From a virus (lineage: Duplodnaviria > Caudoviricetes): a stretch of DNA of 64,000 nucleotides. The stretch covers positions 7,716 to 71,715 of the IMG/VR virus record IMGVR_UViG_3300028906_000001. The stretch is one strand, 5' to 3'. Shown here piece after piece: positions 1 through 64,000 of this stretch. Numbering within the stretch: the first letter of the stretch is position 1; each line of letters starts with the position of its first letter. The notes beneath the pieces were generated by a model. The model was not told the origin of the DNA and searched no databases. It saw only the letters and a list, made by a program, of their open reading frames with translations. The translations under genes were made by a program, and so were the position numbers.

Positions 1-1226
1 CGTGGGGGACGCCCGGCGATTTTGACCGGTGTGTGGCCGAGCTCGGCAAGTACATCAAGGACCCGCAGGGCTACTGCAACCTCGCGCACCACGCGGCCCT
101 CGGCATCTGGCCCGCGCAGCACGCGGCAATGGAGAAGAAGGCGACCGGGAGGTCCACGGTGACGGTTACCCAGCGAGCCCAGATGGCGGCAGCGGACATC
201 AACGACCTCCCGGACGCCGCCTTCGCGTACATCGCCCCGGGCGGCACGAAAGACGGGTCCGGGAAGACCATCCCACGCAGCAACCGGTACCTGCCGATCC
301 CGGACAAGGCGCACGTTCAGAACGCGCTGGCCCGGCTGCCGCAGACCGACATCCCCGCCGCAGCCAAGGCGTCGGCGCTGACCAAGATCAAGGCCGCTGC
401 CGCGAAGTTCGGAGTCGAAGTGAGCGACGACAGCGGCAACGGCAGCGCGTCCCGCGCGGACCCGGTGTACTTCCGCACCTACGAGCTGGAGGACATCCAC
501 ATCGTCCGCGCCGCGCAGGGTGACAGCACCGGCCGGCTCGTCGAGGCGTACGCCACGGCGTTCAACGCCCCCGCCGAGATCCAGGACTTCGAGGGCCACT
601 ACATCGAAGAGATCGACCCGGCCGCGTTCAACAAGGTCCTCGCCGACATCAGCCGGTCCCGCGCCGGGTTCGGCAAGGTCAAGGTCATGTACAACCACGG
701 GATGACGATCCACGGCACCCCGAGCGAGCGCGGCTCGATGCCGATCGCGACGCCGGTGGACATCCGCCCCGAGGCTCGCGGGCTGCTGACCCTGGCGCGG
801 TACTCCGACACCCCGTTCGCCGACGAGGTCCTGGAGAACATCCGCAACGGGTCGATCACCGCGCAGAGCTTCACCGGCCGGATCGTCCGTTCGGACCCGG
901 AGCTGGCGCGCGGCGACCGGCACCGGCCGCGAGGCGGCCAGCTGACCAGGGTCCGGCGCACCGAGCTGGGCCTGAAAGAGTTCGGCCCGACGCCTTTCGA
1001 GGCGTACAGCGGCGCCGAGATCCTCGGCGTCCGCATGTCCACTCCCGGCGCCTTCGGCGCCCCGGAGCCGGACGAGACCTATGAGGCACTTCCCCCCGAT
1101 GGTGAAGCCGCCGCCGGTGAGCCGCCCCCGCAAGGAGACGAGGGGCACTCGGCCCGGTATCACCAGCACGCCCTCTACGCCCTCCGCTCCAAGGAGGCAC
1201 GGGAACGGGTCGGGCTGGTCTGGTAA
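1..1226 (+). CDS. HK97-type prohead (capsid maturation) protease with N-terminal extra domains; 5' end lies outside the window
   Basis: Frame is open from nt 3 (WGTPGDFDRCVAELGKY...GYCNLAHHAALGIWP). It then has a DUF6582-like segment (DLPDAAFAY...DKAHVQNALARL) and a protease domain (VEAYATAFN...FEGHYIEEIDPAAF...VMYNHG...SQSF-type AQSFTG...ELGLKEFGPTPFEAY). Directly upstream of the capsid gene. Confidence 0.88.
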   Translation, partial: WGTPGDFDRCVAELGKYIKDPQGYCNLAHHAALGIWPAQHAAMEKKATGRSTVTVTQRAQMAAADINDLPDAAFAYIAPGGTKDGSGKTIPRSNRYLPIPDKAHVQNALARLPQTDIPAAAKASALTKIKAAAAKFGVEVSDDSGNGSASRADPVYFRTYELEDIHIVRAAQGDSTGRLVEAYATAFNAPAEIQDFEGHYIEEIDPAAFNKVLADISRSRAGFGKVKVMYNHGMTIHGTPSERGSMPIATPVDIRPEARGLLTLARYSDTPFADEVLENIRNGSITAQSFTGRIVRSDPELARGDRHRPRGGQLTRVRRTELGLKEFGPTPFEAYSGAEILGVRMSTPGAFGAPEPDETYEALPPDGEAAAGEPPPQGDEGHSARYHQHALYALRSKEARERVGLVW

Positions 1227-1249
1227 CCAGACCGGAAGGACGTGGCACA

Positions 1250-2692
1250 TTGGCCACGCTGCAGGAATACCTCGACGAGATGGCGAGGATCAAGAACGAG
1301 CTCCAGCGGATGGAGAACTCCGAGGAGATCACCGAGGAAGCCGACGGCGACTACCGCGACAGCCTCCTGACCCGCTGGGAGGAGCTCGACGGGAAGTCCA
1401 AGCCGCTCATCGAGCGGATGGAGAAGATCCGCGGGATCACCCGCGCCGCCGACGACGAGGGCAACCTCGAGCGGCCCGACAGCGCCGGGAACGGCGCCGG
1501 CGACGGGCGTTCCGGCGGCTCCTACCGCGGCAGCGGCCCGGACCTGGTGACCAGCAGGTACCGCAACCCGTACGAGGACCTGGACGCGGTCCGGCACCAC
1601 ACCGTCCGCACCCCCGAGCTGCGCGGGCGGGCGTTCGACTCCATCGAGCTGGAGGTCAAGCGCGGCAACCTGGCCGCCGAGTTCGCGGAGAACGCGACCA
1701 GGATGGTACAGGAGAACCCGGGCACCCTCGGCCGCGGCGTCGCCGAGCACATGCTGCTCACCGGCTCCGAGGAATACCAGGACGCGTTCCGGTCCTACAT
1801 CGAGGACCCGCAGGGGCAGGCCCAGCGCGCCGCGCTGTCCCTCACCCTGGCCAACGGCGGGTACCTCCTCCCGTACGTACTGGACCCGACGATCATCCTG
1901 ACGAACACCGGCTCCGCGAACCCGTGGCGGCGGATCAGCAACGTCAAGCAGACAACCTCGAACACGTGGAACGGCGTCACGTCGGCCGGGGTCAACGCGG
2001 CGTGGCTCACTGAAGGAACCATCGCCACCGACTCCACCCCGACCGTGGGGAACGTCCAGATCACCCCGCAGAAGGCGGCGGCCTGGGTGTTCGGCTCGTA
2101 CGAGGTCCTGGAGGACACCGACTTCGGGCAGCAGCTCCCCCGCCTCCTCGCGGACGCCAAGGACCGGCTCGAGGAAGCCGCGTTCGCCACCGGCGCCGGA
2201 TCCGGCGGCGTCCCCGGCGGCGTCATCACCGGCGCGACCACCGTCGTCACCACGGCCACGACGCTGGTCATCGCCGTCGGCGACATCTACGCCGTCCAGG
2301 GTGCGCTGCCCCCCCGGTTCCGCAACGCCCCGGGCTGCGCGTGGGTCGCGAACGTCGCGATCATCAACAAGTTCCGGCAGCTCGACACCGCCGGCGGCGC
2401 GTCGTTCTGGACGAACCTCGGCAAGGGGCAGCCGGAGACGCTGCTCGGCGCCCCGATCTACGAGTCCACCACGATGTCCGGCGTCACCTCCGTCGGCAGC
2501 CTCGAAGCCGTCATGGGCGACTTCGGGCAGTTCATCGTGGTCGACCGCGTGGGAGTCAGCCTGATCTACGAGCCTCTCGTCAAGCAGACGGGCGGCATTC
2601 TCCCGGGCGGCCAGGCCGGCTGGTTCATGTTCTGGCGGACCGGGTCGCAGGTGGCGGTACCCAACGCTTTCCGCGTGATGAAGGGGTTGTAA
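1250..2692 (+). CDS. Major capsid protein, HK97 fold
   Basis: 480 aa with coiled-coil delta domain, NGGYLLPYVLDPTII, AAWLTEG, FGDF-type MGDFGQFIVVDRVG and C-terminal AFRVMK. Follows the protease. Confidence 0.95.
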   Translation: MATLQEYLDEMARIKNELQRMENSEEITEEADGDYRDSLLTRWEELDGKSKPLIERMEKIRGITRAADDEGNLERPDSAGNGAGDGRSGGSYRGSGPDLVTSRYRNPYEDLDAVRHHTVRTPELRGRAFDSIELEVKRGNLAAEFAENATRMVQENPGTLGRGVAEHMLLTGSEEYQDAFRSYIEDPQGQAQRAALSLTLANGGYLLPYVLDPTIILTNTGSANPWRRISNVKQTTSNTWNGVTSAGVNAAWLTEGTIATDSTPTVGNVQITPQKAAAWVFGSYEVLEDTDFGQQLPRLLADAKDRLEEAAFATGAGSGGVPGGVITGATTVVTTATTLVIAVGDIYAVQGALPPRFRNAPGCAWVANVAIINKFRQLDTAGGASFWTNLGKGQPETLLGAPIYESTTMSGVTSVGSLEAVMGDFGQFIVVDRVGVSLIYEPLVKQTGGILPGGQAGWFMFWRTGSQVAVPNAFRVMKGL

Positions 2693-2737
2693 AGGGAACC
2701 GTTTCTCCAGAATGTGAAATGCGATAGAATTCCATGA

Positions 2738-3958
2738 ATGGCCCCGGTGACGGGTCTGTATCCCTATGCGGACCCGTCACCGGTCATAGGGAGGCCGGAA
2801 ATGGAGACGTGGCACGTTTATCAGCTTCGCAGCGACGCCGAACTGCTGTATGTCGGCTACACGCGGCGTCTGAGGAGCAGGATCGGTGACCACCGGCGCC
2901 AGAAGCCGTGGTGGCCGGAGGTGGCTGAGGTCTGGTCGGAGGAGTTCGCGACCGAGGACGATGCACGGCAGCGCGAGAAGGAACTCTGGGTAGCCGAGCG
3001 CCCGAAGTACAACAAGCGCAACCCGTTCCGGACGCCTGAAGAAATGCTGGAGAACAGGCAGACGTATTACCGGACGCCTGAGTATCGACAGCATCACCGC
3101 GAAAGGCATCGGGTGCTCTACCGCCAGATACCTGAATTCCGGGAACGCGTGAAAGAGCGGGCACGTAAAAGCAGGAGGCTGCGGAAAGGACTGCCGCAGA
3201 CGGGTCCGGGCCTGTTCTTATCTGAAGGAAGTGGTTATCATCGCCGCACGCTATTGTCTGCAGACCCACGTCATGCAGTACAACCTCGCGCCCCCGTCGA
3301 CGCTGGCCGCGTCGCCGAACGTGGGCGGCGGCAGTTTCGCGGCGGCCACGTACTTCTGGAAGGTCACCGGCAGCAACGCGGCGGGCGAGACGACCGGCAG
3401 CAACGAGGCTACGGCCGCGGTCGCGCTGAACGGGACGGCGTCGCTGACATGGGCGGCGCTCCCCGCCGGGACCACGGCCGTGAAGGTGTACCGCGGCACG
3501 GTGACGAACACGGAGAACGTGCTGGTCGCGACCCTCGGCGCGGTGGTGGCCTACACCGACACCGGGACCGCCGGGGTGGCCGGCGTGCCGCCGGCGGTGA
3601 GCACGGCGGTGGTGGCGTCGATCCTGACGATGGAGGGCGCGCAGCGGGATTCCGCCCACCCCGTCGTCGTGGCGGCCCCGGCGCTGTTCTCGGTGACGGC
3701 GCCGGTGACGGGCCAGGGTCACGTGAGCCCCGGGCTGGCGCAGTATCTCACCGTTCACGCGGCCGGACCGGAATTCTAGGAGCCCGGACTAGCCCCACGC
3801 ACGCTGGTAGGCGCTCACAAGCCACTTGTCCGCCGCCTCGTAGTCCGGCTTCTCCGGCAGCGGCGAGGTTGTCAGCAGTTCCTCGATCCGGCGCTCGCAC
3901 TCCCCGGCCATCTCCAGCGCTTCCTGCATGCTGTGTTGGCCGGTGCGCAGTTCCCTGA
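2738..3958 (+). CDS. GIY-YIG endonuclease (about the first 160 aa); the frame runs on without a stop
   Basis: VYQLRS...LLYVGYTRRLRSRIGDH...KPWWPEV...E..PKYN. Lower-GC insert. The last ~240 codons look like read-through over the next gene. Confidence 0.7.
   Translation: MAPVTGLYPYADPSPVIGRPEMETWHVYQLRSDAELLYVGYTRRLRSRIGDHRRQKPWWPEVAEVWSEEFATEDDARQREKELWVAERPKYNKRNPFRTPEEMLENRQTYYRTPEYRQHHRERHRVLYRQIPEFRERVKERARKSRRLRKGLPQTGPGLFLSEGSGYHRRTLLSADPRHAVQPRAPVDAGRVAERGRRQFRGGHVLLEGHRQQRGGRDDRQQRGYGRGRAERDGVADMGGAPRRDHGREGVPRHGDEHGERAGRDPRRGGGLHRHRDRRGGRRAAGGEHGGGGVDPDDGGRAAGFRPPRRRGGPGAVLGDGAGDGPGSREPRAGAVSHRSRGRTGILGARTSPTHAGRRSQATCPPPRSPASPAAARLSAVPRSGARTPRPSPALPACCVGRCAVP
3231..3779 (+). CDS. 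Putative head decoration / virion beta-sandwich protein
   Basis: TYFWKVTGSNAAGETTGS...SLTWAA...VKVYRG...YTDTG, an FnIII/Ig-like pattern. Immediately after the capsid gene. Confidence 0.6.
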   Translation: MVIIAARYCLQTHVMQYNLAPPSTLAASPNVGGGSFAAATYFWKVTGSNAAGETTGSNEATAAVALNGTASLTWAALPAGTTAVKVYRGTVTNTENVLVATLGAVVAYTDTGTAGVAGVPPAVSTAVVASILTMEGAQRDSAHPVVVAAPALFSVTAPVTGQGHVSPGLAQYLTVHAAGPEF

Positions 3959-4586
3959 TCCACGTCCGCTCCGGCTCGGGAACGGGCAGCGTGATGTGGC
4001 CGGTCCTCAGCAGCTCCACGCCTTGCAGCCCGAGCCGGACCATGTGGCCGCAGAACTTCGTGTCGAAGCCGTAAGCCGCGATCAACTCGGGGCGGGTCAC
4101 GTCGCGGCCCTTACCTTCCCGTGACAGCAAGGAGCGGCGCTGGGCTTCGAGGTAGCCGGCGAAGCGGCGCCCGGCCTGGCGGGACAGGATGACCGATCGC
4201 ATGCCGCGGAGCTCATGGCCGAGCGGCGTGCACTGCACGATGTCCCCGGCGTTGACGAACAGCGGCAGCAGGATCGTCGGGTTGCCGGCCAGTGCGAGGC
4301 GCATCCACTTGCGGAGGCTGTAGACGGTCAGGTCCAGGTCGCCGGGGCCGCTCCGGTGGCCTTCGGGCTGGCTGCGGTAGATGTACTGGTCGAACTGGCG
4401 CAGTCCGATCACGTACTCGGGCGGCTCGGTGCAGATGCCCATCTCGTCGCGGTCGTCCTGCGCCGCGATCGACAGGCCGTGGACACCCGAGCCGACCAGG
4501 CAGCGGAGGATGGTCCCGGTTCCGGCGATGTGGCGGAATTCCCCGCGGGCGTGCTTGCCGCCGCTCGGCGTGGCGCCTGTGCTCAT
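3789..4586 (-). CDS. Pol-beta superfamily nucleotidyltransferase (PF10127/RlaP-like), antisense moron
   Basis: LVGSGVHGLS...DDRDEMG, YSLRKWMRLALAGNPTILLPLF, FAGYLEAQ, GFDTKF..HMVRLG.QG.ELL.TG.I.LP. Confidence 0.85.
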   Translation of the reverse strand: MSTGATPSGGKHARGEFRHIAGTGTILRCLVGSGVHGLSIAAQDDRDEMGICTEPPEYVIGLRQFDQYIYRSQPEGHRSGPGDLDLTVYSLRKWMRLALAGNPTILLPLFVNAGDIVQCTPLGHELRGMRSVILSRQAGRRFAGYLEAQRRSLLSREGKGRDVTRPELIAAYGFDTKFCGHMVRLGLQGVELLRTGHITLPVPEPERTWIRELRTGQHSMQEALEMAGECERRIEELLTTSPLPEKPDYEAADKWLVSAYQRAWG

Positions 4587-4610
4587 ATCCGAACTTTAAG
4601 GGAGGCTTAG

Positions 4611-4892
4611 ATGGCGCAGCGGCAGCCGCCGATGCAGGCGACGGACACGTTCGTGGCGACGATGGAGGACGGGTCGGACCACCTGGTGACGAAAGGCCAG
4701 GTGCTGCCGTTCGGGCATCCGCTGGTGAAGCGGGACCGGGACGGGTCCGGGACGCTGTTCCGGCCGCTGGACCTGGGCGCCGAGGACGAGCCCGACGAGG
4801 AGCCCAAAAGCGGGCCGGAGGCTAAGGCGCCGCAGGAGCCGGTGAAGGCCCCGCCCGCGCGGGCCGCGGGGAAGGCCGCGGCTCGTGGCTGA
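4611..4892 (+). CDS. Small post-capsid hypothetical protein
   Basis: Good RBS (agggagg). Pattern FVA...VTKG..LP.GHPLV...LF plus a K/A/E-rich tail. Confidence 0.7.
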   Translation: MAQRQPPMQATDTFVATMEDGSDHLVTKGQVLPFGHPLVKRDRDGSGTLFRPLDLGAEDEPDEEPKSGPEAKAPQEPVKAPPARAAGKAAARG

Positions 4893-5430
4893 CATCATCT
4901 ACGGTTCCCCGGCGGACGCGCCGCGGATGCCCGCGGCGCCGGGCTCCGGGCCCGCGCCGGTGCCGTACGGCGGCCCGGACCTGCAGCCTGAACCGCCGGA
5001 CTACGCCGCGGAGATGGGGCCGCTGTCCGACCTGGCCGCGGACATCATGTCCGGCGTGGCGGGGCTGGGCACTACGGAGTCGCCCGCGGCGCACGACGTG
5101 AACGCGGGTACCGTCGACGCGCCGTACTACCCGGGCCCGCTGTCGCCCGTCAACGCGATGGGCGACGACGACGCCGGGGGCCGCGATGACGTGGCCGGCA
5201 CCGTGGCCGGGGCGGTCGCGAACGCGACCGGCCGCTGGCAGGAGTTCCAGGGCGACACCTACGGCCAGGGTTCCACGTACGGCGATCTGATGACGTTCCC
5301 GCCAGACCCGCTCGACCCGGGCGCGGTCGGCGGCCTGAAGGGCGGCACCGACCCGGCCGGGGCGTTTTTCGACCCGCCGCGCGGCGGTGCGCCGGAAACC
5401 TGGGCCAACACCGGCAACGAGCCGGCCTGA
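4885..5430 (+). CDS. Acidic Gly/Pro/Asp-rich hypothetical protein
   Basis: 181 aa, coupled to neighbours, low complexity. Confidence 0.65.
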   Translation: MADIIYGSPADAPRMPAAPGSGPAPVPYGGPDLQPEPPDYAAEMGPLSDLAADIMSGVAGLGTTESPAAHDVNAGTVDAPYYPGPLSPVNAMGDDDAGGRDDVAGTVAGAVANATGRWQEFQGDTYGQGSTYGDLMTFPPDPLDPGAVGGLKGGTDPAGAFFDPPRGGAPETWANTGNEPA

Positions 5431-5646
5431 GTGCACTGGCTGCCGCACGTCCTGGGCCTGGATAACGCCTCCGGCCGCTGGTACCTGTTCTGGTCCGGCG
5501 CAGGCTCGGACCTGGGCGAGCTGACGATCGTCGTGGTGCTGTGGCATCACCTGAACTGCCACGAGCCCAGGTGCTGGCGCCCGGCGCGGCACATGCTCGG
5601 CGGCTACTGCCGAAGGCACGTCAAGAAGGAGCGCAGTGATGTCTGA
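5431..5646 (+). CDS. Small membrane protein with a Cys/His tail
   Basis: Hydrophobic segment followed by C-H-E-P-R-C...C-R-R-H. Confidence 0.6.
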   Translation: MHWLPHVLGLDNASGRWYLFWSGAGSDLGELTIVVVLWHHLNCHEPRCWRPARHMLGGYCRRHVKKERSDV

Positions 5647-6178
5647 GTTTTTCCAGGGCCTTGACCCGGCCGGCGCACCTGACCCGGTGACCCCGGCTGA
5701 CGGCCCGGGCGACGCGGCCGGGTGGGCGCAGGTCACGCCGGACGGCCAGGGCACCGCGCCGTACGACATCAGCGCGCCGCAGGACATCGACGGGATCGGC
5801 GCGGCCGCGCAGGCGGCGATGGGCCTGTCCGGCGGCGGGGAAGGCGCCGGGCCCGGCGCGGGCATCCCGGACCGGGACAGCCCCCGGCAGCAGGAGTCGG
5901 AGGCGCTGCTGATGTCCCCGGCGGGCGCCCCGGCGATGAACGTGCTGGCCGGGTTCCCCGACTACGAGTCCGCCGACATCAGCCCGGGCGAGAACATGGA
6001 GAACCCGGTCCAGGGCGACGGCGACTACCCCGGCACGACGCAGGACGGCATCCCGCAGTACGGCGCCGACGAGGGCGGACCGGTGCCGGGCGCGCCTCCC
6101 GGCGGCAGCATGGACACGCCCGGCGGGAACTACCCGGGCACCACGCAGTCCGGGCTGCCCGTGTACGGCACCAGCTGA
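5636..6178 (+). CDS. Acidic Gly/Pro/Asp-rich hypothetical protein with a duplicated YPGTTQxGxPxYG motif
   Basis: RBS aaggag. Two copies of the motif near the C-terminus. Confidence 0.65.
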   Translation: MMSEFFQGLDPAGAPDPVTPADGPGDAAGWAQVTPDGQGTAPYDISAPQDIDGIGAAAQAAMGLSGGGEGAGPGAGIPDRDSPRQQESEALLMSPAGAPAMNVLAGFPDYESADISPGENMENPVQGDGDYPGTTQDGIPQYGADEGGPVPGAPPGGSMDTPGGNYPGTTQSGLPVYGTS

Positions 6179-6214
6179 GCGGCGCAGGAGCCTGACGGAG
6201 GGCCGCCGCGCCGG

Positions 6215-6463
6215 TCACAGAAGCCGGACAAGCTGAGCCTCCTTCGCCTGGCGGTCCCGGACCAGCAGGTCATTCCCCGCCTTGAGCTGAGCGTCGATGA
6301 ACTCATACAGGCTGATCGCCCGGTTGACGATATCGGTCTTGGACAGGCCGGTGCGCTCCTGGAGGAGGGCCAGGTCAGCGGCAGCGCCGGGAATCAGCGC
6401 GACGGTGATCCGGTCGGCGCCGGGCACCGGAGGAGCGGGAGCGGACGGGGCGATCCTGGGCAT
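6215..6463 (-). CDS. Ribbon-helix-helix (CopG-like) DNA-binding protein, copy 1
   Basis: RITVAL...L..LQERTGLSKTDIVNRAISLYEF. Paralog of 60941..61168. Confidence 0.75.
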   Translation of the reverse strand: MPRIAPSAPAPPVPGADRITVALIPGAAADLALLQERTGLSKTDIVNRAISLYEFIDAQLKAGNDLLVRDRQAKEAQLVRLL

Positions 6464-6552
6464 GCCGCCATTTTACAGCAATTGCGCATCCGTTTCATGT
6501 CTCCCATACAGTACTTATGCAGTTAATTCACGGGGAAGTGACAATAGCGACG

Positions 6553-7221
6553 ATGCCGCACGGCCGCACGCCCCCGGAGCGCATCGCGGTCGGCTACGTC
6601 CACGGCGGCACGGTCCGCGCGGAGTTCCTCGCGTCGCTGCTGGCCGTGGCCCGCAAGAGCGGCGGCGTGCGGGCCGACGTGTTCCTGGCCGCGCCGTCCG
6701 GCCCTAACATCTCCGAGGCCCGGAACCTGATCGTCCGCCGGTTCCTCGGGGAATGCCGCGCCCCGTGGCTCCTCATGATCGACACGGACATGGTGTTCAC
6801 CCCCTCCGACGTGGACCGGCTGGTGACGGCGGCCGATCCGCTCCGGCGTCCCGTCCTGGGTGCCCTGTGCTACGCCCAGGACGGGACCACCGGGGAGAAG
6901 CAGCCCACGATGTACGAGCTCGTGCAGGAACCTGACGGCGGCCAGGTCGGGTTCGCCCGGTACAAGGTCTGGCCGCGGGACGCGTGCATGCCGGTCAGCG
7001 CGACCGGGGCCGCATTCCTGCTGATGCACCGCGACGCCCTGACGACGGTGGAGAAGGCGTCCGGGGGCCCGGCGGCGCCGTGGTTCCGCGAGAGCGTGAT
7101 CGGGTCGGCGCTCGTCGGGGAGGACATGACGTTCTGCCTGCGCGCCGGCGCGGCCGGGATCCCGGTGCATGTGCACACAGGGATCAAGGTCGGCCACGTC
7201 AAGACGGTGATCCTGATCTAG
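6553..7221 (+). CDS. Glycosyltransferase, GT2-like (GT-A fold)
   Basis: SGPNISEARNLIVRRFL, WLLMIDTDMVF (DxD), ATGAAFLLMHR, GEDMTFCLRA, VHTGIKVGHVK. Confidence 0.85.
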   Translation: MPHGRTPPERIAVGYVHGGTVRAEFLASLLAVARKSGGVRADVFLAAPSGPNISEARNLIVRRFLGECRAPWLLMIDTDMVFTPSDVDRLVTAADPLRRPVLGALCYAQDGTTGEKQPTMYELVQEPDGGQVGFARYKVWPRDACMPVSATGAAFLLMHRDALTTVEKASGGPAAPWFRESVIGSALVGEDMTFCLRAGAAGIPVHVHTGIKVGHVKTVILI

Positions 7222-7493
7222 GGGGCGCGCTCCCCTTCATCGAGGGTCCTCGTCCACCTCAGCCCCACGGACAGCCGCACCGTGTCTCGCGGCCCGGCGG
7301 CCCTGTCGGTGGTGATGTAGCCGCCCTGGACGAGCCCCATGCCGTCCTCGCCGAATACCGCCACCGGCTCGTTGCGGAACACCGGGCACGGTCCCGGCGC
7401 CTCCGCGGTCACCACGAGCTCGCCGCCGAGCAGCGCGAGGCTGACGACCGGGAACCTGCGCCCGGCCACGACCAGCATCCCCATGTCCCTCAC
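7218..7493 (-). CDS. Hypothetical protein (antisense moron)
   Basis: GTG start 7 nt after TATCGT. Convergent with the glycosyltransferase. Confidence 0.5.
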   Translation of the reverse strand: MRDMGMLVVAGRRFPVVSLALLGGELVVTAEAPGPCPVFRNEPVAVFGEDGMGLVQGGYITTDRAAGPRDTVRLSVGLRWTRTLDEGERAP

Positions 7494-7517
7494 GCTGCCC
7501 ACGATACGGAGGCCGCG

Positions 7518-7843
7518 ATGCACCTGCTCGGGAAGGCCCGGATCGTGCTGCCGCAGTGGGAACCGGATCAGGGCTGGCGGGTGCTGGACCCGGACGGCCA
7601 CCAGGTCGACGCCGGGGGCCAGACGATCATCACGGCCACTATCGAGTTCACGCACAAGTTCACGGAACTGTACGGCACCGACGGGAACAGTGTCCCCCTG
7701 CTCGACGGGAGCCGCAGGTGAGCGAGCCGGTGACGGAGGAAACCCCGGCTGGCTGGCTGGTGACCGACCTGGACGGGAACGTCGTCGGAGCCGGGCCTCA
7801 GACGGTGCTGGAAGCGTCCGCGGACGCAGGGCAGGAGCAGTAA
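7518..7843 (+). CDS. Two small related hypothetical proteins (7518..7721 and 7718..7843)
   Basis: RBS ggagg and GTGA coupling. Both carry GW.V.D.DG..V.AG.QT. Confidence 0.55.
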
Positions 7844-8296
7844 ATGGCGGCGATCGACAACACTCAGATCAGCAACATCCTGAACGCGCTGACGCCGACC
7901 GGCGGCACGGCCGGGTTCCCGTCCGCGTTCACCGCGATGGCCGCGGGGATCATGAAGCTGCGGCTCAACTCGACCCTGAGCACGGCGTCGGCGGCGGGGA
8001 CGGAACTCGCCACCCAGACGTCCGGGTACGTCAACGGCACCGGCTGGGCGCTGGGCACCACGAGCTCCACCGCGTCGTCGGCGGGCAGCGCGGTCGGCGT
8101 GCCGTTCATCACCCAGTCGTTCGTGTCGAACGGGTCGCCGACCGCGGTCGTGTCATTCGACCTGGAGTCGTCGGCCAGCGTGCGGGGGTTCTGGGGGCCG
8201 TTCAACGGCCAGCCGGTCAACGTGGCGTCCGGGAACACCTTCCAGGTGGTCGGCGGCTCGGGTGCGGCAGCCGGCATCCAGATCTCCCTGACATGA
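7844..8296 (+). CDS. Virion structural protein (small tail-fibre/'gp80'-like family), paralog of 28028..28486
   Basis: KLRL...GTE....GY...FWG.F..QPVNVASGNTFQV pattern. Confidence 0.6.
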   Translation: MAAIDNTQISNILNALTPTGGTAGFPSAFTAMAAGIMKLRLNSTLSTASAAGTELATQTSGYVNGTGWALGTTSSTASSAGSAVGVPFITQSFVSNGSPTAVVSFDLESSASVRGFWGPFNGQPVNVASGNTFQVVGGSGAAAGIQISLT

Positions 8297-8919
8297 GCGG
8301 CTACACGCCGGTCGGCGCCGAGCTGCTGTATTCATGCTCGCAGGCGTCGACCCCGGTCACGACGCCTACGGTCACGCCGGGCGCGTCCATGACCCCCGGC
8401 CTGCCGCCGATCGCGGTACCCGCCGGGTACATGGCCAACTCCGCCGGGCAGCGCGCGTCGGCGCTGTGCCTGAAGATCTGGGGCCTCCTGGTCGCCACCG
8501 CGACGGTCCCGACGTTCGGTTTCGGGCTGTACTACACCTCGGCGCAGCCGGCGGTGTGGTCTGGCTCTAACACGATGGTCACGTCTACCAGCGCTATCCC
8601 CACGTTCACGGCGGGCACGTATCCGTTCTACGCACAGTGGGACATCGCCTACCGGACGCCTGACCCGCAGGGCAGCCCGGCGACCGGCGTGGTCGTCACG
8701 CAGGGCTTCGTGGAGTGCCCCGGTTTCCCGGCGACGAGCCTGTCCGCCGCGGGCGTGTCCGTCTGCAAGGCGTGGATGCCGCCAGCGGGCACCCTGGGCA
8801 ACGCCACAGCCTGGGATCCCAACCTCCAGTACTACCTGTGGCCGTCGATCTTCTGCGGCGCGGCGACCGCGCTCAACTACGTCACCACCGAGATCGTGAA
8901 GCTGTACGGAGAGAACTGA
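8293..8919 (+). CDS. Putative virion beta-sandwich protein
   Basis: ATGA overlap with the previous gene. Ser/Thr/Gly-rich beta-strand pattern. Confidence 0.6.
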   Translation: MSGYTPVGAELLYSCSQASTPVTTPTVTPGASMTPGLPPIAVPAGYMANSAGQRASALCLKIWGLLVATATVPTFGFGLYYTSAQPAVWSGSNTMVTSTSAIPTFTAGTYPFYAQWDIAYRTPDPQGSPATGVVVTQGFVECPGFPATSLSAAGVSVCKAWMPPAGTLGNATAWDPNLQYYLWPSIFCGAATALNYVTTEIVKLYGEN

Positions 8920-8948
8920 CCGCCTGACCGGAGGGCGGTGAACTCCGC

Positions 8949-11444
8949 GTGGCCTTCAGCTTCGTCGCCTTCACCCAGGCGGTGCCAGCGGGCGCCGGCT
9001 CCGCCAGCATCACCATCAACGTGCCGGCCGGGGTGGCCAGCGGCGACTTCCTCATCCTGACCTCGACGGGGTTCTGCAGCGGCTCCTACACCGCCCCGGC
9101 CGGGTGGAACACGATCCAGAACAGCCCGGGGCTGGAGAACACCGCCAGCCACCCGTTCCTGCTGGCGTGGCGGGTAGCGAGCAGCGAGCCCGCCTCATAC
9201 GCCGTCACCGCCAGCGCCAGCTCCTGGCCCGTCGTGCTGATGTACGCGATCCGGGGCGCCGCTACCACCTCCCCGGTGCTCGGGTCGGCCGAGCAGCGGC
9301 TCGTCACCCTGGTCACCACCCTGCCGCCGCCGGCCTACACCCCGGTGGCCGGGTCCACGTCGCTGTTCATCTACGGGTACGGCGGGACCAACTCAGGGGC
9401 ATCCGGGTCCAACGCGCTGAGCCTGCCGGCGCCGGGGAACCTGCTGAGCGGCAGCTCCACGGCCGGCATCAACGACGCCACGGACGGCGAGTCCTACGGC
9501 ATCATCGCGTGCACCAGCAGCACCGCGCCGGGGTCGGCCACCACGACCACGGCGGTAGACGAGACCAACTTCGTCCTGGAGCTGGCCGCGCCGCCGGCGG
9601 CGGCCGGGGGCGACTCCCTGCAGCCGGCGCAGCGGTACCGGCCACGGGACCGGCGGTACCGGCGCCAGGTGCCGTGGCCGCCGCCAGGGCCGGCCACGCT
9701 GTCCGGCGCGGCCTCCGCGGCCGGCGCGGGCGTCATCTCCGCAGTCGCCGCGCAGGACGCCGGGAATCTCACGACGGCGGCCGGGACTGGCGCGGCTCCG
9801 GCCGGCGCCGCCCAGGCGGCCGTCGCCTCCGCGGCCGGCGCTAGCTCAGCCGCCGCGACCGCGGCCGTCATCAGCACGGCGGCTGCGGCCGGAGCCGGAG
9901 CCGGAGCCGCCGTAGCAACCCAGGTCGCGCCTGCCAGCTCCGCCGGCGCGGGGGCGGCCGCCGGCGTCGTAACGCAGTCCGTCGCCGGCGCCGCGGCCGG
10001 GGGCGCCGCGGAGACCGCGGGCGCCGTCCAGTCCGCTCCGGCGGCAGCGGCCGGAGCCGGGGCCGTCACTGACGTCGCGACGCAGATCGCCACGGGCGCA
10101 TCTGCCGGCGCCGGGTCGGCCGCTGATGTCATAACCCAGGCCGCACCCGCGGGCGCGGCCGGAGCGGGATCAGCCGCCGCCGCGGTGAACTATCCCGGTA
10201 CCGCGGCGGCCGCCGGCGCCGCGTCGGCCGCTGCCGCGGCAACCCAGGTCACGCCTGCTAGCCCCGCCGGAGCGGGGCTAGCAGGGGGCGCCGCCACCCA
10301 GGCGGTCGCCGGGACCGCGGCCGGAACGGGCGCCGCGGCCGCTGTCGTCTCCCAGCTGGCCGGCGCACCTGCCGCGGGCGCGGGGGCGGCCGCCGGCGTC
10401 GTAACGCAGTCCGTCGCGGGCGCGGCCGCGGGTGCCGGGTCGGTCACCGCGGCCGGGTCATCATCGGGCGCGGCCACCGCCTCCGCGGCGGGTGCCGGGT
10501 CGGTCGCCGCGCTCACCGCGCAGATCGCCCCGGCAGCGGGCGCCGGAGCCGGGGCCGTCACCGCGGAGGCAGCGCAAGCGGCCACCGCGACAGCCGCAGG
10601 CGCGGGCGCGGTCACCGCGAAAGCGGCTCAGGGCGCTCCCGCGTCCGCTGCGGGCGGCGGGGCAGCCGGGCCGGCCGCTGCCACGCAGGGTGCCATAGCC
10701 GCGCCAGCGGGCGCCGGCGCGGTCACCGCCGCCGCCACGCAGGCAGCCGCGGGAACTGCGGCTGGCGCCGGGTCCGTCGCGGCTGCCGCAGCCCAGGGCG
10801 CCGCGAGCGCAGCGGCCGGCGCAGGGACGGCCGGGCCGGCCGCTGCCACGCAGGCTGTCACCGGAACCCCGGCCGGAGCCGGGTCGGCCGCCGGCGTCGT
10901 AACGCAGGCTGCCATAGCCTCCGCGGCCGGAGCGGCGGCGGCCGCCGCGGCAGGCAGCATCACCGGAGCCGGCGCCACGGCCACGGCCGCCGGAGCGGGA
11001 GCCGCCGCCGCGCTGGCCGCGCAGGCCGACACCGGAACCGCGTCCGGCGCCGGAGCGGTCACCACCACGGCGGCGCAGGCCGCCAGGGCGACCGCCGCCG
11101 GCGCCGGGTCGGCCACCGCGGCCGGGTGCATCCCCGGCACCGCAAGCGCGGCCGCGGCAGCCGCGGCCGGGGCGAAAGCCGCGCAGTCCGCCACGTCGGT
11201 CTCAGCGAGCACCGGGGCACTGGCCGCCCAGGCCGCCCAGCAGGCCGCAGCGGCCATCGCCGGCGCCGGAAGCGTCACCGCGGCGGGTGGCGTCCAGCTC
11301 GCGTTCACCACCGGCACGCTGACCGCCTCCAGCGCCTCCGCCAGCGTCCTCACCGCGACGGCAGCCGGGAGCGTCCTGACGGCCGGCACGGCGCCTGTCA
11401 GCACGCTCACAGCAGGAACGGCCCGGACGGGGGGACCCAGCTGA
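8949..11444 (+). CDS. Large Ala/Gly-rich fibre-like virion protein: N-terminal globular domain plus about 28-30 18-aa repeats
   Basis: Repeat unit xAAGAGxVxxxxTQxxxx from aa ~255 onward. Confidence 0.75.
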   Translation: MAFSFVAFTQAVPAGAGSASITINVPAGVASGDFLILTSTGFCSGSYTAPAGWNTIQNSPGLENTASHPFLLAWRVASSEPASYAVTASASSWPVVLMYAIRGAATTSPVLGSAEQRLVTLVTTLPPPAYTPVAGSTSLFIYGYGGTNSGASGSNALSLPAPGNLLSGSSTAGINDATDGESYGIIACTSSTAPGSATTTTAVDETNFVLELAAPPAAAGGDSLQPAQRYRPRDRRYRRQVPWPPPGPATLSGAASAAGAGVISAVAAQDAGNLTTAAGTGAAPAGAAQAAVASAAGASSAAATAAVISTAAAAGAGAGAAVATQVAPASSAGAGAAAGVVTQSVAGAAAGGAAETAGAVQSAPAAAAGAGAVTDVATQIATGASAGAGSAADVITQAAPAGAAGAGSAAAAVNYPGTAAAAGAASAAAAATQVTPASPAGAGLAGGAATQAVAGTAAGTGAAAAVVSQLAGAPAAGAGAAAGVVTQSVAGAAAGAGSVTAAGSSSGAATASAAGAGSVAALTAQIAPAAGAGAGAVTAEAAQAATATAAGAGAVTAKAAQGAPASAAGGGAAGPAAATQGAIAAPAGAGAVTAAATQAAAGTAAGAGSVAAAAAQGAASAAAGAGTAGPAAATQAVTGTPAGAGSAAGVVTQAAIASAAGAAAAAAAGSITGAGATATAAGAGAAAALAAQADTGTASGAGAVTTTAAQAARATAAGAGSATAAGCIPGTASAAAAAAAGAKAAQSATSVSASTGALAAQAAQQAAAAIAGAGSVTAAGGVQLAFTTGTLTASSASASVLTATAAGSVLTAGTAPVSTLTAGTARTGGPS

Positions 11445-12340
11445 TGGCACGCTTCCCGCTCGGCCAGCCGGTACGCCAGTCCACCACTGTCCGGCAGCTC
11501 AACACCGACGACACCACGACGCTGGTCAACGCGACCGGCCTGACGCTGGTCGTCAAGATCGCCCAGGCTGACGGCACCCAGCTCACCACCGGCACCTACG
11601 CCTCCCCGACGCTCGATTCGACGGGTAATTACCACCAGGACATTCCCGTCACCGACCTGGCCGCGACCGGGCACTACCAGTACGCGTGGACCGCGACCGG
11701 CACCGGCGCGGGGGTCAGCTTCGGCGACTTCGACGTGTTCGACCCGTTCGAGACCGCCGTGCTGCCGCTGCAGGACGCCAAGGACGCCCTGAACATCCCG
11801 CAGTCCGTCACCACGAACGACAGCGCGATCCAGCGGCTCGTCGCGACGATCGAGTCGTGCCTGGAGTCCTACACCGGCGGACCGCTGGTCAACCGCACCA
11901 TCACCGAGCGGTCCGAGATGATGAGCGGCCAGACCGTCATCCCCGTCCGGCAGCGGCCCCTCGTCTCCGTCACGTCGATCACCGGTGCCAGCGGCGGCGC
12001 GATCAGCATCAGCGCCGGCCTGGACCTCGACGCCAACGCGGGCCTGATCCGCCGCCAGCTCGGGCTGCCGTTCTACGGGCCGTTCTTCTCCTGGCTGCCG
12101 GTGGTCACCGTTGTCTACGTCGCCGGGTGGGGCACGAGCGTCCCGGCCGCGTTCGGCAGCGCCGCGGCGATCATCCTGCAGCACCTGTGGGAGACCCAGC
12201 GCGGTCCTGCGCTGCTGCCGATGGGGCCCGAGGAGCTGGCGACCGTTCCCGGATTCGGTTTCGCGATTCCCAACCAGGCCGCCGAGCTGCTCGACGGCTC
12301 GCAGGGCGGCATCAGCTTCATGAGCGAAGCCTTCCTGTGA
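11444..12340 (+). CDS. Head-tail adaptor (HK97 gp6/SPP1 gp15-like) with an N-terminal Ig-like domain
   Basis: LPLQDAKDALNI...DSAIQRLVA..ESY.G....RT.TE, VTVVYVAG, AAAIILQHLWETQRG. TGATG coupling. Confidence 0.85.
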   Translation: MARFPLGQPVRQSTTVRQLNTDDTTTLVNATGLTLVVKIAQADGTQLTTGTYASPTLDSTGNYHQDIPVTDLAATGHYQYAWTATGTGAGVSFGDFDVFDPFETAVLPLQDAKDALNIPQSVTTNDSAIQRLVATIESCLESYTGGPLVNRTITERSEMMSGQTVIPVRQRPLVSVTSITGASGGAISISAGLDLDANAGLIRRQLGLPFYGPFFSWLPVVTVVYVAGWGTSVPAAFGSAAAIILQHLWETQRGPALLPMGPEELATVPGFGFAIPNQAAELLDGSQGGISFMSEAFL

Positions 12341-12528
12341 TGGGCAGGCCGGTCAGGTGGCTGACGGAGCGCCGCCGCACGCGCCTGGACGTGATGGGCA
12401 TGTTCGGCCTCGGCTACGTCCTCGGCGACAACGCGCTGGGCACCTGGTGGGGCCGCGTGATCTTCCTGGCCTGCGCGATGGGCGTGACCGACATGGCCGC
12501 GACGGCACTCCGGCGGCTGACGCGGTGA
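12340..12528 (+). CDS. Small membrane protein
   Basis: Two hydrophobic segments. Coupled starts and stops. Confidence 0.5.
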   Translation: MGRPVRWLTERRRTRLDVMGMFGLGYVLGDNALGTWWGRVIFLACAMGVTDMAATALRRLTR

Positions 12529-13139
12529 AGAAGCCGGCCGCCGCGCCGAAACCCGCCGCGAAGAAGGCCGCGCCGAAGAAAGCCGCCGCGAAGAAACCGG
12601 CCGCGAAGAAGCCTGCGGCGGGCAAGAAGGCCGCGCCGGCCGGGAAAGCCGTGACCGCGCACCAGGCCCACCTGGCGCACCTCGCCCACCTGCAGCACCT
12701 GGGGCTGCTCCCGAAGACCGCGCCGAAGCCCGCGAAGCGGATGCTGGCCCTCGGTGGCGGCGTGGCGTGCTGCGCGGCCGAAGCCGTGGCCGCGTCCCTG
12801 CGGCTCACGGGACGGCCGGTGAGCGACGCGGACGTGCTGGCCCTCTACCGGCGGACGGCGGACGACCCGGACACGGGAGCGCTCATCGAGGCGACGCTGG
12901 AAGCCGCCGCTCGCTACGGAGTAGCAAGCTACGCAGTAGCAGATTTCCGGCCGGTCGACCTAGCCGAAACATATGTCTCGGATAGGTCTCAAGTAGGTCT
13001 CTTGCTGGGCCTCACACTGCCCGGCCCGCATGCGGTACTCGACGACGGTTCCGGCTGGTGGTCGTGGGGTGAGCTGTATGACCCGGCGTGCTGGCCTGAC
13101 GCCGTGATCGAGGAAGCGTGGACGCTGACATGGGGCTGA
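12525..13139 (+). CDS. Histone-H1-like K/A/P tail fused to a putative papain-like Cys peptidase domain
   Basis: KPAAKKAAPKKAAAKKPAAKK..., then VACCAAEAVA ... PGPHAVL ... WWSWG. Confidence 0.55.
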   Translation: MKKPAAAPKPAAKKAAPKKAAAKKPAAKKPAAGKKAAPAGKAVTAHQAHLAHLAHLQHLGLLPKTAPKPAKRMLALGGGVACCAAEAVAASLRLTGRPVSDADVLALYRRTADDPDTGALIEATLEAAARYGVASYAVADFRPVDLAETYVSDRSQVGLLLGLTLPGPHAVLDDGSGWWSWGELYDPACWPDAVIEEAWTLTWG

Positions 13140-13143
13140 CCGC

Positions 13144-13611
13144 GTGACCTACTCCTCCTCCGTCCCCGCCGCGATCGCGGCGCTGGTCGCCGCGTTCACC
13201 GCGTCGGCGTCGCTGGGCGCCGCCGGGGTGGACGTCCGGGACGGGCCCCAGCTCCGCGCAGCCTCCGCCGTGGAGGGTGTCGCCGTCGGGTACTCGAGCG
13301 GCCAGAACTCCGCCGCCGTCACCGGCACCGCCACCCCGGAGGGCCTCGGCGCCGGGCCGGACCGGGAACGGTACGCGATCATGTGCACCGCCGAGGTCAT
13401 CGACCCCGACGGCGACATCGCCGCCGCGAGGGTCCGCGCCTACCAGCTGCACGCGGCGTGCGGCGCGGCGATCGCCGCCGACCACACGCTGGGGAAGACG
13501 GTGCTGCGCGCGGTGCCGGGACCCGGGTCGCTGACGCAGCAGCAGACGACACGCGGGGCGCTGGCCCGGGTCATCTTCCCGGTCACTGTCGATGCCTACA
13601 CCACCCGCTAA
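13144..13611 (+). CDS. Tail terminator / head-tail joining protein
   Basis: Position and fold pattern (ERYAIMCTAEV...RAYQL...DHTLG...ARVIFPVTVDAY). Confidence 0.7.
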   Translation: MTYSSSVPAAIAALVAAFTASASLGAAGVDVRDGPQLRAASAVEGVAVGYSSGQNSAAVTGTATPEGLGAGPDRERYAIMCTAEVIDPDGDIAAARVRAYQLHAACGAAIAADHTLGKTVLRAVPGPGSLTQQQTTRGALARVIFPVTVDAYTTR

Positions 13612-13629
13612 CCGGACGGACGGAGAATC

Positions 13630-14001
13630 ATGGCGGCTCTTACAGCACAGGTCGTCCCCCACGCCGGCGTCACGCCCACCCTGACGGGCTCACTGGGCGG
13701 CACCACCGGCAACACGGCGCCCTGCGGCGCCGGCCTCGCGCTGATGCTCGTCAACGGGGCCGCCGCCACGGTTGCCGTCAACGTGCACACCGCCAGCAGC
13801 GTCACCGTCGACGGGCTGCCCGTCGCCACCCCGGCCGGCGCGTCAGGACCCGCCCGGCAGTTCACGCTGCCGGCCACCATCGGCGCCGTCAGCTTCATCC
13901 CGCTGGTGGCCGGCATCTATGCCGACCCGGTGACCGCCCTCGCCACGTTCGACGTCGCGGCGGGCACCGTCTCCGCCGCCGTCGTCGCCATCAGCAGCTA
14001 G
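13630..14001 (+). CDS. Small virion structural protein
   Basis: LMLVNG...TV.V...FIPL...YAD pattern. Lies in the neck/tail operon. Confidence 0.6.
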   Translation: MAALTAQVVPHAGVTPTLTGSLGGTTGNTAPCGAGLALMLVNGAAATVAVNVHTASSVTVDGLPVATPAGASGPARQFTLPATIGAVSFIPLVAGIYADPVTALATFDVAAGTVSAAVVAISS

Positions 14002-14013
14002 GAGGCAACCGGC

Positions 14014-14241
14014 ATGAGCGAACCCGAGACGGGCGACTGGGTGACGATCATCCACCCGGAGACCGGCGGCACCGGCACCGTGCACCGGTCATCCCTGCAC
14101 CAGCATTACGCGGCGGGGTGGCGGCTGCTCGCCGGTGACGAGGTGCCGCAGCCAGAGCCGGCACTCGAGCCGCCGCCTATGACCAAGGCCCAGGCCGCCA
14201 AGGCCGAGAAGGCCGCTAGCGCTGAGACCAAGGAGAACTAG
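14014..14241 (+). CDS. Hypothetical protein
   Basis: Strong RBS ggagg. In the operon. Confidence 0.65.
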   Translation: MSEPETGDWVTIIHPETGGTGTVHRSSLHQHYAAGWRLLAGDEVPQPEPALEPPPMTKAQAAKAEKAASAETKEN

Positions 14242-14243
14242 CC

Positions 14244-14723
14244 GTGCCTCCGACCCCGCTGACGCCGACAATCCGCTACATTCCGCCAGGTACCCGGAAG
14301 ATCTACTGGGTCACCACGATCGCGACCTACACGTCGCCGACCCGCGCTGAGCTGAACGCCGGGATCGACCTGTCCGCCGAGGTCGCCACCGTCACCGGGT
14401 TCACCGTCACCTCCGCCACCACCCCCACCCCGGACCTGTCCAGCCGGTTCACCTCCGAGATCCCCGGCGCGATCACCGCCGCCTCCTGCGGCCTGTCGAT
14501 CTACGCGAGCAACACCAGCAGCGACGTGCGGACGGTGCTGCCCCGCGGCACCATCGGGTACGTGGTGCTCCTGTGGGAAGGCGACGTCACGGGGCAGCGG
14601 ATGGACGTGTTCCCTGCGACGGTCACCGCGTCCGCGGTGAACGCCAACGAGACGGCTGCGGAGCTGGTCGACGTGTCGTTCTCCATCACCAAGGTCCCCG
14701 CCAACAACGTGCTCATCCCCTGA
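14244..14723 (+). CDS. Major tail (tube) protein
   Basis: PTRAELNAGIDLS...TPDLSSRFTSEIPG...GYVVL...DVFPATV, an actinophage tail-tube pattern. Confidence 0.85.
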   Translation: MPPTPLTPTIRYIPPGTRKIYWVTTIATYTSPTRAELNAGIDLSAEVATVTGFTVTSATTPTPDLSSRFTSEIPGAITAASCGLSIYASNTSSDVRTVLPRGTIGYVVLLWEGDVTGQRMDVFPATVTASAVNANETAAELVDVSFSITKVPANNVLIP

Positions 14724-15199
14724 TGGGCGCCTATCTCGGCCGGGACGCGATCCTGAAGGCCGCTGCACTTCGGACCGAGGAAGTCAGGGTACCGGAGTGG
14801 GCCAGCCCGGAAACGGGCGCCGACGTCGTGATCGTCCGGGAGATGCGGGGCCGCGAGCGGGACGAGTGGGAGGCGTCGCTGGCCGTCCAGCGCGGCGGCC
14901 AGATGGTGCCCGACACCGCGAACATGCGCGCCAAGCTCGCCGCCCGGTGCATTATCGGGGAGGATAGCGAGCCGCTGTTCACCCAGCAGGACGTCGCCGC
15001 GCTCGGGGAGCTGTCCGCCGCCGCGCTGCAGCGGGTGTACGAGGCGGCCGCCCGGCTGTCCGGCCTGAACCAGGACGCCCTGGAGGAGCTGGGAAAAAGC
15101 TCAGAAACCGGCCCCTCAGAAGATTCTGCTTCGGGCTCGCCCGGGAGCTCGGCTGCACCGTCGAAGAGCTCCTCAGCCGCATCTCGTCGGCGGAACTGA
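14723..15199 (+). CDS. Tail assembly chaperone gpG
   Basis: EEVRVPEW...V.VREM.G.ERDEWE...ALGELSAAAL.RV...A.RLSG...EELGK. Confidence 0.88.
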   Translation: MGAYLGRDAILKAAALRTEEVRVPEWASPETGADVVIVREMRGRERDEWEASLAVQRGGQMVPDTANMRAKLAARCIIGEDSEPLFTQQDVAALGELSAAALQRVYEAAARLSGLNQDALEELGKSSETGPSEDSASGSPGSSAAPSKSSSAASRRRN

Positions 15200-15270
15200 C
15201 CGAGTGGATGGCCTGGTACCAGGCCGAGGCGGAAGACCGGGAACGCGAGCGGAAGGGCCGGCGCGGCTAG
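14723..15270 (+). CDS. Tail assembly chaperone gpGT (via -1 frameshift at GGGAAAA, 15091-15097)
   Basis: The -1 frame reads KLRNRPLRRFCFGLARELGCTVEELLSRISSAELTEWMAWYQAE...*, ending at TAG 15268-15270. Confidence 0.85.
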
Positions 15271-15512
15271 GCACCCTTCGGGAATTCCGCGAACGTCCCC
15301 TCCCTGGCGAGGTACTGCTCCAGCAGCGCCCGCAGGCAGCCGCACTCGTCGTCAGGGAAGTGGTGAAAACCGTCCTTGCAGCGGCCATCGGGGCAGCCGC
15401 AGGCATCGCCGCACCACTTCCCGTCGGCCATGAAGTTCGCCCGCGCCCACGCGGCCTGCGACACGCCGACGTCGCGCAGCACGATCTCCGCGTCCTCGTT
15501 CAGCCTGCTCAT
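15267..15512 (-). CDS. Small Cys-rich protein
   Basis: RBS aaggagg. WCGDACGCPDGRC...DECGC. Confidence 0.65.
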   Translation of the reverse strand: MSRLNEDAEIVLRDVGVSQAAWARANFMADGKWCGDACGCPDGRCKDGFHHFPDDECGCLRALLEQYLAREGTFAEFPKGA

Positions 15513-15864
15513 GCCGTCCTCCTTGCCGCGGCGCGATGTTCGGCGATCGCCCGGCACGCCAGCACGCACAGCCACGCGACGCCGAGCAGCAGGTGCCACG
15601 CGAGCCACAGCGGGCCGACGAGCCAGATGGCCAGCAGCCAGCCGAGCGGGCCCATGCTGACCCACCAGCGGCCGGAGGATGACACGCCGGCCCTCATGAC
15701 CAGTTCCCGTCACGGCAGAACCACAGCGCCAGGACCCCGAGCGGGCCGGCGAGCAGGCCGATGAACGCCCCGTCGACCGCGTGGCGCGACCGGGCACCGA
15801 TGAAAGCCCCGGCGATGACGCTGGCCAGGTCCAGGACGACCCCGAGGGCCTCGCCGCCGGTCAC
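15509..15864 (-). CDS. Two small membrane proteins (15509..15697; 15694..~15864)
   Basis: Hydrophobic segments and 4-nt overlaps. Confidence 0.55.
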
Positions 15865-16046
15865 GGCTTCTCGTCCCCGTCCGCCAGTGCCCACTGTGCC
15901 CGCGTGTACCAGTCGACCGGCACCAGGACGACGCTAGGACGGTTGTACCGCAGGACCGTGACGTGCGCGCCGCCGTGCTCGACGGCATTGAGGAGTTCGC
16001 GGAGGTTGCGCCGCGCCTCATCGGTTTTAACCTGCTTGGTCTCCAT
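15861..16046 (-). CDS. Phd/YefM-family antitoxin-like protein
   Basis: VKTDEARRNLRELLNAVE....VTVLRYNRPSVVLVP. Confidence 0.8.
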   Translation of the reverse strand: METKQVKTDEARRNLRELLNAVEHGGAHVTVLRYNRPSVVLVPVDWYTRAQWALADGDEKP

Positions 16047-16052
16047 GGCCGG

Positions 16053-16082
16053 AAGCTATCACGAGTCGTACGACTCTTACAA
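16053..16082 (-). promoter_or_regulatory. Leaderless promoter TTGTAA-N18-TAGCTT with a 14-bp palindromic operator
   Basis: GAGTCGTACGACTC at 16063-16076 lies between the -35 and -10. The ATG is 6 nt after the -10. Confidence 0.65.
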
Positions 16083-16099
16083 CTTAGGGGGAGGCCATC

Positions 16100-16477
16100 G
16101 TGCCCGGCACCGAGCAGGCCATCCTCGCCGACCGGCTCCGCCAGGCCGCGCAGCCCGTCGCCGACTACGCGCGGGCGTCCTCGGCCCGCTGGTCCAGGCG
16201 GGTCCCGGCGTCCGTGCGGCTGCAGGGCGGCGCGTCCCGGATCACCATCGCGGCGGGCGGCTCGGCTGCGCCCCAGGCCTACACGATGGAAGGCCGCGAG
16301 TCGGGCGCGCCCATCGCCCATCCCGTCTACGGGCACGGGCCGCGGGAGAAATGGACCTGGGTCAAGCAGGTCCCGCGACCCTTCCTGCGGGAGGCGATCG
16401 ACGCGACGGAAGACGAGGTGGTCGAGATCATCGCCGGCGTGGTCGACGACTGGGCGGCGGAACTCGGATACCACTGA
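16100..16477 (+). CDS. HK97 gp10-like neck protein
   Basis: HPVYG...WTWVKQVPRPFLREAID. Confidence 0.65.
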   Translation: MPGTEQAILADRLRQAAQPVADYARASSARWSRRVPASVRLQGGASRITIAAGGSAAPQAYTMEGRESGAPIAHPVYGHGPREKWTWVKQVPRPFLREAIDATEDEVVEIIAGVVDDWAAELGYH

Positions 16478-16511
16478 CCTGCAAAAACTGACTTGACCGG
16501 AGGTCCCTGGG

Positions 16512-19500
16512 GTGGTTGTCAAGTCGGTCGAGGTGGACATCAGCGTCAGGGGAGACGCTGACGCCAAGGCCAAACTCGACGCCGTAGACGCCCGCGCGGA
16601 GGCCCTGAAGAAGTCGTTCCCCGCATTCGCGCTCAAGATCGACTCGGCCGCGGCGTCGGAGAAGCTGAAGGTCTTCCGTGCCGAGATGGCCGACGCGGCG
16701 AAAGACCGCACCGCGAACATCAAGGTCAAGGTCGACGACTCGGCACTGCAGAAGCTGCAGAAGTCCGTCGACGGCCTGAAAGACAAAGGCGGCCCGTCGT
16801 TCCTGGGGCCGCTGCTGGCGCTCACCCCCGCCATCGGCACCCTGACCGGGGTGGTCACGGGCGCCGGGGTCGCGCTGGCGGGGACGTTCGCCGCGGGGGG
16901 CGCGGCACTGGGCGCGTTCGGCGCCATCGCCGTGCCCGTCCTGACCAGCGCGAAGACAGCCGCCGCGGCCGTCCAGAAAGCCCAGGACACCTACACGGCC
17001 TCCGTCGACGCGGGCACCAAGAAGGCCACCGCGTACGCGACCGAGCAGAAGGCCATCGGCGTGGCCTACGCGGAACTGTCCCCCGCGCAGATCGCCCTGT
17101 CCAAGCAGCTCGGGGACATGGGGAACGCGTGGCAGGCCGTGAAAGCCGCGCAGACCCCCGTCGTCGCCGGGGCGCTCCAGCCGTGGCTCCAGTCCGTCAC
17201 CGACCTGACGAAGAACCTGGCGCCCATCATCGCGAAGGTGTCCCCGGTCATCCAGGGTCTCGGCACCCAGTTCAGCGACCTGATCGACTCCCCGGAGTTC
17301 AAGGCGTTCCGGGACTTCATCGCGAACACCGGCTCCAACGCGGTCCTGGCCGGCGGCGGCACGCTGATCGACTTCATCGACGCGTTCATCACGCTCCTGC
17401 CGAAATTCAACCCGCTGATCCAGGAGGCGGTCGGCTGGATCGCGGCCCTGGGGCCCGCCGCGCTCAAGTGGTCCGCCAGCAAGAAAGCCGCCGACGACAT
17501 CCAGGCTTTCATGCAGTTCTTCACCGCGAACGGCCCCGCCGCCGGGGAGTTCCTGAAGAACGTCGGCGGCGCACTCAAGGCCCTCGCGCCGGGCCTGACC
17601 TCCGGGGGCGCCACCGAGCTGCAGGTCCTCTCAGATTTCTTCGGGTGGGTCGCGAAGCTGCCCCCGTCGGTCGCGAAGCCGCTGGCCGAGGTGGCCGGGG
17701 TGCTGCTGACCCTGAACAAGCTCGGGGTGTTCTCCGTCGGGGTCAAGATCGTCGGCGCGACGGCCGGGTGGATCACCAGGCTGCTCGGCGGCGCGACGGT
17801 GGACCTGGGCGCGGCGGGCATGCAGAAAGCCGGCGTCACGATGGCCGGCGCGGCGGTCGCGATGCAGAAGGCCGCCGACACGATGGCCGGCGCCGGCGCC
17901 GCGGAAGTGACCGCCGGGGGCGAGCAGGCCGCCGCGGGCACCGAGGAAGTAGCGGCCGGCGGCCTCATGGCCACCGGGCTGGGCGGCGCGCTGACCGCCG
18001 CACTCCCCGCGCTCGGGGCGCTGACGCTCGCCCTCGTCGCCTATGAGGCCCTCAAGTCGGGCAGCAGCATCCTGAACTACTTCAAGCCCGGCGGCGGCGC
18101 GGCCCCGGCGCTGAACCCCGGCGGGACGACACCCGGCGCGTTCACCACCGTCGTCCCGCAGAGCGTCGCCGCCGCCGCCGCCGCGCAGAACGCCACGGCT
18201 GCGGCCAGCCCGCAGGGCCAGGGCACCGCCAACCTGACGGCCCAGGGGAAGCTCGTCGAGGCGTACGCCCTCAACCTTCAGTCGCTGGACCAGGTGTTCA
18301 CCGCCCAGGCCAAGACCGCCGCGACCGCCCAGTCGGCGCTGGACACCTACACCGCGTCGGTGAAGGCCAGCGGGACGCAATCCCAGGCGTCCAGGTCGGA
18401 CGCGGCACTGCTTGTCTCCTGGCTGGAAGGGGTCGGCGTCAGCTCCGGGAAAGCCCGGGCCGACGTCGCCGCGTACACCACCGCGATCGCGCAGAACGGG
18501 ATCACGTCCAGCCAGGCGCAGGCCGCGCGGCTGAAGGTGGTCTCCGACATCCTCGCCGCGAGCAGCAACGCCCGGCAGGGGCAGCTGGACCTGAGCAGGT
18601 ACACCGCCGCCGTGCAGGACGACGGCGCCAAGTCGCAGGCCGCCCAGTCGGCGCGGGCCCAGCTGATCAAGGACCTGGAGAACACCGGGCTGAACGCGCA
18701 GGACGCCACCTCGTGGGTCGACGGGCTCGGCACGTCGGTGAAGAACCTGCCGGACAGCAAGACCATCAAGATCACGATGGACGGCTCGGGCCTGTACACC
18801 ATCACCGGGTCCGTCATCGCCGCCAGCCAGGGCAAAGGCGGCAGCGGCAACGCGGCGGGCGGCCTGGCGGCGGGCGGGTTCATCACGGGCGGCATTCCCG
18901 GCCGGGACTCCGTGCTGATCAGGGCGATGCCGGGGGAGCTCGTCGTCCCGGTGCACCTGGTGGCGGCCGGCGCGGTCGACCACCTGCGCGGGATGCTGCC
19001 CGGGTTCGCGTCCGGCGGGACGGTCAGCGGGACGCTGACCCCCGGCTTCGTCTCCGGCATGTCCGGCGCGTTCACCCAGGACATGACCGACGCGATGGTC
19101 ACCGCGATGCGGGCTGCCATCAAGGCGGCGGCGGCGACAGCGGCCGCGGCCAGCGCCGGGGGCGCCAGCGCCGGCATGGGCGGCGTATCGAACGCCAGCG
19201 GCGTCGCGGCCCTCAAATCAGCGGCGGCCAAGCACGGCTGGACCAGCGCCGCCGAGTGGGCCGCGCTGAACAATGTGGAGATGCGCGAGGCCGGCTACTC
19301 GCTGACCGCCAAGAACCCCGGCAGCGGGGCCTACGGCATGGCCCAGTTCATCAACGGGCCGTCCGAGTACGCCCAGTACGGCGGCAACGCGACCACCTAC
19401 GCAGGGCAGGCCACGGCGATGGCCAACTACATCGCGCAGCGGTACGGCGACCCGATCGCCGCGTGGGCGCACGAGCAGGCCTACGGCTGGTACCGGCACG

Positions 19501-20459
19501 GCGGACTGATCCCCGGGTACGCGTCCGGGGGGACCGTCGCCAGCCAGGGCGCGGCGTACCTGAAGGGGTGGCGCAAGTCCGCCGGGACGGTCAACGCGCA
19601 GATTGATCACTGGACCCACGAGCAGCACCTCGACTCGATCCTGGCCGGGGCCGCAGGGCTGAGCAAGACCCTGCACGCGAAGTACGCGAAGGCGACAGCC
19701 GCGGACAAGAAGACCCTCGCGGGGCTGACCTCCGAGCGGACGGTCATGCGGGACTGGCGGACCCAGCTGGGCACCAGCGACACGTCGCTGACCGCGTGGA
19801 TCGGCGCGGCGGGGAAGATCCCGTCGCTGAAAGCGAACGTGGCCGCGTGGAAGAAGCAGCTCGCCGGCCAGAAGAAGACGATCGGGAACATCTCGGCGAT
19901 GCTGGGCCTGACCGGCGCGCAGATCGCCGCGGACGACGCGGCGGCGAAGGCGGCGGCCGCGGCTGCCGTGGCAGCAGCGGCCACGGCGGCGGCGGCGAGC
20001 GCGTCCGGCGGCGCCACGGCCGGGACCACGGCCGCGTCGGCGGCCGCCACGACGGCCGCTGCGGTGCCGCTCACCCCCGCGGCGGCCCTGTCGCTGCTCA
20101 CGGGCGGCACCGGGACCGCGCCCGCGGCGCCCGGCGCGTTCCCCGCGCTGGCGTCCGGGGCGCTCCCCTGGTCCGGCTGGTCCGGCGCGTCCGGCGGTCA
20201 GGCGTTCCCCTGGCCCGGCTGGGGTGACGGTCAGGGGCAGCCGGGTACGGGCGCTCCCGGCGGCGGCGCGGGCGGCGGCGGCGGAGGGGGCGGCGGAGGG
20301 GGCGCGGACGGGCTGCTCGCCGAGCTGCGGGCGCTGCGCTCGGAAATCCGGAACCTGACCGGCGTCGCCGCAGCCATTCCGCAGAAGACCGGCCAGCACG
20401 TCGGGGGGGCCATCAACGGCGCGGCGGCGGCCGGGTCGTTCAGGAACCGCTACCCGTGA
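16512..20459 (+). CDS. Tape measure protein with a lytic transglycosylase-like domain
   Basis: 1315 aa, Ala-rich helical repeats, A.GG(F/T)V motifs. EAGYSLTAKNPGSGAYGMAQF...YIAQRYGDP..AWAH...GWY at ~19.2-19.5 kb. Confidence 0.93.
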   Translation: MVVKSVEVDISVRGDADAKAKLDAVDARAEALKKSFPAFALKIDSAAASEKLKVFRAEMADAAKDRTANIKVKVDDSALQKLQKSVDGLKDKGGPSFLGPLLALTPAIGTLTGVVTGAGVALAGTFAAGGAALGAFGAIAVPVLTSAKTAAAAVQKAQDTYTASVDAGTKKATAYATEQKAIGVAYAELSPAQIALSKQLGDMGNAWQAVKAAQTPVVAGALQPWLQSVTDLTKNLAPIIAKVSPVIQGLGTQFSDLIDSPEFKAFRDFIANTGSNAVLAGGGTLIDFIDAFITLLPKFNPLIQEAVGWIAALGPAALKWSASKKAADDIQAFMQFFTANGPAAGEFLKNVGGALKALAPGLTSGGATELQVLSDFFGWVAKLPPSVAKPLAEVAGVLLTLNKLGVFSVGVKIVGATAGWITRLLGGATVDLGAAGMQKAGVTMAGAAVAMQKAADTMAGAGAAEVTAGGEQAAAGTEEVAAGGLMATGLGGALTAALPALGALTLALVAYEALKSGSSILNYFKPGGGAAPALNPGGTTPGAFTTVVPQSVAAAAAAQNATAAASPQGQGTANLTAQGKLVEAYALNLQSLDQVFTAQAKTAATAQSALDTYTASVKASGTQSQASRSDAALLVSWLEGVGVSSGKARADVAAYTTAIAQNGITSSQAQAARLKVVSDILAASSNARQGQLDLSRYTAAVQDDGAKSQAAQSARAQLIKDLENTGLNAQDATSWVDGLGTSVKNLPDSKTIKITMDGSGLYTITGSVIAASQGKGGSGNAAGGLAAGGFITGGIPGRDSVLIRAMPGELVVPVHLVAAGAVDHLRGMLPGFASGGTVSGTLTPGFVSGMSGAFTQDMTDAMVTAMRAAIKAAAATAAAASAGGASAGMGGVSNASGVAALKSAAAKHGWTSAAEWAALNNVEMREAGYSLTAKNPGSGAYGMAQFINGPSEYAQYGGNATTYAGQATAMANYIAQRYGDPIAAWAHEQAYGWYRHGGLIPGYASGGTVASQGAAYLKGWRKSAGTVNAQIDHWTHEQHLDSILAGAAGLSKTLHAKYAKATAADKKTLAGLTSERTVMRDWRTQLGTSDTSLTAWIGAAGKIPSLKANVAAWKKQLAGQKKTIGNISAMLGLTGAQIAADDAAAKAAAAAAVAAAATAAAASASGGATAGTTAASAAATTAAAVPLTPAAALSLLTGGTGTAPAAPGAFPALASGALPWSGWSGASGGQAFPWPGWGDGQGQPGTGAPGGGAGGGGGGGGGGGADGLLAELRALRSEIRNLTGVAAAIPQKTGQHVGGAINGAAAAGSFRNRYP

Positions 20460-20640
20460 CGGTGATGGACGCCGGACGGGAGAGCGCGCCGAACCGGCTA
20501 CTCACGCTCCTGCCCGGTGGTGCACTACCGGCTTAAGCTCTCCGGGCGGCGGGGACTAGTACGTCCCGTCCGGGCATCCGGCACCCATGTTAGCGACCTC
20601 CGGAGGAGCCCGTGACGACTGACCCGCGCGGGGGCCGGCG

Positions 20641-23600
20641 ATGACGAGCAGCCTCGTGCTCGGGCAGTCCATTGAGCTCCTCGGCGCCGAGGGGGGCGTC
20701 CCGTCGCTCATCCCCGCGTGCGCCGGGGCGATCTTCCTGCTCGCCGACGACGGGTCATACGACCTGGGCGCCGCCCAGCCCACCGCCGACTTCGTCGCCT
20801 CGCTGATCCTCGACGGGGAACGGCCGTTCGGGCGGCGGGCCAGCAACCGGACCATCACCCTGCCGGTCAAGATCGTCGCGCCGGCCGGGAACCTGCAGCT
20901 GCTCGCCGCCGCCCGCGAAGTCCTCGGGCAGGTCACCGACCAGGACGTGTGGACCATCACCTGGACCCGCGACCCCGGTACCGGGACGCGGCTGCCGCTG
21001 GTCCTGGACTGCTTCCGCGCGCAGCCGTCCAAGCCGGTGTACGCGCCGCTCAACGAGGCGCAGGGCGTCATGTACGTCACGCTGACCATCCCCGCGCTGC
21101 CCTACGGCCGGTCCGACGTCCAGTACACCCCGGCGTTCACCGGCGCGGTCCCGCAGACCCCCACCCCGCCGCCGCCGCCCGCGCCGGTCATCCTCGACAG
21201 CTTCGCCACCATCTCCGGGCCGCAGTTCAGCCAGTCGACCCAGTGCGCCGTCGGGCCGTTCACCGCCTGCTGGGACCCCGACAGCTTCGGCGACCCGGGC
21301 GGGCAGGTGACGCCGCTGACCTACAGCGCGAAGTTCACGTCGCCGCTGAACCTGACGTCGATGACGGCGCTGCAGCTCTGGTTCGGCCTCGGGTCACGCT
21401 GGTACCCGCAGCTGGAGTACCCCGGCCGGGTCCACGGCGTCAGCGTGCAGGTCACCCTGACCGACACCAGCGGCGCGAGCATCTCGATGTCGCGCGGCAA
21501 CCTGCGGCTGCCCGTCACCCCCGTCGCGCAGGGCCCCGTGTTCACCCGGATCAGCGTCCCGATGCCGGCCGCCAGCCCTGTATTTCTGTACAACTCGGTG
21601 GCGTCGTACACGCTGACCTGCGTCAACCGGCAGGACCGGGGCATCCCCCGGCTGTCCTGGTGCACCGCCTACCTCGACGCGCTGACCGCTGTGCCGTCCA
21701 CCCAGACCGTCACGCCGGTGACCCGCGGGAACCTGTACACCCTGTACGGGCTGCTCGGGACGGCCAGGGCGCCGGCCAGCCTGTCCTTCGCGCAGCCGCC
21801 CACCGCGGGGACGCCGGCGACGATCACGGCCACCGGGGCAGGCACCTACACCGTCCCGGCGCTGACCGCGTGGCTGAAGGTCGAGGCGTGGGCGGCGGGC
21901 GGCGCCGGCGCCGGGGAGACCGGGACCGGGGTCGGCGGCGGTGGGGGCGCCGGCGAGTACGCGCGTGAGGACATCTTCCCGTGCGTGCCCGGCCAGGTCA
22001 TCCCGTACACCGTCGGGACCGGCGGCACGCAGGGGGCGTCCCCCGCCGACGGCGGCAACACCACGTTCGGGCCCGGGCCGTCCGGGCCGCTGGCCGTCCT
22101 GGCCGGCGGCGGGAAGTCCGCGCTGCAGAACTCGGTCACGGGCGCCCTGCCGGGGTCCGGGTCGGTGAACTCGGTGCACTTCCCGGGCGGCCAGGGGCGC
22201 ACCGCGTCCGGGTCGGTCGGCGGCGGGGGCGGTTCCTCCGGGGGCACCTCCAGCCCGGGACAGACGCCGATGGGCACCGCGGCGGTGGTCATCACGGCCA
22301 CGGGCACGACCGTGTGGGTCGCCCCGGCCGGCGTCACCCAGGTCTACGCGGAATGCTGGGGGGGCGGCGCGTCCGGCGCCACGGGTAACTCCTCCAGCAA
22401 TAACGGCGGCGGGGGTGGCGGCGGCGAATATGCGGCTGCTTTTATCAACGTGACCCCGGGGAACAGCTACAACGCCGTCGTCGGGACCGGGGGCGCAGCC
22501 CAGACCGTCTCGGCGTCGAACGGGAACAACGGCGTCGCGTCCGGTTTCACCGGGGACAGCGCGTCGGTCACCGCGAACCCGGGGCAGGGCGGCCTGACCC
22601 GGGTGGAATGGCAGTCCGGCGGCCAGGGCAGCGGCGGGTCGGGGTCCGGTGCCGCGGTGCATTTCAGCGGCGGACGGGGCGGACCGGCGAACCCGTACGG
22701 CGGCGGCGGCGGGTCCTCGGCCGGGTCGGGCGTGTCAGGGAACGCCGGCGACGGCTACGGCGACGGTGCCCCGGCCCCCCCGGACGGCGGCGGCGGCGGC
22801 GGCGCGAACGCGGCCGGGCAGGCTCCCGGCGGCGGCGGCGGCGGATCCCAGACGGCCACGGCGTCCGGCGCGGGCGCGGCCGGGCAGGTCAGGCTGACGT
22901 ACCCGGGCGGGGCGCCGACGAACAACGGGGCGGCGGCCGTGACCGGAGGGGGCGCGGGCGGCGCGGGCGGAGGCTCGGCCAACACGCCGGGCTCGGCCGG
23001 ATCGCAGCCCGGCGGCGGCGGTGGGGGTGCCGACTCGGCGGGGACCGCTGAGGCCGGCGGCGCGGGCGGCGCGGGACAGCTCAAGATCACCCCGTTCAGC
23101 AGCGCCGCGTTCAAGAACCTGATCGTGCACCGGCCGCCACTCGGGGCACTCAAGACATTCCAGCCGCTCGTCTCGGTCGGCGGCGGCGGCGACGCGCCGG
23201 ACGGCACGCACGAATACCGGATGCCGCAGCCGATCACCGGGCTCAACGCCGACTTCGGCGGCACCTACACCATCTACCTGATCGCGGCGTCGCTGGCCGG
23301 CGGGAGCCGGAACATCACGGTCTCCGTCAACCAGTACGAGTTCAGCGGCGGACCGAAGTACACCGCGACCACCCTGCCGGTCACCCTCACCGCGGCGCAG
23401 GTGGTCAACGGCGTCATCACCGCGGGCGTGCTCACGCTCCCGGTCAAGGCCGTCGCGGCGGACAACACCGGCGGCTACTACACGGTCTCGGTGATGGACA
23501 GCAACAGCGCCGACCGGTTCTACGACGCGATCTTCCTCGACACGATGGGCCAGCTGGTCCATGTCAACGAGCCGGTCCAGGGTTACAGCACCTACTTCAT

Positions 23601-23823
23601 CGACGAACCGCAGCCGAACGTGTCCGTGCAGTACGTGCTCGGCTCCAACGGCGGCCGTCCCGACGCCATCGGCGTGCTGGACAACACGATCCTGTCCGGG
23701 CCCGCGATCGCGTTGGAACCCGAGGACGGCGACAACGCCCTATTCACCTATAGTGCCGACGGACTGGCCCCGGTCATCTCGGTGTCGTACTGGCCCCGCT
23801 GGCGCTACGACCGGGTCCAGTAG
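20641..23823 (+). CDS. Distal tail / minor tail protein with two glycine-rich domains
   Basis: Follows the tape measure. Two copies of V(E/A)xWxGGxxG...GGGGGEY...V.PG..Y.VG.GG. Confidence 0.75.
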   Translation: MTSSLVLGQSIELLGAEGGVPSLIPACAGAIFLLADDGSYDLGAAQPTADFVASLILDGERPFGRRASNRTITLPVKIVAPAGNLQLLAAAREVLGQVTDQDVWTITWTRDPGTGTRLPLVLDCFRAQPSKPVYAPLNEAQGVMYVTLTIPALPYGRSDVQYTPAFTGAVPQTPTPPPPPAPVILDSFATISGPQFSQSTQCAVGPFTACWDPDSFGDPGGQVTPLTYSAKFTSPLNLTSMTALQLWFGLGSRWYPQLEYPGRVHGVSVQVTLTDTSGASISMSRGNLRLPVTPVAQGPVFTRISVPMPAASPVFLYNSVASYTLTCVNRQDRGIPRLSWCTAYLDALTAVPSTQTVTPVTRGNLYTLYGLLGTARAPASLSFAQPPTAGTPATITATGAGTYTVPALTAWLKVEAWAAGGAGAGETGTGVGGGGGAGEYAREDIFPCVPGQVIPYTVGTGGTQGASPADGGNTTFGPGPSGPLAVLAGGGKSALQNSVTGALPGSGSVNSVHFPGGQGRTASGSVGGGGGSSGGTSSPGQTPMGTAAVVITATGTTVWVAPAGVTQVYAECWGGGASGATGNSSSNNGGGGGGGEYAAAFINVTPGNSYNAVVGTGGAAQTVSASNGNNGVASGFTGDSASVTANPGQGGLTRVEWQSGGQGSGGSGSGAAVHFSGGRGGPANPYGGGGGSSAGSGVSGNAGDGYGDGAPAPPDGGGGGGANAAGQAPGGGGGGSQTATASGAGAAGQVRLTYPGGAPTNNGAAAVTGGGAGGAGGGSANTPGSAGSQPGGGGGGADSAGTAEAGGAGGAGQLKITPFSSAAFKNLIVHRPPLGALKTFQPLVSVGGGGDAPDGTHEYRMPQPITGLNADFGGTYTIYLIAASLAGGSRNITVSVNQYEFSGGPKYTATTLPVTLTAAQVVNGVITAGVLTLPVKAVAADNTGGYYTVSVMDSNSADRFYDAIFLDTMGQLVHVNEPVQGYSTYFIDEPQPNVSVQYVLGSNGGRPDAIGVLDNTILSGPAIALEPEDGDNALFTYSADGLAPVISVSYWPRWRYDRVQ

Positions 23824-23829
23824 GCGCCG

Positions 23830-25995
23830 ATGGCACCCGGCCTCGTCCAGTCCGCATCGACCGGGGGTGCCTCTGGCACGACCCTCACGGTCACGCTCGG
23901 CGCTGCCACGACCGCAGGCAACACCCTGGTCGTCTGCGTCGGGACGGTCGACGGCTCCGACCCGATTGTGTCGGCGGTCAAGCTCGGCGGCTCGGCCGGC
24001 AACTTCGCGAAGGCTGTCGCCCACGACGGCGCGGCGGATAGCTGCGAGATCTGGTACGACTTCAACTGCGCGGGCGGCCAGACCTCCGTCGTCATCACCT
24101 TTACCGGAGACAGCGGGGGCAGTCCCAGCACCGCTGCCGTCGTCATGGAATGGTCCGGGATGCTGACGACGGCATCGGCCGATAAGACCAATTTCGCTGA
24201 CAGTTTTTCCACCTCATGGAGCTCGGGTTCCTCCGGGACGCTCAGCCAGGCCGGTGAACTGCTCATCGGCGCGGCCGCGATACAGGCAGCGGGGGTTACG
24301 CTGACCCCCGCCAGTCCGTGGACGGCCCTTTCTGCTGTCTCCGGTACCGGTGGCGACGCGATAAAGCTCCAGGTCAGCTATCAGGTCGTGTCAGCGGCGA
24401 CGGCTCAGGCCTACACCGGCACCATATCGTCGAACAGCGCGTGGAATGCCCTGGTCGCGACGTTCAAAGCCGCCACCAGCACCACGCACTCCGGCACCGC
24501 GACCCTGACCGGATCCGGGACGCTGACCGGGACCGGCGCGTTCGGCGGGACCGCGGCGCTATCCGGGTCGGGCACGCTGGCCTGGTCCGGGTCGCGGATC
24601 CTCAAGGCCACCGTCCTGACCGGGTCCGGCACGCTGACCGGCACGGTCATCGGGACGATCAGCGAGGCCGTCGCCCTGGACGGCGAAGGCACCCTCCAGG
24701 GCGCGGCCGTCGGCACCGTGTTCGAGAGCGGCGCCCTGTCCGGGTCCGGCACGCTGTCCGTGCCCGGCGTGAAGCTGGGATTCCAGGCCGCGCTGAGCGG
24801 CACCGGGACGCTGTTCGTCATCGGGACCGGCGGCACCGTCCAGGCCAGCGCCGGGGCGTCCGCGCCGTACGCCTACCCCGGCACCAGCCAGGTCGCCGTC
24901 GCCGCGCCCGGATCCCCGTACTGGCAGTACCTCGGCACGCTCGGCGTCGTCACCGCGCTCACCTACTCCTTCACCTGCCCCGGCGGCGCCGACCAGCTCA
25001 CAGCCACCGTCATGGTCCCCGCGTCCTACCGGAATCAGATGCTCAACCCCGGCTGGCAGGTCCGCGTCACCCGCGGCGGCCACGTCGTGTGGACCGGGAA
25101 ACTGGACGAGCCGGTGCCCACCGCGGCCGGGTGGACGCTCACCGCCGTCGGCGACGGGAACCGCGGCACCGACTTCCGGGCCGTGTTCAGCGGCACCTGG
25201 CCGGCGGGGATACCCGACGACCCGGTCAACGAGGCGATCGCCCGGGGGCTGCCGTGGGTCAACGCGGGCATCGGGTCGCCGGCCGGGATGTGGCTCGGGC
25301 AGGCGCAGGATTCCGGGTCCATGACCGTCACCGACCTGCTCAACCTGCTCTGCACCAGGGGCGGACTGACGTGGTACGCGAACAGCCAGCCGGGAGGCCG
25401 GCCCGGCACCGACCTGTCCGTGTTCCCGCTGCCCACGACGGTGAACCGGCTGCTGGTCGTCACCGACCCGGCACCGCGGACGCTTGGCGGGGACATCAAC
25501 ACGCTGTACCTGCGGTACGAGATCGACGACGGGGTGGCCAGCTCCACCTCGGCCACGTACGGGCTGACCAGCGTGCAGAACGCGGCCTCGGTCGCGGCGC
25601 ACGGCGTCATCGAGGACTACATGGACCTGTCCAGCGCCGGGGTCATGCCCGCTATCACCGCGCAGACGGTCGGGAATTACGTGCTCCAGAACTACCAGCG
25701 CGCCTCCTTTGCCGGGCCGTTCACCGGCAGCTACGGGCAGCTGCTCAACGCCGGGGGCGTGCCGGTTGACCCGGGGACCGACCAGGCCGGGACCGTGATG
25801 CGGGCCATCCTCACTGACTACGGGGCGGGCGGCGAGGTCAGCATGGCACCCGTCACGTGGCTTACGGGTGCCTACCTGTGGGACGACTTCGCGCAGAAGT
25901 TCACCGTCACGCCGTACCAGAACCTGGACCAGTCGCTGTCCGGGCTGCTGTCGATGGCGGGCACCGTGCTCACGCCGGTCACCGTGGTGGCATGA
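23830..25995 (+). CDS. Minor tail protein (surface domain, GSGTL repeats, tail-tip/baseplate-hub-like domain)
   Basis: About 7 (L)xGxGTL repeats, then VTALTYSF..PGG...VVWTGKLDEP. Confidence 0.72.
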   Translation: MAPGLVQSASTGGASGTTLTVTLGAATTAGNTLVVCVGTVDGSDPIVSAVKLGGSAGNFAKAVAHDGAADSCEIWYDFNCAGGQTSVVITFTGDSGGSPSTAAVVMEWSGMLTTASADKTNFADSFSTSWSSGSSGTLSQAGELLIGAAAIQAAGVTLTPASPWTALSAVSGTGGDAIKLQVSYQVVSAATAQAYTGTISSNSAWNALVATFKAATSTTHSGTATLTGSGTLTGTGAFGGTAALSGSGTLAWSGSRILKATVLTGSGTLTGTVIGTISEAVALDGEGTLQGAAVGTVFESGALSGSGTLSVPGVKLGFQAALSGTGTLFVIGTGGTVQASAGASAPYAYPGTSQVAVAAPGSPYWQYLGTLGVVTALTYSFTCPGGADQLTATVMVPASYRNQMLNPGWQVRVTRGGHVVWTGKLDEPVPTAAGWTLTAVGDGNRGTDFRAVFSGTWPAGIPDDPVNEAIARGLPWVNAGIGSPAGMWLGQAQDSGSMTVTDLLNLLCTRGGLTWYANSQPGGRPGTDLSVFPLPTTVNRLLVVTDPAPRTLGGDINTLYLRYEIDDGVASSTSATYGLTSVQNAASVAAHGVIEDYMDLSSAGVMPAITAQTVGNYVLQNYQRASFAGPFTGSYGQLLNAGGVPVDPGTDQAGTVMRAILTDYGAGGEVSMAPVTWLTGAYLWDDFAQKFTVTPYQNLDQSLSGLLSMAGTVLTPVTVVA

Positions 25996-25998
25996 GGC

Positions 25999-26769
25999 CT
26001 ACTGAGCCGCGTGCCAGGTGTCGGTGAACGCCGTTCCCGCGCGGACCGGGCCGGGGGCCGTGAGCGTGACGCCGCCGCGGACCAGGTCGACCGGGTAGAC
26101 GGTCCACAGCCTGTTACTGGCCATGCCGCCGCGGATGCCGTTGCGGCTGGTGACGCGGATCGAGGTGAAGGTGCCGGTCCCGAAGTCGGCCAGCGGCAGG
26201 TTCGCGCCCGCGTTGGGTGCCTCCATGATGACCTCGGCGCTGGCGTTGTCGCACTGGATGTGCGCCGGGCATGGCTGGCTCGCGGCGATGGCCGTGCCGG
26301 TGGCGTGGTCCTCGAGCGCGAGCTGCCACCGGTTCGCCGCGGCGTCGTAGTAGACGCTGGCGGTGATCAGGTCGCCGGGGTTCACGCCGTAAGAGGTCCG
26401 GGCCGCGTTGTAAGCGACGACAGGGGCGTCCGGGTACATCTGGTACCAGGCGAAATAGCTGGGCTGCCCGTTCGTGCACACGCTGGCGGTGCCCACCTGC
26501 TCGACACTGCCGCTGGTCTCGCCGTCCAGGCCCACCCACGCTTCGGCCCACGCGACGGGCGGCGACTTCGCGCAGTCGACCGCCGGGAGTCTCCACGTCG
26601 CCGCGACGTAGCGGAACTTGCAGGTGACGCACGCCCCGGCGACGTACCCGGACCAGCTGGGGCTGCTCAGCGTCCGCTGAGCCCCGGCTGGCGCGGCGCC
26701 CGCGGATCCGCTGAGGGCCAGGGCGAGCAGGACAGCCGCGATGACGGCGCCGGACCGGGTGCGTTTCAC
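25999..26769 (-). CDS. Secreted G1-family (eqolisin) glutamic peptidase, antisense moron
   Basis: Signal peptide, SPSWSGY, AWVGLDG, EQVGT (catalytic Q), AWY..YP, V.PGD.I.ASV, SAEVIMEAP (catalytic E), LADFG...F. Confidence 0.88.
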   Translation of the reverse strand: MKRTRSGAVIAAVLLALALSGSAGAAPAGAQRTLSSPSWSGYVAGACVTCKFRYVAATWRLPAVDCAKSPPVAWAEAWVGLDGETSGSVEQVGTASVCTNGQPSYFAWYQMYPDAPVVAYNAARTSYGVNPGDLITASVYYDAAANRWQLALEDHATGTAIAASQPCPAHIQCDNASAEVIMEAPNAGANLPLADFGTGTFTSIRVTSRNGIRGGMASNRLWTVYPVDLVRGGVTLTAPGPVRAGTAFTDTWHAAQ

Positions 26770-26820
26770 CCGCCCATCGTCACACAACGGGAGACAGCAG
26801 GAGACAACGGGAGGTATCCG

Positions 26821-27339
26821 GTGCGCAAGGCGGTCATGATCCTGCTGGCCCTGCTGGCCATCCGGCTGCTGCCCAGGGCGCTGCGCCGGGAGGCCCGCGC
26901 GCTCGAACTGCTCACCCTGCTGTTCCAGATGACCGCCGCGGCCGCGACATCCAAGACGGTGGCCGTCGAGACGCGCACCGCCAACCTGGAACTCGCCACC
27001 CGCTCGGCAGCCGCCAAGGTCGCCGCCCAGAAAGGGCAGACCACCGCGTTCAGCAACCTGGCCCAGACCGAGACCGGGTCCGCGACGGTGTTCGGCGGGG
27101 AACCTACCATCCAGACCGGGACACCCCCGCAGACCGGCCAGTACACCGTGACGTCCAGCGGGCAGACCGGCGGCGCGGCGGCGCACACCCACACGGTCAC
27201 GCTGCCGTTCCTCAACCCGGACAACCACACCCACGGCTACGGGCACTCGCACTTCAACCAGGTCGCCGGCGACTTCAACAACCTCGTCGCGCAGCTCAAC
27301 ACGATGCGGTCCGCGCTGATCGGCGCCGGGCTCCTGTGA
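26821..27339 (+). CDS. Small fibre-like virion protein
   Basis: AHTHTV, NHTHG and GHSH HxH motifs. C-terminal DFNNLVAQLN.MRSALIGAGLL. Confidence 0.6.
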   Translation: MRKAVMILLALLAIRLLPRALRREARALELLTLLFQMTAAAATSKTVAVETRTANLELATRSAAAKVAAQKGQTTAFSNLAQTETGSATVFGGEPTIQTGTPPQTGQYTVTSSGQTGGAAAHTHTVTLPFLNPDNHTHGYGHSHFNQVAGDFNNLVAQLNTMRSALIGAGLL

Positions 27340-27349
27340 ACGGAGAATC

Positions 27350-27640
27350 ATGCTGATCAAGTGCAAGACCGGCGGCGAGATGATCGAGGTCGCCGAAGGC
27401 CAGGACCCGCACACGGCGCTCGACGCCACCGGGTGCTCCCACTGCCTGGACGGCCACGGGCCGGACGTGCACTGCGGGCAGACGGCTCAAGCCTGCTACC
27501 AGGCTCGCCTGGACGGGCAGCCGCTCCACGACGGGCCGTGCTGGAACCCGCCGGACGTCCCGGAGCGGCCAGACGGGTGCACCGTGTGCAGGCCGGTCCT
27601 GTTCATGGGCAACGCCACCTTCGTGAGCGGGGCGGTCTAG
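27350..27640 (+). CDS. Cys/His-rich hypothetical protein
   Basis: RBS ggag. CSHC, HC...C, C...CTVC. Confidence 0.6.
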   Translation: MLIKCKTGGEMIEVAEGQDPHTALDATGCSHCLDGHGPDVHCGQTAQACYQARLDGQPLHDGPCWNPPDVPERPDGCTVCRPVLFMGNATFVSGAV

Positions 27641-27993
27641 GGCTGCCACTCCGGCCGGCAGTCCGGATGGTCGTTCCACGCGGCGGCAAGGTTGGGCAGC
27701 ACGAAGTCCTCGTACTCGCGGGCCTGATCCCGCGCGACCGCTGCCGGGTAGTCCGGGTTCTCCATGCGGGCGAGGCAATCCTGGTAACGGGCCAGGGTGC
27801 GTCGGCCCCCCTCGACTTCGCGGAGCACGCGGGCCGGGTCGTGGCGGGCGATGTGGACGGTGTGAGCGATCGAGGGACGCTCGCCGAACGGCTCGGCTAC
27901 ATATCGCCAGTCCCACTCAACGCCCCATGCCGCCTTCGCCGCCGCCTCGTCCTCGTCCAGCCGGGCCGTTATGAAAGCGGTCAGGTCATCCAC
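27637..27993 (-). CDS. DUF6221-like protein, antisense moron
   Basis: DLTAFITARLDEDE...HIARHDPARVLREVE...LAAAWNDHPD..PEW. Confidence 0.8.
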   Translation of the reverse strand: MDDLTAFITARLDEDEAAAKAAWGVEWDWRYVAEPFGERPSIAHTVHIARHDPARVLREVEGGRRTLARYQDCLARMENPDYPAAVARDQAREYEDFVLPNLAAAWNDHPDCRPEWQP

Positions 27994-28027
27994 GCACGCC
28001 ACCTTACGGGGAAACGGAGCCGATCCC

Positions 28028-28486
28028 GTGGCCAACATGACCGACCAGGCGTTCGTCAACAAGCTGCTGCAGGCATTCTTCACGGCGTCCGCGACCACCA
28101 CGTTCACGCCCGGCACCGGCGGCGGCTCAGCGTTCATCGTCACCCCTCCGTTCCACCTGCGGCTCATGACCGCCACCGGCACCAACACATCCAACGGCAC
28201 CGAGGCGACCGCCGGCGGCTGCCCCGGCTACGTCGCGCTCGGGTCCTCGTTCGGGTCCTCCGCGTTCGGGACGCCGTCCGGCGGCCAGCAGACCAACAAC
28301 AACGCGGTCAACTGGTCCGCGACCGGCACGTGGGCCACCATCACCGGCATCGAGGTCTGGGACACTGCCGCCACGCCCATCCGGTACCTGCAAGGGGCGC
28401 TCACGTCGAACATCACCGGGGTCTCGAACGGAGATACGGTCTCCTTCGCTGTAGGCAGTGTCACGGTGAATAGTTCCGCCTGGTAG
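28028..28486 (+). CDS. Virion structural protein, paralog of 7844..8296
   Basis: HLRLMTA...GTE...GY...TNNNAVNW...WATITGIEVWD...V..GDTVSFAVGSV. Confidence 0.65.
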   Translation: MANMTDQAFVNKLLQAFFTASATTTFTPGTGGGSAFIVTPPFHLRLMTATGTNTSNGTEATAGGCPGYVALGSSFGSSAFGTPSGGQQTNNNAVNWSATGTWATITGIEVWDTAATPIRYLQGALTSNITGVSNGDTVSFAVGSVTVNSSAW

Positions 28487-28531
28487 AAGGTATATTCCGG
28501 AGGTAGCAGCGACGGGGAAGGGTGAGCGGGG

Positions 28532-29104
28532 ATGGCCGCTGACGACCCCGCCGGAGGCGAAGACCGGCAGATCCCGCACCTGCTGCCCCCGATGCGCCGG
28601 GAGTACTTCGAGCTCGCCATCCCGCTCCGGGAATACTTCGAGGCACTCCGGACCGGCGACCAGGCGCTGCGCGAATCCGAGGCCAGGTTCCTGGCTGAGC
28701 GGGACCGCCGCTACCACGAGGTCTCCGCCGAACGGGACCAGCGGTACGCCGAGGTCAAGGCGGCCGAGGAGAAAGCCCTCAAGGTCAAGGAAACCGCCGA
28801 CCTTAAAGCGCTGGACCTGGCATCCCAGATCCAGACGTACAAGGACGAGAAAGCCAACGAGCTGCGCGAGCAGATCAGCAGCGAGCGGGGCCTGTACGTC
28901 ACCAGGAACGAGCTCGCCAGCGCGGTCCGGGAACTCCAGGCGTCGATCAAGCCGCTGACGGAATACACCGCCGCCGACGCCGGGCGCAGCACCGGCGAGC
29001 AGTACCGCCGGACCGAGCAGCGCCTGGACATGGGGCAGCTCGTCGCCGTGGTCGCGGTCATCGTCGCGATCCTGTCCGTGGTTCTGTACGCGCTGAAGAA
29101 GTAG
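28532..29104 (+). CDS. Coiled-coil protein with a C-terminal TM helix (lysis region)
   Basis: Charged coiled coil, then LVAVVAVIVAILSVVLYAL. Confidence 0.65.
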   Translation: MAADDPAGGEDRQIPHLLPPMRREYFELAIPLREYFEALRTGDQALRESEARFLAERDRRYHEVSAERDQRYAEVKAAEEKALKVKETADLKALDLASQIQTYKDEKANELREQISSERGLYVTRNELASAVRELQASIKPLTEYTAADAGRSTGEQYRRTEQRLDMGQLVAVVAVIVAILSVVLYALKK

Positions 29105-29111
29105 GTGATCC

Positions 29112-29447
29112 GTGGCCGCTCCCGTAGAGACCAAGGTCCAGGCGTCCACGGCCGCTGCCGCCGTGTCCGGGCTGGCGCTTTGGACCTTGGGTCATTACGT
29201 GTTCAAGGCCGGCGTCCCCGATGTGGTGGCCAGCTGGATTTACGTGCTCGTGCCCGCGGCCGTCACCTTCGCGGCGGGGTACCTCGCGAAGCACACCGAC
29301 CGGCCGGTGGCCACGGTCACGGTGCCGGTAGCGGCCGCCGCAGCAGTGGAGAAGACGCTGATCCGTCCCGCCGCGGGCGAGCCGCCGTCGTCGGTCCCGG
29401 GCTTGCTTGCCCCGCCTGTAGCTCCCCCTCCCGCCGCGCCGGAGTGA
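29112..29447 (+). CDS. Holin
   Basis: MAAPVETKVQAST..., two TM helices, FAAGYLAKHT. Upstream of the endolysin. Confidence 0.75.
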   Translation: MAAPVETKVQASTAAAAVSGLALWTLGHYVFKAGVPDVVASWIYVLVPAAVTFAAGYLAKHTDRPVATVTVPVAAAAAVEKTLIRPAAGEPPSSVPGLLAPPVAPPPAAPE

Positions 29448-29526
29448 CCCGGCGCGACCACCCAGCTCCCTGACCTGCGCACTCTACATAGGGGTTCTTG
29501 TTCTGACACCGGAAATGAGGCGCTGA

Positions 29527-30429
29527 ATGATCGTCGACTACTCGACGGCACGGCCGCCCGTGGCGGCCCTGAAGGCGGCCGGGGTCACGGCAGTCGGAAG
29601 ATATATAGGCTGGGACAGCGTGCCCGGCTTCAGCTCGATCGGCAAGAACCTCACCTCAGCCGAGGCGGACGCGCTGCACGCCGCCGGGATCGCGGTGTTC
29701 GCCGCATTCGAGTACGACCCGCAGGCCCCCGCCAAGGGCGAGCCGCAGGGAGCCAGGGACGGCACCCTGGCCGGCCGGCAGCTGGCCGAGCTCGGCGCGC
29801 CGCCGCAGACCGGCGTCTACTTCGCCTGCGACTGGGACATCCCCGACTACGCGCCGAAACTTCCCGACATCAAGGCCAGCGCGAAGGCCAAGCTGGGCCC
29901 CATCGCTGAGTACTTCGCTGTGATCAACGAGCAGAACCCGGCCTACCGGGTCGGTGCCTACGGCGGGTACTACGCGGTCAGGCGGCTGTTCGACGCCGGC
30001 CTGATCAGTCTCGGCTGGCAGACCGTCGCCTGGTCCGGAGGGCAGCGCGACACGCGTGCGCAGCTGTACCAGACCACGGGCAGGGTGTCGATCGGCGGGG
30101 CCGACCTGGACATCCACGAGGGCACCGTGGCCGACTTCGGCCAGTGGCTCCCCGCGGCCTCCGGGCAGCCGCCAGCACCGAAGCCCGCGCCCGCGCCCAA
30201 CTGGACGGAGACCCTCATGCAGACCCTCCCTACCCTCAGCCAGGGCGCGACGGGCGAGGACGTGCGGACGCTGCAGGGCGCGCTGGTGGCCCGGCACTTC
30301 GTGCTGACCGTCGACGGGGTGTTCGGGGCGGCCACGAAGATGACCCTGGTGAACTTCCAGCACGCGGCCGGGCTCACGGCGGACGGCGTGGCGGGCCCGG
30401 CGACGTGGCCGAAGCTGTTCAACCGGTGA
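29527..30429 (+). CDS. Endolysin: DUF1906/GH25-like hydrolase plus peptidoglycan-binding domain
   Basis: DYS...LKAAG...VGRY...KNLT..EA, VYFACD, VGAYG, WQT.AWSGG. C-terminal G.TG.DV..LQ...DG.FG..T...FQ...GL..DG..GP.TW. Confidence 0.9.
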   Translation: MIVDYSTARPPVAALKAAGVTAVGRYIGWDSVPGFSSIGKNLTSAEADALHAAGIAVFAAFEYDPQAPAKGEPQGARDGTLAGRQLAELGAPPQTGVYFACDWDIPDYAPKLPDIKASAKAKLGPIAEYFAVINEQNPAYRVGAYGGYYAVRRLFDAGLISLGWQTVAWSGGQRDTRAQLYQTTGRVSIGGADLDIHEGTVADFGQWLPAASGQPPAPKPAPAPNWTETLMQTLPTLSQGATGEDVRTLQGALVARHFVLTVDGVFGAATKMTLVNFQHAAGLTADGVAGPATWPKLFNR

Positions 30430-30959
30430 GCACGCCCGGCCCGCAGCCAGGCGACTTCGCCGTCGTGTCCATGGGCGGCCAGGGCGGCGCGCTGATCTCC
30501 GCGATGGAGGAGATCGCCTACGACCATTCGACGCACTGGGACCACGCCTTCGTTTACGTGGGCGGCGGGATGATCGTGCAGGCCGAACCGGGCGGCGCGC
30601 AGGTGCGCCCGCTCGGCACCTACGAGTACGCGATCTGGTCGACGGGGATACTCGGCCCGACCGACGCGCAGCGGGACAAGATCTGCGCGTCGGCCCGCTG
30701 GTACGCCCTGCAGCGGACCGGGTACTCGTACCTCGATTACGCAGCCATCGCGGCGCACCGGTTCCATGTGCCCGCGCCGGGCCTGAAGTCGTTCATTGCG
30801 AGCACGCACAGAATGATCTGCTCGCAGTTGACGGATCAATGCTGGAAAGAGGCCGGTTGCCAGCTCTTCGACGACGGCAGGTGGCCCGGCTACGTCTCGC
30901 CCTACAGCCTCGGGACGCTCCTGCAGCGGACCCTCGCGGCGTCCGTCTCACAGCCCTAG
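30426..30959 (+). CDS. Permuted papain-like NlpC/P60 (YiiX/YebB-like) amidase
   Basis: PGDF...HAFVYVG...EA-like QAEP...GYSY...ICSQL; His precedes Cys. Confidence 0.8.
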   Translation: MSTPGPQPGDFAVVSMGGQGGALISAMEEIAYDHSTHWDHAFVYVGGGMIVQAEPGGAQVRPLGTYEYAIWSTGILGPTDAQRDKICASARWYALQRTGYSYLDYAAIAAHRFHVPAPGLKSFIASTHRMICSQLTDQCWKEAGCQLFDDGRWPGYVSPYSLGTLLQRTLAASVSQP

Positions 30960-31537
30960 CTCAACCGCTGCGCCAGGACAAGGCGCTCCAGCTCGGTCAG
31001 GTCCCACGTCGAGCGCACCTCCCACAGATCTCCGGTAAGCCGGCGGATCAGCGCCGGGTCCTCGGGCACGACCCATTCCCACTGGGCTTCCCACAGGACG
31101 TGGCAGGAGCGCAGCCGCGGCCAGTGCGGGCGGTGCCCGGGCGGCACGATCGGCACCATCGCCCGCCCGGCCCTCCACTGCGGGTTGCGCGGCTTGCCGT
31201 CATAGCCGACCGGCACCCTGACCGAGTGGGCGTTGACGAGCGCGCCCTGGTTTACCCCGGTCCAGTCCTGGTCGGCGAATACCATGTCGGTGCCGAACCA
31301 CCGGGCGAAGCACTCGGTGGTCCCGGCGCGGGCGACGGCCAGCTTAGGCATGCCGTTGTCGTGCCAGCCGCCCGCGATGACGGTGCGGCGCAGGCTGATG
31401 ATCGGGCGGCCTTCGGCGGCTGCCTTGTACGCGGCGGCGAGCGCGGCATCCTCAGGGGTGCGGTCCTCGCTGCGGGCGTACTCGGCGGCCTTCTCGGCGG
31501 CCTCGGCGGGATCGACGGTGATCTCGGACAGGTTCAT
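30956..31537 (-). CDS. Hypothetical protein
   Basis: RBS aggagg. 193 aa with good codon pattern. Confidence 0.7.
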   Translation of the reverse strand: MNLSEITVDPAEAAEKAAEYARSEDRTPEDAALAAAYKAAAEGRPIISLRRTVIAGGWHDNGMPKLAVARAGTTECFARWFGTDMVFADQDWTGVNQGALVNAHSVRVPVGYDGKPRNPQWRAGRAMVPIVPPGHRPHWPRLRSCHVLWEAQWEWVVPEDPALIRRLTGDLWEVRSTWDLTELERLVLAQRLS

Positions 31538-31571
31538 GATTCCTCCTCGGTGTTCGCTTCCGATTGTGCGC

Positions 31572-31624
31572 CCGCCCCGCTTCTCCCCGGCCCTCGCGAA
31601 AGGGGAGAAGCGGGGCGGTCTTTT
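31572..31624 (+). terminator. Intrinsic terminator
   Basis: 17-bp perfect stem (31572-31588 / 31602-31618) followed by TCTTTT. Confidence 0.7.
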
Positions 31625-31728
31625 GCGTGCCCGGACGGCGGCTATCGGCCTTCAGGTTCCCGATGCGATTCCGTGAGCAGGCCGATCTTGTAACCGGCTA
31701 TGTCGGACCAGCGCCGCCGCCCGGACGT

Positions 31729-31990
31729 CTACGGTGCCCCCGCGCCAGCCTCGAAGGCCAGGTCGAGTTCCGCCTGCTGCGGTTCCGCGGACTCCAGCGC
31801 GGCCAGGTTCTTGACCATCTGCCGGTAGTAGCTTGGTTTGAGCTCGGCCGCGATAGCGTGGCGGCCTAGCTCAACCGCGGCGTAACCTTCCGACCCGACC
31901 CCGGCGAAGGGCGTGAGCACGGTCTCGCCCGGGTTGGTGCGCATGTCCACGACCCGGCGCGGCACGTCGAGCTGGAGCGGGTGGACGTGC
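31729..31990 (-). pseudogene. C-terminal remnant of a phage N4/N6 DNA methyltransferase
   Basis: HVHPLQLDV...TNPGETVLTPFAGVGSEGY...GRHAIAAELKPSYY. No N-terminal part or catalytic motif. Confidence 0.75.
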
Positions 31991-32224
31991 CACGTTGCAC
32001 TTCGGCTGCTCGGCCAGGATCGCGGCCTTTTCCGCGCGCTCGGCCTCGACGCGCGTGTCGTCGTACCACTCCACCGTCAGCGACCGCACCTCATCCCACC
32101 AGGGCTGGACGGCCTGGTGACCGTTCCACCGGAAAGGGATGCTGTTGGTAATGCCTATATACAGAAGCGTCTCCGCCTCGCCGCGGATCCGGTAGAGCGC
32201 GGTCCGCTCGGGCTGGCCGGTCAC
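31871..32224 (-). CDS. GIY-YIG protein, C-terminus probably truncated or fused
   Basis: ALYRI...LLYIGIT...RWNGH...PWWDEV...AE..AI..E.PK.N. Confidence 0.75.
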   Translation of the reverse strand: MTGQPERTALYRIRGEAETLLYIGITNSIPFRWNGHQAVQPWWDEVRSLTVEWYDDTRVEAERAEKAAILAEQPKCNVARPPAPARRAAPGRGHAHQPGRDRAHALRRGRVGRLRRG

Positions 32225-32526
32225 GACGCCACGCTCCCCGTGCGCCCGCACGCCGCGCAGATGAACCCCGCCGGGGGCTCGCCTTCGCACGTCCTGCACT
32301 CATCGCGTCCGGCGCGGGCAGGAGGGAGCGCCCCCTTGTACTCGATGATCGCTTCCGGCGTTACCCGCAGGTTCGCCCCCTCCTTCACCGCCCTGAGCTT
32401 CCCCGACGTGATGAGATTCCGCACCCGGCGGGTCGAGCACCGGAACATCGCGGCCACCTCGCTGACCGTGTAGAGGCAGAGCGCCTCGAGGCCGACGTCG
32501 ATCTGCGTGCCGGTCGTTTCGGTCAT
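32221..32526 (-). CDS. xis: Excisionase-like HTH protein with a C-terminal Zn ribbon
   Basis: LYTVSEVAAMFRCS...LITSGKLRA..LRV. Divergent from int. CRTC/CAAC. Confidence 0.75.
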   Translation of the reverse strand: MTETTGTQIDVGLEALCLYTVSEVAAMFRCSTRRVRNLITSGKLRAVKEGANLRVTPEAIIEYKGALPPARAGRDECRTCEGEPPAGFICAACGRTGSVAS

Positions 32527-32644
32527 CGCTACGTACCCTCCTGCGGAGACGGCTCCGGTGTTCTCTAGTCACGGTCGACCGTAAATGACTGTATCGGGAG
32601 ACCACTCTATGCCGCTGTGTGCCGCTAGGGGTAGGGTTTCGGTC

Positions 32645-33916
32645 ATGGATTCCGCTCAGAAGGTCACCGGCAAGCCGGCCGGGGCGCGGCCCAACCGCGA
32701 GGGCAAACCCTGGCGGCGCAAAGACGGACGGTGGCAGGCCCGCGCCTACCCGCCCGGCGGCGGCATCGACACCCGCCCCCGCTACGTCTACGGCAAGACC
32801 CGCCGCGAGGCGATGGACAAGCGCGCCGACCTCGAGGCCACCCTCGCGCAGGGACTGCCGGAGGACCCGCACCAGACCGTCGCCGACGCGTTCGCCCGCT
32901 GGCTCGGCACCACCCTCCCGCAGTACGTCCGCGCGGGCCGGATGGCCGTGACGACGATGGACTCCTACCGGGACAACGCCCGGCTGCACATCGTCGCCCC
33001 GCGCGGCGGCATCGGCCACATCAAGCTCACCGAGCTCCGCGCCGACACCGTGCGGGACTGGCAGGACCGGCTCGGCCGCAAGCTCTCCGGCCGGCAGCCG
33101 CGCACCGGGCCGAAGCGCGCCCTGTCGCCGCGGACCGTCGCCTACTGCCGGGAGATCCTGCACAAGATGATCGCCGACGCGATCCGCGACGAGACCGCCG
33201 GGCTGACCCGCAACGTCGTCGACCTCGTAGACCCGCCGAAGGCCGAGCCGGCCGAGCCGGTCATCCTCGCCCCGGCCGAGGTGAGCGCGCTGCTAGTGGC
33301 GATGGCGGAAGACCGGTGGTGGTGCTACTGGCTGGTAGCGTTCCTCCTCGGATTCCGCCGCGGCGAAGGTCTCGGGATGCGCTGGACCGACCTCGACCTC
33401 GACCGGCGGATCTGGACGCCGGGCCTGCAAGTCCAGCGGCAGCGCGGCGAGGCCGACCTGGCCACCGGGAAACGCGGCCGGGGACGCCTGGTGGCCAGGG
33501 AGCTGAAGACCCGCGCCTCGCGGGAGCGGGTCGCGCTGCCCGTCTCCGCCGTCGAGGCGCTGACTCGGTGGCAGCGGGAACAGCGCAAGACGCGGATGGC
33601 CGCGCCAGCGTGGGCGGACCTCGAGCTCGTGTTCACAACGAACCTCGGAACGGCGGTCGAGCCGCGGAACATGAACCGGCAGTGGGAGAAGGTCCGGGCC
33701 CGCGCGGGGATCAGCCGGCCGGCGCGGCTGCATGACCTGCGGCACGCGTGCGCGTCGTACGCGCTGAATGAGGGTGCCGACCTGGAGACGGTGCGGGGCA
33801 TGCTGCGCCACTCGCGGATCAGCACGACGGCGGTGTACGTGCACGCGCTCGAGGATGTGCCGCGCAGGGGTGCCGACGTGATGGACCGGGTGCTCGAAGG
33901 GCTGCGCCGTGGCTGA
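32645..33916 (+). CDS. int: Tyrosine integrase
   Basis: RKDGRW, GFRRGEGLG, LKT, RLHDLRHACAS, LRHSRISTT..YVH. Next to attP. Confidence 0.95.
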   Translation: MDSAQKVTGKPAGARPNREGKPWRRKDGRWQARAYPPGGGIDTRPRYVYGKTRREAMDKRADLEATLAQGLPEDPHQTVADAFARWLGTTLPQYVRAGRMAVTTMDSYRDNARLHIVAPRGGIGHIKLTELRADTVRDWQDRLGRKLSGRQPRTGPKRALSPRTVAYCREILHKMIADAIRDETAGLTRNVVDLVDPPKAEPAEPVILAPAEVSALLVAMAEDRWWCYWLVAFLLGFRRGEGLGMRWTDLDLDRRIWTPGLQVQRQRGEADLATGKRGRGRLVARELKTRASRERVALPVSAVEALTRWQREQRKTRMAAPAWADLELVFTTNLGTAVEPRNMNRQWEKVRARAGISRPARLHDLRHACASYALNEGADLETVRGMLRHSRISTTAVYVHALEDVPRRGADVMDRVLEGLRRG

Positions 33917-34406
33917 GCAGATGGCCTACTGGCTTGATCACGCCGGCGCCATGATCGGCCCGGCACCGCTTGACGACCCGACGGGCTGGGAGAAGTACGC
34001 CGACCGCACTCACCGAATCATGCGCCCGCAGCCCGGCCAGCTCGTCCAGGCGATCTCCTGGTGCGGCCGCCGGGTTCACGAGGTTCCCGGCCGCGGGCCC
34101 GTTGACTGCCGCGAATGTCTCCAGCTGATGGCCGAGGCGTTCGAGGACGCCTACGCCGCCCGGTCCAGGGTGACCGTCAAGCAGCTGCACGCGTGGGGCC
34201 GGTACGCCGAGCGGTGCGACTGCGGCGACGATTCCTGCGAGGGCTGGGCGATGGGCCATCAGCGGGAGGATGCGATCACCGAGGATCAGTTGCTGTCACG
34301 GTTGCGGTCACCCAACCCCATCGGTCGGGAGTCAGAAGGTCACGGCCCGGCGTTCCCGCTGGTGAGAGAAGCGCGCTCGGAGGGACTCGAACCCCCAACC
34401 TTCTGA
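33909..34406 (+). CDS. Hypothetical Cys-containing protein whose 3' end overlaps attP
   Basis: Coupled to int. WCG, CREC, CDC...C. Confidence 0.55.
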   Translation: MAEQMAYWLDHAGAMIGPAPLDDPTGWEKYADRTHRIMRPQPGQLVQAISWCGRRVHEVPGRGPVDCRECLQLMAEAFEDAYAARSRVTVKQLHAWGRYAERCDCGDDSCEGWAMGHQREDAITEDQLLSRLRSPNPIGRESEGHGPAFPLVREARSEGLEPPTF

Positions 34407-34530
34407 TCCGTAGTCGTAGGCAACGATGGACACGGACGGACCAGGCTGCCGTCAGCGCTGGTCACGGGCACTCCTGGCCGCCGTGGTCCGCTGGTGTCCG
34501 CGATCCCGGTTGCTGTCACGGTTGCGGTCA
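34289..34530 (+). repeat. Integrase arm-type sites: 22-bp direct repeat flanking the att core
   Basis: GTTGCTGTCACGGTTGCGGTCA at 34289-34310 and 34509-34530. Each copy is two GTTGC(T/G)GTCA units. Confidence 0.85.
34371..34415 (-). other. attP: attP common core = 3' half of tRNA-Arg(ACG)
   Basis: Minus strand reads GACTACGGATCAGAAGGTTGGGGGTTCGAGTCCCTCCGAGCGCGC (ACG anticodon loop, T-arm, acceptor 3' strand). No 5' tRNA half is present. Confidence 0.9.
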
Positions 34531-35103
34531 AGACAGCCGCCACAGCCAGAGCGTCTTGCGCCCGTGCACCGCATCGGTGGCGTACCGCTTCCGCGACCAC
34601 GCGCCGCCGCCGCTTGATCCGCAGTCGTCGGCCGCCTTCGTCCAGCCGTCGAAACGGTAGAGCTGGCCGTCGTGCCGGGAGTTCAGCGAGTACGAGACGG
34701 CCATCGTGGGCGTCCAGTACGGCCAGCGGGGCGCGGCGACCTCACGCCACAGCCGGAGCGTGACCCGGTTCGCCCAAGGCTCACGCGAGCACAGGCGCCC
34801 GAGCTCGACCAGCTGGCCGCGGTGCATGGTGCGGCGCTCCACGATGACCTCGGTGTCGTCGCCTTCGCCTTCGGTGCGTGTTTCCGTCCAGGCGACATGC
34901 TCGCTGACGGTGGACACGCTCACGGCCACGGAGACGGGCTCCCCGTCGATGTCCAGCACCCACGACTGCGCGCCGAACGGCCGGGTGATCGGGCCGAGCT
35001 CGTGACCCCAGGCGGCCACGAGCCGGTTAGCGCTGGCTAGCGGGACCACGGAAAACCCGGCGACCGGGATCATGCCGAGCTGGACCGCCGGGTCAGCGGT
35101 CAC
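34528..35103 (-). CDS. Mom-like / XF1762-like GNAT-fold DNA modification enzyme
   Basis: VELGRLC...LRLWR...AVSYSLNSRHDGQLYRFDGW...K.LW.W. Confidence 0.62.
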   Translation of the reverse strand: MTADPAVQLGMIPVAGFSVVPLASANRLVAAWGHELGPITRPFGAQSWVLDIDGEPVSVAVSVSTVSEHVAWTETRTEGEGDDTEVIVERRTMHRGQLVELGRLCSREPWANRVTLRLWREVAAPRWPYWTPTMAVSYSLNSRHDGQLYRFDGWTKAADDCGSSGGGAWSRKRYATDAVHGRKTLWLWRLS

Positions 35104-38100
35104 CGGGAACGGTCCATCTTCTTCTCGCCCTCGCGCTGCCGCCTGCGTCCCTTCGCGCCGCAGGCGTGGCTCATCTGCGCCGGGGGCGTGCCGCCGACCC
35201 GCTTGCCGCGCCTGCGTCGTCCGCGCTCCTCCGGCGGCAGGGACATGTCCACCAGGCGCCGTCCCCACGACCCGAAACCGCGCCGCTTCTTCCTGCCCAT
35301 CACGACCACCTCATATCGAACCGATCCCGTTTGAAAAGTCAGGGACAGCCGGGGCGCCGGTGAGCTTGTACCAGACGTGCGCCACCTCGGCCAGGCCGAC
35401 ATGCGACGAGACCGGGGCGACCACGATCACCCCGGCCCGGTCCGGGTACATCACCCAGCCGGCGTTGCGGGTCTCCAGCCACGTCGGCATCGTGCCCTCC
35501 CGCGCCGACACAGACACGTGCGCCCACGCGTGACCGTCCAGCTCGCGCGCCACCGAATGGAGGATCCGCAGGCCCCAGCGGCGGTGATCCCACATGCCCA
35601 GGCCGTCCAGGTTCTGCTGGCGCAGCACCCAGCCCTCGGCCTCCAGCCGGCGCACCTGGCCGGGCCGGTCGCGCTCTTTCAGCGCGGCGCACCCGGCGTC
35701 GTGGTGCGAGGCCAGCCACGCCTGCACCTCCGGCGCGCCGGCCTTATCGTTCAGCTTCGCCATGGCAGCGCGGTGCTCCTGGCGCAGCTCGCGGCGCTTG
35801 CGCTTGGCCCTGGCCTGCGTGCCCATCAGCGCGCGCCTTCCATGTCCGCCCGGCCGGCCAGGTACTCGGTGACCGCCTCGCGGAGCACCCCGGACCGGTT
35901 GCCGTCGAAGTCCCGCTCGGCGAGGTAGTCCACGGCCGCCAGGTCCTCGGCGGGGAGACTGAAATACACCTGCGGCATCAGCTGAACCCTTCGATGAACT
36001 CGCGCAGCCGGCCCGGCCGATTGAACTCGCCGGACATCGCGAGCATCCCCATCAGCTCGACGCCGGAATGGCCGGCCGTCTCCGGGTGCTTGCCCAGGTC
36101 CGATGTGAGTGATGACATGGCATAGGCGACCTCGCCCCGGTCGGCGTACTCCAGGGCGCGCTGCTTGGCCCACGCCAGGTGCTCGTCTCGGGTCATCGCA
36201 ACCTCCTCAGTCGTGGCCGCACGGCAGGCCGGCCGGGGACAGGTACGCATGGCACGCGGCGGACTGCTCGCGGTGCCCGGCCAGCCACACGGCGACCGCC
36301 TCGTACAGCGCCGGGTCCGGGGGCCTGCCCTCCGACAGCGCCGCGTTGATCTTCCGCATCGGGCCGCTGCGCGCCGCCACCGGCTCGCGGTAGTCGGCGC
36401 ACGCGACCGCGCCGTCAGGCAGGCGGATGACCACGTGCATGGGCATCAGAACAGCGCCTCCTGGCCCTGGATCGGCTGCCTGTCCAGCTCGATCCGCCGG
36501 GTCAGCTCGGCTTCGGCGTCCCTGTGCGCGGCGTACAGCGGTCCGCCGTCGGCGCACATGCCGGCCGGCCTCCGGGCCCGCTGCGCGGTGACGCACGCCG
36601 GGCAGGCGCCCCGGTGGGCGTGCCAGCGCAGGCCTGCGTGCATGGCCTCGGCCCGGGCCCGCGTCGTCTCGATGCTCACCGCGCGCCTCCCGGCACCGGG
36701 CGCAGGACCGGGCGCGGCCGCAGGGACTCCCGCAGCTTCGCGACGACGGCGGCCAGCAGCGCGCGGGACTTCGCGCCGGCCAGCTTCGGGGCGCGCCTGC
36801 GGCGGCGGCGGGACAGCCACCACATGACCGCCGCGAGCATGACCTGAGCGATGCCGGCCGCCGCCATCAGCAGGTCCCCGAACACGGTGCCGTCGATCAC
36901 GACGGTGAGGCCTGCGCCGAGCCACCAGCCCCAGAGGGTCACGTCCGTCGCCGGCCCCCAGCCGGAGCGCCGGAGCACGGGGCGGAAAACCAGCGCCCAG
37001 ACCGGAGGCCAGGCGAGCGCGTACACCAGGTCCGGGATGTCAGGCCGCATGAGACCGCTCCTCCGCCGGCTGCCGGTCGGTGACCGTCACGGTCTTCCGG
37101 CCGGATCTCTCACGCCGGACGGCGACGACGGCCGCGCAGTAGTGCGGCAGGAATTCCCCGCACCGCCCGCAGGTGTCTCGCGGGACGCTAGGCCGCACGG
37201 TCCCTCCGCCCCCCGCCTTCGACGCGGCCCGGTCCGCGTCGGCCATCAGCGCGCGGGCCACGGCCGCCTCCGACCGGCACGGCGGCCGGTGGCCCTCCGG
37301 GCGGCCGCACACCGGCGGGTTACCCGGGTCGCCCGGCCAGCCGGCGCGCTCGTAGCGGCCGTCCAGGGCCAGGACCCGGCCGCAGCGGGGCGCCAGCGTC
37401 CGGGGCGGTCCCGTGTCGGGGGTCCAGCCCTGCCACGCCTTGCGCCAGACCGGTATCCGGTACGCGCGGCGGCTGCCGGAACCGGACTCCGGCCGCACGC
37501 CGGGGTCCGGCTCGTAGCCGGGCATCCCCGGCACGCCCCTCACGAGAACCCCCGCCCGATGTCCGTCACCGGGCGGCCCTCATGCACGGGCGGCGGCTCC
37601 TCCGGGTCGGCAGCAGCCCCGCGAGCACCTGCATGTCGCGTTCCAGCTCGCACTGGCGGGCGCGCTCCATCGCGGCCAGTTCCCACTCGGCCGGCTCGCG
37701 GCCGTTCAGCAGCACCTTGCCCATCCGGTCACGCTCCCGTCGCGTTGATGATGTCGGCCTGTTCCTCGGCGTAGCCCAGTGGGCGACGAGCGGGCCGCTC
37801 GTCGCTGAAATCGTCGTCGCACATCGTCGTGTGATTGATCCCGTCGCACCACGGGCGGCCGTTGACATAGTGGACGTGCCCGGCAAGCTCTGGTCGCTGG
37901 CGCACGAGTGCCCGGCTGAGCGCATCGCCGCTGTCGCCCCGTCGCCCCCGCTTGCTCATGGCGTGGCCGTCCGGGCGATGTGCAGGGCCAGCACCACGAC
38001 CCCGGCGGCGATGACGGCCAGCGCGGCCAGCGCCACCAGAACAGCCGCGGCCCGGGCGCTCACAGGTCTGCCCACCTTCCCGGCTCCGGGCATCCGGCCA

Positions 38101-38810
38101 TCCCGGCGCACGGCCAGCCGGACGCATGTACCCACCGGCGCTCCTGGAGGTTCCAGTAGCTGTCCATGCGGTGTGCCAGGCAGACAGCCATCGTGCAGTA
38201 GCTCACGCCGCACCGCCGCGGTTGTTCGCCTGCGCGCTGCGGTACTGGGCGAGGCTCGACCGGCGCCTGCCGGACGCGACCGCGCGGATATCCAGGACCG
38301 TCTCGCCGACGAAATACGACGTGTCCGGCGTCCAGCCCGGGCACTGACCGCAGTAGCAGCGGAACGGCGCGCAGTACCGGGCGGCGTCCGGCTCCGGCTG
38401 CCCGGCGCGAGCGGCGGGGGTGTGCTCCGCGCAGCGCCAGCCCTCAGCGTAGGGACGGGCGTCAGCCGAGCCGCAGTAGCAGCAGCGGGCGTTCACGGCG
38501 CGGTCTCGCCGGCGTAGTAGCCGAGCAGCTTGCGGGCTTTCGCCGCGCCGCGTTTCTCCGTCCCCGGCGGCGGCACCGTGTGCCTGAACACGTCCGCGGC
38601 GGCCCGTTTCAGGTCCCACGGGGAGCCGTCCGGGTCTCGTATCAGCCGCACCGTCTCGGCCAGCGTGCGGTCCCACGTCCACCCGGCGGACTTCGCGGCG
38701 AGGATGGCGCCGGCGAGGACGTCGTGATCCCAGGCGGGGCGGCAGGCGCGGGCCAGGGCCACGAGCTCGTCCGGGGCGGCCTGGATGTCGGGTACCGGGT
38801 CGGTGCTCAC
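35100..38810 (-). CDS. Run of small coupled early ORFs: 35100..35300 (basic), 35311..35826, 35826..35978 (RHH-like), 35978..36196, 36207..36446, 36446..36679, 36676..37050 (membrane), 37040..37543, 37566..37724, 37729..37959, 38493..38810 and others
   Basis: Head-to-tail ATGA/GTGA overlaps on the minus strand. Individual functions unknown. Confidence 0.6.
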
Positions 38811-38812
38811 GG

Positions 38813-39718
38813 TCAGTGCACCGCCGCCGGGCCGGCCAGCGTCAGCCACGCGCCGAACCCGGCCGCCAGCACCGCCAGGAAGGCGACCGCGAGCAGGATG
38901 CGGACCACCCACGGGCTGCGCTGCACTGCCCTGGTCCGGTGATCCAGCAGCCAGCGCACGCGGATACGGTGGGCCGGCGTGCCGATGACATGCGTGCCGC
39001 GCAGCCTGTTCAGCCCGGACTCGTCACGGATCTTGCTGGCCGACCGCTCTGCGAAGAACCACTGGATATCGTCGGCTACCCGGCGCACGACCGGCTTGGC
39101 GGCAAGGCCGCCGAGGATGCCCATGAGCACCGTGATCCACGTCCCGGCCGCGATGAAGCCGTTGACCTCGCTGGCCAGCGCGCCGTAGGCCGCCGGGACC
39201 TGCCAGCCGTGCCGGGTGAGCCACGGCAGCTTCCAGGCGAGCACGCCGACGAGCGCGATCGGGACCAGGGCCGCCGCGAGAGCGGCCGGCAGCGTGATCA
39301 GGTACCGGCCCAGGCTCACCTGGTCGGTGGCCGGGTACTTCGGCTTGCTGAACATCAGCGTCACGATGATCGTGGCCACCAGGGCGATGCCCACGTCCCG
39401 GATGTCGTGCCGCCAGGTCACCCACCAGGCCGGCGCGGCCTGGTCCGCCCAGTGGTACCCGAGCGCGTTGGAGACGTGCACCGGCAGGCGGTCCCACCAG
39501 TCCTTGAGGTACCAGACGGTCCACAGGTTCCTGCCGTAGCCCACGGCGTAGCGGACCTGCCAGGTCAGGAAGTACCAGCTGTTGCCGGCCCACTTGACCA
39601 GGTGGGAGATGACGACGCCCCAGATGACGGACTCCAGGCCCAGCCAGGAGATCAGGCTGATCCTAGGGATGTCCAGCGCCTTGACCCGGGACTGCCCCTG
39701 CGGGCGGACGGCGGTCAC
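38813..39718 (-). CDS. Multi-pass membrane protein
   Basis: About 5 hydrophobic helices, Trp-rich loop. Confidence 0.75.
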   Translation of the reverse strand: MTAVRPQGQSRVKALDIPRISLISWLGLESVIWGVVISHLVKWAGNSWYFLTWQVRYAVGYGRNLWTVWYLKDWWDRLPVHVSNALGYHWADQAAPAWWVTWRHDIRDVGIALVATIIVTLMFSKPKYPATDQVSLGRYLITLPAALAAALVPIALVGVLAWKLPWLTRHGWQVPAAYGALASEVNGFIAAGTWITVLMGILGGLAAKPVVRRVADDIQWFFAERSASKIRDESGLNRLRGTHVIGTPAHRIRVRWLLDHRTRAVQRSPWVVRILLAVAFLAVLAAGFGAWLTLAGPAAVH

Positions 39719-40158
39719 GACGACGCCGCCGACGGGCTCTGCGACGCGGAGGCGGTCCCGGCCGGGCCGAGCGCGTACACGACGACCTCCTGCGCCCAGG
39801 CATCGCGCGCCGAGCCGGGGCCCTTGGTGGTCAGGACGGCCGGGGTGAACCGATTCACCGCGTACGCCTCGATCCGGGCGGTGTCGCCCTGCGGGAACGT
39901 GGCCTGGACCGCGGCTTGCACCGACCTGACCGGGTGCGCCGGGCTGAGGTGGGTTTTCAGGTTGGCCAGCAGCTCGTTTTCGAGAGCGGCCAGGTCGGCG
40001 CTGACGGACGGGTTGGCCAGCGCGGAGCTGGCCGCCGCCGCCGCGGAGCTGTGCGCGGCGCTGCTGTCGCCCCCGGTGCTGCCGCACGCCGCGAGGGCGG
40101 CGGCGAGCACGAGCAGGGCGGCGAGCGTGACGGGGGTCTTGGCTGAGATGGCGTTCAA
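39715..40158 (-). CDS. Lipoprotein
   Basis: Signal peptide with lipobox LAAC followed by a Ser/Ala linker. Confidence 0.75.
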   Translation of the reverse strand: MNAISAKTPVTLAALLVLAAALAACGSTGGDSSAAHSSAAAAASSALANPSVSADLAALENELLANLKTHLSPAHPVRSVQAAVQATFPQGDTARIEAYAVNRFTPAVLTTKGPGSARDAWAQEVVVYALGPAGTASASQSPSAASS

Positions 40159-40448
40159 AACGGGCAGGTCTCCTTCGGGTGGCCGCGGTGACCGCAGCGG
40201 GTGCACAGCGGGGCGCGCTTGCCGACCGCGCCGGGCCTGCGCTGCGGTGCCCGGTGGTCGGTGATGGCCAGGTGCTTCTGGTAGATGACCGCGGCGTCGG
40301 AGGCGACGTACGCGGGGCACGGGCCGCCGAGCGCGAACAGGACCGCGATGGATTCCTCGTCTTCGCCGACCTTGTGCTGGTGGGCCCGCTCGGGCTGGCC
40401 GCACCGGCCGCAGGCGGCGATGGCATCGCGTTTCGCGGCGTCCATCAC
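40155..40448 (-). CDS. Small Zn-finger protein
   Basis: CGRC..H, CTRC.H.GH...CP. Confidence 0.55.
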   Translation of the reverse strand: MMDAAKRDAIAACGRCGQPERAHQHKVGEDEESIAVLFALGGPCPAYVASDAAVIYQKHLAITDHRAPQRRPGAVGKRAPLCTRCGHRGHPKETCPF

Positions 40449-40590
40449 CGGGATTCCTCCTGCGGCCAGTCCTCGGGCATCTCGCCGTCCTGCTCATGAC
40501 CACGCACGGGACCGGCCCGCGCGGCCAGCCAGCGGCGCAGGGCCGGAGGGTCGCCGGGGAGCGCGGTCCAGCGCGGAAGCGCGGGCGTGC

Positions 40591-41112
40591 TCATGCGGCC
40601 GGCTCTCCTTCGGACGGCCCGGCGGACGCGCCGCGCCGGGCGCGGGATTCGGCGGCCTGCCTGCGGGCGGTCTCCTCCGGGCTCAGCAGGCGCTCCGGCG
40701 GCGGGAGGGCCGTGCCGAGCTGCTGGCGGAGGTCGTCGAGATCCGGCGGCGTCTCGCTCGGCAGCCGGCCGATGGCGAGGTGAGGCTGCTTGCCGTCCGC
40801 GATCTGCCTGACCTTCGCCTGGAGCGCGGCCTTGTAGCGGCCCGGCTCGTCGGTCAGTTCCGGTGGCGGCGCCGGGACGATCTCGCGGGCCAGCCGCTCG
40901 CGGCGCATGGCCTTGACGCGGGTCCGGATATGACCCGGCATAATCCGCTCGGTGCTCTCGCTGCCGTAATGGGCGGCGACGGCGGCCCTCGCGTCCGGAT
41001 ACGGAAGATCGCCGATGGCTTCCAGCCACGCAACGACGTCCGGGTCGCCGACCTTGCGGTTGTCGTAGAGGGCCGCGAAGGCGAGCAGCTCGCCGGTCTC
41101 GGCTGCGTTCAC
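40591..41112 (-). CDS. Replication accessory protein (helicase loader/inhibitor-like)
   Basis: LL...A.YDNRKV...V.AW...I.DL.Y.DA..AV..HY...IMPGHI. Coupled downstream of the initiator. Confidence 0.65.
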   Translation of the reverse strand: MNAAETGELLAFAALYDNRKVGDPDVVAWLEAIGDLPYPDARAAVAAHYGSESTERIMPGHIRTRVKAMRRERLAREIVPAPPPELTDEPGRYKAALQAKVRQIADGKQPHLAIGRLPSETPPDLDDLRQQLGTALPPPERLLSPEETARRQAAESRARRGASAGPSEGEPAA

Positions 41113-42026
41113 GATGCGTTCCTTCCGTCGATCATTGCCTGGACGCGGCGGCCGGCGTCGATAGCCGCCTGTGCGCGCTCAGCCCCGGTCGATTGCGACT
41201 GCCGCGGCGAGGCGCGTCCGCCCCCGTTCTGCGCTGCGCGATCACGTGCGGCGGCGTTCATGGCGGCGTTAACGAAGTCATCGAGGAGCGAGACGTTCTT
41301 CCCGGCTACGAACCAGTCGGCGAGGCCCTGGCGGATGTGCTTGTCGGGCTTTCTCTCGCCGACGAGTTTGCCGATCTGGGCGGCGAGCCTGCCGATCGTC
41401 CGCTCGGTCAGGTCGCCCCCGTTACCGCGTACCCAGTCGATGAAGTCGGCGAGGATGGTCTGCGGTGTCGGCACGGGCGCGTCAGCGACCGCAAGGTCTT
41501 CTGAGGGTTGTACTTCTGAGGGGATACTGAGGGGTAGCGAGACTGTTTCCGCAGGCAGCGGCGACGGGTCCGCACCCTTTATGGCCGATTCCGCACCCTT
41601 TCTCTCCGATTCCGCACCCTTTACCTCGGGTTTAGGGTGCGTTCTAGGCGCACCCTTTACCTCTGTTCCGGGTAGCGAGACTGTTTCCGCAGGCAGCGGC
41701 GACGGGTCCGCACCCTTTATGGCCGGTTTAGGGTGCGTGCTGGGCGCACCCTTTACAGGGGCATTCAGAGGCATCAGGATGAACCGCGCCGGACCGCTGC
41801 GATTGCCGCCGCCGTCCCGCTTCAGGACTCCCTCGGTGACGAGTTCGTCGGCGATGTGCGAGACGCGGCTAGGCGAGCGGCCGGTGCGATGCGAGAGGAC
41901 ATCGCGCGTCGGCCAGCCGGCCCGGGTCCCGTCGTTCGCCTTCTCGGCCCATGCGAGCAGCCACAGCTTGCGGGTGTCAGGCCCGCGGTAGTGGTCGAGC
42001 ACTTCGCAGACGAGCCTGATACCCAT
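41109..42026 (-). CDS. Phage replication initiator (N-terminal HTH, lambda O-like) with internal ori
   Basis: KLWLLAWAEKAND...WP.RDVLS.RTG...L...GVL. Internal KGA repeats. Confidence 0.8.
   Translation of the reverse strand: MGIRLVCEVLDHYRGPDTRKLWLLAWAEKANDGTRAGWPTRDVLSHRTGRSPSRVSHIADELVTEGVLKRDGGGNRSGPARFILMPLNAPVKGAPSTHPKPAIKGADPSPLPAETVSLPGTEVKGAPRTHPKPEVKGAESERKGAESAIKGADPSPLPAETVSLPLSIPSEVQPSEDLAVADAPVPTPQTILADFIDWVRGNGGDLTERTIGRLAAQIGKLVGERKPDKHIRQGLADWFVAGKNVSLLDDFVNAAMNAAARDRAAQNGGGRASPRQSQSTGAERAQAAIDAGRRVQAMIDGRNAS
41532..41754. repeat. Iteron cluster / putative origin of replication
   Basis: CGCACCCTTT at 41571, 41592, 41613, 41649, 41709 and 41745. 56-bp perfect duplication at 41532-41587 / 41670-41725. 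Confidence 0.8.
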
Positions 42027-42133
42027 AACGTCGCCCCGCCAGCCTGCGCGAGGCGCGCGCCATGACGAGACCGCGAACGAGTCCAGACGCAGCCCATGAC
42101 GCTGATGGCCACTCAGGAGGCCTGCCCTTCCGC

Positions 42134-43858
42134 TCATGACTCCTGACATGCAGTTCGCCGACCACCCGGATAGCGGCCTTCCGGCCGCCCGGTACACCAC
42201 CCGTGGAATCCGGCCTGGGCCGCGCTGAGCTCAGCCCTGGCTCCCGCCGGAGGTCCGGCGCCGCTCACCACAGCACCGCCCCGGACCAGGCCAGCACCAC
42301 CGCGGCCAGCCCCGCGGCGACGGCGGCCAGGATGGCCCACGACGCCCGCGAGCAGCCAGGCGAGCAGCCACAGGCAGACGGCGAGGAGCGGCCAGGTCAC
42401 GTCCGGCTCCCCTCGGCGGCGTGTTTCCAGCCGCGGCAGATGCCGATGAAGGCCCGCATCTCGCCTTCGCTGAGCGGTTCCCCGTCGTCCGGCCGCCCGG
42501 GGATCCGCCGCATGACCCGGGCGGCCGCACAGCGGGCATGGCGGAGCGGGTGCCGGGCGGTGCGCGCGAGCAGGACGGCGGCGATGGCGAGGAGCGTGAC
42601 GGCGACGGTCACCCGGACGGCGATGGCCCGCCGCAGGTGCGCGGTCACGGCGTGACGTCCTGTCCGTCGCGGCCCAGGTACCACCCGGCCTGCCAGCACG
42701 CGGACACGAGGATCTGCGCGAGTTCCTCGACCCGGTACGGGCTGAGCGTCACCGCCTCATCCGTGCCGAGGATCCGGTCCCAGGAGACCAGGTGCACGAG
42801 GCCTTGCGGCCCGGGCGCCTGCTCGGCGACGCGCACGCCGTCCGCGGTGACGCTCTCGACCTGGCCGCGATGTGGTTCGGTGACGCCGGCGTGCACCGGC
42901 CGGTAGGTGATCAGGTCCCCGGGGCGGAGCGTCCGCAGGGTCACCGTGTCGTAGGCGACGCCGACGATGACGACGCGGCCTTCGTCGTCTTCAACGCGGC
43001 CGATCTCGCGGACGTGCAGGCCGTCAGCCATGGATGACTCCTAGCCGCTCGCGCCACCTGGCGATCTGGACCTGGCCGACGCGGGCGCGGTGCCCGTCGC
43101 TGGTCTTGATAAAGCTGGACAGCATGTCGCAGGCCAGGGCCTTCAGGTGATCGATCGCGGCGCGCTGCCCGGCGACGTGCGCTATGTGCTGGGCCTCGGT
43201 CTGCCACCAGATGCGGGCATCGGCGTCCCAGTGGCTGGCGGCAGGGTCGTCGTCGTGCGGCCACAGGTTGCAGGCCAGGTCCGCCCAGTCGTTCGCGACG
43301 GATCCTTTGCAGCCGGATGAAACGTGCTGACGGTCAGCCATCACACATCACCCGGTGCCCGGCGGCGCTCGTCAGGTACCCGCACGCCCGGCACCGCGTG
43401 GCCGCCGTAACGGGGGGGGGCGCGGCCAGCGGGACCGGCTCAGGCGGCGCGTTGAGCGTGTCCTGCGCCGCGTGGTACCGGTCGCGCGCCGACTCCAGGT
43501 CGGCCAGCTCCCCGTCGTCCGGCACCAGCGCGAGCGAGAGCGGCGGCGCGGGGGGCGGCACCCGGACCGGGGGCGTGGTCGCGGCAGGCGTCAGGCCGCG
43601 CAGGTCGTCCGCGTCCTCGGCGGCCCGTTCCCGGTACCACTCGGGAGACGGGCCGATGTCCGGCGCGTTCTCCTCGTGGTACGCGATCCGGCGCCGCACT
43701 TCCTCCAGGTAGCCGGTGACCCCGCGGTAGGCGTCCTCGCCGCCGCCCTTGTAGACGTACGGCTTGAACGGCCGGGCATCGCTGGCGCGGGCCATCGCGG
43801 ACCGGCCGTCCTGCGGCCTGTCGGCCCAGCGTGCCGGGATGCCGGCGTCAGTCATCGC
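42134..43858 (-). CDS. Small early ORFs (42134..42400 region, 42397..~42590, 42645..43031, 43024..43344, 43334..~43858)
   Basis: Coupled minus-strand ORFs of unknown function. Confidence 0.5.
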
Positions 43859-45050
43859 CGCCGCCGTCCTGCTCGCGCTCAGCCATGAACGCGATGAGCT
43901 TCTCGCGGTCGCCGCCGAACCCGTCGAGGGCATCGATCAGCTTGCGCGCCCCGGTGAAGGACAGGTTCTTGGTGGACCGGCCGCGCACGGGCCCGGTGAG
44001 CGGCGCGTGCCCGGTGATCGTCTCGGCGATCCGCAGCTTCTGCTCCCGGTCCTCGCTGCCGAACCCGAGGCCGCCGAGGATGATGTGCAGGCTGGTGAGC
44101 TGGTCCTCGCTGGCCGATCCGGGCTCGTTCTCGATGTCCGTCTCGGTCAGGTGGTGCTGGCCATCCTCATCAGGCGGCGGGTCCTGCGGCGCGGGCGGCT
44201 GCGCACCCCGAGACGGCGCGGCCCCGGCAGCCCTGGGGCGTGCTTTCCGCGCCGTGCGTTCACCAGTGCTCCCCTGCTGCGCCCTTCCATCGGGCTCGAC
44301 GCGGGGCTGGCTTCGAGTGTCATCCTGCGCCGCAGGAGCCTCGTCACGGCCGATGATCTCGCCGGGGGTGACCCGCCCCCGCGGTCGGCCGTCGTCGTCC
44401 GGCAGGGTGTCTTGCGGCATGGTGTCGTCGAGGTAGATGCCGCTGAAGTCCTGCGGGAACGCGCGCCTGTAGACGTCGGCCTCGGTGCACTTCTCCAGCA
44501 TGTGCGTGGGCTTTACGGCCCACTGGGCGATCGCCTTGTCATCCTTCATCTGGACGTACTCGTTGAACCGCAGGACGGAGGTGTAAGGCACCTCCCGGCC
44601 GCTGGCCTCGACGACGGTGTAGGTGACCTCGCAGGCGACGGGCGGGCGGGGCTGAACCCAGACCTTGTGCTCGTTGCCGTCGGGGTCGTAGTACACGAAG
44701 CGCGACAGGATGCCGCGGACGCCCGCGCGGCGTTCGGCGCGGTCGCGGATGACGCGCCATCCCTCGATGCCGGTCTGGATGGTCCACTTGACCGACCACG
44801 TGTCTACCCACTGGCCGTTGCGCTTCTCGCTCTTTTTCTCGTTGCGGCCGATCATGTAGATCTGCCGGGCGAACGGGTCGAGGCCGGTGCGCTGGCACTG
44901 GTGAAGGAAGACGGATTTGTCGCCGTCGCTGGCGTCCTTGATGCCGAGCTGCGTGAGCGCGGCGAGCTGCATCGGGTCCCATGAGATCTGGCCGGGCTGG
45001 ATCGCGAGGGCGGCGGCGGCGTGGTTAAGGTCGAGGGCGGTGCCGGTCAT
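43848..45050 (-). CDS. recT: RecT/Bet-family single-strand annealing protein
   Basis: FLHQCQRTGLDPFARQIY...IQTGIEGWRVI, W...P.HML.KC.EA...RRAFP..FSGIY. Confidence 0.88.
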   Translation of the reverse strand: MTGTALDLNHAAAALAIQPGQISWDPMQLAALTQLGIKDASDGDKSVFLHQCQRTGLDPFARQIYMIGRNEKKSEKRNGQWVDTWSVKWTIQTGIEGWRVIRDRAERRAGVRGILSRFVYYDPDGNEHKVWVQPRPPVACEVTYTVVEASGREVPYTSVLRFNEYVQMKDDKAIAQWAVKPTHMLEKCTEADVYRRAFPQDFSGIYLDDTMPQDTLPDDDGRPRGRVTPGEIIGRDEAPAAQDDTRSQPRVEPDGRAQQGSTGERTARKARPRAAGAAPSRGAQPPAPQDPPPDEDGQHHLTETDIENEPGSASEDQLTSLHIILGGLGFGSEDREQKLRIAETITGHAPLTGPVRGRSTKNLSFTGARKLIDALDGFGGDREKLIAFMAEREQDGGGDD

Positions 45051-45937
45051 GCGTATTCCTCAGAACGTGCCGCCCACGGGGGCAGCGTGATGTATGTGAT
45101 GCCGTCGTCGGCCTGCGCCTCATAGCCGGGCCAGATGCCGGTTTCGGTGCAGTCCCGCCAGATCTCGCAGGCGCGGCGGAGCCGGCCTCGGCCGGCCTGG
45201 ATCGCCTCGGGGTCCAGTTCGGCGATGTTGACGAGGTACGGCGGGTCTTTCATCTGGAACACGAGCAGGAACGCGGGATCGTCGTCGAGGCCGAGCGCGC
45301 GGGCCCCGTCGATGTACTGGGCGGCCTGCATGTAGTAGCCGAAGTTGGCCACGGCCTTGCGGATGGCCTCCGGGCTGGCGTCCGGGGTGGTCTTGTAGTC
45401 GGGGATGATCAGGCGCCGCCCGGCTTGCAGCCAGGGGAGCCAGTCGAGGCGTGCCCGCCGCCAGATCCCGAACTCGGCGTCCTGCCAGAACATGGACTGC
45501 TCGGCCTCGCCGCGGTCGCGCCTGAACAGCGGCCCGGCGATGGGGTGATGCTCGATCGCCCGGGCCATGTCCGCTATCTCGCTGAACTCGCCGATCAGCA
45601 ACGGGACAGCACCCTTGGCGCGTGCGTCCTTGCGTGCCTCCTGCGCCGCCTTAGTGCGCCAGTCGAGCGCGTCGACGATGGTGATCTCGGGGCCGGTGCC
45701 GAGCACGAACTTGTGCGCGGCGGTCCCGAAGTCGAACTCGGCCGACACCTTCGGGTGCTCGCGCCGGTAGCGGTACAGCGCGGGACATGATGGCGGCAGC
45801 AGCAGCTTGGCTCCCGACGCGGACAGCGAGCCGCCCGGTACCGGATCGGAGTGGTACTCGGCCTCGGGGATGCCGTCATACACGCCGGGCTCGTCGACCA
45901 TGATCCCGGCCTCGGGGATGTCCCGGGTCGCGGTCAC
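45047..45937 (-). CDS. RecE/ExoVIII-like PD-(D/E)XK exonuclease
   Basis: EYHSDP...SLSASGAKLL...P, FDFGTAAH, EQSMFW, RARLDW, DYKTT, YYMQAAQY. Confidence 0.88.
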   Translation of the reverse strand: MTATRDIPEAGIMVDEPGVYDGIPEAEYHSDPVPGGSLSASGAKLLLPPSCPALYRYRREHPKVSAEFDFGTAAHKFVLGTGPEITIVDALDWRTKAAQEARKDARAKGAVPLLIGEFSEIADMARAIEHHPIAGPLFRRDRGEAEQSMFWQDAEFGIWRRARLDWLPWLQAGRRLIIPDYKTTPDASPEAIRKAVANFGYYMQAAQYIDGARALGLDDDPAFLLVFQMKDPPYLVNIAELDPEAIQAGRGRLRRACEIWRDCTETGIWPGYEAQADDGITYITLPPWAARSEEYA

Positions 45938-47775
45938 GCGTCCTCCCCGGCCAGCGCGGGCGCGGCCCGGATGAGCTCGGCGAGCCGCTGCAGGACCGCC
46001 TCGGCGGTCCTCCGCAGCCCGGCGTCCCACGGTTCCGGGTCGTGCTCCAGCTCGGGCCACCACGCGGCGGGGTGCACGGCCCCGGCGCGGATGGCGTCGT
46101 AGGCGTCGATGGCGAGGATGAGATCATCGGCGGCTTCGAGTCGCCAGCGCCCGTCGGCGCGGGCCCGGTTCCAGACGGTGCGCCCGGCCTCGACGACGAC
46201 CGCCTCGGTCCCGGTGTCGAGGCCGGTCACCGGAATCACCTCCGTCCAGATGTCGCCGTCGTCCAGGTCGACGGTCGCGGCGGCGATCGCGAGCGCGGCA
46301 TGGATCTGGCCGCGCGCCGCGATACGTGCGTGCTGCCGCTCGAGCGCATCGCGCACGCCCTGGTCATCCGCGGCGTGGATCGCGGCCTCAAGGGCCTGCG
46401 CGTCGGCGGCCAGCCGCGCGGCCGCGGTGAAGTGCTCCGGTCCGGTCATCGCGTCACCTCCGCAGCGCACTCGGCGGCGTACTCCGGGTCGATGGCCTTC
46501 TGCCACTCGTGCCGGTCCGCTGGCGTCAGCCCGGTCCGGAGCACGACCGCCGCGGTGAGCGCGAGCAGCCCGTGCACGACGGCGCGGGCCAGGTAGGCCA
46601 TCTCGTGCTGGCAGCCGGCGAACGGGCACCCGTAGTCGCAGCGGGCGTCCTCGATGATCGTCGTGGCCTCGCGATAGTTAGACGGCCCGTTCATGACCAC
46701 CTCGCGGGGAGCGGGTGCAGCCAGCCGACCCCGGGCGCGTACCGCCAGGCGCGGGGGCAGCCGAGCGTCTCTTCGAGCGTGGCCACGGCCAGCAGCGTGC
46801 AGGTGCACTTGCCCGGCTCGCCCGGCCACGGCGTCGAGCCGTTCCTGTGGCTCATCGCTGGCCGCCTTCCGCCGCGAGCCGGTCCAGCGCCTCGGCCGCT
46901 TGCGTGCGCGGATGCGTTGTCCTGGTTGAGGTTGACGGTCGCGTGGATGCTGCTCCCGTCCGCCGCCCGCCACGCGTGACTGTGGCTCGGTGCCGATATG
47001 CGGGCCTCGACGTCGATGCTGCTCATCGCGCAGCCTCGTGCCTGCCGTGGTGCACGCCTTCCGCCGTCCGGGCCAGCACCTCAGCCTCGGCCTCGACCCG
47101 GAACCAGAACTCGGCGGCGGGGTCCCCGGCGGCGAACGCGTCGGCGGCGTCCCGGTGGTGGCCGGTGGCCACGCGGGCCTCCCAGAACTCGCGGGACACG
47201 GCGGGGTCGGCTGCGGTCCGGGCGTGGCCGACGCCGGGGTGGTAGTGGTCGGGCAGCGCGGGCGCAGCCCACGCGGGGTCGGCGACGCAACGGGGGCAGC
47301 ACCACCGGCCGTAGACATCGGGCAGCCATCCGGCGCGGAGCGCGGAGACGCGCAGCGCGTCGAACTGGTTCCGGTAGTGGGTCGCTTCGGGGTCGGCGTG
47401 GCGCCGCCACAGGTCCATGCCGCACAGCAGTCCGAACCCGTCGGCCAGGATGGTGAAGATGGCGCAGTCGGCCGGCCGGCGCGGCGGCCCGGGCGGCGGG
47501 ACCGGGACGGTTTCCGGGCGCCCCGGCGCGGGCGTGATGCCGCGACGTTCCTCGTAGCCGGGCGCCGGATGCCACGCGGTCTTGTCTCCGATGCCGGTGA
47601 AGTGCCCGTGCGGGTAGGCGCCACCGGGCTGGCCGGTGCCGGACGCGCCGCCGAAGGTGATGGTGGTGCCGTCCCAGTCGGGGATACGGCCGATCGTCTC
47701 GGTGACGGCCTCGTCGCCGGGGAAGTCGCCGTCGGGCACGGGCCGGGGGCGCCGGCGGAAGCTATGGAGTGTCAC
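45934..47775 (-). CDS. Early hypothetical proteins (45934..~46449, 46446..~46697, 46691..47026, 47023..47775)
   Basis: Coupled minus-strand ORFs downstream of cro. Confidence 0.55.
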
Positions 47776-47830
47776 TGCTGGTTATCCCTTCGTCGGTTTT
47801 GGTACTGTGTGAGCGGTTATCCCGCTCGTT

Positions 47831-47865
47831 GGCCCGGTCGTTCCTAGGCGGCCGGGCCGTTTTTT
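47831..47865. terminator. Hairpin/terminator at the 3' end of cro
   Basis: 10-bp stem (47831-47840 / 47849-47858) followed by a T-run on the plus strand. Confidence 0.55.
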
Positions 47866-48172
47866 ATGCGCTCAGGCGTCCAGCCTCCGGTTCGCTGTCG
47901 TCGTCACCCGGGCCGAAAAAGCGCCGCGGCTGCGTCTCCGGCTCGTCGTCGCTGGCATCGCTGATGTCACTCGGCCTGACGCCGAGCTCGCGGGCGACCT
48001 GCCGGAGGAACGCGGTCCCGGCGGTGCGGCCCTGGATGAGGTTCCAGACGGAGTGCGGGTGGCGGCCGATCCTGCGGGCGAACCGCTCCACGGCGTACGT
48101 CCTGCTGTCGCGCTCCTTGATGAGCGCGTGGATCTTCTCGCCGTCAGGCTGTGCGGTCGGAACAGGAGGCAT
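47864..48172 (-). CDS. Cro-like HTH repressor
   Basis: YAVERFARRIGRHPHSVWNLIQG...FLRQVARELGV. Divergent from cI. Confidence 0.7.
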   Translation of the reverse strand: MPPVPTAQPDGEKIHALIKERDSRTYAVERFARRIGRHPHSVWNLIQGRTAGTAFLRQVARELGVRPSDISDASDDEPETQPRRFFGPGDDDSEPEAGRLSA

Positions 48173-48178
48173 GTGCTG

Positions 48179-48207
48179 AGACTAGGAGCTAACGGGAGTT
48201 TTGTCTA
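48179..48207 (-). promoter_or_regulatory. Early (cro) leaderless promoter TAGACA-N17-TAGTCT-N6-ATG
   Basis: Near-consensus -35 and -10. CTAG-containing motifs overlap both boxes. Confidence 0.7.
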
Positions 48208-48389
48208 GTCAAACCAGGAGATAAATTCTGCCGTCCGGAGTCGGCTCCGATTTCTAGTAAGACCCTCGTTATGCTGCACATTTCCTAGTAACATTCCGAC
48301 CACGACGGCGGATCAGGTTGCTTGACGGCAACCTGATCGTCAGCCAAAGTCATATCGGGGACGGACTCTTCGGCACAAAGGGGACATCC

Positions 48390-48962
48390 ATGCCATCAGA
48401 CCGGCGGCCCGTCGTCCGGGCCCCCGAGGCCGCGTGGCGCCGGCTCGGGGAGCTGCTCCAGCTCCGCCGCGCCGAGCTCGGCTACAAGCGGCGCCCCGGC
48501 TTCACCCGCGACCGCGACATCAACATCCGGCTCGTCACCGACATCGAGAACGCCTACCGCCCGAACACGTTCCTGACCGCGACGCTGCGGGAGATCTCGC
48601 AGGCCTACGCCGTCACCTACGGGTCGGTCACCGCCGTCCTGGCCGGGACGGCCAGCATGCTGGAGCCGGCCGCCCCGGCCAGGACGGTGACCCGGCTGCC
48701 GCCGATGACCGACGCGGCCCGGATCGCCTCGGCGCGGCCCTACGCCGACGCGATCAACCGGCAGCTGCGCGAGCTGGCCGCCCAGGGCCTCACCGACCCG
48801 CCTGGCGCCCGCGTGTTCCCCGCCTCCCCCGCCGACGCCCGGACGTGGGACGGCATCGGCGCCCGGCTGGACATCGACGACCGGGTATGGTTCATCGCGG
48901 ACCTGCAGCGCCGCGCCGCGGACCGGGGCGGCCAGGACGGCGCGGAATCCGCTCCCCTGTAA
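48390..48962 (+). CDS. Immunity repressor (cI-like XRE HTH)
   Basis: WRRLGELLQLRRAELG...IRLVTDIENA...TLREI..AY. Divergent from cro. Confidence 0.7.
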   Translation: MPSDRRPVVRAPEAAWRRLGELLQLRRAELGYKRRPGFTRDRDINIRLVTDIENAYRPNTFLTATLREISQAYAVTYGSVTAVLAGTASMLEPAAPARTVTRLPPMTDAARIASARPYADAINRQLRELAAQGLTDPPGARVFPASPADARTWDGIGARLDIDDRVWFIADLQRRAADRGGQDGAESAPL

Positions 48963-49053
48963 CATCCGTCACGCCCGGCGCGGTTGCGCCGGTTTTTGCC
49001 GCGTACCGCTTGCGTACCGCACGCCACGTCGCGTATGACGGGATTCCTGGGGA

Positions 49054-49452
49054 TTGTCGCATTGTGAGGTGCCTGTCGCGGAGCGGATCGGCCTGGGATT
49101 TCCTCCCGGGGCGGGCACGGCCTGGAGTGGAGGGGACATGGACGGCTCCGCGCTGCGCGGTGACACCGGCCCGGAACCCGGCTGGGGGGATGTCCGGCGG
49201 GCGGTGATGATGGCGGCCGAGATCTGCGCGACCGCGGCCGTCAGCCTGGCGGTCCGCGGCCCCCACGCCGTCCACGCGGCGATGATGGTCCGCCAGTCCG
49301 CCGACGCCCTGCGGGACATGGGCGGCTGCCTGCGGCCCCTGGCCTTCGACGAGGCGGTCATCGACGCGGAACGCGCCCGGGCGGCCGATGAGGCGCTGGG
49401 CGCCGCCGGGCTGCTGCCCCCGCCGCGCCGGCACCTGCGCGTCGTCACCTAG
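49054..49452 (+). CDS. Hypothetical protein
   Basis: Ends RHLRVVT. Start is probably ATG ~49138 (RBS ggagggg). Confidence 0.5.
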   Translation: MSHCEVPVAERIGLGFPPGAGTAWSGGDMDGSALRGDTGPEPGWGDVRRAVMMAAEICATAAVSLAVRGPHAVHAAMMVRQSADALRDMGGCLRPLAFDEAVIDAERARAADEALGAAGLLPPPRRHLRVVT

Positions 49453-49667
49453 GCAGCGGGATCGTCCATTCGACAACCGGGTCGCCGTCCGCGACAAGAG
49501 ACAGCGCGGCGAGCGGCGAAGGCGCCGTCACCACCGCCTTGCCGACGACGCGCCCGCGATCGCTCGCGTCGCTGATCTCGACTATGAGCAGCCGTGCGGT
49601 CCCCTCCATGACCGGGAACGGTACGTAACCGGGAGGCCGAAATCAAGCAGCTCCCGATACGGGCACG

Positions 49668-49901
49668 TCAGGGCGTCGCGGGCGTGCGCCTTACCTCCGC
49701 GAGAAACCGGCCCCAGGTGGATCCGGGAAACGTCAGCACCGGGCCGTCCGGGTCCTTGCTGTCACGGACGGCGACCCCGTGGGTGCAGGTCCCGGCCTCG
49801 GCGCAGTTCGTGCCGTTGCTGTGCGCGCTCTTCCGCCAGCTCGCCACCTCGGCGCAGTCGCCGTTGCTGAAGCTGTGCGAGCTCTTGCGCCAGTCGATCA
49901 T
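49668..49901 (-). CDS. DUF397 protein (tandem WRKS motif)
   Basis: WRKSSHS..GDCAEVA / WRKSAHS..NCAE, VAVRDSKDPDGPVLTF...W..F. Confidence 0.92.
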   Translation of the reverse strand: MIDWRKSSHSFSNGDCAEVASWRKSAHSNGTNCAEAGTCTHGVAVRDSKDPDGPVLTFPGSTWGRFLAEVRRTPATP

Positions 49902-50755
49902 GCCGTGATCTCTCCCTCTCGCAGATCAGCCGCCGCGGCCGTGATCAGCCGCCGCGCCTCGTTCCCGGTGACCGCCTCGGCCAGCAGCTCCCCGAAGATG
50001 CGCTCGTAGGCGGCCGACTCCCGGCCGGGGATCGTGTCGGCTGAGGTGAAAGTCTCCACGACGGTCAGGTCATCGACCGTCAGGAAGCCGACCATCGGAG
50101 CCACGGGCAGCTCGGTCCCGGCCGGGATGATCCCCAGCGTGACGTTCCCGAGCGTAGATGCGACCAGGAGCCGGTCGAGCTGGCCGAGCATCACCGGGCG
50201 CGGGCACAGCAGCAGCCGGAACGCAGTCTCGGTGATGACGAACTCGAACGTCTTGGCCGCGTCGTAGAGCACTTCCTGGCGGCGCACCTGCGCGGCCACG
50301 GTCTCTTCCACGCCGCTCCCGGCGGTGCCGTGCAGCCGCACCGCCTCAAGCGCGCGGTACCGGGCGTAGTCAGGCGTCTGGAGCAGCCCGGGGATCAGCA
50401 GCACCTCGAAGTTGCGGATGCGCTTGGCTCCGCGTACGAGAGCGTCGAACTCGGCCTTCAGCGCGGCGTGGCCGGCGCGGAGCTGGTGGCGCCACTGCCG
50501 GTGGACAGCCTGCGCGTCGCTGAGCAGCTCGAGCAGTTCCGGGATGGCCTCGGGGCGGCCGGCCGCTTGCGCCCAAGCTGTCACGTCGGCGTCGGTGGGC
50601 ATCTGGCGGCCGTTCTCGATCTTGGGGACCTTGGACCGCGGCCAGCCGAGCAGCGCAGCGAGCCGGTCACCAGTAAGCCCGGCGCCCTTCCGCAGGCGCT
50701 GCAAGCGCTCCGCGAGGCCGCCGGGCTGGTTCAGCCATTCTCCAGTCGGTCGCAA
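49898..50755 (-). CDS. XRE HTH + DUF5753 regulator (WhiJ/Scr1-like)
   Basis: L..LR...GLTG..LA..LGW..SKV.KIENG, IPGLLQTPDYAR, RQEVL, EFVI.E..., QLDRL, VE.F. Confidence 0.9.
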   Translation of the reverse strand: MRPTGEWLNQPGGLAERLQRLRKGAGLTGDRLAALLGWPRSKVPKIENGRQMPTDADVTAWAQAAGRPEAIPELLELLSDAQAVHRQWRHQLRAGHAALKAEFDALVRGAKRIRNFEVLLIPGLLQTPDYARYRALEAVRLHGTAGSGVEETVAAQVRRQEVLYDAAKTFEFVITETAFRLLLCPRPVMLGQLDRLLVASTLGNVTLGIIPAGTELPVAPMVGFLTVDDLTVVETFTSADTIPGRESAAYERIFGELLAEAVTGNEARRLITAAAADLREGEITA

Positions 50756-50768
50756 GGCAGTTCCTCGG

Positions 50769-51302
50769 TCAGGCGGCGGCGATCTCTTCCGCCGGGGCGG
50801 CGTTGCGGACTGCCAGGTCCCGCCATTCCCGCGCCCAGGTGACGGCGCCCGGATCGGTGATCAGTGATTTCCCGCCGAGTTCGCCGCCGCCGTCGTACCA
50901 CATCCTGATGACGCGCTCGTCGTCGAGCAGCCACCAGTCGCTGCCGAGCGGCAGGCCGATCTCCTCGGCGCGGCTGCGGCGCAGGTAGCTGATCTGCTCA
51001 CCTGCGCGTGCATGCCACGGGAGCGCCCACAGCCCCCACCGCTGGTAGTCGCTGGGCGGCTCGGAGATGACGCGCACCCGGATGACGTGCTTGCCCTGCC
51101 TCGTCAGCGCGGCGACCTGGTCGAGCCACGGACGCCACCAGCTGATCTCCGGCGGGGGCGCCGGCGAGCCTGCCCGGAACCGCTCGAAGTCGGCGGCCTC
51201 GTAGCCGAGCGCGTACGTCTCCTGGGCCTCGAAGTAGAACGCGGTGCTGCGGAACGACCGCAGCAGTTCCGCGAACTCGTCATCGCTGACCGGGACAGCC
51301 AT
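50769..51302 (-). CDS. DUF6879 protein
   Basis: F...FR.TAF..E.Q..Y, W..WL..V...G....RVRV..EP..DY.RW, GE.I.YL.R..A, DWWLLDD. Confidence 0.85.
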   Translation of the reverse strand: MAVPVSDDEFAELLRSFRSTAFYFEAQETYALGYEAADFERFRAGSPAPPPEISWWRPWLDQVAALTRQGKHVIRVRVISEPPSDYQRWGLWALPWHARAGEQISYLRRSRAEEIGLPLGSDWWLLDDERVIRMWYDGGGELGGKSLITDPGAVTWAREWRDLAVRNAAPAEEIAAA

Positions 51303-51502
51303 CAGGCGAGGTCCCGGATGCGGTCGATGACGTCGGCCGGCACGAACACCCCGTCCTCGTCGGTGCCGAGGTCGCGGAGCTGGGTTCGGGTCTCGGTGTC
51401 GAGCCGCTTGCCCTGGATGACGTAGCCGCCTTCGGCGCGGTACATGGCCGGGCAGTTGCCGACGTTCGATCCGCCGGTCTTCCACATGAACCTGATCTCC
51501 AC
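51302..51502 (-). CDS. Small conserved protein upstream of DUF6879
   Basis: GNCPAMY...GYVIQG...E..V.VP..VI. Coupled. Confidence 0.7.
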   Translation of the reverse strand: MEIRFMWKTGGSNVGNCPAMYRAEGGYVIQGKRLDTETRTQLRDLGTDEDGVFVPADVIDRIRDLA

Positions 51503-51704
51503 TTGCTGGACTCCCTTCGTGAGCCTGGTTCCGTTCCCGATTGTTCTCTATTGGTGGCCGCCGCGTCCAGCCTGCGGCGGCCACCCGGAACCTGGCCACT
51601 CCAGCATAGACGGTTGCCGAACGTTCTTGACTGTTCGCCGTAACGTGGCTTACCGTGGGCGCGGAGAGTTTCACTTGATCGGATCGGACGGCCAGGGAGC
51701 CCCC

Positions 51705-51971
51705 TTGAGCGAGATGAGCCCGGCAGCGACAGGCGGTGCGGACCTGATGTCCGTGACCGAAGCGGCGGCTAAGCTGCGCCTGTCGCGGATGACGGTCCTG
51801 CGCCGCCTCAAGAGCGAGTCCTGGCCGGGCGGAAGGTCTGGCCGCAAGTACCTGCTCAACAGCGCGTTCGTGAACGCTCTCGCCGCCGAGTACGGCAGCC
51901 GCCCGAACGTCGTCGCTGAGGATTTCGCCGCCGAGTGGATGGCCCGCAGCGCTGCCGGGGCGGTCGCGTAG
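51705..51971 (+). CDS. Excisionase-like HTH DNA-binding protein
   Basis: LMSVTEAAAKLRLSRMTVLRRL...PG.R.GRKYL. Confidence 0.72.
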   Translation: MSEMSPAATGGADLMSVTEAAAKLRLSRMTVLRRLKSESWPGGRSGRKYLLNSAFVNALAAEYGSRPNVVAEDFAAEWMARSAAGAVA

Positions 51972-52208
51972 ATGGCCTCCAAGCTGACCGCCCGCCAGTT
52001 CCTGGCCCTCGGTTACCTCGACGCCCACGGCCCGGTCACCGCCGGGGATCTCCCGATGGCCCGCGACACGGCCCGCGCGGTCCTGGCCGGCCTCGCCCGC
52101 AAGGGCTTCGCCGCCGAGGGCGCGCACGGCTCGTACGCGATCACCGACGCGGGGCGCCCGGCCCTGGCCGCCGCCCGCGAGGAAGCCCGGCGCGAGGCAG
52201 GCACCTGA
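51972..52208 (+). CDS. Small winged-HTH (MarR-like) protein
   Basis: LTARQ..AL.YL...GPVT...L...LARKG...Y.ITDAGR. Confidence 0.65.
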   Translation: MASKLTARQFLALGYLDAHGPVTAGDLPMARDTARAVLAGLARKGFAAEGAHGSYAITDAGRPALAAAREEARREAGT

Positions 52209-52779
52209 TGAACCGCACCCCGCAAAACGAGAACGGCCCCGCCGCCCGCGGAGCCGTCCTCACTACCTGTCTCGTCCCGCCGTCCCGCCAGGAAAGGCAT
52301 CCGAGTGACGACCGACCTAGCACAAGCCGCAGACACCGCCGCAGACCGCCCGCTGCGGCCACCGGACGTGACCGCCGAGTGGGCCGCGCTGCTGGAAGCC
52401 GAGGCCGCCAGGCGCGGCCTGCCGCCCGAGCCCTGGCCGCTGCCGTAAGCCGCGCCGGGCACGCGGGCGGTCTTCCCCTCCGCCCGCGTGCCCGGCGCAG
52501 TCAGGGACGCACTTCGGTGCGCGGCCCGTTCCGGCCCGCCGGGCGCGCGATGAGCCTGAACTCGCGCCACCGGGACGGCTGCCACTTCGCGGCGGTCAGC
52601 CAGTCGCGGAGCTGGCCCTGCAGCCACGCCGCGTTGCCGGGGTCGCCGGTGGCCTGGAACGTGCCGCCGTCGACGTGGCGGGACCCGTGCATGACCTCGA
52701 GGTCGAGCGGCCGGGCGGGCATCGCGGTCTCCTTCCCTGGCGGTTGCTCCCATCGTAAGCACGGGCCGGCGATCTGACC

Positions 52780-53785
52780 ATGCCGCAGCACGGGGCCCGC
52801 GCGAACCGCAACGCCGGCCACAGGACGCGGCGGGCGCGGCTGCTCGCGTCCGCCCAGGGCGACGATAAGCGCCTGGCCGCCGCGTACGACTGGTTCCGCT
52901 CGTCCGCCGGGCTGCTTTCGCGTCGCCGGCCGCCGTACGGGACTGACCGGAAGGTTCACCAGGAGGCCGCCGCGCGGCTCACGCGCGAGGCCGCCGGGTA
53001 CCTGCAGAGGTTCGCCGAGGCGATCGACCGCGGTGATTACGACGCCCGGAAGGGGTGACGCGCTGTGACATCCGTGGATGAGGCAGAGAAGGAAGGCAGT
53101 CCGGCCGCCGGGACGGCTGCCCCGGAGTCCAATGCGCAGTCGCGCGCATGCGCGCGGGAGGATACGCCCGCGCCTGCCTCCGTTGCGCTTCAGGCGGTCA
53201 CGGACAGTGCGCAAGCTGTGCGCCGTACTTTCGCGCAGGGCGTGAAGTCCCTGGACCGCCCCGGCACCCTGGCCGACGCCCAGCCGCCCACGTTCCGGCA
53301 GGCGCGGGACTACCACCACCGCTGCGCCGGCCACTTCAACGCGCTGCTGTTCTCGGTGCCCCGGATCGTGTGGGGCTACCTGCACATGGCCGTCGTCAAG
53401 CCCGTCCTGAACCTGGCCGAGTGGGTCACCGAGTCCCCGCTGCGGTGCGCGGTCGCGCTGGCCGTCTACTACGCCGTCCGGCACTGGGGATAGTCCGTTG
53501 CTAACCAGAAAGGCGGCGTGAACAATGAGCGAACCCTGGAACCTGACTGAGGCACAGCGGCGGCAGATCCGCGAGGCTCACGCCGAGGCGAAGCTTGCCG
53601 GTGCACCCAAGCTCGCGACCCAGTACGGCATCCGCTGGCCCACCGGTTCCGTCTTCTGCTTCGGCTCACGGGAACTCGCAGAGGCCGCACTGGGCGAAGA
53701 CCCCCGGCGCGCCGGGGTCCTCGTCGTGCACGAGATCGAGCCCGGTACCCCGAACGCCACCGAGTGGCGGGAAGTCGAGGACTGA
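52780..53785 (+). CDS. Three hypothetical proteins (52780..53058, 53065..53493, 53525..53785)
   Basis: Co-oriented, with RBS. 53065 has a C-terminal hydrophobic segment. Confidence 0.6.
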
Positions 53786-53788
53786 GCC

Positions 53789-54208
53789 GTGTTCATCACC
53801 GTCTCCGAGCTGTGCGTGCTGTTCCTGCTGTTCTGGGGCCTGTTCCACTGGCTGGGGATTTTCGCGAAGACCCGCGTGCTGCTGGCGCTGCTCGGCGTCC
53901 TGGGCATCGGCGGGTTCCTCGGCCGCGCCCTGGTCTGGGCGGCGACCTGGCTGCAGCACGTAACCGGCTCGATCACCGGGTGGGTGTTCGGCACGGCGGT
54001 CCCGGCGGCGCTGTTCCTGGTGCTGGCGGCGCTGCTGATCCACGACATGCACCCGCGTAACGGCGCCACGCGCCGGACCGGCTACCTGGCGTTCGCGGTC
54101 GGCGCGTTCCTGGTCGCCGGCGTGGCGGGCATCCCGGCACTGTCCCCCGTCGCCGGTTTCCTCCGGTCGCTGCTGGCGACCCTGACCACCTGGCTCAACT
54201 CGCTCTAG
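53789..54208 (+). CDS. 4-TM membrane protein (Spd-like, inferred)
   Basis: Four hydrophobic helices. Upstream of the traB-like gene. Confidence 0.7.
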   Translation: MFITVSELCVLFLLFWGLFHWLGIFAKTRVLLALLGVLGIGGFLGRALVWAATWLQHVTGSITGWVFGTAVPAALFLVLAALLIHDMHPRNGATRRTGYLAFAVGAFLVAGVAGIPALSPVAGFLRSLLATLTTWLNSL

Positions 54209-54218
54209 GCGGCAACTC

Positions 54219-55193
54219 ATGGAAGCACTGATCCTGATCATCATCGTCGGCTGGCTCGTCAAGCAGGGTGTCGAGGACGGTCACCTGCACTGGCAGTCGT
54301 CGAAGGCCGCGAACCGCCGGCGCACAGCCGGGCAGCGAGCCGGCCGCCGTGCCGCGTCGGCGATCCAGCATGACGCCGGGTACTGGGCCCACCAGGTCCT
54401 GAACGGCTTCCCGCAGACCCGCCACGGCATCGCGGCCGGCTGGCACGCCGGGCGGACCGCCCAGGCGCAGGGCACCGCGGACCGGCAGAAAGCCAGGGCG
54501 GAGCACCTGTCGCTGCGCGCCCGGCTGGCACCGGAGATCCGCGAGCACCTGCGCCGCCAGGACGAGGCGCTCGCCGCGATCCGCGCGGCGCAGCAGCCGG
54601 ATCCGGAGTACCTGGAACCGGAACCGCAGCCGAGCCGCCGGGTCGACGGCAAGCCTGAGACTCCCGCTGACGCGCGGTTCTTCGGCGCCCGCGAGTCCGG
54701 CTACAACGGCTGGATCGACCGGGACGGCTACCCGGTCCCGGCAGCCGGCGAGCCCGTAACAAGCAGTCCCCCGGACGACGTCGAGATTGAGATGGCGCTC
54801 TACAGGGACGACCAGGACAGGGCGCGCAGACGCGCGAACACGACAACGGAAGGAACCGCCATGCCCGCATCAGGCGACACCACCTACACCCAGCAGCTCT
54901 CCGAGTTCACCGCGATCCGCGACGACGCCGAGGAGGAGCTGAACAGCGTGCGGCGCAAGCGGATGCTGAACCGCCTGGACATCCTGTCCGGCCTCGGCCT
55001 GGACAAGGACTCGCTGGGCGACGCCGCCGCGATCGATGACGCGCTGCGCGAGCAGCAGAAGGCCGCGCAGAACACCCTCGACGCGTCCGACAACGCGATC
55101 GCGGGCCTCAAGACCCGCCACGGCGGCATCAAGCAAGCCGCAGATGAGGCACCGGTCGATCGCATCGCCGACCCGGCGTTCTACGAGGACTGA
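54219..55193 (+). CDS. TraA-like protein (inferred) with a probable in-frame internal start at 54861
   Basis: N-terminal TM. C-terminal L..RHGGI.QA.D.AP...A.P.FY. RBS GGAAGGA before the ATG at 54861. Confidence 0.6.
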   Translation: MEALILIIIVGWLVKQGVEDGHLHWQSSKAANRRRTAGQRAGRRAASAIQHDAGYWAHQVLNGFPQTRHGIAAGWHAGRTAQAQGTADRQKARAEHLSLRARLAPEIREHLRRQDEALAAIRAAQQPDPEYLEPEPQPSRRVDGKPETPADARFFGARESGYNGWIDRDGYPVPAAGEPVTSSPPDDVEIEMALYRDDQDRARRRANTTTEGTAMPASGDTTYTQQLSEFTAIRDDAEEELNSVRRKRMLNRLDILSGLGLDKDSLGDAAAIDDALREQQKAAQNTLDASDNAIAGLKTRHGGIKQAADEAPVDRIADPAFYED

Positions 55194-55199
55194 CCAGCC

Positions 55200-57182
55200 A
55201 TGACGCCGCGCCGCCAGAGGCGGGAGGTTCCGCGCTGGCGGCGCGGCACGCAGCAGCAGCACGGGGGCGTGCAGCTGACCGGCCGCCACGCCAGGGCCTT
55301 CGCCCGCGAGTACGCCCGCGAGACCGCCCGCCAGTCCGCGGCCAGCACCGCTAACGACACGCTGGCCAGGACCGGCGGGTGGCGGTTCCGGAACCACGTC
55401 GCCCCGTTTGCGTGGCTGGCGTTCCTGGTCCTGGCCGCGGCCGGGCTGCGCCGGACCGCGCACCCGCTGCCGTACAGCCTCCCGGCCGGCTTCGCCGCCG
55501 GCTTCCTGGCCGTGTGGGCGACCCGGCACCTGTCCGCGTACGCCCGCCGCGCCGCCGACCTGGGCGCGCTGCTCACCGCTGCCTGGCTGCCGGTCCTGGC
55601 CGCCGAGGGGTTCAGGAAGCCGTGGCCCGCGGTCCTGGCCGCGACCTGGGCGCTCTGCGCCGGCCTGTGGATCCGCCACTACCGCTGGCGCCCGCACGCT
55701 GTCGCAGACGTCACGGTCCCGGTCAGCGACGACACTGACGAGGCCCGGTGGAAGGCGCTGGCCGCTGAGCACCGGTGGAAAGGCGTCCTCGGCCCCGCCG
55801 AGCAGCTGGACGGCGGCGGCCGCCGCTACCCAGTCCAGCTGGACGGCATCAAGACCACCATCGGCACCGTCCTGGCCGCGAGCGAGAACATCGCCGGCGC
55901 GTGGCACAAGCCCATGACCGAGGCGTACGCCGAACGTGACCCGCTCGGCATCACCTCCCGCGGTTACCTGACGATCCTCGGCCGCGAGTCCCTGATGAGG
56001 GTCCGCGAGTGGTCCGGCGCGGGCATGGACCCGGCGACGGGACTGGCGGTCATCGGCCGGTACGCCGACGGCTCCGACACGCGCGTCAAGCTCTACACGC
56101 CGAGGTTCGGCACCCGGCACGCCCTGATCAGCGGCACGACAGGCTCAGGCAAGAGCGAGCTGCTGAACCTGCTGATCTTCATCGCGCTGGTGACGGCCGG
56201 ATGGTTCGTTCCCGTCGTCCTGGACCCGCAGGAGGGCCAGTCGCTGCCGTTCTGGCGGGACCGGTGCCTGTACGCCGCGGGCACCGACGAATGCCACCGG
56301 ATGATCCGGGGCCTGCACGCCGGGATGCTGGGCCGGTCCCGTTACATGGCCGGGCTGCGCTGGGACGACGACGGGATCGCGATGCGCGGCATGCCGTTCT
56401 TCGACCGGGAGCTGACCGGCCTGCCGATGCCGCTGATCATCTTCGACGAGGCGCACATGGCCCTCAAGGGCGCGACGAAAGGCGAACGGCAGATCGTGTC
56501 GGACACGGTGGAGATCGCCCGGCTGTCCCGCAAGACCGGCGCGGGGCTGTGGCTGGCCACGCACATCCCCGGCCTGACCGACCTGGGCGGCGAGCAGGCG
56601 CTCCGCGACATGCTCCGCGGCGGCAACGTCGTGTCGATGCGGACCGCGAACCGGGTGGGCGGCCCGATGCTGGGCCTGGAGAAGGACCCCAGCGAGATCC
56701 CCCGGTTCTTCGCCGACGGGAAGGAAACCTACGGGCTGGGTTACGCGGCGGGCCCGGACAACCGCCCGGACGCCCCGATGCGCTCGGACCTGGTCCCGAA
56801 GGCGATGCGACGCCGCGTGCCCGCGGTGCCGGTGCTGGACGACCGGTTCCTGGAGGACATGGACCGCGCGATGGGCGGCCAGGGCGTGCCGGTCCCCTCC
56901 TCCGCGCCGGACCCTCCCGCTGATGACGCGCCGGAGGGCCGCCGCTGCGCCGACGCGGTGTGGCAGGTGCTGGCGGACTCGGGGAAGCCGATGGAGCGCG
57001 GGGAGGTCATCAAGTGGGTGAACGAGCTGGTCACGACCGGCTGGGGCCGGGAGAAGCCGTTCAGCATCCGGTCGGTCACCGACGCCCTGGCGAAGCTCAC
57101 CGCCGGCGACGGCGGCCGTGTCATCACCAAGGTCCGCGACGGCGTGTACCAGGCGCCGCAGGACGAAAGCGAAAGGAACTGA
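55200..57182 (+). CDS. traB: TraB-like FtsK/SpoIIIE conjugative DNA translocase
   Basis: N-terminal TM helices, Walker A GTTGSGKS (56133-56156), Walker B LIIFDEAH (56433-), ARLSRKTG..LWLATH, C-terminal winged helix. Confidence 0.82.
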   Translation: MTPRRQRREVPRWRRGTQQQHGGVQLTGRHARAFAREYARETARQSAASTANDTLARTGGWRFRNHVAPFAWLAFLVLAAAGLRRTAHPLPYSLPAGFAAGFLAVWATRHLSAYARRAADLGALLTAAWLPVLAAEGFRKPWPAVLAATWALCAGLWIRHYRWRPHAVADVTVPVSDDTDEARWKALAAEHRWKGVLGPAEQLDGGGRRYPVQLDGIKTTIGTVLAASENIAGAWHKPMTEAYAERDPLGITSRGYLTILGRESLMRVREWSGAGMDPATGLAVIGRYADGSDTRVKLYTPRFGTRHALISGTTGSGKSELLNLLIFIALVTAGWFVPVVLDPQEGQSLPFWRDRCLYAAGTDECHRMIRGLHAGMLGRSRYMAGLRWDDDGIAMRGMPFFDRELTGLPMPLIIFDEAHMALKGATKGERQIVSDTVEIARLSRKTGAGLWLATHIPGLTDLGGEQALRDMLRGGNVVSMRTANRVGGPMLGLEKDPSEIPRFFADGKETYGLGYAAGPDNRPDAPMRSDLVPKAMRRRVPAVPVLDDRFLEDMDRAMGGQGVPVPSSAPDPPADDAPEGRRCADAVWQVLADSGKPMERGEVIKWVNELVTTGWGREKPFSIRSVTDALAKLTAGDGGRVITKVRDGVYQAPQDESERN

Positions 57183-57183
57183 T

Positions 57184-57499
57184 CATGATGCAACCAGTCG
57201 CGACCCTCCCCGAAGCGGCCGCTCTGGCCGATGCGGACCGCGCCGCGATCCTGCGCTACGCCACCTGGCTGCTGCCTGTCCGCGACCGGGCCGACCCGGA
57301 GGTAGTTACCCGCGCTGCCGCCCCGCTGCTCAGGTGGGCGCAGGATGCCGTTAGCAAAGACGACCTGCGCGCCCGCATGGCGGCGATGTCGCGGGAGCAT
57401 GACAACTCATCCCCGGTGGTCACCGAGCCTGTCGATCCGGAGGGGTTCCTCACCCGGGCCCGCGTCTACTACGAGTTCATCACCGGCGTCACCCGATGA
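57184..57499 (+). CDS. Hypothetical protein
   Basis: RBS aaagga. Coupled between traB and the DUF2637 gene. Confidence 0.55.
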
Positions 57500-58164
57500 C
57501 CAGCGACAGCATCGCCGTCCGCGCGGTCAGCGCCTGCTACGCGCTCATGGCCGCGGTGACCGTCATCGCGACCGCCGTGGGGTTCTGGCTGTCCTACGCC
57601 GGGCTGCACTCCTTCGCGGCCCGTGCCGGGCTGTCGGGCCCGGAGGCGTGGGCATGGCCGTCCAGCGTGGACCTGTTCATTCTCGCAGGCGAGCTCGGCA
57701 TCACCATCTCGGTGCTGCGGGATGGCAAGACGGACTGGCGGGCGTGGATGTACTTCGCCGCCGGCGCGGGCCCGTCGGTCGGCTTCAACGTCCTGCATGT
57801 GACGGTGACCGCTCCGGGCTGGGGCAAGTACGCAGTGGCGGCCACTCCCCCGGTCGCTGCGGTGCTGGCGCTGGCGGCGCTGATGCAGCAGGTGCTGAGC
57901 CTCGACGCGGCGCTGGCGCACCTGCACGGCCGCGCGGACAATCCCGGACGGTCCCGGACGCATGACGAAACCGCGCCGAGCGACGCCGAAACCGCGGCGC
58001 TGGCCTCGCTGCGGGTCACGCTCGCGGCCGGGAACCCGTGGTCGCTGAACCAGCTCCGGGAACGGTTTTCGCTGACCCGTACGCAAGCGACGAGAGTGCG
58101 CCAACTGGTCCTGGCCGCCGCCAACGGGCACGATAGCGGCAACGACGCAGGAGGCACGACATGA
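57496..58164 (+). CDS. DUF2637 (SpdA-like) membrane protein with a C-terminal HTH
   Basis: GFWLSYAGL..FA...G......W.WP..VD..I...EL, S...NV.H, P.VA...L, L.ERF......A.R. Confidence 0.8.
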   Translation: MTSDSIAVRAVSACYALMAAVTVIATAVGFWLSYAGLHSFAARAGLSGPEAWAWPSSVDLFILAGELGITISVLRDGKTDWRAWMYFAAGAGPSVGFNVLHVTVTAPGWGKYAVAATPPVAAVLALAALMQQVLSLDAALAHLHGRADNPGRSRTHDETAPSDAETAALASLRVTLAAGNPWSLNQLRERFSLTRTQATRVRQLVLAAANGHDSGNDAGGTT

Positions 58165-59821
58165 GCGAGACCGCCCGGGCCAACCGCGACGGCCACCCGT
58201 GCCCGCCCTGGTGCACCGCCGACCATGACCAGGAGCTGCTCCCCGGCAGCTTCAGCACCGCGCACAGTTCTGAGGGCGCGCATGCCGCCGGGGCGACTGT
58301 CACCGCAGTTCTCTTCCCCTCCGTCCGCGAACCGGAAGTCCAGGTCTGCACCCCCGGCGTGGACGGCGGCTCCATCTTCCTGCCTGCTCGCGAGGCCGGG
58401 TACCTGGCCGTCCTGATCAGGGAGCTCGCCGGCGCCGCCCCCGAAGAGCATCGCGAGCTGGCCGCCGCGATCCGCCGGGCCGCCGCGCAGATCACGGAGG
58501 CCGGCGATGGCTGACGCGGGGAACCTGACCGCCAGCGACGTCGAGGCGATGCTGGCCGAGGCCGGGGTGGACTGCTCGGCGCTGGAGATCCGCGACGACC
58601 CCAAGGTGTGGCGGGACGCGGCAACGGGCCGCGAGTTCACGTCCGTGGTGATCAGCGGGCCGGAGGAACCGCGCCGCGCGGCCTTTTGCGCGCTGCTCGC
58701 CCTCGGCCTGAGCGTCGCCCCGTACCCCGATCATGACGAGTGGTCGCGGTGAGCGCCCTGGAGCAGCGCCGCCGCACCGTCCGTGTGCTGGAGCTGCTGA
58801 GCGAGTCGTTCGAGGCGCACCAGCGCGGCGACGACGAATCGTTCCATGCCATCCTGGACACCGCGATGGAGTGCGACGGTCTCGCTTTCGCGGGTATCCG
58901 GATCGGCATCACCATCGGGGAGATCCCGAACCCTGAGCGGGACTGGCCGGCGTGGGCGGAGTACGTGACTGCTGCCAGGGAAGCGCTGACGGCGGCGGAA
59001 GCGGAGGCCGGTCGTGGTGACTGAGCCTCAGCCCGCCCCCCAGGACCGCGCCGACCAAGCCGCCAAGGACCTGATGACCGCTATCACCGAGATGGCCGTG
59101 CCAGGGGACAGCGAGATCGTGGTGCTCCTGCGCGGCCATGTCGAAGGTATTCCGGGCCGGGAACCCCCGGACGCCGACCTGTTCTACTCGTGGGAGTGGT
59201 TCTGCCGGCCGGAGGACCGGTCAGGGCTAGACGTCGCGCCGGGGGCGGACGGCCATGGTCACATCCGAGGGAGCGGCGATGAGCCCGGTACCACGTGACG
59301 TGATGAGCGCCGAGGTGCGCGCAGCCATCGAGCGTCACGACGAGTGGGATGCGATGCACGAGTTCGTCACCCTGCACTGGGACGGCGAGCACCTGAGTTA
59401 CGGCACGGTCGGCATCATCGACCCGGCCTTTCACCCGACCCAGTACGGCAAGCTGATGGCCCGGCTGGCGGCCGAGCAGATCGGCAGGGAGCCGGGTAAG
59501 CCGCCGTACGCCTACCTGCTCCAGATCGAGGGTTTCGGCGTGCCTGAGCCGCCGCCCAGCGCGACCGACGAGGAGCGCGCCCAGTTTAACCGTGACCGGA
59601 TCGGCCGCACCTTCCACCAGCGCGCCGACGCTCACGAGTTCGCCCAGGCATGGTGCGCTGACATCCACGGCCGGCTCTGGTCCGCCACGAAGCGGCGCGA
59701 CCGGCCTGACGATATCCAGGTCAAGTTCTACCGGCCCGGCGCCGCTCCGTCTGGCCAGATGATCGAGGCCCTGCTCGCCGTCGCTGCCGCCACGGGTTCA
59801 CTGCAAGCGGGCGCGAACTAG
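58161..59821 (+). CDS. Coupled small ORFs: 58161..58514 (CPPWC..DH, DUF6907-like), 58507..58752, 58749..59024, 59014..59298, ~59276..59821
   Basis: Head-to-tail overlaps continuing the traB operon. Confidence 0.6.
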
Positions 59822-59886
59822 GTAGCGTTCACGTAACCTCACCTGCACCGATACCGTAGACTCCGGATACCTCCGGATACGGGCAG

Positions 59887-60519
59887 GTGGACTCTTTGGC
59901 GGACCCGGCTGACCTGGCACGCGAGGCGTGCACGCTGCTCGCCGGGTACCTGCCGGTCCTCGAGCGCCTGGTCGCCGAACCGTCGTCGGCACCGGGCGCC
60001 GCCGCTGGCATGACACCGCGCGCCGCTGACGCGCCGGAGCCGTGGGACGGGCAGGCCGGCCGCGCGCTGATGGACGGCCATGAGGGCGTGCGCCGCCTGG
60101 AGGCCGCGCTGCGCTACGCCGTCGCCGGCCACCCCGGCCAGCGCCGCGGCGGCTCGGCGGGGAACACCGCCGCCGCGCTGGACGCCATCCCGAGACTGGT
60201 CGCCGGCCTCGGCGCGGCCGCCGAAGGCGCGGCGGCGCGGATCCTGGAGCGGTGGATCAACGAGGCCCGGTGCCTGCCCGCGATCGACGAGGCCCGGCTG
60301 TGGCGCCCGCTGCCGTCGCGTGCGTGTCCCTATTGCGGCTACTTCTGGCTGCGCGGTGACATGGACACCAGGCCGCCCGTCGTCGCCTGCTTCCTCGTGG
60401 GCTGCGCCGACGGCAACGGCCTGCGCCCGGCCGCGACCATGGGCACCGACGAGCACGGCCGCCCGGTCCTGTCCTGGGCGGACGGCCTGACCGAGATCGT
60501 GCCGGACCCGGAAGGGTGA
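59887..60519 (+). CDS. Zn-ribbon phage protein, possibly a late transcription regulator
   Basis: EPWD...R.LE..LR, GGS..NT..AL, CPYC...L...V.C...C. Confidence 0.55.
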   Translation: MDSLADPADLAREACTLLAGYLPVLERLVAEPSSAPGAAAGMTPRAADAPEPWDGQAGRALMDGHEGVRRLEAALRYAVAGHPGQRRGGSAGNTAAALDAIPRLVAGLGAAAEGAAARILERWINEARCLPAIDEARLWRPLPSRACPYCGYFWLRGDMDTRPPVVACFLVGCADGNGLRPAATMGTDEHGRPVLSWADGLTEIVPDPEG

Positions 60520-60523
60520 CCCG

Positions 60524-60954
60524 ATGCCCTGGCCTGGAGATATCGAGTCGGTAACCATCATCTGGATGGACGACCGGAAAGAGACGTACAACTGCAACAC
60601 GGTCGAGGTCGGGGACGGTGAGCTTCGGCTGAGCAGTGTCTACAAGAGCAGCATGGTTACCCAGGTCCGCGATGAGCGGTCGTTCCCCCTGGCCAACATC
60701 CGCGTCCATACTGTCAACCGGGTGTCGTAATGACGACCGCGACAGCCGCCCGGGCGAAAGGCCGCTGCCCCGAGTGCGGCAGGATCATCTCCGGCCGCGC
60801 GGTCGGCATCCAGCGCGCCGCCGCCGACCGGAGGTTCGTCGCCCTGTCTCCGCACATGCGCGCCGAGCCGGACGGCAACAAACGCGGCGTGCCGTGCCTG
60901 CTGCGCGGCGGCCGCCGCGTCGTCCCGCGCATCCGCGTCGTCACAGCAGCGTGA
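60524..60954 (+). CDS. Two small hypothetical proteins (60524..60730; 60730..60954, Zn ribbon)
   Basis: Coupled. CPEC...H...C in the second. Confidence 0.55.
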
Positions 60955-61168
60955 CTATGCTTGTGCGGTCCCCGTCGCGCACGAGGATCTCCGCGCCGCT
61001 TGCCATCCGGGAATCGATGAACTCGTACAGGGTGATGGCCCGGTTCACGAGGTCGGTCTTGCTCAGCCCGGTGCGCTCCCCGAGGCCGGCGAGGGCGGAG
61101 GATGCTTTCGGGATGAGGGAGACGGTGATGCGTTCTGTCGTCGCCGTGGTCGTTGCCGTGGTGGTCAT
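60941..61168 (-). CDS. Ribbon-helix-helix protein, copy 2
   Basis: ERITVSL...LGERTGLSKTDLVNRAITLYEF. Leaderless TAGAAT-N6-ATG. Confidence 0.75.
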   Translation of the reverse strand: MTTTATTTATTERITVSLIPKASSALAGLGERTGLSKTDLVNRAITLYEFIDSRMASGAEILVRDGDRTSIVTLL

Positions 61169-61204
61169 GCAGCGATTCTATGGTCTCCTGATGGCGGTCC
61201 CTGG

Positions 61205-61863
61205 ATGAGCGGCGACGGCTGGACCATCCCCGAAGCGCTGGCCGAGTTCGAGCGGCAGGGGATGCCCGTCGACCCGGCCCGGTTCCGCGCGGCCGTCCGC
61301 GTCGCGAAGCTGCAGCGCACCGGCGAGACGTCATCCGGTGAGCGCGGCGGACGCGGCCACGCCTTGTATGAAATAGCGCAGTTGCAACGCTTGCACTCTG
61401 CTTTGGCTCCGTGGCTCGCGGTGCGGGATGCGACATGAGCTGGTCCGGCACGCAGCCCGGCTGGGCGCACAATGACCGGACGTTCCAGTGGGAGCTGCAC
61501 GACCGCCGAGGCCACGTCGTCGGCCGGATTACAGACGAGGCGGTCGCGGACATGATGACGGTCCCGCTCGCGCAGAGATGGGTTGTCGAGCGGTTCGGGT
61601 ACCGGCTGCCCGCGCTCGATAGTCCGGTCATGTGACCAGCGCGAAGCGTGGTAAAACGGGGCGTGCTCAACCCGCGCATCAGCCTGCCCGCCGCCCGCAG
61701 CGGCAACGTGACCGTCGAATGTCCCGACCACGGCCCGATGGCTTGGCGTGACATGGCGTGGCGCTGCGGCCAGTGCCCGGCGTCGGTGACCGAGGCGGAC
61801 ATGGCCCGGCTCGCGCGATGGCTCGGCGGCGAGAATCTCGGCGCGGACTGCGGCCGCCCGTAA
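61205..61863 (+). CDS. Three small proteins (61205..61438 HTH-like; ~61435..61635; 61648..61863 Zn ribbon)
   Basis: Co-oriented small ORFs. Confidence 0.5.
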
Positions 61864-62015
61864 TCCGGGCGCCAGAAGGCCTGGTCGGCTTAAAGGCTTA
61901 CTGAGGCCTCCCGGCCTTCCCGAGTTTACCCGGCAGCCCGCGTAATCCTCGCGCTCACCTGCCGCGTCCTGTAGGTTGACTGCCCAGAACCGACCACATC
62001 AGGAGACGACCGCAC

Positions 62016-62882
62016 ATGCTCAGACGACTTGCAGCGCTCGCAGCGGGCGCCATCCTCACCACCGGCCTCGCGGTGACCAGCGCCACCATGGCGAACGCCA
62101 CCACCGCGACGTGCCTCGGCACGCAGAACCCCGTATCCGGCCCGGTCAGCTGCGGCGGCCTGTACCTGCCCGGCATGGACCCGGCACCATCCGGGCAGCC
62201 GAACGCCGGCACGCTGTCACTGACCGCGAGCTCGGACTTCTGGAACGCGCTGATCACGTTCGGGCCGTTCACCGGCTCGCTGTCGACGCAGGACTTCACC
62301 GTCTACGAGCGGTGCACGTCCGTCGGCGGCACCCGCACCGAGACGAACCCGTGCGGAACCGGCACTCCCGTCCTGAACGCGGCGTCGGGCCGGCCTGAGT
62401 TCGTGGCGGAAGTGACACCGCTCGGCGCGCACATCGGCGGCGCGCTCAACAGCATCAGCAACCTGTGCATCTCCTGGGAGGCGCTCCCCGTCGGACCGCA
62501 GCACAAGCTCCGCATCCAGATGGTGGAACGCACCTGCGACACGTTCGGCGCCACGTTTTACGCCGGCATCGCTGACGGCCTGAACGCGCCGCCGGCCAAC
62601 ACCGGCGTGCCCGGCGCGGTGACCAGCCCGAACCCGTACCAGACGTTCGCCGCCGTCCCCGGCGGACCGTGCGGCACTCTGTCCTCCTGTGACGTGATCG
62701 CCAACGACGCGCTGTCCAGCAACTTCCACAACCGGCTGTGGGTGGTCGACGACCAGGCGTTCAGCTATCCCGCGGGCCGCGCGCTGCTGTACCCGGAGAA
62801 CGACGGCCGGAACCAGCTGGCCGCGTTCTTCGGCTGCAACGGCGCGGTGCTGACCACCGGCGTCGCCAGCTCCTGCCCGTAA
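62016..62882 (+). CDS. Secreted Cys-containing protein, possibly a beta-trefoil (ricin-B-like) lectin
   Basis: RBS aggag, Sec signal peptide, NLCI...RTC and NQL motifs. Confidence 0.65.
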   Translation: MLRRLAALAAGAILTTGLAVTSATMANATTATCLGTQNPVSGPVSCGGLYLPGMDPAPSGQPNAGTLSLTASSDFWNALITFGPFTGSLSTQDFTVYERCTSVGGTRTETNPCGTGTPVLNAASGRPEFVAEVTPLGAHIGGALNSISNLCISWEALPVGPQHKLRIQMVERTCDTFGATFYAGIADGLNAPPANTGVPGAVTSPNPYQTFAAVPGGPCGTLSSCDVIANDALSSNFHNRLWVVDDQAFSYPAGRALLYPENDGRNQLAAFFGCNGAVLTTGVASSCP

Positions 62883-63425
62883 GCATGAAGAGGTCGGGCA
62901 CGTCCTTCCCAGTGCATGAGTACCCGCGCGCTGTCTAGCGCGGGGAAAGCCGACCGGATGCACATATAGGACCCGGTGGGCCGCGTCCAGCCCTTAGACA
63001 AGGTATTGGGCGCGGCCCTGACCGCGGGCTTCCCGTAGGGGAAGCGTTCAGGGATGGGATTGTGCGGGTGTGCGCCAGCGGCGTGCGCGCCAGGGACGTT
63101 CGGGGCGTGCGCCTTCGATTCCCGCCCGGCGGCCAGAGCCGGATTGACTGGCTCCCTGCTTCCCCGCCCTCGATAGCATGACCCCGGCCGCTCAGCGCGC
63201 GAGCGGCCGGCCAGCCCGCAAACGGAGACTAGCTCCTGACTTCTCCGCGTCGGCTATGGCGGGCGAGGTTAATTTCGTATAACGTTCGCCTTGGCGGACC
63301 ATGCCCGGATCCCCTGCTGAAGGCAATCCGCCGAGATCCCGCTCGATGCGCACCGCATCCAGGCCCGGCGCCACCCCCCCGGCGCCGGGTCTCGCGCATC
63401 CGCGACAGCGAACGGAAGGACGCCC

Positions 63426-63929
63426 ATGAGCTGGAGCCTGAACGCCGCAGGTCACGTCCCCGCGCAGGATCCGTCCGCAGGCCCGGCAGGTGACAGCGCG
63501 GCGATCGAGATGGAGCTGTACGAGGCGCTGAAGACGGTGCTGTCCGACCCGAAGTACGGCGCGTCGGCGTCGAGTTTCGGCGGCAGCCACGTCTCCGGCA
63601 GCCTCCACGCCCCGGACGCGTAGAGCCCCCGTGATCGCCGCCAGTCATCCGTTCATCCGGCGCCAGCTCAACTTCCGCGACGAGAACGGCGACTACGGAT
63701 GCGCCGAGTGCGGTCGTCCCGCTTCCGTTCACCCGCAGCCGTACGGCGGTCGCGTGGCCGCACTCAGTATCACCATCCCCGTCAAGGCCGAGCTGACAGA
63801 GGAAGGCCGGCGTTTCTTCGGCCTCCCGCCGGAAGGAACGCGACCATGACGAGCACGCAGGCGTGGATCCTGATCGTCGAGGCCGGCATCGTGGCACTCG
63901 CCGCGCTCATCGGCCTGCTGCGCAAGTAA
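63426..63929 (+). CDS. Small proteins (63426..63623, 63631..63849, 63846..63929 single TM)
   Basis: RBS and coupling. Confidence 0.5.
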
Positions 63930-64000
63930 CATCGGGGCCATGACGTACGGCGACGGGCGCACCGAAGCGCAAGAGCGCGCGGACGACTCACGCATGATCC

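Follow-up and report, generated by a model that had tools for sequence, protein, structure and literature searches.

The conjugative plasmids pSVH1 and pIJ101 encode a single FtsK-like motor (TraB or Tra) that also has a membrane portion and, at its C-terminus, a winged helix. In Streptomyces conjugative plasmids, the pump is co-transcribed with small membrane proteins that are encoded directly upstream; on pSVH1, for example, the gene order is spdB3-spd79-spdB2-orf108-traB (Thoma et al. 2015, PMC4447253). The AICEs (pSAM2, SLP1, and pMEA300) have a Tra-type pump along with an integrase, a tRNA attachment site, and an excisionase-type helix-turn-helix (HTH) protein. They have no virion genes, they replicate by RepSA-, RepAM-, or Prim-Pol-type systems, and they use GntR/Nudix regulation (te Poele et al. 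2008, PMC2440964).

Phages with plasmid-type transfer genes, namely pZL12 and PhiNon1, are already on record. pZL12/PhiZL12 is a Streptomyces plasmid-phage, credited to Zhong et al. in 2010, and it reportedly has a transfer locus; pFP4, credited to Chen et al. in 2012, is said to be cited alongside it as a plasmid-phage. In pZL12 (GQ919031), a tailed virion and an FtsK-like Tra (pZL12.71c) with adjacent genes are encoded on one circular molecule. This molecule persists as a plasmid, and it encodes ParAB and a GntR regulator. PhiNon1 (from Nonomuraea gerenzanensis ATCC 39727; NZ_LT559120.1, 59,257 bp) is likewise a tailed-phage genome, with genes for capsid, portal, terminase, and tail tube, and its host belongs to the Streptosporangiaceae. 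By PCR, it was found both integrated at a tRNA gene and circular (D'Argenio et al. 2016, PMC5431353), and it was called self-replicating, at about 17 copies (PMC5431353). The tra-like module of PhiNon1 goes unmentioned in that paper (PMC5431353).

Here we describe another such phage. Our window, by which we mean the whole 64-kb stretch of DNA that was analyzed, comes from a circular metagenomic phage genome of 71.6 kb. We argue, with a probability of roughly 0.55, that this temperate phage carries a dsDNA transfer module of the Streptomyces plasmid type as a stable part of its backbone and that the phage circle could spread without virions.

The genome around the module

The window represents a complete tailed phage, temperate and integrating, whose host is a mycelial soil actinomycete. 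As the first-pass annotation of this DNA had claimed, a full phage genome surrounds the module: there are a prohead protease, an HK97-type capsid protein, a lysin, tail and lysis genes, an integrase, and a cI-like repressor candidate, whose neighbors encode DUF397 (PF04149) and DUF6879 (PF21806) proteins. A 1315-aa ORF without a family match has the size of a tape measure gene, and RecT and an exonuclease are also encoded.

That annotation also saw no second integrase or att site and had the module depend on the phage's own int/attP and iteron replicon; the gene inventory agrees with this. The genome encodes one tyrosine integrase, and its gene is followed by a single attP, where the 3' half of tRNA-Arg(ACG) is flanked by two 22-bp repeats (at 34289 and 34508). 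Inside the gene for the lambda-O-like initiator lie 5-6 copies of the iteron GCACCCTTTA (41569-41750), and together these form the phage's own replicon, outside the transfer module. No RepSA-, GntR-, or ParAB-type genes are present in the phage genome; the absence of RepSA had been noted before. Like pZL12, this phage combines a tailed virion with a Tra-type pump on one circle, but it lacks both ParAB and the GntR regulator and integrates by Int/attP instead. It differs from the AICEs in its lambda-O-like replicon and cI-type switch.

We find it hardly credible that phage and tra genes were brought together by chimeric assembly. The record does come from an assembled metagenome, and its ends overlap by 127 bp, which is typical of an assembler's circular path. 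On the other hand, the identical protein and the same gene order, continuing into the terminase region, turn up in other samples, on at least three additional contigs: JGI 3300006176 (71,668 bp, in a different permutation), ENA ERZ27256640 (71,729 bp), and JGI 3300053216 (124,963 bp). A related phage genome, G003, shows the same layout.

The host is probably a member of the Streptosporangiaceae. The only credible host-labelled matches in genome collections are metagenome-assembled genomes from this family, in which 27 of 301 genomes have a match. These hosts are likely to be mycelial.

The borders of the module

The conserved module runs from 52780 to 58164 and comprises p92, p142, p86, a 4-TM protein, p324, the 660-aa pump, and a DUF2637 protein (Table 1). 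The genes that had been listed in the first-pass annotation do exist at or near the positions given there, according to GC3 frame analysis and independent gene calls from JGI and ENA. But the co-oriented operon described there is interrupted by a hairpin and a reverse-strand gene.

Table 1. Features of the phage genome discussed in the text, with positions in the window.
Feature	Position	Strand	Evidence
Integrase and attP region	32585..34530	+	PF00589; tRNA-Arg(ACG) 3' half, sequence read directly
Lambda-O-like replication initiator	41109..42200	-	phrog_8064, 270, 391 (replication initiation)
XRE-DUF5753 repressor candidate in cI position	49898..50755	-	PF13560 and PF19054
Excisionase-family HTH (Xis- or Cro-like)	51675..51971	+	TIGR01764 'excise', 29.7 bits (cut-off 28.8)
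78-aa protein, possibly a MarR-like winged helix	51972..52208	+	Weak PF12802 MarR_2, E 0.0088
GC-rich hairpin, 19-bp stem	52452..52498		MFE -50.5 kcal/mol, z -6.25
Conserved 73-aa protein	52501..52722	-	GC3 = 1.0 in frame; gene in JGI and ENA contigs
p92, first gene of the module	52780..53058	+	tblastn homologues, same place in G003, G004, L047
p142, hydrophobic C-terminal part	53065..53493	+	Homologues in G001, G002, G003, G004, L005, L047
p86, small protein	53525..53785	+	Called in independent contigs
p139, 4-TM protein	53789..54208	+	4 hydropathy segments; homologues in G001-G004, L047
p324 (P0002)	54219..55193	+	N-terminal TM helix, coiled-coil; alignment A2, 8 homologues
p660 (P0001), candidate Tra/TraB-type dsDNA translocase	55200..57182	+	Pfam, NCBIfam, AF2, Foldseek, hhalign, tree
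p104, small protein	57185..57499	+	Called in independent contigs
DUF2637 membrane protein (P0003), 3-4 TM helices	57496..58164	+	PF10935, E 2e-11; phrog_733
DUF6907 protein, CPPWC..DH motif	58161..58514	+	PF21848, 30.9 bits (cut-off 26); motif in translation
Four small co-oriented ORFs (81, 94, 94, 188 aa)	58507..59821	+	Gene calls

The excisionase-family gene, which also matches PF12728 HTH_17 (weakly) and the excisionase family phrog_1840, opens the rightward early transcript. It is followed by the MarR-like candidate, with a GC3 of 0.94. The hairpin, which was not equalled in folding by any of 200 shuffled sequences, is likely a bidirectional terminator that ends the Xis/MarR transcript. 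The 73-aa gene beyond it is a candidate regulator, divergent from the module. It matches no Pfam family; a relative (L116) has a 78-aa counterpart in the corresponding position, with 68% identity. Because the hairpin and this reverse gene lie between the MarR-like gene and position 52780, the module is probably a transcription unit of its own, outside the Xis operon. In another relative (L115), a GntR gene lies upstream in divergent orientation, which resembles the kil-kor arrangement of plasmids.

The candidate pump

The previously claimed combination of transmembrane helices, FtsK-type ATPase, and winged helix in a 660-aa translocase is borne out by architecture, fold, and phylogeny. In p660, membrane helices (about residues 60-161) are followed by Walker A (312-319), the DE of Walker B (416-417), and a winged helix (583-651). 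Walker A starts at residue 312 of 660; in pIJ101 Tra it is found at residue 317 of 648, and in chromosomal FtsK at about 506. The Pfam matches of p660 (DUF87, HerA_C, and FtsK_SpoIIIE) follow the same pattern as those of pIJ101 Tra (FtsK_SpoIIIE, DUF87, and a C-terminal MarR-type winged helix). Its best NCBIfam match is plasmid_TraB at 37.5 bits, far short of the cut-off of 800 bits. However, pZL12.71c, which we take to be TraA from the transfer locus reported for pZL12, reaches only 20 bits with this model, so a low score is normal for such a diverse group.

The AF2 model of p660 (pLDDT 85) has four N-terminal helices, a motor domain, and the winged helix. With this protein, the top Foldseek matches are dsDNA-bound FtsK motor domains (E 4e-13), followed by the conjugation coupling protein TcpA. 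Similarity to pIJ101 Tra is seen only at the profile level (hhalign, 87.5% probability over 254 colinear columns), and BLASTP detected no similarity to pZL12 TraA. Among the ESM Atlas neighbors of p660 is the cluster 'putative plasmid transfer protein TraB' (0.97), and one cluster that is a neighbor by structure is 65% viral. At E <= 1e-30, the P0001 family numbers 329 cluster representatives. Across 29 homologues with identities of 45-77%, the Walker A and B residues do not vary.

In a tree of the ATPase core, a long branch with 100% support sets chromosomal FtsK apart from a Tra clade, which contains pIJ101 Tra, pZL12 TraA, proteins like those in the TraB model, the plasmid homologues, PhiNon1, and the P0001 family. 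The phylogeny that the first-pass annotation had proposed as a check thus places the pump with plasmid Tra. Relationships inside the Tra clade are unsure because of the long branches. Taken together, architecture, predicted fold, and tree position support p660 as a putative Tra/TraB-type translocase.

Could the ATPase instead export the neighboring small proteins, like EccC in type VII secretion? Foldseek and NCBIfam do return ATPase domains of EccC and EssC (in Foldseek, 'ATPases 2 and 3' of EccC/EssC), and the pVMKU homologue is preceded by a gene whose product faintly matches WXG100 (E 0.009). EccC and EssC are built with multiple ATPase domains, whereas p660 has one in 660 aa. Furthermore, EccC ranks below FtsK and TcpA in Foldseek, and the winged helix at the C-terminus is of a DNA-binding type. 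We consider protein export very unlikely.

HerA/FtsK-type ATPases also occur in defence systems, such as SIR2-HerA, which Foldseek lists among its weaker matches. A membrane ATPase and its membrane partners might stop phage or plasmid DNA at entry or expel it, as in superinfection or entry exclusion, and lysogens could express a moron-like module that has its own promoter region and that a hairpin divides from the early transcript. But family searches found no nuclease, SIR2, or other effector partner in the module; FtsK and Tra, rather than defence HerA, give the best matches in structure and profile comparisons; and a membrane anchor with a C-terminal winged helix suits a DNA pump. We doubt that the module is for defence or exclusion.

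The other genes of the module

The accessory proteins are harder to place. Family searches gave no match for p92, p86, or p104, and p86 had no tblastn match among the relatives either; the start and stop codons of p104 overlap both neighbors. In p324, a GYW..GFP..RHG..AGW motif is conserved, and the C-terminal part is helical and ends in RHGG..APV..FY. The DUF2637 gene adjoins the pump gene or heads the module in all five phage genomes, and it occurs in the same region on PhiNon1 and on two Streptomyces plasmids. The four small ORFs downstream of the DUF6907 gene have no family matches and no tblastn matches in relatives and are not conserved with the module.

The labels "TraA-like" and "Spd" (for DUF2637) that had been attached to these proteins are unproven: we detected no similarity of the accessory proteins to SpdA, SpdB, or KilB of pIJ101 or to 72c and 73c of pZL12. 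We also found no convincing clt site. The sole local repeat cluster (GGCGCTGGC, 4-5 copies at 57855-58011, within the DUF2637 gene) does not convince as a clt, as it encodes a repeated Ala-Ala-Leu-Ala and is not common to the relatives. Unlike pSVH1 and pIJ101, with which it shares the type of pump and the small membrane proteins directly upstream, this phage has no GntR-type TraR/KorA, no clt that we could find, and accessory proteins without detectable homology to SpdA, SpdB, and KilB, and it makes virions.

Relatives in phages and on plasmids

Four other uncultured phage genomes (G001-G004) bear the module, which makes at least five distinct phages with the window's. Besides these there is the published PhiNon1, and pZL12/PhiZL12 is a precedent, so the window's phage is not an exceptional hybrid. 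PhiNon1 has a module of the same subfamily, with DUF2637, small proteins, a 396-aa protein in the position of p324, and a 654-aa pump that is 33% identical to P0001 and near its family in the tree; the accessory proteins have diverged beyond the reach of BLAST. The phages differ in their structural genes: G003 and G004 have a related capsid, G002 shares tail genes only, G001 has its own portal, and PhiNon1 differs as well, including in its attachment site (tRNA-Val). In G003, whose integrase is 84% identical, the module is at the same genomic position. The module is a conserved part of the backbone of these phages and not a one-off hybrid.

The nearest non-phage relatives that we found are on linear plasmids of Streptomyces and Kitasatospora (such as NZ_CP108855, NZ_CP108210, and NZ_CP109321), with the same gene set and order: DUF2637, small proteins, a p324-like protein of 291-414 aa, and a pump of 695-707 aa. 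The pumps are 30-42% identical to P0001 over the motor, and the p324-like protein has its N- and C-termini in common with p324 (both ends can be aligned to the 291-aa protein of NZ_CP108855). Unlike in the window, the DUF2637 protein has about 577 aa and is encoded upstream. Four plasmids were checked, and on the three named here no protein other than the pump homologue is a candidate for the TraB model. The earlier description as an AICE-type module is imprecise: the nearest non-phage relatives that we found are on linear plasmids of Streptomycetaceae, and RepSA, GntR, and ParAB are missing.

The homologous modules on plasmids, along with the upstream border formed by the hairpin and the divergent gene, might suggest passenger DNA that recombination brought in from a plasmid and that plays no part in the life cycle of the phage itself. 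This seems quite improbable to us, as the position is kept in G003, the module recurs in phages with unrelated structural modules, the catalytic residues are invariant, and the GC content is uniform.

What the module might do

The layout of the module, its family placement, its conservation in phages and on plasmids, and the intactness of the contig are shown above; what follows about DNA translocation, its substrate, its partners, and its timing, we infer. After excision by the phage's Int/Xis, the O-like replicon would replicate the circle. The module would be expressed from its own divergent promoter region beside the conserved 73-aa gene. The pump would be loaded at a site on the phage circle and would drive unprocessed dsDNA across the hyphal wall or septal cross-walls, with p139 (4 TM), p324, p142, and the DUF2637 protein as pore or spreading partners, much as Spd proteins serve TraB. 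The circle might then reach neighboring compartments or hyphae without virions. In other words, because the phage has excision, its own replication, and a pump module, its circle could move virion-free.

Alternatively, the pump might act within one mycelium only, and clear or distribute replicating or excised phage DNA at closing septa or into spore compartments, as in segregation by FtsK or SffA. The fold is that of FtsK, the phage has no ParAB, PhiNon1 has an SsgA-type cell-division gene beside the module, and a title in the reference list of PMC4447253 describes TraB-type proteins as descended from septal chromosome segregators. Nevertheless, p660 sits with plasmid Tra in the tree, away from chromosomal FtsK, and the same module is found on plasmids, where Tra-type pumps serve transfer. 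We think that segregation alone is unlikely, although it overlaps with the spreading half of our preferred explanation, and sequence hardly separates the two. If virion-free transfer by the module is true, then the DNA of these phages may also spread without virus particles.

The module within the phage genome

The window comprises bases 7716-71715 of a 71,715-bp virus record from IMG/VR whose ends overlap exactly for 127 bp and whose completeness is given by CheckV as 100%. Base composition is even along the genome, at 70-73% GC, and does not shift at the module region. Read rightward, the genome first carries genes for a prohead protease, an HK97-type capsid, a 1315-aa ORF of tape-measure size without a family match, tail proteins, and a lysin. 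The leftward arm encodes a lambda-O-like initiator, RecT, and a PDDEXK exonuclease, and then an XRE-DUF5753 gene in the cI position with DUF397 and DUF6879 neighbors. After the cI-position gene come the rightward genes of the module region, which extend as far as the terminase region, where the record begins. The integrase and attP (see the table) point to integration, and we found no second integrase in the genome. The iterons inside the initiator gene are the probable origin of the phage. Given these phage genes, the integrase and attP, and the O-like initiator, the source of the window is a temperate tailed phage that is complete, integrates, and has a replicon of its own. We also considered the module as a replication system and rejected this, as the lambda-O-like initiator with its iterons sits in the other arm.

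Features of the window (positions are those of the window)
Feature	Position	Strand	Details
RlaP-family nucleotidyltransferase gene	3789-4586	-	PF10127, E = 1.5e-30
476-aa ORF	25999-27429	-	Peptidase_A4 (eqolisin) domain, E = 2.5e-27
Tyrosine integrase gene	32585-33916		PF00589; single in genome
attP	34289-34530		two identical 22-bp repeats, gttgctgtcacggttgcggtca (34289 and 34508), flank the reverse-complemented 3' half of a tRNA-Arg(ACG)
Lambda-O-like replication initiator gene	41109-42200	-	phrog_8064, 270, 391
Iterons	41569-41750		5-6 copies of GCACCCTTTA within the initiator's own coding sequence, three in 21-bp tandem
XRE-DUF5753/DUF6879 (/DUF397) cassette	49668-51502	-	
Excisionase-family HTH gene	51675-51971		
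Weak MarR-like gene	51972-52208		
Hairpin	52452-52498		19-bp stem, -50.5 kcal/mol, z = -6.25
73-aa gene	52501-52722	-	GC3 1.0
p324 gene	54219-55193		
Pump gene (P0001)	55200-57182		
GGCCAGGACC cluster	55364-55634		
DUF2637 gene	57496-58164		
GGCGCTGGC cluster	57855-58011		inside the DUF2637 gene
DUF6907 gene	58161-58514		

The first-pass annotation allowed that the module had been joined to the phage by an assembly error, and this reading fails. Other samples contain at least three more contigs with an identical 660-aa pump and the same neighbors on both sides: JGI 3300006176 (71,668 bp, with a different start point on the circle), ENA ERZ27256640 (71,729 bp), and JGI 3300053216 (124,963 bp). 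The shared gene order takes in genes that lead into the terminase. Also, the related phage G003 (50,982 bp, with terminal repeats) has the same layout and an integrase that is 84% identical. The JGI 3300053216 contig is 53 kb longer than the phage circle, so it is either an integrated prophage with host flanks or a concatemer, and it could name the host.

We noticed some other features of this genome. The sole match to TerL_ATPase, at 22.6 bits, is below the cutoff and lies in a 312-aa ORF upstream of the window (genome 2888-3826). A separate 190-aa ORF (genome 3868-4440) comes after it, and both ORFs have homologs in G003. The large terminase may be in two pieces, or it may be unusually short. 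The ORF with an eqolisin domain lies directly after the tail genes, and the RlaP-family gene, which has a homolog in the phage genome G002, lies within the head gene block.

All of the genes that the first-pass annotation listed around the pump are present, and its CPPWC..DH protein is a DUF6907 protein. It had placed them in one co-oriented operon, which the sequence contradicts: the hairpin and the reverse-strand 73-aa gene separate the Xis-family and MarR-like genes from the module. There is also a possible small ORF between the MarR-like gene and the hairpin. The module starts at 52780, 57 bp beyond the 73-aa gene, and because the hairpin and this divergent gene precede it, it probably has its own divergent promoter region. 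The 73-aa protein belongs to no known family, is always encoded divergently from the first module gene, and is 68% identical to the product of the gene at the same position in a relative (L116), where the pump is only 54% identical. We consider it a candidate regulator of the module. Together, the separate promoter region and the conserved divergent gene suggest that the module is controlled separately.

The XRE-DUF5753 cassette adjoins a tra-like module both in the window and in L116 (3381-5014), and in the Streptosporangiaceae genome G305, an XRE-DUF5753 gene and an ORF resembling DUF397 (near 4,310,600-4,312,400) lie within a few kb of a pump homolog. This pairing may not be accidental.

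The pump groups with plasmid Tra proteins

Tra and TraB proteins have one ATPase domain of the FtsK/SpoIIIE-HerA type in which both Walker motifs (A and B) are intact, a membrane-association region N-terminal to the motor, a length of about 600-800 aa, and a winged helix, and we found each of these in P0001, the last at the level of predicted fold. In the AF2 model (pLDDT 85), a basic N-terminal stretch precedes four helices that span about 60-161 (60-84, 89-107, 113-136, and 142-161, with a hydropathy peak at 65-83); then come the motor domain, a disordered linker, and, at 583-651, the winged helix. The latter consists of helices at 583-594, 600-614, and 623-634 and a beta hairpin at 643-651, with pLDDT above 90, and a winged helix of MarR type occupies the matching position in pIJ101 Tra. 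Walker A (GTTGSGKS, 312-319) and the DE of Walker B (416-417) are invariant in 29 homologs. Walker A begins at 312 in P0001 and at 317 in pIJ101 Tra, within the range of about 300-320 that is seen in Tra proteins, versus about 506 in FtsK.

P0001 matches PF01935 and PF01580, and pIJ101 Tra has the same weak mix in Pfam (FtsK_SpoIIIE, DUF87, and the MarR-type winged helix). Its best NCBIfam family is plasmid_TraB (NF041214), at 37.5 bits versus a cutoff of 800, which misses the equivalog level; this model is narrow, as pZL12.71c, which we take for TraA from the transfer locus reported for pZL12, scores just 20 bits. No protein in four plasmids or five Streptosporangiaceae genomes matched NF041214 above the cutoff. 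The P0001 family has 329 representatives at E ≤ 1e-30. In the ESM Atlas, one neighboring cluster bears the name "putative plasmid transfer protein TraB," and a structure-based neighbor is a cluster that is 65% viral.

For a profile of the 29 homologs, the alignment with pIJ101 Tra spans 254 colinear columns (87.5% probability), and the one with a plasmid-borne FtsK is confined to the P-loop core (144 columns). A maximum-likelihood tree calculated from 29 ATPase cores has a long branch with 100% SH-aLRT support that sets the chromosomal FtsK proteins apart. On the other side are pIJ101 Tra, pZL12 TraA, chromosomal proteins that resemble the TraB model, plasmid homologs, the PhiNon1 protein, and a monophyletic P0001 family; because the branches are long, only this split between FtsK and the Tra group is readable, and the order within the Tra clade is unsure. 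The pump could have turned out to group with non-conjugative FtsK proteins, but it lies on the Tra side. When we searched with the structural model, the top-ranked hits were dsDNA-bound FtsK motor domains (Foldseek E = 4e-13, target TM-score 0.62), followed by the conjugation coupling protein TcpA and then by EccC/EssC and HerA.

A conserved set of genes around the pump

By tblastn against relatives, six genes co-occur: those for p92, p142, p139 (with 4 TM), p324, the pump, and the DUF2637 protein. This set is found in four other uncultured phage genomes (G001-G004), in L005, and in two contigs from Streptosporangiaceae MAGs (L047 and L048). The DUF2637 gene is beside the pump gene or heads its module in all five phage genomes. 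In the same comparison, the small ORFs from 58507 to 59821 were not conserved with the module. With the divergent 73-aa gene, this defines a seven-part conserved module.

The accessory proteins of the module match no known family. Using BLASTP, we compared all of the module's proteins to SpdA, SpdB, KilB, and the 66-aa ORF of pIJ101 and to 70c and 72c-76c of pZL12, and found nothing; against the neighbors of the pump homologs in PhiNon1 and plasmids, only p324 had a match. The first-pass equation of the DUF2637 protein with an Spd protein gets no support from Pfam, where pIJ101 SpdB falls outside of DUF2637. Isolated Streptomyces phages (OnionKnight, Dubu, and phiSASD1) also encode DUF2637 proteins.

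Relatives in phages, plasmids, and chromosomes

Capsid homologs are common to the window, G003, and G004, while G002 shares only tail and lysis genes with the window and G001 (105.7 kb, with terminal repeats) has its own portal. Thus, the module occurs in phages with different virion modules. Among 50,697 records of cultured phages, neither tblastn with P0001 nor megablast with the module gave a match, so the P0001 subfamily is absent from isolated phages at this sensitivity; pZL12 is in the collection but is too diverged.

Two plasmid-phages are precedents. First, plasmid III of Nonomuraea gerenzanensis (NZ_LT559120.1, 59,257 bp) is PhiNon1, a published "plasmid-phage element" that was found both as a circle and integrated at a tRNA-Val gene (D'Argenio et al. 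2016, PMC5431353). That study does not mention its tra-like module. PhiNon1 encodes a capsid, portal, terminase, and tail tube, and also a DUF2637 protein, small proteins, a 396-aa protein, and a 654-aa homolog of P0001. Second, pZL12/PhiZL12 of Streptomyces (GQ919031) is a phage with an FtsK-like Tra gene, ParAB, and GntR. As in pZL12, a single circular molecule of the window phage encodes both a tailed virion and a Tra-type transfer protein. Unlike pZL12, which is maintained outside the chromosome with ParAB, the window phage is integrative; tblastn found in its genome no match for the ParA or ParB of pZL12 (E ≤ 1) or for the GntR proteins of pIJ101 and pZL12. Its pump is also of a different Tra subfamily, for which a set of conserved partners is now defined.

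Overall, the first-pass observation stands, and its interpretation is supported in part. The label AICE-type is imprecise. The phage shares with AICEs an integrase (PF00589), an excisionase-family HTH, and a tRNA attachment site (attP contains half of a tRNA-Arg). On the other hand, AICEs have a plasmid-type replication gene (RepSA, RepAM, or Prim-Pol) and GntR/Nudix regulation, and the phage has a lambda-O-like replicon with iterons and no GntR gene that tblastn with the pIJ101 and pZL12 proteins could find. It also carries full virion and lysis modules, which AICEs do not. We conclude that the window phage is a further well-documented tailed actinophage or plasmid-phage with a Tra-type dsDNA pump, which is a kind of element that was already known.

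The motor of P0001 is also found by tblastn in 136 plasmid records, of which 122 are from Streptomyces. In three linear plasmids of Streptomycetaceae, the pump homolog (695-707 aa) is the sole candidate for the TraB model and lies within a row of co-oriented genes that also encodes small proteins and a larger one (291-414 aa). On two of these plasmids, the larger protein has its N- and/or C-terminus in common with p324, and two of the three have a large DUF2637 protein upstream. The termini were seen only by pairwise comparison with the syntenic plasmid gene; tblastn of p324 against plasmids gave no match. In the Micromonospora plasmid pVMKU (6197-10705), a P0001-type pump (643 aa) directly adjoins a true FtsK paralog (822 aa, 369 bits to the FtsK model), which puts two FtsK-superfamily ATPases in one plasmid operon.

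One relative, P0101, on a 155-kb contig (L115), has a divergent GntR gene before its operon, as in the kil-kor arrangement of conjugative plasmids. Just upstream of that GntR gene and operon (L115:1336-3887) are genes for a flavohemoglobin-like protein (Globin and NAD_binding_1) and a nitric-oxide synthase (PF02898).

There are chromosomal copies (tblastn) in the Streptosporangiaceae genomes G274, G025, and G305. Where a match in the genome collection carries a credible host label, it is in a Streptosporangiaceae MAG; another match, the third, is on a short contig in a MAG labeled Terracidiphilus. Among 301 Streptosporangiaceae genomes, 27 have profile matches, about 8 of them full-length. The host of PhiNon1 is also in this family.

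What might the module do?

On the model of TraB and its Spd partners, the pump would be built into the membrane, its winged helix would recognize a site on the circular phage DNA, and dsDNA would be pushed, without processing, through the wall or septal cross-walls. The co-conserved membrane proteins would form or anchor the passage. Excision would come from the phage's Int and Xis-like HTH, and replication from its O-like initiator. We give a probability of roughly 55% that the module's role is to move the element's own DNA between compartments or cells. One alternative is that the pump serves only segregation within a mycelium; others are a role for the module in exclusion or defense, a module that is just passenger DNA, and export of proteins by the ATPase.

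Three observations count against a DNA-moving role. First, k-mer scans did not turn up a convincing clt, the cis-acting site with short repeated motifs that elements with such Tra proteins carry. We scanned for clusters across the genome and in the flanks of the pump in five phages, and found only the GGCGCTGGC cluster, which is linked to coding sequence and is not common to the relatives. We rejected the GGCCAGGACC cluster as a clt: we take it to be driven by coding, because the word is common across the genome and the cluster is within the region of the pump that encodes the TM helices. Second, a GntR repressor was not found by tblastn in the window phage genome. Third, the accessory proteins have no detectable kinship to characterized Spd proteins. 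In the literature, we found no transfer or pock-formation experiments on the P0001 subfamily.

A broader idea is that a widespread set of temperate actinophages (at least five uncultured lineages and PhiNon1) has two routes of transmission. In one, the TraB-type module would move the excised circle, as dsDNA, into neighboring hyphae or recipient mycelia, as for AICEs; in the other, the circle could be packaged into virions. We are doubtful about this and would bet modestly against it. The value of the finding as a whole is tempered by precedents, namely pZL12 (2010) and a suggestion by Thoma et al. in 2015. The main value of our analysis is that it defines a module and points to a culturable test system, as PhiNon1 in N. 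gerenzanensis ATCC 39727 has a module of the same subfamily.

If the pump works as it does in plasmids, then phages of mycelial actinomycetes would have a second way to spread, without a receptor or lysis, and this route would escape the limits that virions place on host range as well as many cell-surface defenses. It would blur the line between prophages and AICEs, and it would affect estimates of gene flow in the actinomycetes that produce antibiotics. If there are indeed two routes, then these elements would be true phage-conjugative element entities with a dual lifestyle, and part of what is counted as the spread of "prophages" in mycelial actinomycetes would be independent of virions.
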